44,489 bases of DNA from Dehalococcoidia bacterium (GCA_003567655.1 PWZA01000008.1:1-44489), one strand, 5' to 3'; positions 1 through 44,489 are shown, counted from the first letter of the stretch. Numbers and translations are program-made. The notes: generated by a model from the sequence alone, not told the origin.

Positions 1-69
1 CTCCGGTATGAAGATGAAGCTGCATCTGATAAGGCTGGATACATAAGCAATAGGTACACCGAGTCACGT

Positions 70-954
70 TTATGCGCCTCGCCGGCCTGACTCAGAAATC
101 AAACGGTACATTTCAGCGGCATGAAAGGAACTGCGAATCAAGGGACCCGATGCAACACAGCGAAAACCCATTCGCTCTCCTATGCTCTCATATTCGGCGA
201 ATTCATCAGGACAGACATACCTCACTACCCTGTGGTGATTCAGCGAAGGGGCCAAGTACTGACCGATGGTTATGAAATCACAGCCAACCTCCCTGAGGTC
301 GGTCATGACTTCGGTGACCTCTTCCTGCGACTCCCCCAATCCCAGCATGAGGCCCGACTTGGTTAATAGTCCCGGCCTGAGCAGCCTGGCCTGTCTGAGG
401 AGTTCGAGCGAGCGGCGATAGTCGGCCTCCGGGCGCACCTCTGGGTAGAGCCGGGAAATAGTTTCCACGTTGTGATTCAGAATCGCCAGCGAGGTATCTG
501 TAACTGTTTCTAAAGCCGACAGAGAACCCCCAAAGTCAGGAATGAGAGCCTCGACAGTAATGTCGGGATCATACTCATGGATGGCGTTGATGGTGCGGGC
601 AAAGTGAGAAGAGCCGCCATCCGCGAGGTCATCCCTGGTGACCGAGGTAATGACAACGTGCCTCAGGCCCAGTTCAGCCACCGCCACAACGATATTCTCA
701 GGTTCGCCCGGATCAGGTCTCTGGGGGTACCCACCCTCAACGGCACAGAACGAACAATGGCGGGTGCAAATGTCACCCAGTATCATGAAGGTGGCAGTGT
801 TTTCAGAGAAGCACTTCTGGCGATTGGGACACCGTGCGCTCTCGCACACTGTATGCAGCTTCAGGGGACGCGTAAGCTTTCTCATCGCGGCCATCGTGGC
901 TGAGTCAAAGGGGCTGAGCTTCAGCCACTCAGGCCGTCTGGTATAGGCAGGCAC
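70..954 (-). CDS. lipA: Lipoyl synthase
   Basis: CESARCPNRQKC (CX4CX5C), radical-SAM CTRHCSFC and C-terminal RSSFHA; GTG start overlaps the lipB 3' end. Confidence 0.96.
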   Translation of the reverse strand: MPAYTRRPEWLKLSPFDSATMAAMRKLTRPLKLHTVCESARCPNRQKCFSENTATFMILGDICTRHCSFCAVEGGYPQRPDPGEPENIVVAVAELGLRHVVITSVTRDDLADGGSSHFARTINAIHEYDPDITVEALIPDFGGSLSALETVTDTSLAILNHNVETISRLYPEVRPEADYRRSLELLRQARLLRPGLLTKSGLMLGLGESQEEVTEVMTDLREVGCDFITIGQYLAPSLNHHRVVRYVCPDEFAEYESIGERMGFRCVASGPLIRSSFHAAEMYRLISESGRRGA

Positions 955-1676
955 TTGTCATCTCCCCGTTCGATCTGCAGACCGAACACCGCCGAAAAGG
1001 CACTGATCAAAGGGCCGATAACGGCTTCAGCTTCCACCGGGCGTCCCAGCACCTCGGAGATAGAAGTCATCGCCTTGTCACTAAGCCCGCAGGGATTTAT
1101 GTACTCGAAATGACTGAGATTGGTGTTCACATTAAGGGCGAAGCCGTGCATGGTAACACCGCGGCTGACATGTATGCCCAAAGAACAAATCTTCTCACCG
1201 CCGACCCAGACGCCCGGATGGTTTGCGTCAAGATACCCCCGGATATCAAGGCTGCGCAGAAGTCGCAGGATAGCATCCTCCAGTTTGCCGACGTACTCTC
1301 GCACACCAAGACTGTTGTCTTTGAGGCTCAATATAGGATAGCCTACCAGCTGTCCCGGTCCGTGATAGGTGATCCCACCTCCCCGGTTGGTATGGAAAAT
1401 GGCTATACCCTCGCGGGTCAGTGTCTCTTCGGGAACTACTATGTCCGCCTCGCCCTTGAACCGTCCTACAGTGAGCACCGCCGCATGCTGTAGAAGCAGC
1501 AGCACATCGGTAACGGTGCGCCTGGCCCTCGCCAGCGACAGCATTTCCTGCAATCTCAGGGCGGGCTCATATGGCACCATTCCCAGGTAGTAAGCAATAC
1601 AGGTCTTGCTGGGTGCCTGATCTCTCTTTTCAGTAGTCGCCCGCTCGTCTATCTTCTTATCAGCAGAGCCTTCCAT
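921..1676 (-). CDS. lipB: Octanoyltransferase (lipoate-protein ligase B)
   Basis: RGGGITYHGPGQLVGYPI, KICSLG, HGFALNV and INPCG motifs; start moved from 1805 to ATG 1676, which has a GAGGT RBS. Confidence 0.93.
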   Translation of the reverse strand: MEGSADKKIDERATTEKRDQAPSKTCIAYYLGMVPYEPALRLQEMLSLARARRTVTDVLLLLQHAAVLTVGRFKGEADIVVPEETLTREGIAIFHTNRGGGITYHGPGQLVGYPILSLKDNSLGVREYVGKLEDAILRLLRSLDIRGYLDANHPGVWVGGEKICSLGIHVSRGVTMHGFALNVNTNLSHFEYINPCGLSDKAMTSISEVLGRPVEAEAVIGPLISAFSAVFGLQIERGDDKCLPIPDGLSG

Positions 1677-1695
1677 GACAAATACCTCATGATGC

Positions 1696-3072
1696 TTATC
1701 CAGAATGGATCGAGCCATCCAGTTGTCCCAGCGCACTCTCATGCACTGCCTCCGGAAGAGTGGGATGGGAATGGAGGGTGTGGGCAATATCGGTCGCCGT
1801 TGCACCCAGTTGCACAGCGAGAGCCCCTTCAGCGATCAGGTCGTCGGCATGCGGCCCCATAATGTGCAGGCCGAGAACCTTACCGTTATCGGCATTGCAG
1901 ATCATCTTGACAATGCCTGCAGTCTCGTCCATGGCAACAGCGCGTCCGCAGGCCACGAAGCGAAACTTGCTTACCTTGTGCGGTATCTCTCCCTCCTTCG
2001 CTTCTTTCTCGGTCATTCCGACACCCGCCACCGGCGGGAAGGTGTAGACACAGGTCGGAACGGCATGGTAATCCGTCTGCCTGCGGCGGCCCAGCGCGTT
2101 CTCCACAGCTATCCCGCCCTCATAGGAGGCAACATGGGCCACCATGTGTCTGCCCAGAACATCGCCAATCGCATAGACGCCGTCTACATTAGTCTCAAGA
2201 TATTCGTTCACCGTGACGGCTCCCCCGTCAGTATTGACACCAACATCGGATAAGCCGACACCCTTCGTATAGGGCCTACGACCGGTGGCCATTAATACCA
2301 TCTCTCCCTCTACCAAGTGCTCACCCTCGGGGGTATCCCAGCAAACCCTGATGCCCTTATCCGTCTCTCTAAGGCAGTTGACGGCAGCTCCGATTATGAC
2401 CTTTATGCCCTGCCTGGTCAAGCTCTGCGCATATCGGCGGCCCACCTCCTCGTCAACCGGCTCCAGGAGGAGCGGGCGTCTCTTCAAAATAGTGACATTG
2501 GATCCCAGCGCACTAAAGATACTGGCGAACTCGACGCCCACATGGCTGCCACCGATTACGACAAGGCTCTCGGGTAGTTTCTCCAACTCGAGAATGTCAT
2601 CAGTAGTCAGCACACCGGGCAATTCAAGCCCATCAATAGGAGGAAGCCTGGATTCTGAGCCGGTGGCGATAACGATCTTCTTTGTCGGTATCTCGGTTTT
2701 ATCAACTATAACCGTGTGTGGCGACAGAATTCGACCGGTTCCCCGGTAGACGCTTATCTTGTTTGCCTTCATCAACTGCTCAACACCCGACACCAATCCT
2801 TCAACCACCCTCCTCTTCCTTGCCATAATGAGGGGCAAGTCGGCCTTTACGTTGCCCGCCACTACTCCGAAGTCCTTTGCCCTCTTCGCTTCAAGAAGGA
2901 CTTCGGCGCTCCGCACGAGGGCCTTTGTGGGAATGCAGCCGCGGTTGAGACAGGTCCCACCCAGGCTGTCCTTCTCGATCAAAGCGACATTAGCTCCCAG
3001 TTGGGCGGCACGAATAGCCGCCACATATCCGCCGGGGCCTCCCCCGATTATAACTATGTCTTTTTCATCCAT
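1696..3072 (-). CDS. lpdA: Dihydrolipoamide dehydrogenase (GCS L-protein/E3)
   Basis: GGGPGGYVAA FAD fold, GGTCLNRGCIP redox disulfide and HPTLPE; ATG 3072 with GGAGG RBS. Confidence 0.95.
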   Translation of the reverse strand: MDEKDIVIIGGGPGGYVAAIRAAQLGANVALIEKDSLGGTCLNRGCIPTKALVRSAEVLLEAKRAKDFGVVAGNVKADLPLIMARKRRVVEGLVSGVEQLMKANKISVYRGTGRILSPHTVIVDKTEIPTKKIVIATGSESRLPPIDGLELPGVLTTDDILELEKLPESLVVIGGSHVGVEFASIFSALGSNVTILKRRPLLLEPVDEEVGRRYAQSLTRQGIKVIIGAAVNCLRETDKGIRVCWDTPEGEHLVEGEMVLMATGRRPYTKGVGLSDVGVNTDGGAVTVNEYLETNVDGVYAIGDVLGRHMVAHVASYEGGIAVENALGRRRQTDYHAVPTCVYTFPPVAGVGMTEKEAKEGEIPHKVSKFRFVACGRAVAMDETAGIVKMICNADNGKVLGLHIMGPHADDLIAEGALAVQLGATATDIAHTLHSHPTLPEAVHESALGQLDGSIHSG

Positions 3073-3123
3073 AACTGTTCCTCCATGGCCACCCGACAAG
3101 ACCGATCAGAATACCCCGCACTC

Positions 3124-4575
3124 CTATTCCTTCTGCCCATTCATCTCCCAGCGCAGATCCAGTTGCCTGAAGGCTCTGGCATCATCGAGCCTCCTCACAG
3201 GCGTATTCCGGGGAGCGCTATGAAGTATCTCTGGATTCTCCTCGGCGTCCTTCGCAATCTCCTTCATGGACGCGATGTAATTATCCAACGTCTCCCTGCT
3301 CTCGGTCTCCGTCGGTTCCGTCATGAGGGCCTCACTGACAATCAACGGGAAGTAGACTGTCGGAGGATGCAGACCGTAGTCAAGCAACCGCTTGGCGATA
3401 TCCAACGTAGCCACTCCCTTTGCCTTCTGCTTCTTGCCGGAGAACACTACCTCGTGCATACAGGTGCGGTCGTACGGCAGGTGATAATAGGCCTTTAGCT
3501 TCTCCTTAATGTAATTCGCGTTCAGGACGGCGTCCTCACTGATCCGCTTCAGCCCGTCCGGCCCCAGCGAAAGGGCATAGGCATAAGCCTTGACCAGCAC
3601 GCTGAAGTTACCGTAGAAACCGGCGATCTTTCCGATCGTCTTGGCCGGTGACACAAACCCATATCTACCGTTATCCTCAGACACGAGTGGTGTCGGCAAG
3701 AAATCAACCAGATTCTCCCTCACACAAAGAGGTCCTGAGCCGGGCCCACCACCCCCATGGGGGGTGCTGAATGTCTTATGCAGATTGAGCTGCACGTAGT
3801 CAAAGCCGAGCTCACCGAACTTGGCCTGTCCCAGGATAGCATTGAGATTCGCTCCGTCCCCACCCAGAAGGCCTCCTCGCTCATGCACCAATCGGCTGAT
3901 CTCGGCTATCTTGGGATCGAACAGACCGAGGGTCGAGGGCATGGTCAGAGTTAAAGCGGCCACTTCCTCCGTCATCATAGATTCCAGACTCTTAAGATCA
4001 AGGTCGCCCTTGTCATCAGAAGCCACGATGCCCGTGTCCAGTCCGCACATGGCAACGCTGGCGGGGTTAGTGCCATGGGATGAATCGGTGAGCAGTATCT
4101 TCTTTCTGGATCTGTCTCCTCGGTCCTCATGGTATGCCTTCACCATGAAGAGGCCGGCTAACTCACCGTGGGCTCCGGCCACCGGAACCAAACTGGTAGC
4201 ATTCGTACCCGTTACCTCGGTCAGATACTCCTGCAGGCGGTACATGAGCTCAAGCGCCCCCTGAACCGAGTCCTCAGGCTGATAGGGATGAAGCGCGGCA
4301 AAACCCGGTAACCTGGAAACATCCTCGTGCCACTTCGGATTATACTTCATGGTGCAACTTCCAAGAGGGTAGAATCCGGAGTCCACGCCGTAGTTAAGCT
4401 TACTCAAGGCGGTGAAATACCTCACGAGGTCGACCTCGCTGACCTCGGGTATTCGGAGTTCCTCACGGAGTGAATCTGCGGGTGGCAGGTCGCTCGATGG
4501 AACATCCAGACTGGGCAGAGTGCATCCTATGCGGCCCGGTCTACTTATCTCAGGTAGTAAGTAATGCTCTCTCAT
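3124..4575 (-). CDS. gcvPB: Glycine dehydrogenase (decarboxylating) subunit 2
   Basis: YPLGSCTMKYNP, HGTNPAS and PLP-lysine motif NLHKTFSTPHGGGGPG. Confidence 0.96.
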   Translation of the reverse strand: MREHYLLPEISRPGRIGCTLPSLDVPSSDLPPADSLREELRIPEVSEVDLVRYFTALSKLNYGVDSGFYPLGSCTMKYNPKWHEDVSRLPGFAALHPYQPEDSVQGALELMYRLQEYLTEVTGTNATSLVPVAGAHGELAGLFMVKAYHEDRGDRSRKKILLTDSSHGTNPASVAMCGLDTGIVASDDKGDLDLKSLESMMTEEVAALTLTMPSTLGLFDPKIAEISRLVHERGGLLGGDGANLNAILGQAKFGELGFDYVQLNLHKTFSTPHGGGGPGSGPLCVRENLVDFLPTPLVSEDNGRYGFVSPAKTIGKIAGFYGNFSVLVKAYAYALSLGPDGLKRISEDAVLNANYIKEKLKAYYHLPYDRTCMHEVVFSGKKQKAKGVATLDIAKRLLDYGLHPPTVYFPLIVSEALMTEPTETESRETLDNYIASMKEIAKDAEENPEILHSAPRNTPVRRLDDARAFRQLDLRWEMNGQKE

Positions 4576-4587
4576 ATTTCTTTCCTT

Positions 4588-5904
4588 CTATAGATCCCCG
4601 AGGGTTTTCACCAGTTTGTCGATCTCCTGCCTGGTGTTCACTTCCGTGACACAGAGTAGCATAGCGTTCTCCTCCAGATGGCTTATATCCAGACCGCCGA
4701 TTATACGTTCCTTGTAAAGAGCCTTGGATATATCGGATGGCGGCACAGGGCAACGGACAGCAAACTCCTTGAAGAAAGGCTGAGAGAAGACAAGGGAGTA
4801 CCCCTTCAGCTTGGTTATGGCATCGGCAGCGTAGTGTGCCTTGTGGTAGCATAACTCGGCTACCTGTCGCAGACCCTGCTTGCCCATTGCCGCAAGGTAG
4901 ACGGCCGCAGCCAGAGCCATCAAGGCCTGACTTGTACAGATATTAGATGTCGCCTGCTCACGACGAATATGTTGCTCGCGGGTGACCAGGGTCATCACAT
5001 ATCCCGGGTTACCATCGACATCCACCGTCTTGCCCACAATACGACCGGGCATGCGGCGTACATAGTCCTTGCGACAGGCGAAGATGCCCAGATAGGGGCC
5101 GCCGAAGCTGGCCGGAATACCGAGCGGCTGTCCCTCACCGACGGTGATATCAACTCCATATTCTCCCGGTGGCCTGAACATGCCCAGTGACGTGGGGTCT
5201 ACGACGGCGATAAGCAGGGCACCTGTATCATGAGCCTTCTGAACATAATGCTCCATCGGCTCGAAGTGGCCGAAGAAATTCGGTTGCTGGACTATGAGAC
5301 AGGCAAGATCGGTGGGGAGGCTATCTGAACCAGAATCCAGAGTTACCAGGGGGATATCCTTGCCGCTGCAGTAGGTATCGAGTACCTCACGATATGTCGG
5401 GTGTACCGTGGAAAGCACGGCCGCTTTGCTCCTGTTGGTGATCGCGCAGGCCATCATGGCGGCTTCGGCGGCAGAGGTACTGCCGTCATACATTCCGGCA
5501 TTGCTTACCTCCATTCCCGTCAGCTGGCATATCAGAGACTGGAATTCGTAGACTGACTGCAGTGTTCCCTGGCTGACCTCGGCCTGATATGGAGTATACG
5601 CAGTATAGAACTCGCTGCGACCAATGATATGGTCCACAATGCTGGGGATGAAGTGCCGGTAGCTACCAGCACCCAGGAAGCAAGCGTAGTCATCCGGATT
5701 CACATTGGAGTTCGCCAGTCGACCGAACTCCTTCTTCAGTTCGAACTCAGACAAAGCTGGAGGCAGGTTAAAGCTCGTATCACGGAATTCCTTCGGTATA
5801 TCACAAAACAGGTCGGCAACCGATTTCACGCCGATCTCGCGCAGCATAGCAGTGCGATCGGCCTCGGTGTTTGGCAGATATGGCAATGGCGTCCTATTGT
5901 TCAT
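4588..5904 (-). CDS. gcvPA: Glycine dehydrogenase subunit 1
   Basis: SEFYTAYTPYQAEVSQG and REQHIRREQATSNICTSQAL; probable start ATG 5904. Confidence 0.95.
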   Translation of the reverse strand: MNNRTPLPYLPNTEADRTAMLREIGVKSVADLFCDIPKEFRDTSFNLPPALSEFELKKEFGRLANSNVNPDDYACFLGAGSYRHFIPSIVDHIIGRSEFYTAYTPYQAEVSQGTLQSVYEFQSLICQLTGMEVSNAGMYDGSTSAAEAAMMACAITNRSKAAVLSTVHPTYREVLDTYCSGKDIPLVTLDSGSDSLPTDLACLIVQQPNFFGHFEPMEHYVQKAHDTGALLIAVVDPTSLGMFRPPGEYGVDITVGEGQPLGIPASFGGPYLGIFACRKDYVRRMPGRIVGKTVDVDGNPGYVMTLVTREQHIRREQATSNICTSQALMALAAAVYLAAMGKQGLRQVAELCYHKAHYAADAITKLKGYSLVFSQPFFKEFAVRCPVPPSDISKALYKERIIGGLDISHLEENAMLLCVTEVNTRQEIDKLVKTLGDL

Positions 5905-5923
5905 CCGCTCTCTGTTCTGCACA

Positions 5924-6313
5924 TTATGCAGATGCCTCCGCCTCATACTTCTCATACTCTTCGCTGTTCATGAGCGCGTCGAGTTGCGACGGGTCGCTGA
6001 GTTCCAGTTTCACCAGCCAGCCGGCTCCATAGGGATCTTCGTTCACCAGCTTGGGCTCATCAACCACGCTCTGGTTGATCTCCAGCACCTTGCCACCGGC
6101 CGGCGAAAACAGATCGGAGACCGCCTTCACCGATTCAACCTCACCTATCTTCTTGAACTGCTCCACCTCGGTACCCGGCTGCGGCAGATCCAGAAACACG
6201 ATGTCGCCGAGCTGGCTCTGTGCATAGTTGGCCAGCCCCATCTTCGCCTTGTTCTCAGACTCTATCGATAGCCACTCATGATCCTTTGTGTACTTGTAAT
6301 CCTTCGGGTTCAT
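5924..6313 (-). CDS. gcvH: Glycine cleavage H-protein
   Basis: YTKDHEW, lipoyl-lysine motif VESVKAVSD and NEDPYGAGWL. Confidence 0.97.
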   Translation of the reverse strand: MNPKDYKYTKDHEWLSIESENKAKMGLANYAQSQLGDIVFLDLPQPGTEVEQFKKIGEVESVKAVSDLFSPAGGKVLEINQSVVDEPKLVNEDPYGAGWLVKLELSDPSQLDALMNSEEYEKYEAEASA

Positions 6314-6314
6314 C

Positions 6315-7394
6315 TCACACTCCTCTCTTATAGAATCTCTTTTTAACTATGCGTGCCGGTGCAAGCTTGTTACGAAGCATTATCTCGATCCCGGTGCCGA
6401 TTGCAGACAGCTCAACGGGAACATAGCCGAGACCGATGTTGAGTCCCAGAGTCGGCGCATAGCCACCGCTGGTCACCTTACCGATTTCTAAACCAGAGGT
6501 ATAAATCGGGTATCCGGTGCGGGCTATTTCCCTTCCTTCCATTCGGAAACCGACCAGCTTGCGTCCAACACCCCTGCTCTTGATCTCAACGAGGGCTTCC
6601 CTGCCCACGAAGTCATCTCGCTCAAGATCGACCAGCCAACCCAGGTCGGCCTCGAAAGGATTGGTGCTCGAGTCCATATCCTGCCCGCAGAGCAGCATAC
6701 CGGCCTCTAATCGCAGGCTATCGCGTGCTCCCAGACCGCATGGTTTCACGCCCTGCTCGGTAAATGACTCCCATAGTGGCACTGCTAATGCTGCCTCGGC
6801 GATTATCTCAAAGCCATCCTCTCCCGTATATCCCGTTCGCCCCACTGAAACTTTCATATCGCCAATCTTAGTCTCTGCATAGCCGAAGCGCGGTAGATGA
6901 GTTACCCTGCCAAGGCTCTCCAGATCACAAGCTGCCGGCCCCTGCACCGCTATCATCACCGTAGAGGCCGACACATCCCTGATCTTGATATCGCGGTCGG
7001 AGCCCGCTCGACGGGTCAGCCAGTCAAGCTTACGCCTGGCATTGGCGGCATTCCAGACTATCAGGTAGCGATCGGCCCGGACACGAAACAGCCACAGATC
7101 ATCCAGAACCCCTCCATTCTCCAGACACATCATAGAGAGATGAGAGGAACCTACCTCCAAATCCTGTGCCGGCCTGGTCAATATAGAGTCCAGGAAGGAG
7201 CCTGCTTTGTTCCCCGTCACCCAGACCCGCCCCATGTCAGAGACATCGAATATACCGGCCGAATCCCTCACGGCCTTATGCTCCTCCAGAATTGACGTGT
7301 ACCACACAGGCAGCTCCCAGCCTGCAAAATCCATTATCCGTGCATTCAGCTTGCGGTGTACTTCGTTTAGAGGTGTCTTCTTCAACTCTTCCAT
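6315..7394 (-). CDS. gcvT: Aminomethyltransferase (T-protein)
   Basis: KTPL...DFAGWELP, RTGYTGEDGFE, GLGARDSLRLEAG and VTSG. Confidence 0.96.
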   Translation of the reverse strand: MEELKKTPLNEVHRKLNARIMDFAGWELPVWYTSILEEHKAVRDSAGIFDVSDMGRVWVTGNKAGSFLDSILTRPAQDLEVGSSHLSMMCLENGGVLDDLWLFRVRADRYLIVWNAANARRKLDWLTRRAGSDRDIKIRDVSASTVMIAVQGPAACDLESLGRVTHLPRFGYAETKIGDMKVSVGRTGYTGEDGFEIIAEAALAVPLWESFTEQGVKPCGLGARDSLRLEAGMLLCGQDMDSSTNPFEADLGWLVDLERDDFVGREALVEIKSRGVGRKLVGFRMEGREIARTGYPIYTSGLEIGKVTSGGYAPTLGLNIGLGYVPVELSAIGTGIEIMLRNKLAPARIVKKRFYKRGV

Positions 7395-7436
7395 AGTTTA
7401 CTTCTCGCCAGCAGGGTGCTCAAAATCCCCTCCATT

Positions 7437-7478
7437 AAACAAAACAGGAGAACTCGTTACTCACGAATTCCCCCCCTG
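7437..7478 (-). terminator. Intrinsic terminator forming the glycine riboswitch expression platform
   Basis: Minus strand GGGGAATTCGT-GAGTA-ACGAGTTCTCC hairpin followed by TGTTTTGTTT; its 5' arm overlaps the aptamer-2 P1 3' strand. Confidence 0.8.
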
Positions 7479-7664
7479 TCTCTTTCCCTGAGAGATTATC
7501 CGAGCACAATAGCCGCGGACTTACCCCGTCGGTGACCTCCAGCCGAGGTCTTTCCAGGGATTCAGTTTGCGGCAGTCCTTTTGCCTGAGAGTTTCGAAAC
7601 CGGGGCTCTCGACCCCGCTCCCTTGCACCTTCGGCTCCCTTATCAGGATCTCTCCTGCCGCAAA
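7472..7664 (-). ncRNA. Tandem glycine riboswitch
   Basis: Aptamer 1: GCAGGAGAGA...CCGAAGGTGCAA...ACTCTCAGGCAAAAGGACTGC; aptamer 2: CTGGAAAGA...CACCGACGGGGTAA...ATCTCTCAGG...GACAG; lies directly upstream of gcvT. Confidence 0.95.
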
Positions 7665-7683
7665 GCAAGAATCACGCTTAATC

Positions 7684-7713
7684 TTTGTACCATACGCGTA
7701 CCGGTATTGTCAA
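7684..7713 (-). promoter_or_regulatory. Sigma70-type promoter of the gcv operon
   Basis: TTGACA-N18-TACAAA with extended TG, just upstream of the riboswitch. Confidence 0.6.
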
Positions 7714-7896
7714 TGTGAGCTAGGGTTGATAAGACCGTGGCTATTCGGACTTTCACCCAAGCAGGCTATTTTCTCCGGGCGTTGGGCAAGGACATAACAG
7801 ACCGAGAACCGAGCCGACACTTGACATAATACCTTAACATCCAGAGGATCAACCGGGAAGATAGGCAGCATACTAGTGCAGGTCTCTCTCTGCTCC

Positions 7897-9024
7897 TCAA
7901 GCGGTTGCGAACGCGCTATCTGACAGGCTATCCAATGCTCCAGTGAGTCTGGCTACGTATTCGTCCACTTGGTTGCGGTCGAATCGTATCAGTCGGTCGG
8001 CTGTCTTCCGGCAGTAATCGCAACGGTAGCACTCAGAGAGGCAGTTCTGTTTCCTGAAGAAATCGATGAACCCGTCCAGAGCCTGGTTGTCAATATAGAG
8101 TTCGGGGGGAGGTGCCGGGGTGTGACCGGTCGCGCCAGTCGGGCCGGCGTTGACGAACCCGATCTTGGGAGCGAGGGCATTCAGAATATCATGCAGGTTC
8201 CCCTCATAGTGGCGGGACGAGTATGCTGCTGCGGCCCTCAGTATGCGCTCGGTGGGCATAGCCCGGCCGCTGATTTTGAACATACCGATACCGATGTCCT
8301 CGTACAGGTGCAGGTCCTCGGGCCTTATCCAGCGGCACTTGATGTTCTCAGACATGTCGCTTAGCCGGTCCAGGGTACAGCGAATGGTGCAATAGTCGAC
8401 GTAGCAACCATGCACAGGATTGTAGCTCTGGCTGGCATGTCCCAAGCCGTCATGGTGATAATACTCGTAGGGACACTGGTACAGACAGAGATTGTTAGCC
8501 AGTACGATGATCTCGCACTCCACCGCCTTCGTGATAGCTTCGAGTGTCCTGAAGTCCCGGTTTACGTGAAAGTCGAGGTTGATGGAATCGGCCCCTAGCG
8601 ACTCGAAGAACCGCGCCCGCGCTACATTGTGCACGTGCGCTATGGTCGATATCCGTATCTTGAGTTGCGGGAACTGCCGCTTTATGAGTTCCACCAGATA
8701 GGGAATGGTCACAGTCACGCTATCGACGCCGATGCAGGTGATCCAGTCAAGGTGCTCAATCAACTCCCGATGGGTGCTCTTGTCCCACTCCATGTTGCTC
8801 ATGCTGGGAGCATTGAGTAGATAGTCGAAATTGAGGCCAGCCGCATGGGCTCTTGTTATATACTCCTCAGCCTGACCTTTGGCCATGTCCACGTTGTCGG
8901 GACTGGACCCGCCGGTACCGATGAGAGAGGTGGTCAGCACGCCATACAGATCTACGCCGGCGTCGAGCCTGCTCAACCGCTCAATCAGGGCAGGGTCCCA
9001 ATTCGTCGGTACTAGAAGTCGCAT
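7897..9024 (-). CDS. U32-family ('peptidase U32') protein, probable Fe-S enzyme of unknown function
   Basis: Family-like motifs ISTIAHV, NNLCLYQCPY, CTIRC, WIRPEDL and FKISGR, plus C-terminal CLSECYRCDYC. Confidence 0.8.
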   Translation of the reverse strand: MRLLVPTNWDPALIERLSRLDAGVDLYGVLTTSLIGTGGSSPDNVDMAKGQAEEYITRAHAAGLNFDYLLNAPSMSNMEWDKSTHRELIEHLDWITCIGVDSVTVTIPYLVELIKRQFPQLKIRISTIAHVHNVARARFFESLGADSINLDFHVNRDFRTLEAITKAVECEIIVLANNLCLYQCPYEYYHHDGLGHASQSYNPVHGCYVDYCTIRCTLDRLSDMSENIKCRWIRPEDLHLYEDIGIGMFKISGRAMPTERILRAAAAYSSRHYEGNLHDILNALAPKIGFVNAGPTGATGHTPAPPPELYIDNQALDGFIDFFRKQNCLSECYRCDYCRKTADRLIRFDRNQVDEYVARLTGALDSLSDSAFATA

Positions 9025-9164
9025 GTTATTTCACGATGCGTGGCATAGTTTCGGGATGGGGGCAGTACAAGCCCACGTATTAGCATGGTTCGCGTTTGGC
9101 CGACCCATCATGCATATCGTACTACAACCGCGATCCAGTCCGACGCGGCTGTCAAAGAGGTGGC

Positions 9165-9920
9165 CTACGGAAAAGCTCCGCCATCGATTGTGATAACCTG
9201 TCCCGTTATATAGCCTGCTTTCTCACTAGCCAAAAAGGCTACTAGTTCGGCCACGTCCTCGGGTTGCCCCAGTCGCGCCAGCGGAATCAGGGACAGCAAA
9301 CCATCCCGCGTCTCCTGAGGGAGCCTATTCGTCATATCGGTCACGATGAAGCCGGGAGCGATGGCATTGACGGTTATGTTTCTTGAACCCATCTCGCGGG
9401 CCACGCTCTTGGTAAAGGCGATAATACCCCCCTTGGAGGCAGCATAGTTACACTGTCCGGCATTTCCTACCCTTCCGACAACAGAGGAGATACTGATCAC
9501 TCGTCCCCACTGCTGCTTCATCATATGCCTGACGGCATGTTTGGTACACAGGAAGGCTCCTTTCAGGTTGGTCTCTATCACTGCATCCCAGTCATCATCG
9601 GACATCCTGAGTAGAAGGGTGTCCTTGTTGATGCCGGCGTTGTTGACGAGGATATCGATCCTGCCCCATTTCTCAGCCACCTGCTCCACCATGGCCTTCA
9701 CGGCATCGCTGTTGCGGATATCGGCTTCCACAGGCATCGCCTTGCCGCCTGCATCAACTATGCTCTGCACAACTTCCCCTGCATCGTCCCTGTTACTGGG
9801 CTCGATTTCCACATAGTTGACTGCCACCATGGCACCCAGGCTGGCCAGCTTGAGGGCGATGGCTCTGCCTATGCCGCGGGAGGCACCGGTGACAAGAGAT
9901 ACCTTACCTTCCAGTTCCAC
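9165..9920 (-). CDS. fabG: 3-oxoacyl-ACP reductase
   Basis: TGASRGIG, NNAGI, GNAGQCNYAASK and APGFIVTDMT; FAS context. Confidence 0.92.
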   Translation of the reverse strand: MELEGKVSLVTGASRGIGRAIALKLASLGAMVAVNYVEIEPSNRDDAGEVVQSIVDAGGKAMPVEADIRNSDAVKAMVEQVAEKWGRIDILVNNAGINKDTLLLRMSDDDWDAVIETNLKGAFLCTKHAVRHMMKQQWGRVISISSVVGRVGNAGQCNYAASKGGIIAFTKSVAREMGSRNITVNAIAPGFIVTDMTNRLPQETRDGLLSLIPLARLGQPEDVAELVAFLASEKAGYITGQVITIDGGAFP

Positions 9921-9929
9921 AGTTCTTCC

Positions 9930-11207
9930 TTAGCTAACACGCCTGAGAACGAGACAGCAATTCTCACCGCCCAGGCCGAAGCTGTTCTTGAGAATCAGGT
10001 TCACCTGAGCCTGGCGGCCTGTGTTGGGAACGTAGTCCAGGTCGCAGTCGGGATCGGGCGTTTCGTAATTGATGGTCGGGTGGATGTAACCCTTGTTCAT
10101 GACCAACAGGGCAGCGATGGTCTCAACGACACCGGCTGCGGTGATTATATGGCCTATCATGGACTTGGTCGAGCTAATAGGCACATTATAAGCATGATCT
10201 CCGAGAACCATCTTGATGGCCTGGGTCTCGCAGGCATCATTAAGCTTGGTGCTCGTTCCATGGGCATTAATGTAATCGACATCTTCCGGCTTCGCCCCGG
10301 CATACTCCAGTGCAGTGCGCATTGCATAAGCCTCGGAATCGGGAGCGGGAGCGGTCGAATCATAGGCATCGAACGACCACCCCACACCGGCGAGCTCGGC
10401 CAGGATATTAGCTCCCCGTTTCACAGCGTGGTCATAGCTCTCGAGCACGATCAGCCCGGCGCCCTCACCGTAGACAAAGCCGTTGCGATTGAGGTCGAAT
10501 GGTCGGCAGGCCTTAGCGGGATCGGCCTCCCGGGACAGAGCTCCCAGAACATCTATTCCCGCCACACTTACAGGCTCAAGGCTGGAGTCGGACGCCCCCG
10601 CTATCATCACATCGGCATAGCCGAGTCGTATGAAGTTAGCGGCGGTACCTATGGCATCTGTACCGCTGGCACAAAGGCTATTGACAGCCCCGTTGGGACC
10701 CTTTGCTCCCAGCATCATCCCCACCTGCATCGATGCTCCGCTAGGGGTCGACCTGGTGATGAAGAGAGGATCAGCCCTCCTGGGACCGACCTTTAGATAG
10801 GTCTCCCATCCCCTGACCACATATCCCTGCTCTGTCATGGTGGATATCGTAACGCCTACGCGCTCAGGATTCTCCTGGCTCATGTCCAGTCCGGACGACT
10901 GTACAGCTTCCCTTGCGGCAGCAATGGAGAACTGAATGGTCCTCGAGGTGCGGTCGACTACCTTCAGATCCATATACTTCTCGGGCTCAAAGTCCTTCAC
11001 CTCGGCATTCACTTTAACTCGAAAGGGGGTGGGATCGAATCGGGTGATGGGGCTGAAGGCCGGCTTGCCCGCGGCAAGACCCTGCCAGAACTCGTCCGCA
11101 CTTAGCCCCAGCGGGTTGACAGTGCCCATGCCGGTGATTACCACCCTCGGTATCTTCATAGTTCCCCAGGAACTCACAGACCTCTCGGAAAACTCCGGCG
11201 TGCTCAT
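9930..11207 (-). CDS. fabF: Beta-ketoacyl-ACP synthase II (divergent)
   Basis: RVVITGMG, Cys-His-His triad (SLCASG, NAHGTST, KSMIGH) and NSFGLGG; alternative start at 11159. Confidence 0.88.
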   Translation of the reverse strand: MSTPEFSERSVSSWGTMKIPRVVITGMGTVNPLGLSADEFWQGLAAGKPAFSPITRFDPTPFRVKVNAEVKDFEPEKYMDLKVVDRTSRTIQFSIAAAREAVQSSGLDMSQENPERVGVTISTMTEQGYVVRGWETYLKVGPRRADPLFITRSTPSGASMQVGMMLGAKGPNGAVNSLCASGTDAIGTAANFIRLGYADVMIAGASDSSLEPVSVAGIDVLGALSREADPAKACRPFDLNRNGFVYGEGAGLIVLESYDHAVKRGANILAELAGVGWSFDAYDSTAPAPDSEAYAMRTALEYAGAKPEDVDYINAHGTSTKLNDACETQAIKMVLGDHAYNVPISSTKSMIGHIITAAGVVETIAALLVMNKGYIHPTINYETPDPDCDLDYVPNTGRQAQVNLILKNSFGLGGENCCLVLRRVS

Positions 11208-11980
11208 TCTCCCCCTTTTCCGGCGGCCGCGAACAACCCAACCGAAGTGCCTCCATCGACAACTACGGTCTGTCCCCTTATCATAAAAGCTTCTTCGCTA
11301 CACAAGAAGGCGACAACGTTAGCGACATCTTCGGGGCTGACCATTCTTCCCGCCGGAGTCAAGTAATGGCTGGCATTTGCCAACCCCTCCTTAAAGTAAA
11401 ACTTCAGGGCGTCTGTCTCAACTGCTGAGGCAGCAACAGTGTTCACGCATATGTTCTGAGATGCCAGCTCTATCGCCAGGTAGCGGGTCAGGGCTTCCAG
11501 TGCCGCCTTCGAGACTCCGACGACGGTGTAATTGGGTAATACATAGAGCGAACCAAGGCTGGATATGCTGACCACTTTGCCACCCCGTCCCTCCATCAGC
11601 TTTGCCGCCCTCTGAGTGAAGAGCAAAAGGGCCCTGGCGTTGATGTCCATCGTCCATTCCCAGGCCTTGGTATCCACCTCCATTACCGGCCGGCCTACCC
11701 CGGAAGCAGCGTTGCTAATCAATATGTCGAGGCGCCCGAACTTACTCTCGATCGTGTCGAACATCTCGTCGATCTTCGCCGGGTCTCCCACGTTGGCCCG
11801 TATGGTCTCAGCCTTAACTCCCAGCGCCTCGATCTCCCTGGCCGTTTCCGCAGCGCTCTCGCGGTGGCGGAAGAAGTTCACGATCACATCGGCACCCTGC
11901 GAGGCGAGCTTCAGGGCAATTGCCTTACCGATCCCCCGCCCACCGCCTGTGACCAGGGCAAGCTTCCCGTCCAGGGACAT
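11204..11980 (-). CDS. fabL: Enoyl-ACP reductase, FabL type (SDR)
   Basis: Closely matches recalled B. subtilis FabL motifs: ANVGDPAKI, NAASGV, NYTVVGVSKAALEALTRYLA, TPAGRMV and MIRGQT. Confidence 0.88.
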   Translation of the reverse strand: MSLDGKLALVTGGGRGIGKAIALKLASQGADVIVNFFRHRESAAETAREIEALGVKAETIRANVGDPAKIDEMFDTIESKFGRLDILISNAASGVGRPVMEVDTKAWEWTMDINARALLLFTQRAAKLMEGRGGKVVSISSLGSLYVLPNYTVVGVSKAALEALTRYLAIELASQNICVNTVAASAVETDALKFYFKEGLANASHYLTPAGRMVSPEDVANVVAFLCSEEAFMIRGQTVVVDGGTSVGLFAAAGKGGE

Positions 11981-11982
11981 TG

Positions 11983-12231
11983 TTACACCTTCCCCGCTTC
12001 AGCTACTTTGCCTTCCACATAAGAGACGAAATCGCCGAAGTTCTCGAACTTCTGGGCTACTTCATCAGGAATCTCGATCTCAAAGAGTTCCTCTACTGCC
12101 ACGAGTGCCTGCACCACGTCCAGGGAATCGGCCTTGATATCCTTGAACGTGCTTTCCCGGGTGATTATGCTCTTATCAACGCGGGTGATCCTGGCCACTA
12201 TGTCTCTTATTTGCTCTTCGATATTGCTCAT
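11983..12231 (-). CDS. acpP: Acyl carrier protein
   Basis: 82-aa acidic protein with ADSLD phosphopantetheine site and EELFEIEIPDE. Confidence 0.93.
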   Translation of the reverse strand: MSNIEEQIRDIVARITRVDKSIITRESTFKDIKADSLDVVQALVAVEELFEIEIPDEVAQKFENFGDFVSYVEGKVAEAGKV

Positions 12232-13277
12232 AACTTACCCCCTTGGTTTAATTTTGCCAGTTCCGTCTTCAAGCTCTCAGTGGTCTTTACTTTCACCGAG
12301 TTCTTAGCACTTTCTATCGCGTTGGCGATATGAGGCGCCCGGCTAGCCCCATGGGCTATCCTCACAACCCCATCAATGCCCCATAGGATTCCACCACCAC
12401 CTTTCTCGGTGTCAGTCGATATCCTGGTTGCCTGAAAAAGCTTATTGAACAACAGTTTAACCGAAAACCCCACTAATGGGTATTTTCTAAGCCTTCTCTC
12501 TGTCCATCCGCGGGCGTGACCCCCGACGCTTTCATAGAACTTAAGTAGCACGTTGCCTACGAATCCATCGCAGACGATTACATTAGCTTTGCTGCTTAGG
12601 ATTTCATTGCCCTCGATGTTGCCGACGAAGTTCAAGCCGCTCTCCTTGAAGAGAGCGTGAGCCTCCCGCACCGCTTCGCTTCCTTTGCTCTCTTCTCCGC
12701 CTGTGCTAAGCAGACCTATAGTGGGGTCGGAGATGTTTAGGAACTTCCTGGCATAGACAGATCCGACGATGGCGAATTCCAGGAACTGATGCGGTTTACA
12801 GTCGACATTCGCTCCCAGGTCCACCATGACGGTATTCGGCGCAAAGCTGCCCAGAGCGCCGACGATCGCCGGTCGGTACATTCCCTCCAGCATGCCGATA
12901 TACTGAATCGCGCTTACCGCTGCCGCGGCACTCGATCCTGCGCTCACGAAGGCATCCGCCTCACCGGACTTCACCAGCCTGGCTGCTACAGCTACAGAGC
13001 TATCTGGTTTGTGGCGGATGGCGGCGACGGGGGTTTCATCCTCGCCGATAAAACCGTCAGCTGCGATAATATGTATCGCCGAGTTGTTGGTGGACCTGTG
13101 TTTATCCAGATGGTTTTGCAGCAGCTCTGCCGCACCGACCAGGAAGACTTCTACATCATCTTGCTGTGCTGCAAGTACTGCACCCTTAACGACTTCCTCG
13201 GGGGCGTAATCACCCCCCATGGCGTCCACCGCCACTCTCACTCTGCTGTTCTGAGATACGTCTCTATTTCTGGCCAC
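12228..13277 (-). CDS. plsX: Phosphate acyltransferase PlsX (divergent)
   Basis: VAVDAMGGDYAP, DLGANVD, FVGNIEG, CDGFVGNVLLK and HGAS. Confidence 0.9.
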   Translation of the reverse strand: MARNRDVSQNSRVRVAVDAMGGDYAPEEVVKGAVLAAQQDDVEVFLVGAAELLQNHLDKHRSTNNSAIHIIAADGFIGEDETPVAAIRHKPDSSVAVAARLVKSGEADAFVSAGSSAAAAVSAIQYIGMLEGMYRPAIVGALGSFAPNTVMVDLGANVDCKPHQFLEFAIVGSVYARKFLNISDPTIGLLSTGGEESKGSEAVREAHALFKESGLNFVGNIEGNEILSSKANVIVCDGFVGNVLLKFYESVGGHARGWTERRLRKYPLVGFSVKLLFNKLFQATRISTDTEKGGGGILWGIDGVVRIAHGASRAPHIANAIESAKNSVKVKTTESLKTELAKLNQGGKL

Positions 13278-13686
13278 GTGATAACTTCGCTGTTGCCTCC
13301 CCTGCGACTACTACTTCATCCTTCTGATTGCGGACCTCAAAACCGCAATTTGCATATGATACACCATCTTTCACTTCAAGGGAATTCACGATGGAACTGA
13401 TAGTGAGAGTGTCTCCGGGACGCGCCACCTCCTTAAACTTGGCGCGGAGCTTACCGCAGGACAGCCAGTCTTGACCGAAGGAGAGCGCCATCATGTCTGA
13501 CACATACGCCAGGTTAAGCATGCCGTGTGCAATCGTGCCGCCGAATGGAGTCTTAACAGCAAAGGATTCATCCACGTGTATGGGGTTAAAGTCACCTGAT
13601 GCCTCGGCATAAAGGTTGATCTTATCCTGGGTGATATGCTTCACCACTGGATCCAGGGCCATTCCCTCGTGAATATCTGTAAGCAT
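13264..13686 (-). CDS. MaoC-type (R)-hydratase/dehydratase, catalytic subunit (HadB-like)
   Basis: Hydratase-2 motif YAEASGDFNPIHVD and IAHGML. Confidence 0.88.
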   Translation of the reverse strand: MLTDIHEGMALDPVVKHITQDKINLYAEASGDFNPIHVDESFAVKTPFGGTIAHGMLNLAYVSDMMALSFGQDWLSCGKLRAKFKEVARPGDTLTISSIVNSLEVKDGVSYANCGFEVRNQKDEVVVAGEATAKLSRGQK

Positions 13687-13687
13687 C

Positions 13688-14089
13688 TCATTCCTGAGGG
13701 GGCAAGGCTATGGTGGCCTTCCCTGATTGCACTCTCTCTCTGTCCTGGTCAAGTATGTCCAGCTCAAGGATAAGCATGCCCATCTTTCCTCGAGCAATCT
13801 TCTGTGCCACCCTGATCTGACACTCTACCATAGCGCCGATAGGGATCTGCTTGAAAAACCCGAGATCCTGCGAGGCGTGGATAGCCACAGTGTCGGGCGG
13901 CAATGATATAGACCCTGCCATAGTGGCGATGGCACAGGCTGTTATGGCCAGGGGAGGTACGAATCCATCGCTCGCGCCGTCCACGGCCCTCACATACTTG
14001 GAAACGAGCGACTCGCTCAGTTCATAGCTGATTCGGGGAAATTCGTAGCCGGGTACCAGTTCTTCGTAGCTAACAGTCTTGCCCTGCAT
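13688..14089 (-). CDS. MaoC N-terminal-type hot-dog protein (HadA-like partner)
   Basis: 133 aa with YVRAVD...VPPLA...IHASQDLGF pattern; 1 nt from the MaoC gene. Confidence 0.7.
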   Translation of the reverse strand: MQGKTVSYEELVPGYEFPRISYELSESLVSKYVRAVDGASDGFVPPLAITACAIATMAGSISLPPDTVAIHASQDLGFFKQIPIGAMVECQIRVAQKIARGKMGMLILELDILDQDRERVQSGKATIALPPQE

Positions 14090-14132
14090 TCGTCCCCTTA
14101 CCGATAGTACATCGGATAACTATGTATGGTAA

Positions 14133-14160
14133 ATTATACACGAGCCCGCATTATTGTCAA
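14133..14160 (-). promoter_or_regulatory. Sigma70-type promoter of the FAS operon
   Basis: Consensus TTGACA-N16-TATAAT on the minus strand. Confidence 0.75.
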
Positions 14161-14201
14161 CATTGCAGGGCTTAGATGATTACATACGGGACCATGACTC
14201 G

Positions 14202-14276
14202 TGGTGGGCTCGGCAGGGTTCGAACCTGCGACCAACCGGTTATGAGCCGGCCGCTCTGCCACTGAGCTACGAGCCC
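14202..14276 (-). tRNA. tRNA with CAT anticodon, probably Ile2 (lysidine); elongator Met not excluded
   Basis: Cloverleaf GGGCTCG...GCCGG-CTCATAA-CCGGT...GTTCGAACC...ACCA; paired G1-C72, so not an initiator. Confidence 0.9.
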
Positions 14277-14324
14277 GTACCCTCTGCCATTACGACCCGG
14301 GCTGTCATGGCAACAGGACTTCTC

Positions 14325-14399
14325 TGGAGCGGGAGACGGGACTCGAACCCGCGACACCCTGCTTGGAAGGCAGGAACTCTACCACTGAGTTACTCCCGC
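14325..14399 (-). tRNA. tRNA-Gly(TCC)
   Basis: GCGGGAG...CCTGC-CTTCCAA-GCAGG...GTTCGAGTC...TCCA; U73 discriminator. Confidence 0.96.
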
Positions 14400-14411
14400 A
14401 AATCTGAACCT

Positions 14412-14440
14412 ATTTTACCCGAAATAACATGATGGGTAAA
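14412..14440 (-). promoter_or_regulatory. Candidate promoter of the tRNA pair
   Basis: TTTACC-N17-TAAAAT ending 12 nt upstream of tRNA-Gly; also forms a TTTACCC/GGGTAAA inverted repeat. Confidence 0.5.
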
Positions 14441-14541
14441 CTGATGGTGCTGGGTAACTCTCTCACCCCAACAGTACTCGCAATGGGTGTAACTCAGGAT
14501 CACAGCTTCTGCTTGAATCTGGCCTCCGCTGCGGGATTGCC

Positions 14542-14952
14542 TTAAGCGCGTGGTCTGACGTAATCCTTGACCCAGCCTACTATCGTATCGAGTGACGTAC
14601 CCGGCAGGAACACCTCTTTGATACCAAGCTTCTTGAGCCTGGGGATGTCTTCCTCGGGTATGATGCCTCCACCTATGACCTGCACGTCGTCCAGCTTGTG
14701 TTCTTTAAGCAACTCGATCACGCGCCCGAACAGATGTATGTGCGCTCCAGAGAGACAGCTCAACCCGATCAGGTCGACATCCTCCTGCAAAGCAGCAGCT
14801 ACTATCTGTTCCGGCGTCTGGTGAAGACCTGTATAGACCACCTCAAAGCCGGCATCTCGAAAAGCCCTGGCAATCACCCTAGCCCCGCGGTCATGGCCGT
14901 CCAGCCCGGGCTTGGCTACCAGTATCCTCATTCTTCTTGCTGAGTCTGCCAT
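14542..14952 (-). CDS. Acyl-CoA mutase small (cobalamin-binding) subunit
   Basis: [12 protein letters not shown] (DxHxxG), GLSCLSGAH and GGGIIP. Confidence 0.95.
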
Positions 14953-15120
14953 TTCGTCAACCTCACTTTCAGGTGATCGTCCGGTCGGCGGAGAGCAGCC
15001 CCGCCGCTACATCCAGTTCGACTTCACCCTGAGCCTTTCCGGTCAGGGGAGAGTATAATTCTCTGGCTTCACACACCCCGGCCCTCTCGCATCCGATGAG
15101 AGGAGCACACGAGTCACAGG

Positions 15121-16800
15121 CTAGTAGTATCCGGGATCTCTATACTCACCGAAGACCTCACGCCACACATCACAGATCTCCTGCTCGGTGGCATATTCCT
15201 TAACCGCCGCTATCACGTAAGGCATCAGATTCTTGTCCGTCCTGCAGGCAGCACGCAGGTCGCTCAGGATCTGGATCACCTTGCGGTTATCCCGTGCGCT
15301 CTTTACTTCCTTCAGCCGGGCTATCTGCTTCTCCTCAACCCTCTCATCCAGCTTGAGTGTCTCGGCGGAAATGCCGTCCTCTGTGACATATTTGTTGATC
15401 CCCACCACGACTTTCTCTCCGCTATCAACCTGCTGCTGGTAATGATAAGCCGCATCGGCAATCTCCATCTGGGGAAAACCTCTGTCGATGGCGGCAAGCA
15501 TGCCTCCCATATCATCTATCTTGTTGATATACTCCCAGGCCTTTTCCTCCATCTGGCTGGTCATTGATTCCACAAAATACGAGCCGGCCAGCGGATCTAT
15601 GGTGTTGGCAACGCCGGTTTCATCGGCCAGGACTTGCTGGGTGCGGAGAGCGATAGTAACGGCAAAATCCGATGGCAAAGCCAGTGTCTCATCAAGGGAG
15701 TTGGTATGCAAAGACTGGGTTCCTCCCAGTACGGCAGCCAGGGCCTCGGTGGTAGTCCTTACAATATTATTGTAGGGCTGCTGGGCGGTTAGAGAGCAAC
15801 CCGCGGTTTGAGTATGAAATCTCATCCACAAGGAACGGGGATTCTTGGCTTTGAACCTCTCTTTCATAACCCTGGCCCACATCCTCCTGGCCGCCCTGAA
15901 CTTGGCTATCTCCTCGAAGAAATCGAGATGAGAATTGAAGAAGAAGGACAAACGTGGGGCAAAGGAGTCGACATCCAACTTCTTTCTTTCCAGCACATCC
16001 TCTACATAGGCTATCCCATCGGCAAGGGTAAAAGCCAGTTCCTGAATGGCAGTCGAGCCTGCCTCCCGAATGTGGTAACCGCTAATGCTTATGGTGTTCC
16101 AGGCCGGAACATGCATAGCCCCAAACTCAACGGCATCGCTTATGAGCCTGATCGACGGTTCAGGCGGAAGCATGAAGGTCTTCTGGGCTATGAACTCTTT
16201 AAGCATATCGTTCTGAATCGTGCCCCCGATCTTGTCCCAGCTGATCCCAGATCTGTCGGCGACACCTAAATACATCGCCCACAGTACAAGGGCAGGGGGG
16301 TTGATGGTCATCGACGTAGTCACGTCCTCAAGAGGGATCCTATCAGTCAGGATCTCGAAATCCCTCAGCGTATCGATGGCCACCCCACACTTCCCACACT
16401 CGCCCCGGGCTCGAGGCGAATCGGTATCGTACCCCATCAAGGTCGGGAAGTCGAAGGCGGTGCTCAGTCCGGTCTCACCCTCCTTAAGCAGGTGATGCCA
16501 TCTCTTGTTCGTGTCCTCGGCGCTGCCCATGCCGGAGAACATGCGGAACGTCCACTCCCTTCCGCGGTACATCGTAGGCTGACATCCTCTGGTAAAGGGA
16601 AAGATCCCCGGATACCCGATATCTCCGGCAAAGCTCAGATCCCTGACATCTTCCGGAGTATATACGGCCTTTATCTCGAAATCGGAAACCGTTGAGAATC
16701 TCTCTTTCCTCTCCGGCTTCTGCTTTCTAATCTTTTCTGCTTCTTTCTCCCACTCTTTCTTACCCTCCCGGGTCTCTCGCAGAGTCTTGTCCGTGAACAT
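15121..16800 (-). CDS. B12-dependent acyl-CoA mutase large subunit (isobutyryl-CoA mutase-like)
   Basis: PFTRG, GLSTAFDFPT, IQNDMLKEF, ISISGYHIREAG and GGTQSLHTNS; ATG 16800 with AAGGAG RBS. Confidence 0.92.
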   Translation of the reverse strand: MFTDKTLRETREGKKEWEKEAEKIRKQKPERKERFSTVSDFEIKAVYTPEDVRDLSFAGDIGYPGIFPFTRGCQPTMYRGREWTFRMFSGMGSAEDTNKRWHHLLKEGETGLSTAFDFPTLMGYDTDSPRARGECGKCGVAIDTLRDFEILTDRIPLEDVTTSMTINPPALVLWAMYLGVADRSGISWDKIGGTIQNDMLKEFIAQKTFMLPPEPSIRLISDAVEFGAMHVPAWNTISISGYHIREAGSTAIQELAFTLADGIAYVEDVLERKKLDVDSFAPRLSFFFNSHLDFFEEIAKFRAARRMWARVMKERFKAKNPRSLWMRFHTQTAGCSLTAQQPYNNIVRTTTEALAAVLGGTQSLHTNSLDETLALPSDFAVTIALRTQQVLADETGVANTIDPLAGSYFVESMTSQMEEKAWEYINKIDDMGGMLAAIDRGFPQMEIADAAYHYQQQVDSGEKVVVGINKYVTEDGISAETLKLDERVEEKQIARLKEVKSARDNRKVIQILSDLRAACRTDKNLMPYVIAAVKEYATEQEICDVWREVFGEYRDPGYY

Positions 16801-16811
16801 GTTCAACTCCT

Positions 16812-17954
16812 TTATTTCGTGCCCAGTATCTGGCGGGCGATCGTCCACCTCTGCATCTCCGATGTGCCTTCATAGATCTCGGTGATCCTCTGGTCACGGT
16901 AGTAGCGCTCCACGGCAAAGTCCTTGGTATAACCATAGCCACCGAATATCTGGAGAGCCTTGTTGCATACTCTATGTGCTGCCTCAGAGGCGAATACCTT
17001 GGCCATTGCCGCTTCCTTGGGAGGAGCATGGCCTTCCTTCTTTGTTAACCAGGCACCGCGGTAGGTCAGCAAGCGCGCTGCATCTATCTCCGTGGCCATA
17101 TCGGCGATCATCCACTGGATCGCCTGAAGGCGCGCCAACTCGGTATCGAACTGCTTCCTCTCTTTGGTATAGGCAACGGCCGCATCATAGGCAGCCTGAG
17201 CAATGCCCAGTGCCTGAGCAGCTATGCTGACTCTGCTGGCATCTATGCCCTGCAACGCTATCTTGAAGCCCTTACCTTCTTCTCCCAGCATATTGGTAGC
17301 CGGTATCCTGCAGTCATCGAAGATAAGCTCCGCTACTGAAGCAGGGTGCAGACCCATCTTCTTCTCCAGTTTACCTACAGAGAAACCCTTGGTACCCTTA
17401 TCTACGACAAAGGCACTGATACCGCGATAGCCCATGGATCTGTCCTTGGTCGCGAAGGTCGTCACGAAATCTGCCTCCGCGCCGTTGCTTATGAAGATCT
17501 TGGTCCCGTTGAGTACATAGTGATCTCCATCCCTGACATACCTGGTCTCCAGACCGGCAACATCGCTGCCAGCCATTGCTTCAGTCAGGGCGAAGGCCAC
17601 TATGGACCCATCTATTACGCGGGGAATATAGTTGCCCTTGTGCCCTTCATCACCATGCATCACGATGGGATACATGGCCAGGCCAAGGCTAACGAGATAC
17701 GCAACGCCCAGACCGGCAGAGGCCCGGGAGATCTCCTCACTCGCTATGGTGAAAGTCACCTCATCTCCGCTTCCTCCATACTGCTCAGGGAAGTGAACGC
17801 CGCACAGTCCGGCATCAGCCATCTTCTTATACGTCTCACGGGGAAACTCATTGGACTCATCCCACTTAGCAGCGTTCGGTTCGATCTCACGGGCACAAAA
17901 ATCCCGCACCATCGTCTGGAACATCTTATCTTCTTCGCTGAATCCGAAATCCAT
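16812..17954 (-). CDS. Short-chain acyl-CoA dehydrogenase (butyryl-CoA dehydrogenase-like)
   Basis: FALTEAMAGSD, LNGTKIFISNG, RKQF, GGYGY and IYEGTSE with catalytic Glu. Confidence 0.93.
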   Translation of the reverse strand: MDFGFSEEDKMFQTMVRDFCAREIEPNAAKWDESNEFPRETYKKMADAGLCGVHFPEQYGGSGDEVTFTIASEEISRASAGLGVAYLVSLGLAMYPIVMHGDEGHKGNYIPRVIDGSIVAFALTEAMAGSDVAGLETRYVRDGDHYVLNGTKIFISNGAEADFVTTFATKDRSMGYRGISAFVVDKGTKGFSVGKLEKKMGLHPASVAELIFDDCRIPATNMLGEEGKGFKIALQGIDASRVSIAAQALGIAQAAYDAAVAYTKERKQFDTELARLQAIQWMIADMATEIDAARLLTYRGAWLTKKEGHAPPKEAAMAKVFASEAAHRVCNKALQIFGGYGYTKDFAVERYYRDQRITEIYEGTSEMQRWTIARQILGTK

Positions 17955-18093
17955 ATAGCCTCCTTTATGCGCTATCTAAGAACCTCCTCACACTGCAGAC
18001 CAAACAGCGATGCTCAACTGTACCGCAGTTTCCTTATGCTGTTCTCCGGAAGAGGGCATCGCGGTCGGACTGCCTATCCCTGCCTCAGGCCTG

Positions 18094-18123
18094 ATTTTAC
18101 ATCTGGGCACCTATCGAGGTCAA
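18094..18123 (-). promoter_or_regulatory. Promoter of the acyl-CoA dehydrogenase/mutase operon
   Basis: TTGACC-N18-TAAAAT on the minus strand, back-to-back with the hppA promoter. Confidence 0.55.
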
Positions 18124-18134
18124 TTGCTTGGTCG

Positions 18135-18163
18135 TTGACGGATAGAGCCTCCTGTATTACACT
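18135..18163 (+). promoter_or_regulatory. Promoter of hppA
   Basis: TTGACG-N17-TACACT. Confidence 0.65.
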
Positions 18164-18188
18164 TACTCCTCGAACACGCCCGTTACCC

Positions 18189-18245
18189 CGAACACAGGTT
18201 AAGATGGCACCCGAAACCGGCGTTAGTGCCCTGGTCGTGTGCCCG
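18189..18245 (+). ncRNA. Candidate cation (Na+)-sensing riboswitch-like leader
   Basis: CACA-GGTTAAG-AT-GGCAC...GTGCC-CTGGTCG-TGTG nested stems in the hppA 5' UTR; resemblance to DUF1646/nhaA-I motifs is from memory. Confidence 0.45.
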
Positions 18246-18260
18246 AAAGGAAGGTGAGCT

Positions 18261-20360
18261 ATGGATCTAGTCTGGATCGGTGTGATCGCTGGACTTGTGG
18301 GAGCAGCGGTGGTTGCATACTTCGTGCGGTATGTTCTGAGGCAGTACCCGGGATCGGAGAGGATCAGAGAGATTTCCGATGCCATCAAAGAAGGGGGGCT
18401 TGCTTTCATACACAGGGAGTACCGCACACTGGGTGTTGTGATAGCTGTGATCGCAATGATCCTTGCAATCGTGCCTGACCTGGGCTGGAGGATATCTGTA
18501 GCATTTGTCTTCGGAGCCTTATCCTCCATGGGGGCAGGATATGCCGGCATGAACATAGCTCTCAGGGCGAATGGCCGCACATGCGCAGCAGCACAGAAAA
18601 GCCTGAACCAGGGGCTGAAGGTATCTTTCAGGGGAGGAGCGGTCATGGGGTTGACGGTGGTAAGCGTCGGCCTCATAGGTCTATCTATTCTGTACTTCGC
18701 CTGGCATGATCTTCCCGGCTTTCGGTTTCTGTTTGTAATCCCTGCTTATGGAACCGGTGCTTCACTGGTAGCCCTGTTCTCCAGAGTTGGTGGGGGGATC
18801 TTCACCAAGGGGGCGGATGCCGGCGCCGACCTGGTGGGTAAGATAGAGGCAGGAATACCTGAGGATGATCCCAGGAATGCCGCAGTGATAGCCGACAACG
18901 TGGGCGACAACGTAGGTGATGTATGCGGCATGGGCGCTGACCTCTTCGAGTCCTATGTGCAGACAGTTATTGCTACCATGACACTTACTACTGTCGGCGT
19001 CGTGGTAGCCCCATGGGTTACGGAAACCCTGTTTCCTGGCCTTCCGGAGGCACTTGCTCTGCAACACGCCTGGTGGCTACCCATACTGATAATGGCGGGG
19101 GGAATTCTGGCCTCCGTCATCGGCTGCTTCCTGGTCAGAATAGGAGAGAAGCTGGAGATGGCCGCCCTACTGGGAGCTTTGCGCCGCGGCACACTGGGAG
19201 CCACGATCCTCGCCGCGGTATTCGGCTTCCTGGTAATCCACTTCCTGGGTGCCAGTTTAGGGCTCTTCTGGGCCATGCTTGCCGGTCTTGTCGCCGGCGC
19301 ATTGATAGGGGAAAGCACCAACTACTTCACCTCTTATGCCTTCAAGCCAACTCAAGAGATCTCCGAAGCCTCCACTACGGGTGCCGGCTCTACTATCATC
19401 CGGGGCTTCGCCACCGGCATGATGAGCACGTGGCCGCCGATAGTCCTGATAGCTATAGCGATTGTCGTATCCTTCCAGTTCGGCAGCTTCTATGGGGTTG
19501 CCCTCGCCTGCGTAGGCATGTTATCTACACTGGGAGTAACACTGGCTACAGATGCCTACGGCCCCATAGCTGACAATGCCGGAGGAATAACCACACAAGC
19601 CGGGTTGCCTGATGAGGTCCGCGAGAGGACAGATGCCCTGGATTCTCTGGGGAATACCACTGCAGCGACAGGTAAAGGATTTGCCATCGGCGCTGCGGCT
19701 ATGAACTCACTGGGCCTGATTCTGGCTTTTTCTATGGCCGTGGGCATCGTGACGATTTCATCCGCCGGAGAACTCATGCTGCCCGAAGCTCTGAGTCTAC
19801 TCAGTGTGCCAATCATAGTCGGTCTGATACTGGGTGCCCTTATGCCTCCCGTCTTCTGCGCCATGACCATGAAGGCGGTGGGGGTGACAACGGCGGCGAT
19901 CATAGAAGAGGTCCGCCGGCAATGGCGCGAGATTAAGGGACTGATGGACGGGACAGTCCGACCTGAATACGGCAAGTGCGTGGATATTGCCACCAAGATA
20001 GCATTGAGACAGATGCTGCTTCCTTCAGTGATGACCATAGTCGCCCCGGTGATTGTTGGGATAGTGCTCGGCCGGTACGCCCTGGCCGGATTTCTCATCG
20101 GTGCCCTGGTTACCGGTCTTGTCCTCGCTATTACACTGAACAACACCGGTGGCGCCTGGGACAACGCCAAGAAGTGGATTGAGGCCGGCAAGTTTGGAGG
20201 CAAGGGCTCGGAGGCCCACAAGGCCAGTGTCGTGGGGGATACGGTGGGAGACCCAATGAAGGATACAGCCGGGCCATCACTTAACATAATGCTCAAGCTG
20301 ATGTCGGTAATCTCATTGATGCTAGCGCCCGTGTTGATGCACTTCCACGGCCTTATTTAG
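18261..20360 (+). CDS. hppA: Membrane-bound Na+/H+-translocating pyrophosphatase, K+-dependent type
   Basis: GGIFTKGADAGADLVGK, DNVGDNVGD, GNTTAATGKG and GDTVGDPMKD; many TM helices. Confidence 0.96.
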   Translation: MDLVWIGVIAGLVGAAVVAYFVRYVLRQYPGSERIREISDAIKEGGLAFIHREYRTLGVVIAVIAMILAIVPDLGWRISVAFVFGALSSMGAGYAGMNIALRANGRTCAAAQKSLNQGLKVSFRGGAVMGLTVVSVGLIGLSILYFAWHDLPGFRFLFVIPAYGTGASLVALFSRVGGGIFTKGADAGADLVGKIEAGIPEDDPRNAAVIADNVGDNVGDVCGMGADLFESYVQTVIATMTLTTVGVVVAPWVTETLFPGLPEALALQHAWWLPILIMAGGILASVIGCFLVRIGEKLEMAALLGALRRGTLGATILAAVFGFLVIHFLGASLGLFWAMLAGLVAGALIGESTNYFTSYAFKPTQEISEASTTGAGSTIIRGFATGMMSTWPPIVLIAIAIVVSFQFGSFYGVALACVGMLSTLGVTLATDAYGPIADNAGGITTQAGLPDEVRERTDALDSLGNTTAATGKGFAIGAAAMNSLGLILAFSMAVGIVTISSAGELMLPEALSLLSVPIIVGLILGALMPPVFCAMTMKAVGVTTAAIIEEVRRQWREIKGLMDGTVRPEYGKCVDIATKIALRQMLLPSVMTIVAPVIVGIVLGRYALAGFLIGALVTGLVLAITLNNTGGAWDNAKKWIEAGKFGGKGSEAHKASVVGDTVGDPMKDTAGPSLNIMLKLMSVISLMLAPVLMHFHGLI

Positions 20361-20455
20361 ACACGGCAATCGAGGCATGCTCTCAGAATAGGGGGCTTCC
20401 AACTCTTGCACAAGAAGCCTCGTAAAGCAGGGCTGACAGCCCGTTAGATTTCCTT

Positions 20456-20484
20456 TTGTGAACCACGAGCGGCGGTGCTACAAT
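20456..20484 (+). promoter_or_regulatory. uvrA promoter (probably yields a leaderless mRNA)
   Basis: TTGTGA-N17-TACAAT with extended TG; the -10 box ends 7 nt before ATG 20492 and there is no SD. Confidence 0.55.
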
Positions 20485-20491
20485 AGCGCAT

Positions 20492-23347
20492 ATGCCGGAT
20501 GCCATATTTGTCAAGGGAGCCAGAGAGCACAATCTTAAGAACATAGACGTCATCATCCCCCGGAATAGACTGGTGGTCATCACCGGCGTTTCAGGCTCGG
20601 GAAAGAGTTCTCTGGCCTTCGATACCATATATGCCGAGGGACAGCGTCGCTACGTGGAATCATTATCCGCCTACGCCCGGCAGTTCCTGGGGCAGATGGA
20701 GAAGCCGGACGTTGATTACATCGAAGGTCTCAGTCCGGCCATATCCATCGACCAGAAGGGACCGCCTCATAACCCCAGGTCAACAGTGGGCACCCTGACC
20801 GAGATCTACGACTATCTGCGCCTTCTCTTTGCTCGTATCGGGCATCCTCATTGCCCCGAGTGCGGGAGGGCGATCTCACGCCAGACGGTGCAGCAAATCG
20901 TCGACGCAGTAATGGAGATGCCCGAAGGTAGTCGCATCATGATCCTGGCGCCACTGGTCAGAGACCGCAAGGGTGAACACCAGGTTCTTCTCACGGATCT
21001 GCAAAAGGCAGGCTTTGTGAGGGTGAGGGTTGACGGACAGATTTATGACCTATCTGAGGAGCTTCAACTGGATAAGAACAGGAAGCACACCATTGAGGTA
21101 ATTGTAGACAGATTGGTGATAGAGAGAAACGAGAACGCCACACGGGTCGCTGACTCTATTGAGACAGCATTGAAGCTGGGGTCGGGCGTGGTGCTTGTCA
21201 AAGTGCTTGACGGCGAGGAATCTCTGTTCTCAGAGCACTTTGCCTGCGTATATTGCGGCATCAGCCTGGGCGAAATCGCTCCCAGGACATTTAGCTTCAA
21301 CAGCCCCTACGGAGCCTGCCCGGCATGCACCGGGCTGGGTCGTAACCTTGAAATCGACCCTAAGCTTGCCATACCGGATAAGAGGCTGAGCCTCGCCGAG
21401 GGAGCAATCCAACCATGGGCGAGGAACGGTCAGCTCAAGCCATGGTACGATGGCATACTTCAATCTCTCAGTCGTCGCTACGGCTTCTCGTTGTCCAGGC
21501 CTGTAAAGGACCTTAGCGAAGAGACACTGCATATGCTCCTTTACGGCAACGGGGGAGAGCCTGTTCCTGTGACATATGAAGACAGATACGGCAGAACACG
21601 CCAGTATTACGCCAATTTCGAAGGTGTGCTTCCAAACCTGGAGCGCCGTTACAGGGAGACAGATTCCGACAACATAAGGGCCGACATAGAGCGGTATATG
21701 ACATCCAACCCGTGTCTCACCTGCCAGGGCAGGAGACTGAAACCGGAGTCTCTGGCCGTTACTATCACCGACAGAAGCATAATGGACATCGCCACACTGC
21801 CTGTTACGAGATCTCTGGCCTGGGCAGAGCAACTGGGCGATAGTATCAGTACTCGCGAGCTCTCCATAGCTAAGCAGATTATCAGGGAGATTCAGGCCCG
21901 TCTGGGCTTCCTCAAAGACATAGGTCTGGGCTATCTGACGCTGGACCGTCCCTCAGCGACATTGAGCGGCGGTGAGGCTCAAAGAATTCGCCTGGCCACC
22001 CAGATCGGCAGCGGACTTACCGGTGTCCTCTATATCTGTGATGAGCCCACGGTGGGTCTGCATCCTGCCGACGGCTCTCGGCTGATAACAATGCTCAGTC
22101 ATCTAAGGGACCTGGACAATACAGTGATAATCGTTGAACACGATGAGGCAGTAATGAGAGCTGCTGACTACATAGTTGATATGGGACCCGGAGCCGGCAA
22201 GCAGGGAGGCAGTGTGGTTGCAGCAGGGTCACTAGAGGACATACTGAACTGTCCTCAGTCAGTAACGGGACAGTATCTCAGCAGGAAGAGGCAAATCCCG
22301 CTGCCGTGCAAGCGCCGAGCGGGCTCGGGAGAGGAACTGATAATCAAGGGGGCCAGAGAAAACAACCTGAAGGGGATTGATGGGCATATCCCGCTAGGCA
22401 GATTTGTCTGCATTACCGGCGTATCCGGAAGCGGTAAGAGCTCGCTTATCAACGAGGTGCTGTACAAAGGTTTGACCCGCCTCCTTTATCGAGCCAAGGA
22501 AAGGCCTGGAGAGTGTGACAGTATCCGGGGTATCGAGCACATCGATAAGGTGGTCAACATCGACCAATCACCGATCGGTCGTACGCCGCGGAGCAATCCT
22601 GGCACCTATACGGGAACGTTCACGCCTGTTCGTGAGCTCTTTGCCGCTGTTCCCGAGGCAAGGATGCGGGGATATCAACCGGGACGCTTCTCCTTCAACG
22701 TTAAAGGCGGGAGGTGTGAGGCCTGCCAGGGAGCAGGCTACGTTCAGATAGAGATGCAGTTTCTGGCCAATGTCACAGTTCCCTGCGAGGTATGCAAAGG
22801 CAAGAGGTATAACCGTGAAGCGCTGGAGATCAGTTTCAAGGACAGAAACATTGCCCAGGTGCTGGACATGACGGTGGAAGAAGCCTTGCTTTTCTTCCAG
22901 CACTTTCCCAGAGTGAACAACAAGCTGCAAACCCTGAGAGACGTAGGCCTTGGGTACATCCGCCTGGGACAGCCAGCTCCTACTCTCTCCGGGGGCGAGG
23001 CACAGCGTGTAAAACTGGCCGCCGAGCTATCACGTCGTTCCACAGGCAAGACCCTATATATACTCGACGAGCCGACCACAGGCCTGTCTTTCTCAGACAT
23101 TGCCTGCCTGCTCGGTGTGCTGCAGCGACTGGTAGAGCAGGGTAATACTGTGATCATCATTGAACACCAGCTTGATGTGATCAAGAATGCAGACTGGATC
23201 ATCGACCTCGGCCCCGGAGCAGGCGACGATGGCGGATATCTGGTGGGTGCGGGGACCCCTGAGGAGCTGGCAAAGAACGATGCCTCTTCCACAGGGCAGT
23301 ACCTGCGTGGTATATTATCACCGCAGCAAGAGAAGGTGCTAACATGA
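20492..23347 (+). CDS. uvrA: Excinuclease ABC subunit A
   Basis: GAREHNLKN, two [10 protein letters not shown] Walker A motifs, two LSGGEAQR signatures and zinc fingers. Confidence 0.98.
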
Positions 23348-23904
23348 AAAGCCAGCTCGATAGGGGCAAGGTCCTTGATTCTATCTACGAGAACGTGCAC
23401 GATACTAACATGATCAAGCATATGCTGGCCACGGAGGCGATCATGCGTACCCTAGCCAAAAGGCTCGGGGAGGACGAGGACGAGTGGGGGCTGACAGGGC
23501 TGGTTCACGACATAGACACGGAACTGGTCAGTCATGACATGACCAGCCATAGTAGATTGGGAGCCGATATAGCCCGGGAACTCGGGGCAAACGACGCCAT
23601 GACTCATGCCATTTTGTGTCACAATGAGGCTCACGGTGTTCCTCGTGAAAGCAAACTGGATATGGCCCTCTTCTGTGCGGATCCTCTGAGCGGACTGATC
23701 ACCGCTGCTGCTCTTGTTCGCCCCGATAAGCTGAAGGGGCTGACTACCAAGTCGGTTATGAAGCGCTTTCGTGAGAAGAGCTTTGCTGCCGGAGTGGATC
23801 GGGAACAGGTGACGCAGTGTCAAGAGATCGGAATCGAGCTTGAAGAGTTCATAGATCTGGGAATCCAGGCGATGCAAGGAATCGCTTCAGACCTGGACCT
23901 GTGA
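23344..23904 (+). CDS. HD-domain metal-dependent hydrolase
   Basis: H...LVHDID...H...HN...D ligand pattern; ATGA-coupled to uvrA. Confidence 0.85.
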
Positions 23905-24537
23905 GATAACACCAAGCTCTCTAACCACATCAACGAAATTCTCCATAGGTCTGTATTCCAGGTTGTTCTCCCTGAAATATGCCAGCAATTCGCCCGTGGC
24001 GAAGACATGACGGGCTTGTCTTGCCGGCGCAATGTCAGAGTAGCCGTTACCCATATATATTACCCTGTACCCCGACTCCAGGAATGATCGAATGTATGCC
24101 TCCTTGAAACCATCTGCCAGTTGCTGACCATCGGGCCCTATATACTGAACCTTGATCCCTCCGGGATGAAAGCAGGCCTGTGCCGCGTGAACCTCCACGT
24201 TCTCCAAGCCTAACTCCTTAAGGGTGGAATCTATGTAGAAATCCAGACCGTTACTCACGATGGCAAATCTGAGGCCTCTTCTCACGCAGTAATCCACCAT
24301 GTCACAGAAACCCTCCCGCACTCTGACCTTATCCTTCAGGATATCAAGCACCGTCTGTTTGTCCTCCTTGACCATGGCAAAAGCTCTGGTATTGAACTCC
24401 AAAACCGATGTCTTCCGTTCTCTGTACTCTTTAAGCAATTGTCGCCAGTCTCCCCGGGCATAGGCATCGAGGATGAAGAAGCTAGCATCTCCCTCTGTTA
24501 TGGTTCCGTCGAAATCACATTGAACCATTGTTCTCAT
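23887..24537 (-). CDS. HAD-IB phosphatase (MtnX-like)
   Basis: CDFDGTIT motif I, IVSNG, K and YMGNGYSD; start trimmed to ATG 24537. Confidence 0.85.
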   Translation of the reverse strand: MRTMVQCDFDGTITEGDASFFILDAYARGDWRQLLKEYRERKTSVLEFNTRAFAMVKEDKQTVLDILKDKVRVREGFCDMVDYCVRRGLRFAIVSNGLDFYIDSTLKELGLENVEVHAAQACFHPGGIKVQYIGPDGQQLADGFKEAYIRSFLESGYRVIYMGNGYSDIAPARQARHVFATGELLAYFRENNLEYRPMENFVDVVRELGVISQVQV

Positions 24538-24747
24538 GGCATCGCACCCGTGCCTGCTGGAGAGTGTCATAGCACTGCTGGCATGGTCAAAGGCAGTATA
24601 GGTTAGCACATTGGATCCGCGGGATAAACCCGCCCGGATGAAGCACGGCTCTCCAAAAACCGGCCTTACACCCTTATTGCGGAACCAGCACACCCGCCGT
24701 TTCTGAAACGATCGGAGAGGGTTGGACCGGGCAACCAGAACAGCCAG

Positions 24748-24776
24748 TTGACACCACAATTATCTTGTGTTAAATT
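24748..24776 (+). promoter_or_regulatory. Promoter of the rpsL/ribosomal supercluster
   Basis: TTGACA-N17-TAAATT with extended TG. Confidence 0.75.
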
Positions 24777-24915
24777 GTGAGGTTGGTGTCTACTAGCAGG
24801 TGAGAACTTAGAAAATAGCAAAAGCCGGCTGGCTTAAGCCGAGCCGAATTTTCCTAGTGTTGACCGGCGGATAACCAGGCGGCTTTTCACTTGCCTAGAA
24901 TAGGGGAACAGAAGT

Positions 24916-25329
24916 ATGCCGACGGTAAATCAGTTAGTTCGCAAAGGGCGTAAGAAGATCGGAAAGAAGAGCGACGTTCCGGCATTGCATTACGTCCGAA
25001 ATACAATGAAGGCCAGGGTTAGCTGGGGACAGGGAGCACCTCAGAAGAGAGGGGTATGCGTTCAGGTTAAGACGGTCACACCCAAGAAGCCTAACTCAGC
25101 GCTACGCAAAGTGGCCCGTGTCAGGCTGACCAACGGGATGGAAGTCAGCGCCTATATTCCGGGGGAGGGCCACAATCTTCAGGAGCACTCGGTGGTCCTG
25201 ATTCGTGGTGGTAGAGTGAAGGATGTTCCCGGGATTCGCTACCATATAGTACGTGGCACTTTGGACACAGAAGGAGTAGCCAACCGGAGGCGGGGTCGTA
25301 GTAGGTATGGAGCCAAGGCCCCGAAATAG
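24916..25329 (+). CDS. rpsL: 30S protein S12
   Basis: MPTVNQLVR and [17 protein letters not shown]. Confidence 0.98.
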
Positions 25330-25341
25330 CAAGGATGTCAA

Positions 25342-25815
25342 ATGCCAAGAGACGCAAGAAGAGTAGTTAAGAGAACGCCACAACCCGACGCCAAATACGA
25401 CAGCGTGACGGTGTCGAAGTTCATCAACAGGCTTATGATACGCGGGCAAAAGGCCACGGCTGAGCGGATCGTCTACGATGCCCTGCAGATCGCTGCCGAG
25501 CAGGTCAATAGCAGTCCCGACGAAGCCCTTGAGCGAGCAATCAAGAGCGCGACGCCCCTTGTTATGGTGAAGTCACGCCGTGTAGGTGGCGCCACCTACC
25601 AGGTACCCATGGAGGTTGCGGAGGACCGGGGACGCGCCCTTGCTATGAGGTGGCTGATCGCCTCGGCGCGGGCCCGTAGCGGCAAGTCTATGAAAGTTAA
25701 GCTGGCAGCGGAGTTAGCGGACGCTATTCAGGGTCGAGGAGTCACAATCAAGAAACGAGAGGATATTCACAGGATGGCAGAGGCCAACAAGGCCTTTGCG
25801 CACTATCGCTGGTAA
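25342..25815 (+). CDS. rpsG: 30S protein S7
   Basis: [12 protein letters not shown] and [13 protein letters not shown]. Confidence 0.98.
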
Positions 25816-25857
25816 AGAGCTGTGTCGAAAGCAGTACTTGAGGTAAAGGACAAACCC

Positions 25858-27927
25858 ATGTCGCGGCCATTCGCCCTAGAGCAGATTCGAAATATAGGGA
25901 TCATCGCTCACATAGACGCTGGCAAGACCACGGCTACTGAGATGATCCTGCACCATGCGGGACGCACTTACAAGATCGGAAGCGTGGATGCAGGGACTGC
26001 CGTAATGGATTGGATGCAGCAGGAGAGAGAGAGAGGCATCACGATCTCATCAGCAGCTACTACATGCCGCTGGCAGGACCATCGCATAAACATCATCGAT
26101 ACACCCGGCCACGTAGATTTCACCGCCGAGGTCGAGCGCAGTCTCCGTGTCCTTGATGGCGGAGTGGTCATCTTCGATGGCGTTGCAGGAGTGGAAGCAC
26201 AATCCGAGGCGGTTTGGCGCCAGGCAGACAAATACGGCATAGCCAGGATCTGCTTTGTCAACAAGATGGACAGGCTTGGTGCTGACTTCGACCGTACCGT
26301 GACTATGATCAACGAGAGGCTGCGCAGCAAGGCCTTACCAGTACAGCTACCCATAGGAAGCGAGAAACTCTTTAGAGGCATCATGGACCTCGTTGAGAAC
26401 AAGATCGTTTCTTTCAATTCAGATTCAGATCCGAACTCTATTCCTGATGACAGCGATGCGTCGCTCGCCAAGCATCGCCAAGCACTGATAGAGACCCTCG
26501 CCGAGATGGATGAAGAAATCATGGTGACCTACCTTGATGGAGAGGAGATCACTGCCTCCGCCATCAAGAGCGCAATAAGAAGGCTGACTGTTTCCAACCG
26601 CGTAGTGCCTGTCCTCTGCGGCAGTGCCTTGAGAGACAAAGGAATCCAACTGTTGCTCGATGCAATCGTCAACTACCTCCCCTCGCCAAACGATATACCT
26701 CCCGTTGTAGGCACCAACCCTAGAAGTGGCGAGGAGGTTCGTCGGGTGACGAGTGATGACGAGCCCTTTTCGGCGTTGGCGTTCAAGACGGTTTCCGACC
26801 CGTTTATGGGCAGGCTGGTCTACCTCCGTGTGTACTCAGGAAGGATTAGAGCAGGGGCACAGATCCTGAACTCCATCATAGACAAGAAGGAGAGGTTGGG
26901 TAAGCTCTACATCATGCATGCCGACCACCGAGAAGAAGTGGACCGTACCGAGGCCGGTGCCATTGTGGCAACGCTCGGACTTAAGCAGACGGCTACAGGT
27001 GACACCCTTTGCGACCCCACAAGGCCGGTGCTCTTCGAGGCAATACGATTTGCGGAGCCTGTGCTGGCCATGGCTGTTGAGCCCAAGAGTAAGGCTGACC
27101 AGGACAAGCTAGATGATACCCTGGCCAAACTGGCTGTTGAAGACCCGACCTTCAAGTTCTACCTTGACCAGGATACAGGACAGACCCTGATCGCGGGCAT
27201 GGGCGAACTCCACCTCGAGGTGCTGATGGACCGCGTGTTCCGTGAATACGGGATAAAGGTCAACGCCGGCAGGCCTCAGGTAGCTTATAAAGGTACGATC
27301 ACCGTTCCCGTCGAATCTGAAGGCAGGTTTGTGCGCCAATCGGGTGGCCGGGGCCAGTTCGGTCATGTCTGGCTCAAAATAGAGCCTGCTGAGCGTGGCA
27401 GCGGCTTTGAGTTTCGCGACCAGGTTCGCGGCGGGGCGATTCCCAGAGAATTCATCCCGGCGGTACAAGCCGGTGTTAAGTCAGTTATGCAGAGCGGAGG
27501 ATCATCCGGCTATCCTATAGTAGACGTGAAGGTTACCTTGTACGATGGTAGTTTCCACGAGGTTGATTCTTCGGAAGTGGCCTTCAGGATGGCAGGCTTC
27601 ATGGCCATGAGGGAAGGGGTAGACAAGGCCAAACCCGTCGTGCTTGAGCCGATTATGGAGGTGGAGATAATAACTCCTAACCAGTTCGTTGGAGACATTA
27701 TCGGCAGTTTAACTGCCAGAAGAGCTCATATCGCAGGGGTTGAGGGTCGCGACGAGTCCTCTACCATTCGCTGTCTGGTTCCTCTGGCGGAGACATTTGG
27801 TTTCGCCGGCGATTTGAGGTCGCTCAGTCAAGGGAGGGCGAGCCATACCATGCAGTTCCATCACTATGCGGAATTGCCTCAAAATATGGCCGACCAGATG
27901 TCTGCAAAGGCGGGAAGAAACAGATGA
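25858..27927 (+). CDS. fusA: Elongation factor G
   Basis: [21 protein letters not shown] and GMGELHLE; start ATG 25858. Confidence 0.97.
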
Positions 27928-28232
27928 CTTCGCAGAAGGTACGGATAAAGATAAAGAGCTTCGATCACAGATTGGCCGATCAAGCAGTAAGGCAAATACT
28001 AGAGACGATCGAGCGTACAGGGGCCATAGCAGTCGGCCCTGTTCCGCTGCCCACACATATAGAGAAGTTCTGCGTTATCCGTTCGCCCAACATCGATAAG
28101 GATTCCCGAGAACAATTTGAGATCAGGACCCATAAGAGGTTGATAGATATTGTGCAGCCAAGTTCCAAGACTATAGATGCTCTAAGTCAACTCAATCTAG
28201 CATCCGGGGTCGAGATCGATATTAGGTTGTAG
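27924..28232 (+). CDS. rpsJ: 30S protein S10
   Basis: GPVPLPT and [15 protein letters not shown]. Confidence 0.98.
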
Positions 28233-28240
28233 TTGAGACT

Positions 28241-28867
28241 ATGTATCCAGGTATTATCGGTAAGAAGATCGGCATGACTCAACTGTTCGAGGACAGCGGA
28301 GAGGCTGTTGCGGTGACTGTCATTCAGGCCGGCCCTTCAGTGATAACTCAGATTAAGAGTGCAGACAAGGATGGTTATAGCGCCATCCAGTTAGGCCTCA
28401 TCGTGGATGAGACTAAGAAGTGCCGGCTCAACTCGCCACAGAAGGGGCATCTCCGTGGGATAGAGAGGGTTTCCCATCTTCGCGAGTTCCGAACCTATGA
28501 CACCGAGTCAGTGAAGCGCGGGGACAAGGTAGATGTGAGCGCACTTAAGCGTGGTGACACGGTGACCATAACCGGCATCTCGAAAGGCAAGGGCTTTGCC
28601 GGCGTGGTGAAGCGACACGGTTTCGCGGGCGGACCGAAGAGCCATGGTCAGACTGACCGGCATCGTGCCCCCGGCTCCATTGGTGCGACCACATATCCCG
28701 GGCGGGTGTTCAAGGGGAAGCGCATGGCAGGACACATGGGTAATGCGAAGGTGAAGGCTCGTAACCTCGAGGTAGTTCAGACCGACCCGGAACGTAATCT
28801 GCTGTTGGTCAAGGGCGCAGTTCCCGGAGCCAACGGTGGTCTCTTGATAGTTGAGAAAGCGAGTTAA
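28241..28867 (+). CDS. rplC: 50S protein L3
   Basis: GKKIGMTQ, SKGKGFAG and RAPGSIG. Confidence 0.98.
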   Translation: MYPGIIGKKIGMTQLFEDSGEAVAVTVIQAGPSVITQIKSADKDGYSAIQLGLIVDETKKCRLNSPQKGHLRGIERVSHLREFRTYDTESVKRGDKVDVSALKRGDTVTITGISKGKGFAGVVKRHGFAGGPKSHGQTDRHRAPGSIGATTYPGRVFKGKRMAGHMGNAKVKARNLEVVQTDPERNLLLVKGAVPGANGGLLIVEKAS

Positions 28868-28878
28868 GGAAACAGGAA

Positions 28879-29502
28879 GTGGAATTGCCAGTATATAGTC
28901 TGAAGGGCGAAGTTGTAGACCAGATGCAGCTTAGCGAATCCGTCTTTGGACTCCCTTTCAACGGAGCGGTAGTGCATCAGGCTATGACCAGACAACTGGC
29001 CAACAGGCGCCAGGGCACTGCTGCGACTAAGGCTAGAAGTGAAGTTAAGGGGAGCACACGTAAGCTATATGCCCAGAAGCACACGGGCAGAGCCCGAAGG
29101 GGGAACGTTAAGTCGCCCTTGCTAAGGGGTGGTGGAGTGGTTTTCGGCCCCAATCCACGAACGTATAGGCAAGCTATGCCCAAGAAGATGAGGAGACTGG
29201 CACTGAAATGCCTTCTCTCCGCCAAGGTCAGAGAAGGGAACATGAGACTGGTACAGGAACTCGACTTTGAAGAGGCAAGGACAAGATACATGGTAGCTAC
29301 TCTGTCGTCGCTCGGCAGTGATTCCTCGGTCTTGATTCTCACTGACCGTTCGACGCCGGCTGTGGTCAAATCAGCAGCCAATCTACCAAGAGTAAAGGTT
29401 CTACCTTCGGCTCTCGTCAACGTGCTTGATCTGCTTTCCCATGAGATGCTGATAGCAACCGTGCCGGCAATACGTAACATTGAACAGATCTGGGGTGAAT
29501 GA
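28879..29502 (+). CDS. rplD: 50S protein L4
   Basis: QKHTGRARRG and GGGVVFGP. Confidence 0.98.
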   Translation: MELPVYSLKGEVVDQMQLSESVFGLPFNGAVVHQAMTRQLANRRQGTAATKARSEVKGSTRKLYAQKHTGRARRGNVKSPLLRGGGVVFGPNPRTYRQAMPKKMRRLALKCLLSAKVREGNMRLVQELDFEEARTRYMVATLSSLGSDSSVLILTDRSTPAVVKSAANLPRVKVLPSALVNVLDLLSHEMLIATVPAIRNIEQIWGE

Positions 29503-29503
29503 A

Positions 29504-29788
29504 GTGCATCTTTACGAAGTTCTGCGGCGTCCTCTGATTACAGAGAAGGCTACCTTATTGAAAGAGGGAGACAAGTACGCATTTGAAGTGGCGAACAAAG
29601 CCAGCAAGCCTCAGATCAAAGAGGCAGTGGAACAAGCTTTCAGAGTAAGAGTGAACGGTGTCAATGTGATAACTATGCCCGGAAAGACAAAGAGGTTCGG
29701 CCGTAGACAGGTGACTAGCTCATCCTGGAAGAAGGCAATAGTTACTTTAGCTCCGGGAGACAAGATTACATTCTTTGAGGGTGTTTAA
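29504..29788 (+). CDS. rplW: 50S protein L23
   Basis: RPLITEKA and WKKAIVTL; probable GTG start at 29504. Confidence 0.96.
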   Translation: MHLYEVLRRPLITEKATLLKEGDKYAFEVANKASKPQIKEAVEQAFRVRVNGVNVITMPGKTKRFGRRQVTSSSWKKAIVTLAPGDKITFFEGV

Positions 29789-29883
29789 TGGGTTCAGTAA
29801 CCAAGTGGCGAAAACGGAAGATGTCCAAGCACAGGCACAAGAAGTTGCTTAAGAAGACTCGCTGGCAAAGGACACACAAGTAA
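29788..29883 (+). CDS. 31-aa basic protein, bS22 (AURKAIP1/COX24/mS38-family) ribosomal protein-like
   Basis: [31 protein letters not shown]; TAATG coupling to rplW with upstream GAGG; resembles mycobacterial bS22 ([21 protein letters not shown]...). Confidence 0.85.
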
Positions 29884-29893
29884 GGAACGATAC

Positions 29894-30724
29894 GTGGGAT
29901 TGAAGACATATCGTCCAACCTCTCCAGGCAGGAGGTTCATGTCTGGTGCTACTTTCGAGGAGCTGTCTAAGGTAGCTCCTGAGAAGTCATTGCTGGTTAC
30001 GTTGAAGAAGAAGGGAGGACGTAACAGCCGGGGTGTCTTGACAGTCCGCCACAGAGGTGGGGGCAGTAAGCGTAAGCTGCGCCTAATAGACTTCAAGAGG
30101 GATAAGATAGGCGTCCCGGGAAAGGTTGCCTCCCTTGAATACGATCCTAACCGATCAGCCCGTATTGCCCTGATTCATTATGTTGACGGCGAGAAGCGGT
30201 ACATACTGGCTCCATTGGGCATTAAGCCCGGGGACACTATACGGTCGGGTGAGGATGTTGACATAAGAATAGGCAACGCTCTGTCGTTAGCTTCTATTCC
30301 AGTGGGCACCTCAGTGCACAATGTGGAATTCGAGCCCGGAAAGGGCGGAAAGCTGGTCCATAGCGCCGGAAACTCTGCCCGTGTCATGAGCAAGGAGGGC
30401 AAGTACGTTGTGCTGGAACTCCCGTCAGGCGAACTGCGTAAGTTTCACCAAAAGTGCTGGGCCACTGTGGGACAGATAGGCAATGTCGATCACGGAAGCG
30501 TAAAGCTGGGGAAAGCCGGGAGCAAGAGATGGCGCGGCAAGCGACCTGTGGTCAGAGGCTCTGCCATGACTCCTCGTGACCATCCACACGGCGGTGGAGA
30601 GGGTAAAGCCCCACTGGGGATGCCTCCGAAGACTCCGTGGGGAAAGCCAGCTTTGGGAGGCAAGACTCGCAGGCGTAAGACGTCAGACAAAATGATACTT
30701 AAGGGGAGAAAGCAAGATGTCTAG
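29894..30724 (+). CDS. rplB: 50S protein L2
   Basis: [12 protein letters not shown] and DHPHGGGEG. Confidence 0.98.
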
Positions 30725-31004
30725 GTCGCTCAAGAAAGGACCCTTCTGTGATGCTAAATTGCTCAAGAAGGTGGAAGCGCTCAATGATTCGGGCCAAAAG
30801 GCAGTCATAAAGACATGGTCTCGTGCATCAACCGTTATGCCTCAGATGATAGGCCATACTATTGCAGTACACAACGGCAGAAGGCATGTCCCCATCTTCA
30901 TCACTGAGAACATGGTGGGGCATAAGCTGGCAGAGTTTGCCGCTACAAGGACATACAGGGGACACGTCGCCAAATCTAAGGCTGCGCAGGCGAGGAGGAA
31001 GTAA
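30717..31004 (+). CDS. rpsS: 30S protein S19
   Basis: [15 protein letters not shown] and MVGHKL. Confidence 0.98.
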
Positions 31005-31010
31005 GGAACG

Positions 31011-31349
31011 ATGAAGGTGCGAGCTATGGCTAAGGACATCGGTGTTTCGCCTCAGAAGGTTCGCCTGACGATGGATATGGTCAGAGGCAAGAAGGTCGAT
31101 GAGGCATTGACCATCCTCAACTTCTCGCCTACACCGACAGCCAAGGCCGTAGCCAAGGTGATTAGATCGGCAGCATCCAATGCGGAGAACAACTTCCATA
31201 TGTCCCCGGCTGATCTGAGGATAACTGACATATTCGCTGACAAGGGACACACTCTGAAGAGATTCCGCCCCCAGTCAAGGGGAAGAGCCAGCCCCATCTT
31301 GAAGCGATCCAGTCGCATTACGGTTTTCGTTGCTGAAAGGGAGGAATAG
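31011..31349 (+). CDS. rplV: 50S protein L22
   Basis: SPQKVRL, SAASNAENN and position. Confidence 0.98.
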   Translation: MKVRAMAKDIGVSPQKVRLTMDMVRGKKVDEALTILNFSPTPTAKAVAKVIRSAASNAENNFHMSPADLRITDIFADKGHTLKRFRPQSRGRASPILKRSSRITVFVAEREE

Positions 31350-31351
31350 TT

Positions 31352-32032
31352 TTGGGACAGAAAGTTCATCCTTACGGTTTCAGACTGGGCGTCAACCAGG
31401 ATTGGCGGGCCAAGTGGTATGCCGGCAAGAACTATGACCAACTCTTGCTTGACGATCTCAGGTTGCGCAGGGTTGTCGAGGACAGGTGTATGGCAGGTGC
31501 GGTTGCGCGAGTGGAAATCGAACGCTCGGGTGACGAGGTATACCTGACCCTCTATTCAGCGCGGCCTGGCATCTTGATCGGGAGAGGCGGACAGAATGTG
31601 GAGGCACTCAAGTCGGAACTGGAGGAGGTCAGCAGAGACAAGGTTAGACTTACGATCAGGGAGGTAGAGCACCCTGAACTAGAGGCGATTCTGGTAGCCC
31701 GGAGCATCGCTGGACGACTCGAAGAGAGGATCCCTTTTCGGAGAGCGATGAGGCAAGCCGCTTTCCGAACGATGCAGGCCGGAGCCAAGGGAGTAAAGAT
31801 AATGTGCAGAGGAAGGCTTGGCGGACTGGAAATCGCCAGGACAGAGACCCTGCGACAGGGGCAGATGCCACTGCATAAGCTACGTGCCAACATCGATTAC
31901 GGTTTGGCCGAAGCCCATACCCTGATGGGGCTTATCGGAATCAAGGTATGGATCTATAAGGGCGATATAGTGCCTGAGACAAAGGAGACGAGTGCTACAG
32001 CCGAAACGAGTGAAGTACCGCAAGGTACATAG
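31352..32032 (+). CDS. rpsC: 30S protein S3
   Basis: [12 protein letters not shown] and [10 protein letters not shown]; TTG start. Confidence 0.98.
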
Positions 32033-32417
32033 AGGAAGAATGAAGGGCAGTGCCCATAGCGGCGACACCATCGCCTTCGGCGACTACGCCCTAAGGGCCG
32101 AAGAATCATCCTGGATAACAGCGCGACAGATTGAAGCAACCCGCCGCGTCCTTGTCCGCCATCTGCAACGCGGAGGCAAGCTCTGGATAAGGGTTTTCCC
32201 CGATAAGTCAGTGACTAAGAAGCCTGCCGAAACGAGGATGGGCAGCGGGAAAGGCGCTCCGGAGTTTTGGGTTGCCGTGGTTAAGAGGGGCAGGATTCTA
32301 TTTGAACTGGCCGGCGTAAAGGAGAATGTGGCTGCCGAGGCAGTTCATCTCGCCTCCTATAAGCTGCCCATAGCAACCAGTTTTGTGACTAGGGAAAGGC
32401 AGAAGATTGAAGGCTAG
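31992..32417 (+). CDS. rplP: 50S protein L16
   Basis: [10 protein letters not shown] and ETRMGSGKG. Confidence 0.98.
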
Positions 32418-32607
32418 TGAAGTGCGCGCGCTGAACGATGAGGAGCTTGCAAAGAAGCTCGAAGAGGCTCATGAGGAGCTATTCAACCTGCGTTTTCGCC
32501 TGGCCACAAGGCAACTGGAGAATCATCGGGAGATTCCCAGAGTTAAGAAAAGGATTGCTAGAATCAAGACCATTTTAAGGGAAAGAGAGCTTGAGGCAAT
32601 AAGATGA
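32407..32607 (+). CDS. rpmC: 50S protein L29
   Basis: ELFNLRF and IARIKTIL. Confidence 0.97.
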
Positions 32608-32891
32608 CTGAACTTCCTAGAAGAAAGGTTAGAGAGGGCTTGGTCGTGAGTGACAAGATGGATAAGACCGTGGTGGTGGCTGTGGAAACCAGGAAAGTCC
32701 ACCCGCTCTACAAGAAAGCAGTAAAGGTTACCAACAAGTACAAGGCCCACGACGCTGAGAACGCCTGCAAGATTGGAGACAAGGTAAGGATAGTCGAAAC
32801 TCGCCCCTTATCCAAGGAGAAGAGATGGCGGGTGGCGGGGATAGTGCCTAAGAAGGAAGCGGTTGGAGTTAAACCAGAGCAAGAGAAATGA
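32604..32891 (+). CDS. rpsQ: 30S protein S17
   Basis: [12 protein letters not shown] and ETRPLSK. Confidence 0.98.
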
Positions 32892-33253
32892 TTCAGACTC
32901 ATTCCAGGCTTAAGATAGCTGATAACACTGGGGCCAAGCAGATCATGTGCATCAATGTACTGGTCGGCGCAAGGAAGTACGCCCGCATAGGGGATGTAAT
33001 CGTAGCTACCGTTAAGCGGGCGATGCCCCACGGAATGGTTAAAGAGGGAGATGTAATTCGAGCAGTAGTTGTACGTGTGGCCAAAGGTTACCGCCGCTCG
33101 GATGGCTCCTACATCAGGTTTGATGAGAATGCCGCCGTTGTCCTTGGTGATAGAAATAATCCCAGAGGCAGCCGCATATTCGGCCCCGTGGCCCGAGAAC
33201 TCAGAGAGAAGAACTACACCAAGATAGTGTCGCTTGCTCCAGAGGTTATATGA
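32888..33253 (+). CDS. rplN: 50S protein L14
   Basis: ADNTGAK and [11 protein letters not shown]. Confidence 0.98.
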
Positions 33254-33254
33254 G

Positions 33255-33566
33255 ATGAACATCAGGAAGAACGATACTGTGATCGTAATCGCCGGCAAGG
33301 ACAGAGGCAAGAGCGGTAAGGTACGACGTGTCATCCCCGGGAAGGATAGAGTGGTGGTTGAGGGGCTCAACATGATCAAGCGCCATTCTCGAGCACGGAG
33401 AGCCACCCGCCAGGCAGGCATAATCGACCTGGAGTCTCCGATTCACGTATCGAACTTAATGCTGCTTTGCAGCAAGTGCGGCAAGCGTACTCGGGTTGGT
33501 TCCCGCTCACTCGCAGATGGCAAGAGGGTTCGCATTTGCATTTCGTGTCAAGAAGTGGTTGACTAG
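33255..33566 (+). CDS. rplX: 50S protein L24
   Basis: KOW motif [10 protein letters not shown] and PIHVSN; start ATG 33255. Confidence 0.97.
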
Positions 33567-33577
33567 AGGGTTTGATT

Positions 33578-34123
33578 ATGAAATCTCGCATGCAGGAACG
33601 ATACACGACGGAGGTGATTCCCCAGTTGAAGACCAGACTGGGTTATAGCAACGCAATGCAGTTGCCCAAGCTACAGAAGATTGTACTCAGCATCGGCCTG
33701 GGAGAAGCCATTCAGGACGCGAAGGCGCTTGAAGCAGCTACAAGGGACCTATCTACGATCTCCGGCCAGCAGCCGGTGACAACGAGGGCAAAGAAGCCCA
33801 TAGCTTCTTTCAAGCTGAGGGCCGGCATGCCGATAGGCACGATGGTTACACTGCGAGGCAAGAGGATGTACGACTTCTTCGACAAGCTCGTTAGTATAGT
33901 TCTGCCCAGGTTCAGGGATTTCCGGGGAGTGTCACCGGACTCCTTTGATGGGCGGGGAAACTACAACCTGGGCATAAGAGAACAAGCTGTCTTCTCGGAG
34001 ATCGATTACGACAAGATTGACAAGATCCGAGGGCTCGAAGTTACTATTGTAACGACGGCTAAGAACGACAATGAGGGAAGGGCTTTGCTAGAACTGATGG
34101 GTGTGCCCTTCAGGAGAGCTTGA
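33578..34123 (+). CDS. rplE: 50S protein L5
   Basis: [18 protein letters not shown] and FDGRGNY. Confidence 0.98.
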
Positions 34124-34124
34124 T

Positions 34125-34310
34125 ATGGCGAAACTATCGAAGATCGTTAAGTCAAGAAAGCCACCCAAGTACAGGGTGCAGCAACGTAATCGGTGCCGAG
34201 TATGCGGCAGGCCGCGTGCTTATATGCGTAGATTCGGCCTGTGCCGCATTTGCTTCCGGGAGCTGGCTGTAACGGGGGTGATACCCGGCATAAGAAAGTC
34301 GAGTTGGTGA
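34125..34310 (+). CDS. rpsN: 30S protein S14, short Zn-binding type (type Z)
   Basis: RCRVCGRPR...CRICFR; 61 aa. Confidence 0.97.
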
Positions 34311-34316
34311 ATATAG

Positions 34317-34712
34317 ATGACAGTTACTGATCCGATTGCTGATATGCTGACGCGAATGCGTAACGCCATCATGGCCGGGCATGACGGTGTCCTTATACCC
34401 GCTTCTCAGATAAAGCTGGCCATGCTCAAGATACTCAAGCAAGAGGGCTTTGTCGACCAATATGAGGTGGTGAAGGGGAAACCGCAATCCATGATAAAGG
34501 TCCACCTCAAGTACACAGATGAGCAGCCGGCAATACTGGGCTTGGAGAGGGTGAGTAAGCCAGGTTTGAGAGTCTATGTCGACAAACGTAAGATTCCCCG
34601 TGTCTACGGAGGCCTGGGTATAGCCATTCTATCAACATCCAAAGGCATTATGACCGGCCAGGAGGCATGGAGGCAGCATCTCGGCGGCGAGATCCTGTGC
34701 TATGTGTGGTAA
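34317..34712 (+). CDS. rpsH: 30S protein S8
   Basis: DPIADMLTR and SKPGLRVY. Confidence 0.98.
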
Positions 34713-34734
34713 TTTGATCCAGGAGTTATAGATT

Positions 34735-35280
34735 ATGTCTCGTATTGGCTTGCGCCCTATTGCTATACCCGAAGGAACCGAGATTAAGATCGACGGGAGC
34801 GAAGTCGTCGTCAAGGGCGGTAAGGGAGAACTCATTCGTCGACTGCACCCCGACATGTCTGTCACCCTGGAAAACGGACATCTGATCGTAACCCGGCCCA
34901 CTGACAGCAAGATTCACCGCTCCTTACACGGGCTCACGCGCAGCCTTCTGGCAAATATGGTGACGGGAGTGAGCGAAGGTTTTGAGAGGGTCCTGGAGAT
35001 AAATGGCGTGGGCTATAGGGCTCAGAAGGCTGGTGAAAAGCTTACGCTGCAAGTGGGATATGCCAATACAGTAGAGTTCTCTCCCCCACCCGGCATTGAC
35101 ATTGGCGTTGAAGGAACAAACCGCGTTCGGGTTTCGGGCATTGATAAGCAGGCTGTGGGCGAAACGGCAGCCCGAATTCGGGCAGTCCGTCCTGCCGATT
35201 CTTACAAAGGCAAGGGCATCAAGTATTCTGAAGAGGTACTCCATCTCAAGCCCGGCAAGGCGGGCAAGAGGGCCAAGTAG
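34735..35280 (+). CDS. rplF: 50S protein L6
   Basis: MSRIG, GVGYRA and YKGKGIKY. Confidence 0.98.
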   Translation: MSRIGLRPIAIPEGTEIKIDGSEVVVKGGKGELIRRLHPDMSVTLENGHLIVTRPTDSKIHRSLHGLTRSLLANMVTGVSEGFERVLEINGVGYRAQKAGEKLTLQVGYANTVEFSPPPGIDIGVEGTNRVRVSGIDKQAVGETAARIRAVRPADSYKGKGIKYSEEVLHLKPGKAGKRAK

Positions 35281-35291
35281 AGCATTAGACC

Positions 35292-35657
35292 ATGAGCAAG
35301 AAGAACTCAAGGGCAGTCAGAAGAGTCCGCCACACAAGGGTCAGGCGAAAGATAACAGGATCAGTATCGCGACCCCGGCTATGTGTCTTCCGCAGCCTGA
35401 ACCACATCTACGCTCAGTTGATCGATGATTCCGCCGCCCGGACACTGGTATCAATGAGCAGTCTTGATCCCGAAGTCAGGAGTAAGGCAGACCTGACGGG
35501 AAAGAGCAAGAAGGCCGAAACAGTGGGAAAGCTGATTGCGGAGAAAGCGCTCGATAAAGGCATTAAGCAGGTGGTTTTTGACCGCGGAGGCAATAGGTAT
35601 CACGGCAGAGTCAAGGCTCTGTCCGAGGCCGCGAGGAAGGCCGGATTGGAGTTTTGA
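35292..35657 (+). CDS. rplR: 50S protein L18
   Basis: RPRLCVFRS and VVFDRGG..YHGRV. Confidence 0.98.
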
Positions 35658-35667
35658 GAGAGACCTT

Positions 35668-36210
35668 ATGAAAGCAGTTACGAGAACAAGAGTAAAGAGG
35701 GCCAAAATCGATGCCTCCGATCTGACTCTCGAGGAGAAGCTTCTGGGCATCGATCGAGTCACCAAAGTGGTGAAAGGTGGCAGGCATCTCCGATTCAGAG
35801 CATCGGTAGTAGTTGGTGACGGTCAGGGACACGTGGGATTCAGTTCAGCCAAAGCCTCTGCGGTGCCCGAGGCAGTTCGCAAGGCAGGAGCTATGGCAAG
35901 GAGAGAGATGATCAAGGTGCCCGTTAAGGACGGCACCATTCCCCATGAGATTGTGGCCAAGTTTGGTGCATCCAGGCTACTACTGAAGCCGGCGACTCTG
36001 GGGACCGGGTTGATTGTCAACAATACATCTCGAGCGTTGCTTGAACTAGCGGGCATAACAGACATACTCGGAAAGTCGTTTGGCGGTACGAGCAAGATAA
36101 ACGTGGCTAAGGCAACGATACTCGCCTTATCTAGCTTGAGGCAGAGCGAAGAGGAGTCTATTCCGGACGTAGCCGAAGATCAGGAAGCAGAAGCAGATGA
36201 AACAGAATGA
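35668..36210 (+). CDS. rpsE: 30S protein S5
   Basis: RVTKVVKGGR and VVVGDG; start ATG 35668. Confidence 0.96.
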   Translation: MKAVTRTRVKRAKIDASDLTLEEKLLGIDRVTKVVKGGRHLRFRASVVVGDGQGHVGFSSAKASAVPEAVRKAGAMARREMIKVPVKDGTIPHEIVAKFGASRLLLKPATLGTGLIVNNTSRALLELAGITDILGKSFGGTSKINVAKATILALSSLRQSEEESIPDVAEDQEAEADETE

Positions 36211-36640
36211 ACTCAGACCGCCTGCAGGCGCAAAGCACAAGAAGAAACGGCTAGGCAGAGGTGACGGCAGCGGGCATGGCACTTATTCAGGACGCGGCTG
36301 CAAGGGACAGAATTCCCGCTCTGGTGGCGGTGTGAGACTCGGCTTTGAGGGGGGCCAGCTGCCTTTGATACAGCGGCTGCCCAGAAAGAGGGGTTTCACT
36401 AACCTATTCAAGATCGAGTACAACGTTGTGAATGTGGGAAGGCTCGAGATTTTCTCACCGGGGACTGAAGTAGACTCTGAGGAGTTGCTCCGTGCAGGGC
36501 TGATTAGCACCCGGGACCACCCAACCAAGATTCTAGGCCAGGGAGAGATCCGGCATCCATTGGTAGTTACGGCCAACAGATTTTCTGCATCGGCAGAGAA
36601 GAAGATCATCGATGCCGGAGGGAAGATAATAAAGGCTTAG
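36197..36640 (+). CDS. rplO: 50S protein L15
   Basis: GRGDGSG and GFEGGQLPL..RLPRKRGF. Confidence 0.98.
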   Translation: MKQNELRPPAGAKHKKKRLGRGDGSGHGTYSGRGCKGQNSRSGGGVRLGFEGGQLPLIQRLPRKRGFTNLFKIEYNVVNVGRLEIFSPGTEVDSEELLRAGLISTRDHPTKILGQGEIRHPLVVTANRFSASAEKKIIDAGGKIIKA

Positions 36641-36641
36641 C

Positions 36642-37940
36642 ATGCAGCGCAGAACAACCCAACCACGCCTCGTCCAGGCAATGATGGACATATGGACGCT
36701 GCCTGATCTGCGGCGGAAGATCCTCTTCACTTTGGGCATATTGGCAGTTTTTCGCTTTCTGGCTCACGTCCCTCTGCCCGGAGTGGATCTGGTGGCCCTG
36801 CGAGAATTCTTTGGCGAGAATCTCATCTTCGGCATGATCGACCTGTTTAGCGGCGGGGCTATGTCGAGCTTCAGCATCGTTGCTACCGGTATATACCCAT
36901 ATATCACCTCCTCCATCATAATGCAGTTGCTCGTCCCGGTCATTCCGAGACTACAGGCAATATCCCAGGAGGGGGACATCGGCCGACAGAAGATCAACCG
37001 CATTACCCACATGCTGACCGTACCATTGGCCGCTCTTCAAGGATACGGCATGCTTACGTTACTGCGCGTTCAGGGTGTTACTATCGAGCCTATCGGCCAC
37101 CTGACCACGGCTAGCATAATTGCTACTATGGTCGCCGGTACAATGTTCCTGGTATGGCTGGGCGAGTTGATCACCGAACGTGGTATCGGGAACGGGATAT
37201 CGATTATCATCTTCGGCGGCATAGTAGCCAGCCTGCCGGAGATGATCGGCCGCGCCTTTATAGCGGCCCGGGATCCTGAGGGATTGACTGTCTTCCTCAT
37301 CCTCAGTGCAGCGACTCTGGTACTCATAGTCGTCTTTGTCGAAGCCCATCGTCGCATTCCCGTCCAGTATGCCAGAAGCACTTTTCGAGGCGGGCGAATG
37401 TACCGCCAGTCAGGAGCTACTTACATACCGTTGCGAGTCAACACCGCGGGTATGATACCTATTATCTTCGCCCTGGCCATGATGCAGTTTCCCGCCACCA
37501 TCGCTAGCTTTGCAGGGGGAGCCGGAGATACAGGTTTCTGGGCTACTTTTTTCAGATATTTCCAGCCTGAAAATCCGCTCTACCAGGTAGTTTACTTCGC
37601 CTTAGTAGTTGGTTTTGCCTTTTTCTACACCTTGACAATATTCGAGCAGATGAACCTGGCTCAAACCCTACAACAGCAGAGCGGCTTCATCCCCGGGGTC
37701 CGACCGGGCAAAACAACAGCTGATTATCTGAACAAAGTGATAAAGCGTATTACCTTCGGTGGCGCCTTCTTCCTCGCTACAGTGGCGATATTGCCCTTCG
37801 TTGTCGGAGCAATCGCCAGGGTTGAAGTGCTGGTACTCCAGAGCACAGCGCTGCTTATAGCGGTTGGTGTGTCTTTGGATACCATGAAGCAACTGGAGTC
37901 TCAACTGACTATGCGTCGCTACGAGGGTTTCCTGAAGTAA
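36642..37940 (+). CDS. secY: Preprotein translocase subunit SecY
   Basis: GIYPYITSSIIMQL, GIGNGIS and FIPGVRPG. Confidence 0.98.
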   Translation: MQRRTTQPRLVQAMMDIWTLPDLRRKILFTLGILAVFRFLAHVPLPGVDLVALREFFGENLIFGMIDLFSGGAMSSFSIVATGIYPYITSSIIMQLLVPVIPRLQAISQEGDIGRQKINRITHMLTVPLAALQGYGMLTLLRVQGVTIEPIGHLTTASIIATMVAGTMFLVWLGELITERGIGNGISIIIFGGIVASLPEMIGRAFIAARDPEGLTVFLILSAATLVLIVVFVEAHRRIPVQYARSTFRGGRMYRQSGATYIPLRVNTAGMIPIIFALAMMQFPATIASFAGGAGDTGFWATFFRYFQPENPLYQVVYFALVVGFAFFYTLTIFEQMNLAQTLQQQSGFIPGVRPGKTTADYLNKVIKRITFGGAFFLATVAILPFVVGAIARVEVLVLQSTALLIAVGVSLDTMKQLESQLTMRRYEGFLK

Positions 37941-38596
37941 TGTATATCATCATACTAGGAGCCCCCGGGGCAGGAAAGGGCACCCAGGCAGACATTCTCT
38001 CCCAAGAGACCGGTTTACCCCGCATAGCTCCAGGAGATCTTTTTCGTCAGGCATTAGAGCGAGGAACCGAGTCCGGCCTGGCTGCCAAGCGCTATATGGA
38101 CGCGGGAGTACTGGTTCCCGATGAGATAGCCACGGAGATGATCCTGGAGAGAATCGCAGAGCCTGACTGCTCCTCTGGATGCCTTCTGGATGGCTTCCCC
38201 CGTACTCTTCATCAGGCTCGAGCCCTTGACCAAGCCCTTGAAGAACGAGGGGAAAGCATAGATAAGGCCGTCTACATAGAAGTGCCAAGCGAGGATCTGG
38301 CGAAGCGCCTCACCGGCAGGTGGCTCTGCCGTTCCTGTCAGACTCCATACCACGAAGCTAGCTTCCCGCCCAAAACGCCAGGCAAATGTGATAAATGCGG
38401 TGGTGCACTCTATCAACGCTCTGATGACAGGGAGGAGACAGTGCGGGGTCGGCTGAGTGTCTTCTTCGCCCAGACCGCTCCTGTCATTGACTACTACGAG
38501 CAACAGCACAAGTTGCTCAGGGTTAACGGGAGACTGAGCATACATGAGGTGACGGCTGAGATGATGTCGGCGCTCAAGCAGCCGATGTCATCCTGA
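37940..38596 (+). CDS. adk: Adenylate kinase (Zn-LID type)
   Basis: GAPGAGKGTQA, LDGFPRT and CRSC...CDKC. Confidence 0.97.
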   Translation: MYIIILGAPGAGKGTQADILSQETGLPRIAPGDLFRQALERGTESGLAAKRYMDAGVLVPDEIATEMILERIAEPDCSSGCLLDGFPRTLHQARALDQALEERGESIDKAVYIEVPSEDLAKRLTGRWLCRSCQTPYHEASFPPKTPGKCDKCGGALYQRSDDREETVRGRLSVFFAQTAPVIDYYEQQHKLLRVNGRLSIHEVTAEMMSALKQPMSS

Positions 38597-38651
38597 TAGA
38601 AGAGGATGGACCTCTTGCTAACGACGTTTGAAGCAAACAGGCATAGGATAC

Positions 38652-39389
38652 GTGATAGTTATAAAATCTGCTGAGGAACTGGTCATCATGCGAAAAGGCG
38701 GGAAGATTCTAGCCGGTATCCTGGACAGACTGAGAAACGAAGTCAGGCCCGGGATTGTTACCGGTCGATTGGATGCAATGGTAGCCGAAGAGGCTGATAA
38801 GCGGGGGGTAGTCCCTTCTTTCAAGAACTATCATGGCTTTCCGGCGACGCTTTGTGTTTCGGTGAACGATGAGATAGTGCATGGCATACCCGGCGACAGG
38901 ATGTTGGAGGAAGGCGACATCGTTTCTCTGGATGTGGGGGTGAGACTGGACGGACTCCATACTGATGCCGCCATTACCATCGGCGTGGGACGGATAAGTA
39001 GTGATGCGGCGGAACTGATCTCGACCACAGAAGAAAGCCTGAAGGCAGGTATCGCTCAGGCTAGAAACGGGGCATATATAGGAGACATCTCATCCGCAAT
39101 CCAGAAACACGTTGAATCAAGAGGGTTCTTTGTAGTGAGGGAGTATACCGGACACGGAGTCGGTCGCGATCTTCATGAAGATCCGCAGGTGCCCAATTTC
39201 GCAGTGGGCAAGAGCCTTATACTCCGTTCAGGTATGACTCTGGCCATTGAGCCCATGGTTAATATGGGTGACTGGCACACTAAAGTGGGGGCCAACAACT
39301 GGACAGTGCTTACCGCCGATGGTAGTCTTTCAGCGCATTTTGAGCACACAATTGCTATAGCCGATGATGGGGCTGAGATACTTGTGTAG
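38652..39389 (+). CDS. map: Methionine aminopeptidase type I
   Basis: [21 protein letters not shown] and SAHFEHT; probable GTG start at 38652. Confidence 0.96.
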
Positions 39390-39403
39390 GCTCAGGTAGA
39401 AGA

Positions 39404-39622
39404 ATGGCCAAGAAGGAACGCATAGAGGTTGAAGGCAAAGTCACTACTGTGCTGCCTAATACGATGTTCCGCGTCGAGTTGGCCAACGGACATCAGGTAT
39501 TGGCACATATCTCGGGCAAGATGAGAAAGCACTATATCAAGATCTTGCCAGGCGATAGGGTTTTGGTTGAACTCTCCCCCTACGATCTAAGCCGGGGCAG
39601 AGTGACTTATCGACTCAAGTAG
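39404..39622 (+). CDS. infA: Translation initiation factor IF-1
   Basis: LAHISGKMR and ELSPYDL. Confidence 0.98.
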
Positions 39623-39623
39623 T

Positions 39624-39652
39624 TTGACAGGTTGCCTGAGAAGGTTTATCAT
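39624..39652 (+). promoter_or_regulatory. Internal promoter for rpmJ and the alpha operon
   Basis: TTGACA-N17-TATCAT. Confidence 0.7.
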
Positions 39653-39683
39653 ATCAGGGTTTGTCTATGTGCGGTGAAGGAAG

Positions 39684-39797
39684 ATGAAAGTACGAGCTTC
39701 GGTAAAGCCGATATGCAGGAAATGCAAGGTCGTCAGGCGAGACGGTGTGGTCCGGGTTATATGTGAGAATCCGAAGCATAAACAGAGACAGGGATAG
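39684..39797 (+). CDS. rpmJ: 50S protein L36 (Zn-binding type)
   Basis: [37 protein letters not shown] read from the sequence; below the ORF-track cutoff. Confidence 0.97.
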
Positions 39798-39919
39798 CAT
39801 AGATGATCCTGAGCATTACAATAGAGACTCTGAACGCATGGCCCGGCCGGAGCCTTTGCGGCCTGGAACTGGAATGTGTTGGGCAATGGAGCTTAGACTC
39901 CGGTGTTAAAGGATAGAGA

Positions 39920-40309
39920 ATGGCGCGTATTTCTGGTGTAGATCTTCCTAAGGACAGGCCGGTTGGGGTAGCACTCCAGCGTATCTATGGTATCGGGGAT
40001 ACGTCAAGCCAGCGCATCCTCGCTGCCTGTGACGTCGACCCCGGTGTTCGAGTTAAGGATCTCAGTGAAGAGCAGGCGGCCCGAATCCGAGAAGCCGTCG
40101 ACAAGCAATACAAGGTGGAAGGCGATCTAAGGAGAGAGGTTCAGTCTGACATAAAGAGACTCATTGAGATCAGCTGCATCCGGGGCTTAAGACACCGCAT
40201 GAAGCTACCGGTTCACGGTCAACGAACACGTACAAATGCGCGAACCAAGAGGGGTCCAAGAAAGACAGTAGCCGGTCGGGGTCAGCGGCGCGGTATAGCT
40301 AAGAAGTAA
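39920..40309 (+). CDS. rpsM: 30S protein S13
   Basis: [10 protein letters not shown] and [10 protein letters not shown]. Confidence 0.98.
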
Positions 40310-40327
40310 GGAGCACGTTATCACATA

Positions 40328-40711
40328 ATGCCTAAGAAGAAGAGGGTTCGTAAGTCCCAGAGGAAGGTCAGCGAAGGAAAAGCTTATATCCAGTCCACCT
40401 TCAACAATACCAGTATTGCTATCACCGATATGCAGGGAAACGTGATTGCCTGGGGTAGTTCGGGTAGCGCAGGATTTAAGGGCTCCAGGAAAGGAACTGC
40501 CTACGCTGCTCAGCTAGCGGCCAGAGATGCAGCACATCGAGCAGTGGGAAACGGTATGCGCCGGGTAGAGGTGTTCGTCAAGGGCCCTGGCAGCGGGCGC
40601 GAGGCTGCGATCCGCGCATTACAGGTCTCCGGGATTACCGTGGCCGCCATCAGAGACGTGACACCCATTCCCCATAACGGCTGTCGACCAAGAGGTAGGA
40701 GACGGGTTTAG
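40328..40711 (+). CDS. rpsK: 30S protein S11
   Basis: STFNNT and [12 protein letters not shown]. Confidence 0.98.
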
Positions 40712-40712
40712 G

Positions 40713-41345
40713 ATGGCACGTTACACAGGCCCCGTCTGTCGTCTATGTCGTCGCTTTGGTGAGAAGCTGATGCTGAAGGGCGAAAGGTGCCCCAGCGCCA
40801 AATGCCCCCTGGAAAAGAGGACCACTCCTCCTGGCGGGCGGTCTCAGCGTAGAGGTCGTAATGTCATCTCGGATCGTGGGCTCCAGCTGAGGGAGAAGCA
40901 GAAGGTCCGCTTCAGCTATGGTGTTCTTGAGCGACAGTTCCGCAGGTTCTTCGCAGAGGCAAAGAAGGGGCCAGGCACATCAGGAGAGAACCTTCTCATC
41001 TTACTGGAGAGGAGACTCGATAATACGGTTTACCGCCTAGGATTTGCCGACTCCCGTGCCCAGGCCAGACAGATAGTGCGACACGGCCATATGATTGTCA
41101 ACGGTCGAAAGACGGATATCCCTTCGTTTCTGGTCAAAGCTGGGGATACAATATGTTGGCGCGACACCAGTAAAAAGAACGAGTACTACAAGAGGATCGC
41201 CGAGGAGATCGAGGAAAGAACCATACCCAATTGGTTGAGCCTGGACAAGGAGAAAATGACAGGCAGGGTGGCGAGCCTCCCGACCAGGGATGACATTGAA
41301 GCGGGATTCAACGAAAAAGCTGTCGTTGAATTCTACGCGAGGTAA
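40713..41345 (+). CDS. rpsD: 30S protein S4 (Zn-binding type)
   Basis: CRLCRR...C...C, QLREKQK and LERRLDN. Confidence 0.98.
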
Positions 41346-41348
41346 ACT

Positions 41349-42269
41349 ATGTCCGGATTATCTATCCCCACGGTGACATGCGTTGAAGGCAGCAGGAATT
41401 ACGGCCGGTTCGTGGCTGAGCCTCTTGAGCAGGGGTTTGGCACTACATTAGGCAATACCTTGCGACGCGTTCTTCTCAGTTCGCTGCCCGGTGCCGCGAT
41501 AACATGGGTCAAGATAGACGGCATTCAGCATGAATTCTCTCCCATCCCCTATGTGAAAGAGGATGCCATGGAGTTCCTGATGAATGTCAAGCAGATAAGA
41601 CTCAGCCCTCTTTCACACCAGTCCGGGCAGTTGACCATGGAGGCTGCAGGGGAGGGCAGTGTCTGTGCTGGTGATATTAAGCCATCCGCAGACTTTCGCA
41701 TTGTCAATCCTGAACTCTGCTTGCTTACTCTTGATTCCGATAAGGCCAGTCTCTACATCGAGCTTAACGTGGAGTTGGGAAAAGGCTATGTGCCAGCCAG
41801 GTCGACCGATGGTCTTCCGGCAGGGGCTCTGACAATAGACGCCATATTCACACCGGTTCGCAAGGTCAACTTCACCGTAGAGTCTATTAGGCCGGGCCAA
41901 GAAGAGAGCAAGGAGAGGCTGATCCTGGAGATCTGGACCGACGCTACTATTCCTCCCTGGGAGGCGCTCAGCCAGAGTGCTGGCATCTTGATCAACCAGT
42001 TCGGTTCCTTCAAGGATTTTGAGGTTCCGATGGCCAGAGAGTTGTCGGTCATGCCCGAGCAATATGATACTCCACTGGAGGAACTGAGCTTATCGACCAG
42101 GTCTTACAACAGTTTGAAGAGAGCGGGTATCGTCACGCTGGGCCAGTTGATGGAGAAAGGCAAAGATGGTTTGCCACCATTGCCCGGATTGGGGGCGAAA
42201 TCCCGGGCGGAAGTCGAGGAGTTGATGGCAAGACTAGGTTCTCCTCCAGTTCAGAACAAAGTAGAATGA
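41349..42269 (+). CDS. rpoA: RNA polymerase alpha subunit
   Basis: [30 protein letters not shown] and [13 protein letters not shown]. Confidence 0.97.
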
Positions 42270-42619
42270 GACACAAGTTATCGGGACGGACATTGGGCAG
42301 ATCCACGGAGCACAGGCGGGCGTTATACCGCAATCAGGTGACGGCCCTGCTGCATCACGAGAAGATTTCCACCACCGAAGCGAAGGCCAAAGAGGTTCGG
42401 AGTCTAGCAGAGAAGATGATCACTCTGGGTAAGGACGGAAGCTTGGCCTCAAGACGGGAGGCTCTTACCTTTATCACCGATAAGAAGGTGGTTGAAAAGC
42501 TGTTTACTGAGATCGCTACGAGCTATGCTGATCGCAGCGGAGGCTATACAAGACTATTAAAGCTGGGGCCTCGCCCCGGAGATAATGCGCCTATGGTTCA
42601 AATTGAACTGGTTAAGTAA
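42266..42619 (+). CDS. rplQ: 50S protein L17
   Basis: [11 protein letters not shown] and RSGGYTR. Confidence 0.98.
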
Positions 42620-43364
42620 GTTCATCCTGCTTCTGGAGTATGACGGCACTCAATATCACGGCTTTCAGTGGCAATACGGCCTGCCTACGATCCAAGATGA
42701 GCTGGAACAAGCTATAAGGCGGTTTTGCGGGCAGCACGGCCGAGTTATGGCAGCGAGTAGGACCGATGCCGGTGCGCATGCCAAGGGCCAAGTGGCAAGT
42801 TTCTGGGCAGAGTCCAGATTGGACACCATGACGATAGTCAGAGCATTGAATCACTATTTACCTGAGGATATCGCAGTCAAGGCGGCTTACAGGGCCAGCG
42901 ACGATTTCAGCGTACGTCGCGATGCGGTAAGCAGAGAATACCATTATCGTATTCTAAACAGCACAGTGCGATCGCCGTTTAGCCGGAGATTTGCCCTGTT
43001 CATGCCGGGAATGCTGGATATAGACGTAATGAACCAGGCCTGTCAGCTTATGCTAGGCGACCATGATTTTGCTTCCTTTGCCAGTGCCCTGGATGAAGAC
43101 AAGAGCACGTTTCGCAGTGTTCATGAAGCGGAGGTCAAGAGGGAAGGGCACTTCGTCATTTTCCGTATCGTTGCCAACTCCTTTTTGCCTCATCAGATAC
43201 GTAGCACCATAGGTCTACTGAGCAGGTTAGGACGAGGCAAGATGGGCCTTCAGGGTTTTCGTGATATAATGGAGGCGAAGAGTCCGGGTTTGGCTGGCCC
43301 CGTCTCACCGGCATGTGGGTTATGTCTTATGAGTGTCAGCTACCCCGAACCTTTGGGAATCTAA
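42585..43364 (+). CDS. truA: tRNA pseudouridine(38-40) synthase
   Basis: [21 protein letters not shown] and HDFASF; start uncertain (ATG 42585 or TTG 42603). Confidence 0.93.
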
Positions 43365-43366
43365 GA

Positions 43367-43894
43367 ATGAAGACTTATAGTCCTAGAGCTAAAGATATAA
43401 GCCGAGACTGGTGGGTGATTGATGCCACTGATATGACCCTGGGCCGGATGGCGGCGCATGCAGCCCGCCTGCTGATGGGAAAGCACAAGCCAATATATGC
43501 CCGTCACATTGATACAGGTGACTACGTTGTGATAATCAATGCCGCCAGAGTCAGGGTGACCGGCAGAAAAACGGAACAGAAGATCTACTATAGACACACC
43601 GGATATCCGGGCGGCTTGAAGAGCCCCAGCTTCGGCGAACTATTCCGCAAGAACCCGACCCGTGTTGTCGAAATGGCTGTTAAAGGCATGTTGCCTCATA
43701 ACAGTCTGGGCAGGGCCATGTATAAGAAGCTAAAGGTTTATCCTGGAGATGAGCACCCTCACAGGGCTCAGACCTCAGCCGGCAGTGGCAACAACGAACT
43801 GTTATCTAAACGTGAAGAAAGAGGACAATCCCGCTGTGCTGAGGATGTCTCTGCCGACAGCGGAGTGTTACAGGGGAAAGGTGATACGAAATGA
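43367..43894 (+). CDS. rplM: 50S protein L13 with C-terminal extension
   Basis: LMGKHKP, DTGDYV and HTGYPGGLK; start ATG 43367. Confidence 0.97.
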
Positions 43895-44286
43895 GCGAGG
43901 AAAGCTACATTTGGGGAACCGGTAAGCGCAAGTGTGCAATAGCCCAGGTAAAGCTACTGTCGGGCAAGGGTGAGATCATAGTCAACGACAAGCCATATCA
44001 GGAAGCTTTCTCGAGGCTTGACCACCGCCGCAAAATTGAGCAGCCTTTTCTGTCCACCGACACCATGGGCAGGTTCCGCGTCACCGTGAAGGTGAACGGA
44101 GGCGGTGTCAGCAGTCAGGCGGAAGCGATTCGCCACGGTATTGCTCGAGCCCTCGCCAAAGAGAACGAGCTTTTTAAGCCGATGTTGCGGAAGGAAGGCT
44201 TGCTCACTCGTGACGCCAGGATCAAAGAACGTAAGAAGTACGGTCTCAAGAGAGCTCGGAAGGCACCGCAGTACACGAAGCGCTAG
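43891..44286 (+). CDS. rpsI: 30S protein S9
   Basis: GTGKRK and [20 protein letters not shown]. Confidence 0.98.
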
Positions 44287-44329
44287 TCGACTCATCCGGA
44301 TGGAGATAGCAACTCCTGGCCTCCTGCCG

Positions 44330-44358
44330 TTGCCCCAGAGATCATAAATAGCTATAAT
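44330..44358 (+). promoter_or_regulatory. Promoter of the tRNA-Gln/tRNA-Glu operon
   Basis: TTGCCC-N17-TATAAT ending 10 nt before tRNA-Gln. Confidence 0.7.
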
Positions 44359-44368
44359 ATTGGTCTGA

Positions 44369-44439
44369 TGGGGATTAGTCTAGCGGTAGGACGACTGACT
44401 CTGGATCAGTTAGGCCAGGTTCGAATCCTGGATCCCCAG
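44369..44439 (+). tRNA. tRNA-Gln(CTG), CCA not encoded
   Basis: TGGGGAT...ACTGA-CTCTGGA-TCAGT...GTTCGAATCC...ATCCCCAG; U1-A72 pair. Confidence 0.95.
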
Positions 44440-44446
44440 CTAATGT

Positions 44447-44489
44447 GGCGCATTCGTCTAGAGGCCTAGGACACCTCCCTCTCAAGGAG
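44447..44489 (+). tRNA. tRNA-Glu(CTC), truncated by the window end
   Basis: GGCGCATTCGTCTAGAGGCCTAGGAC-A-CCTCC-CTCTCAA-GGAG; 3' half missing. Confidence 0.85.

Follow-up and report, generated by a model that had tools for sequence, protein, structure and literature searches.

The question raised by this locus is what a protein of the U32 family does directly behind an operon for fatty acid synthesis in an uncultured Dehalococcoidia bacterium. The locus covers positions 7897..14089 of a stretch of 44,489 nucleotides (GCA_003567655.1, PWZA01000008.1:1-44489), the whole of which is referred to here as the window. The initial annotation had described the region as a candidate acyl-modification system in which the U32 protein may act on an acyl chain bound to the acyl carrier protein (ACP), together with a MaoC-type dehydratase pair.

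The genes of the operon and the U32 gene are located on the minus strand. The operon is preceded by a sigma-70-like promoter, TTGACA-16-TATAAT (14133..14160), which agrees with the consensus at 12 of 12 positions and is a consensus match only. The first gene (13688..14089) encodes a hadA-like small protein of 133 aa and the second (13264..13686) a MaoC-type, hadB-like dehydratase subunit of 140 aa (PF01575 MaoC_dehydratas, E 6.6e-22). They are followed by plsX for a phosphate acyltransferase (12228..13277, 349 aa; TIGR00182, 285 bits, cut-off 243), acp for ACP (11983..12231, 82 aa; PF00550; TIGR00517, 70.1 bits, cut-off 70.45), fabL for an SDR-type enoyl-ACP reductase (11204..11980, 258 aa; NF005975, 361 bits, cut-off 328), fabF for beta-ketoacyl-ACP synthase II (9930..11207, 425 aa; NF005589, 464 bits, cut-off 387; TIGR03150, 482 bits and below the cut-off of 494) and fabG for a 3-oxoacyl-ACP reductase (9165..9920, 251 aa; TIGR01830, 338 bits, cut-off 298). 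The U32 gene (7897..9024, 375 aa) lies behind a spacer of 140 nt (9025..9164). The ORF calls confirm the gene order given initially, and the junctions confirm the tight coupling with gaps of at most 9 nt or overlaps: from the first gene to fabG, a gap of 1 nt is followed by overlaps of 14 and 4 nt, a gap of 2 nt, an overlap of 4 nt and a gap of 9 nt. The first ORF has no Pfam match and matches the hydratase part of NF006045 weakly (E 1.1e-5), which makes the name hadA-like plausible; its orthologues occupy the same position in relatives. Matches of the second ORF to the HadB and fused HadA/HadB models are weak and far below the cut-offs.

The reported lack of fabH, fabD, fabZ and acc holds for the window ORFs scanned, which took in 12 of the 36 remaining ORFs. 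Elsewhere in the genome FabD is present with a score above its cut-off, and a further contig carries FabH-like and FabZ-like genes, both below their cut-offs. Since the operon holds the only plsX match of the genome as well as its best ACP and FabF matches, it looks like the main fatty acid synthase of the lineage and not like a dedicated modification system.

The U32 protein matches PF01136 with 48.8 bits (E 7.4e-13, gathering cut-off 22.4, residues 87-269) and is the only PF01136 match in the genome. [quoted passage not shown] The top Foldseek match of this model is Mk0906 (PDB 5d88; E 4e-13, TM 0.75 on the target), and 5d88 was also the sole match in a PDB profile search with the protein. 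Cysteines are located at positions 97, 170, 180, 184, 207, 212, 216, 230, 328, 332, 335 and 338, and as previously noted they form two CX3C motifs (C180-X3-C184 and C212-X3-C216) and a C-terminal CX3CX2CX2C (C328-X3-C332-X2-C335-X2-C338). In 46 sequences C184, C216, C332, C335 and C338 are invariant, and conservation of C180 and C328 reaches at least 90%; that of C212 is limited to the orthologue clade of the window's U32 protein, which we call clade A. H190 and H196 are nearly invariant and are candidates for a fourth ligand. The classical motif of U32 oxidases consists of four cysteines, CX6CX15CX3/4C, according to PMC6747719. In the window's protein the segment bearing CX6C is absent, and only the pair C180/C184 aligns with the classical motif, at its third and fourth cysteines. 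Judging from the alignment, the cysteine site is a variant and not the classical motif. The barrel cysteines C180, C184 and C216 and the C-terminal CX3CX2CX2C are likely to coordinate two metal clusters.

Within the U32 family the protein falls into an uncharacterised subfamily that features two cysteine groups and is large: at thresholds of E <= 0.001 and E <= 1e-30 it counts 1614 and 471 cluster representatives, respectively. Its only NCBIfam match is the TrhP equivalog model NF011996 (residues 46-155), with 25.5 bits against a cut-off of 534, and a Pfam scan detected PF01136 alone and no DUF3656. Using BLASTP against the E. coli paralogues we obtained 22% identity over 226 aa for RlhA (E 2e-7), 21% over 177 aa for TrhP, an E value of 0.48 for UbiU and a non-significant stretch of 10 residues for UbiV (E 6.0). 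The protein is equally distant from TrhP/RlhA and from UbiU/UbiV. A grouping with TrhP or RlhA, which the initial annotation had considered, is not seen in the trees: the E. coli paralogues are found on one side and the window's protein is located inside clade A with a support of 99-100.

When analyzing genome loci at 66-87% identity we found fab genes directly upstream of U32 and co-oriented with it in 17 of 19, a count that like every neighbour count given here is inflated by inherited gene order, because clade A occurs in only two families of related genomes. The remaining two loci have less than 600 nt of upstream sequence each. In 6 of the 19 loci fabG is missing and fabF adjoins the U32 gene, and in 12 of 19 relatives an rpsL-rpsG-fusA operon follows about 500 nt downstream. 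Outside the window's genus a FadD-like ligase is the divergent neighbour of U32 in 7 of 7 clade-A genomes, and in 5 of these the fab operon is convergent with it. This arrangement, convergent with the fab operon and divergent from the ligase, is that of the sister genera g2, g4 and g218, while in family f10 the fab operon is not located beside U32 and the link to the ligase alone remains. Of the 19 clade-A metagenome loci, 13 extend 1.5 kb or more upstream and 12 of these have the divergent ligase, while 16 extend 1.5 kb or more downstream and 9 of these have convergent fab genes. DegV is present in 4 of the loci. Two loci of the sister clade of clade A (L074, L089) are DegV-flanked as well. 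In genus g2 we also observed a MenA-like prenyltransferase and a HemN-like radical SAM gene about 4-5 kb from U32. Sister genus g3 has the same island of fab, ligase, DegV and radical-SAM genes without any U32 gene; the lipid island therefore does not need U32.

The proposed linkage of the orthologues with fatty acid synthesis genes thus holds in part. The lipid-gene neighbourhood (fab operon, ligase, DegV, plsX) recurs in several genera, in an additional family and on many metagenome contigs, whereas co-orientation with the fab operon is limited to the window's genus. With the genes convergent in g2, g4 and g218, not adjacent in f10 and U32 not found in g3, we found no co-conservation of U32 with hadAB-plsX-acp-fabL-fabF-fabG. 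The clade A U32 is an optional extra and not a working part of the synthase operon.

Most relatives in the window's genus have a separate conserved promoter, TTGACA-17-CATAAT, before U32 (called in locus L012), which together with the convergent and non-adjacent arrangements speaks against U32 as a conserved member of the fab operon. In the spacer of the window a scan found neither a complete promoter nor a terminator, and the fold z-score is -0.9. Aligned with the relatives, the spacer retains the -35 box TTGACA and the ACGATAT box of their promoter, and no -10 hexamer was recognised. In the closest relative the gap is only 62 nt. According to the alignment the ancestral U32 promoter looks eroded in the window's sub-lineage, in which the gene would have shifted to the end of the main fab operon. 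Given the apparently eroded promoter and this position, U32 may now be read through from fabG, so that it could be co-transcribed with the fab operon in the window.

In a sample of 401 Dehalococcoidia genomes clade A was detected in 13. Its distribution is patchy: the 13 genomes belong to two families of different orders, and in other families of the window's order neither U32 nor ligase was detected (0 of 11 genomes in f2, 0 of 2 in f3). None of five near-complete close relatives lacking clade A holds a U32 gene of any kind. An orthologue of the ligase is present in 13 of 13 clade-A genomes versus 2 of 388 others. The most faithful genomic partner of the clade A U32 is this FadD-like AMP-forming ligase and not ACP, FabF or the synthase, to which the protein had been tied. 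In the window's own genus the ligase sits on a different contig from U32, and in the window's genome it adjoins an enoyl-CoA hydratase and is located near a 3-hydroxyacyl-CoA dehydrogenase. It scores best against models of long-chain-fatty-acid--CoA ligases, yet below the NCBIfam cut-offs (386 bits versus 476). Models of benzoate-CoA and 3-hydroxybenzoate-CoA ligases match with 220-263 bits, and as those for benzoate-CoA reach 250-263 bits an aromatic acid is a possible substrate, too.

Elsewhere in the subfamily U32 genes are accompanied by B12 radical SAM enzymes, chorismate mutase, DAHP synthase, PaaK-like ligases and molybdenum hydroxylases, other branches also by EBDH-type and xanthine-dehydrogenase-type molybdenum enzymes and UbiA-type prenyltransferases. 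Substrates clearly differ between the branches. Of 34 group-B loci, 9 have a chorismate mutase (CM_2) no more than 6 kb away. A DAHP synthase is located directly 3' of a distant subfamily member, and one member is a fusion with a SAM methyltransferase. The genome of the window contains a chorismate synthase and an AroH-type chorismate mutase. The prephenate-type U32 chemistry suggested at the outset fits these links to chorismate mutase and DAHP synthase; its published basis is PMC10990095 and PMC11574389.

Our preferred reading, to which we assign a probability of roughly 40%, is that U32 is an accessory, O2-independent and probably prephenate-linked oxidase of a ligase-activated acid in lipid metabolism. 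It would be a stand-alone accessory Fe-S enzyme of the uncharacterised subfamily, the gene of which resides in a lipid-metabolism island in this Dehalococcoidia lineage. The FadD-like ligase would activate a carboxylic acid, most likely a fatty acid, as a thioester, and U32 would then oxidise the activated acid without O2. By analogy with UbiU/UbiV, TrhP and RlhA, the most likely reaction would be a hydroxylation in which prephenate donates the oxygen. The location of the ligase on another contig in the window's genus and its scores below the cut-offs argue against this reading, as do the matches to benzoate-CoA ligase models, the intact island in g3, the restriction of clade A to two families with inherited gene order and the varying neighbours in other branches, namely PaaK-like ligases, molybdenum enzymes, UbiA-type prenyltransferases and B12 radical SAM enzymes. 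Furthermore, an aliphatic acyl chain would be without precedent: the characterised U32 substrates are all aromatic or heteroaromatic rings, and the published mechanism starts by oxidising such a ring (PMC10990095).

This ring chemistry, like the benzoate-CoA and 3-hydroxybenzoate-CoA ligase matches, would suit a setting in anaerobic aromatic or small-molecule metabolism, in which U32 and the ligase act on a non-lipid acid, e.g. an aromatic acid-CoA, and the lipid neighbours reflect inherited gene order. PaaK-like ligases and EBDH-like and xanthine-dehydrogenase-type molybdenum enzymes adjoin other branches of the subfamily. However, clade A and its sister clade are surrounded by fab genes, plsX, DegV and the ligase, clade-A members showed neither a molybdenum enzyme nor a PaaK-like ligase as a neighbour, and the ligase scores best as a fatty-acid ligase and adjoins beta-oxidation genes. 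We regard this alternative as tentative but worth keeping in mind. It is quite unlikely that U32 is a working part of the fab operon and introduces, jointly with the MaoC pair, hydroxyl groups or double bonds into the acyl chain growing on ACP. The co-oriented position 140 nt past fabG with no predicted terminator or complete promoter in between, the 62-nt gap of the closest relative and the persisting adjacency to fabF in loci without fabG are compatible with this idea, and an eroded promoter would fit operon capture. The conserved promoter of the relatives, the convergent genes in sister genera, the situation in f10 and g3 and the presence in only 13 of 401 genomes speak against it. None of the tests carried out favoured an ACP-bound substrate, a role of the MaoC pair or desaturation.

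An RNA hydroxylase like TrhP or RlhA, located beside the fab genes by chance, would agree with U32 being the sole U32 gene of its genome, with its weak matches to these two proteins and with the rpsL-rpsG-fusA operon downstream of it in 12 of 19 relatives. We nevertheless consider it very unlikely given the low TrhP score, the lack of DUF3656, the patchy distribution, the absence of any U32 gene from the five near-complete relatives, the co-distribution and adjacency of U32 with the ligase and the metabolic genes that accompany the whole subfamily. The MenA-like and HemN-like genes in g2 and a UbiA-family gene in L055, where it lies two genes downstream of a relative with 42% identity, would agree with a quinone-ring hydroxylase like UbiU/UbiV. 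This is highly improbable: three of five clade-A genomes of 96-98% completeness have no UbiA-family match, the BLASTP match to UbiU has an E value of 0.48, and as the genome holds only one U32 gene a pair of the UbiU/UbiV type does not exist. The names 'collagenase-like PrtC family protease' and 'U32 family peptidase' given by automatic annotation imply a true peptidase, which we find barely credible. The protein has 7-8 conserved cysteines arranged in two groups, as would suit an Fe-S protein, the U32 family is without defined catalytic peptidase residues, and the characterised members are hydroxylation factors (PMC11574389).

In a bolder version of the preferred reading, clade A would be the first U32 enzyme acting on an aliphatic lipid: using prephenate and no O2, it would hydroxylate or oxidise fatty acyl thioesters that are ligase-activated or, in the window's lineage, carried by ACP. 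We consider this unlikely. If true, strictly anaerobic Dehalococcoidia would form fatty acids with hydroxy or oxo groups in this way, and more widely the whole two-cluster subfamily would represent a set of enzymes for inserting oxygen under anaerobic conditions, with B12 radical SAM methylases, CoA ligases and molybdenum hydroxylases as partners.

Among known systems UbiU/UbiV (E. coli YhbU/YhbV), which function in O2-independent ubiquinone hydroxylation, share the U32 TIM-barrel family with the window's protein. The conserved cysteines would fit a [4Fe-4S] site, with C180/C184 aligned to the end of the classical motif, a lipid-soluble molecule would be the target in both cases, and the window's genome can provide prephenate. 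In contrast to the heterodimeric pair there is one gene, the protein has lost the CX6C half of the motif and gained the C-terminal CX3CX2CX2C, and UbiA-family genes were not found in three of five clade-A genomes. TrhP (YegQ), the prephenate-dependent tRNA U34 hydroxylase, shares the barrel but falls into a separate clade with 21% identity over 177 aa, and the neighbours in the window's lineage are metabolic genes. RlhA (YdcP), the hydroxylation factor for 23S rRNA C2501, shows distant barrel similarity and, according to PMC5727448, also bears extra C-terminal cysteines; its subfamily is marked there by DUF3656 with the U32 domain, which the window's protein lacks, and E. coli RlhA has about 650 aa by gene coordinates versus 375 aa. 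Mk0906 of Methanopyrus kandleri (PDB 5d88), the only solved U32 structure and best fold match, is 19% identical, and the solved chain consists of the barrel only (254 residues). FabX of Helicobacter pylori is a flavin and [4Fe-4S] TIM-barrel acyl-ACP dehydrogenase/isomerase of the FabK/NMO type. Although it belongs to a different family and FabK chains are generic TIM-barrel matches to the U32 model (TM ~0.3), FabX would provide a precedent for an O2-free Fe-S TIM barrel acting on acyl-ACP, as in the unsaturation route of the initial annotation.

The window U32 gene stands last in a run of eight ORFs on the minus strand that follows a sigma-70-like promoter of perfect consensus (14160-14133, minus strand) ahead of the fab operon. 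The ORFs encode a 133-aa protein labelled hadA-like, for which there was no Pfam match, a MaoC-type dehydratase subunit, plsX, acp, fabL, fabF and fabG, and after a further 140 nt the U32 protein itself (375 aa, PF01136). Inside the operon, neighboring genes either overlap or lie at most 9 nt apart. The gene order and tight coupling described in the initial annotation were confirmed, as were the cysteine spacings, which are exact. Upstream, two tRNA genes (14205-14399, minus strand) lie between the fab promoter and a block encoding both subunits of methylmalonyl-CoA mutase (the B12 subunit and the large subunit) and an acyl-CoA dehydrogenase (14542-17954, minus strand). Several relatives keep this block upstream of the fab operon (L016, L017), and the B12 subunit gene is kept there also in L005 and L008. 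Downstream of U32 and ahead of gcvT we located a tandem glycine riboswitch (7468-7562 and 7563-7667, minus strand), whose second aptamer overlaps a "terminator" at 7474-7446. On the 3' side of the riboswitch follow gcvT-gcvH-gcvPA-gcvPB-lpd-lipA, including a dihydrolipoamide-dehydrogenase-like gene (lpd, 1696-3099, minus strand) and lipoyl synthase LipA (70-954, minus strand; TIGR00510, 373 bits, cut-off 310). The FAS genes are thus directly followed by a full set of glycine-cleavage and lipoylation genes (70-7667, minus strand).

The genome is a Dehalococcoidia metagenome-assembled genome of 2.07 Mb in 233 contigs, of which the window is C205; it is 93% complete and 8.24% contaminated. Within it the window operon holds the sole plsX match as well as the top ACP and FabF matches. 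FabD is present above the model cut-off, FabH-like and FabZ-like genes are found on contig C67, both under their cut-offs, and more ketosynthases are encoded on contigs C93 and C67. We read the window operon as the main FAS-II of the lineage with a MaoC-type dehydratase pair, and not as the dedicated modification system that had been proposed. Two further acyl-chain clusters were observed: one on C93 (about 15000-18414) with a paralogue of a FadD-like AMP-forming ligase, a ketosynthase that shares 45% identity with FabF, and another ACP, the other on C67 (about 7110-19972) with FabZ-like, FabG-like, ketosynthase and KASIII-like genes. An AroH-type chorismate mutase gene lies about 6 kb from the latter. 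A second hadA/hadB pair on contig C72 (6567-7386) is 77-82% identical to the window pair and, given the contamination of the genome, may stem from a co-binned relative and not be a paralogue.

At E ≤ 1e-20 the family profile found matches in 7 of the 401 Chloroflexota genomes sampled and in 23 of the 401 sampled from Dehalococcoidia. The orthologue clade of the window protein, here clade A, is found in 13 of these 23, namely six of the window's genus (g1), five of the sister genera g2, g4 and g218 from the same family, and two of f10, a family in a different order. In g1 and close contigs (66-87% identity) fab genes are located directly upstream and co-oriented in 17 of 19 genome loci; the two remaining loci have less than 600 nt of upstream sequence. 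Six of the 19 lack fabG, and fabF then precedes U32. On the 3' side gcv genes were found in three and rpsL-rpsG-fusA in twelve of the 19. In g2, g4 and g218 (54-59% identity) the fab operon is convergent with U32 and the FadD-like ligase is divergent. In f10 (56% identity) the ligase link is kept and the fab operon does not adjoin U32; in one f10 locus a plsX fragment and a DegV gene are located downstream of it. The 19 clade-A loci from metagenomes show a divergent ligase in 12 of 13 cases with at least 1.5 kb of upstream sequence and convergent fab genes in 9 of 16 with at least 1.5 kb downstream, while co-oriented upstream fab genes occur in none of the 19. In the sister clade of clade A, DegV genes flank U32. 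The lipid link is real as a gene neighborhood and outlasts both inversion and a change of neighbors, with the reservation that every count draws on related genomes from two families and so overstates independence. The expected linkage of orthologues to the FAS genes held for the lipid neighborhood as a whole, and not for the arrangement of the fab operon.

What travels with U32 most faithfully is the ligase. At a threshold of E ≤ 1e-120 an orthologue was detected in 15 of the 401 Dehalococcoidia genomes, comprising all 13 clade-A genomes and two others (G308 and G683). Its top scores are to long-chain-fatty-acid--CoA ligase models, under their cut-offs. In the window's own genome it is encoded elsewhere (contig C52:1579-3189), adjoining an enoyl-CoA hydratase gene and near one for a 3-hydroxyacyl-CoA dehydrogenase. 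A B12-binding radical SAM gene lies beside the ligase in some genomes. As its orthologue occurs in 87 of the 401 genomes, many of them devoid of U32, and was not found in g4, which carries U32, it is not coupled to U32 and was ruled out as an obligate clade-A partner.

The sister genus g3 provides the counterpart. In this genus no PF01136 match was found (two genomes, 99-100% complete), yet its hadA-hadB-plsX-acp-fabL-fabF-fabG operon is the same. Behind that operon come an additional plsX, DegV, a FakA-like gene of the YloV type and an additional, bona fide FabF (606 bits, cut-off 494; L163 in G308:C20 and L164 in G186:C15). G308 also has the ligase and radical SAM orthologues. The g3 locus resembles a module for fatty-acid phosphorylation by a kinase and for uptake that has been fused to a FAS locus free of U32. 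Since the same operon exists in this genus, U32 is an optional resident of the lipid island.

In g1-type relatives 62 to about 520 nt separate the fab genes from U32, and in most of them this spacer contains a leader hairpin as well as a TTGACA-17-CATAAT promoter that is conserved. In four loci (L012, at 9686-9714 and 9864-9892, and also L007, L013 and L018) this promoter is duplicated, and behind it come a conserved inverted repeat, ATCG..CGAT, and the leader hairpin (GGGGCACATGTGCCC plus U-run). A search of Rfam with the conserved leader of L012 gave no family at E ≤ 1. The inverted repeat and hairpin could be an operator or attenuator, mostly lost in the window, where the relatives' promoter region is reduced to its -35 hexamer and an ACGATAT box and the spacer folds no better than its shuffles (z -0.9). 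In L002 (83% identical), the closest relative with a complete spacer, the promoter region is gone entirely.

U32 is the only PF01136 match in its genome. An AlphaFold2 model (46 relatives in the alignment, pLDDT 90.8) has as its top structural match the U32 barrel of Mk0906 (PDB 5d88, E 4e-13), all remaining matches being generic TIM barrels; 5d88 was also the sole match when the PDB was searched by sequence and profile. At E ≤ 0.001 the subfamily numbers 1614 cluster representatives, of which 471 remain at E ≤ 1e-30; the nearest one beyond the window's own cluster is 49% identical. Among five representatives (P0146, P0141, P0133, P0149 and P0159), one carries a fused class I SAM methyltransferase and several have a C-terminal extension of about 90 aa with a weak DUF2621 match (27.9-29.5 bits, cut-off 27.7). 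BLASTP of the window protein with the E. coli paralogues, taken from NC_000913.3, gave 22% identity over 226 aa for RlhA, 21% over 177 aa for TrhP, E 0.48 for UbiU and a non-significant 10-residue match for UbiV (E 6.0). Both a FastTree tree (249 rows) and an IQ-TREE quick tree (62 rows) set the four E. coli paralogues on one side and the window protein inside clade A, with support of 99-100 and an SH-aLRT of 99.

In a wider survey of 79 metagenome loci the most frequent neighbor was a B12-binding radical SAM enzyme (35 of 79). Group B, 34 loci with proteins 34-40% identical to that of the window, has a co-oriented radical SAM gene next to U32 on its downstream side in 24 of the 25 loci whose sequence extends far enough; within 6 kb, 9 of 34 have a type II chorismate mutase and 8 of 34 a class I/II aminotransferase. 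A clade of 417-430-aa relatives on metagenome contigs (L106-L148), to which these chorismate mutase and aminotransferase counts also refer, forms an operon of U32 and a BchE/HpnR-like B12 radical SAM gene (190-250 bits, under the cut-offs), accompanied by a small convergent gene of no known function, with Fe/Mn superoxide dismutase and Hsp20 genes nearby. In other members DAHP synthase is encoded directly downstream, a UbiA-family prenyltransferase two genes downstream or a small radical SAM protein directly upstream. Others neighbor PaaK-like ligases and an ethylbenzene-dehydrogenase-like (EBDH-like) molybdenum enzyme, or xanthine-dehydrogenase-type molybdenum enzymes. Distant members lie inside molybdenum-enzyme clusters of two types (L061 and L062 in G629 and G447; L031-L033 in G008): in the first, an EBDH-like alpha/beta/gamma set occurs together with a NarJ-like chaperone and two PaaK-like ligases; in the second, a single genome of 1.5 Mb carries four paralogues next to xanthine-dehydrogenase-type enzymes and two-component regulators. 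The links to chorismate mutase and DAHP synthase agree with a published proposal in which prephenate is the oxygen source of U32 enzymes (PMC10990095). The window's own genome can make prephenate, because chorismate synthase and an AroH-type chorismate mutase are present; searches of it with CM_2 and PDT gave no match.

Our preferred reading, held tentatively at roughly 40%, is that U32 works alongside the ligase in lipid metabolism, as an accessory oxidase that does not depend on O2. The initial annotation had instead made it part of the FAS operon, acting with the MaoC pair on ACP-bound chains. The evidence does not support this model: the operon exists without U32, U32 mostly has its own promoter or the opposite orientation, and the conserved partner is the ligase; we regard action on acyl-ACP as improbable. 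A non-lipid acid as substrate is somewhat less so, though still unlikely: gene neighbors across the subfamily point to small molecules as well as lipids, and those of clade A to lipids.

Roles in RNA modification, quinone synthesis or peptide cleavage have small odds. TrhP is the sole NCBIfam match, and its 25.5 bits fall short of the cut-off of 534. That none of five close relatives without clade A has another U32 gene argues against a housekeeping RNA role; the earlier view of U32 as something other than a protease or an RNA enzyme is reasonable. A quinone role is likewise disfavored, the UbiA-family neighbor of one member notwithstanding. As regards the original finding, what adjoins the fab operon is an optional neighbor and no new type of synthase module.

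Literature searches on U32 with fatty acid, acyl carrier protein and prephenate returned no link between U32 and fatty acids among the 20 of 93 matches listed, where a review alone dealt with U32 enzymes. No paper was found for U32 and Dehalococcoidia, and nothing relevant for peptidase U32 with radical SAM and chorismate mutase gene clusters; from 2023 on, a search for prephenate-dependent hydroxylation of new substrates by U32 found only ubiquinone and tRNA papers. Gene neighbors of the subfamily suggest small molecules and lipids as substrates and independently indicate a link to the prephenate pathway. They offer sets that can be tested in vitro: U32 with the FadD-like ligase, with the B12 radical SAM enzyme and chorismate mutase, or with PaaK-like ligases and the EBDH-like enzyme. 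If confirmed, a lipid substrate would extend prephenate-dependent oxygen insertion past aromatic rings and could account for oxygenated lipids of strict anaerobes.

According to PMC10990095, only three U32 functions are known, anaerobic ubiquinone hydroxylation and two RNA hydroxylations, and most U32 subfamilies are uncharacterized. PMC5727448 lists 12 U32 subfamilies, and that of the window protein may equal one of its PepU32#1-6. An aliphatic substrate would be new, since known U32 chemistry concerns aromatic rings. In the classical U32 cysteine motif, CX6CX15CX3/4C (PMC6747719), the CX3C pair corresponds to C180 and C184 of the window protein and is retained in the subfamily, whereas an alignment shows that the subfamily lacks a segment of about 25 residues with the CX6C half. 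C216 is invariant, H190 and H196 are nearly so, and the extra C-terminal CX3CX2CX2C is conserved subfamily-wide. This pattern corresponds to none of those described in the consulted passages of PMC6747719, and the present analysis marks out a large U32 subfamily with a cysteine pattern different from the classical one.
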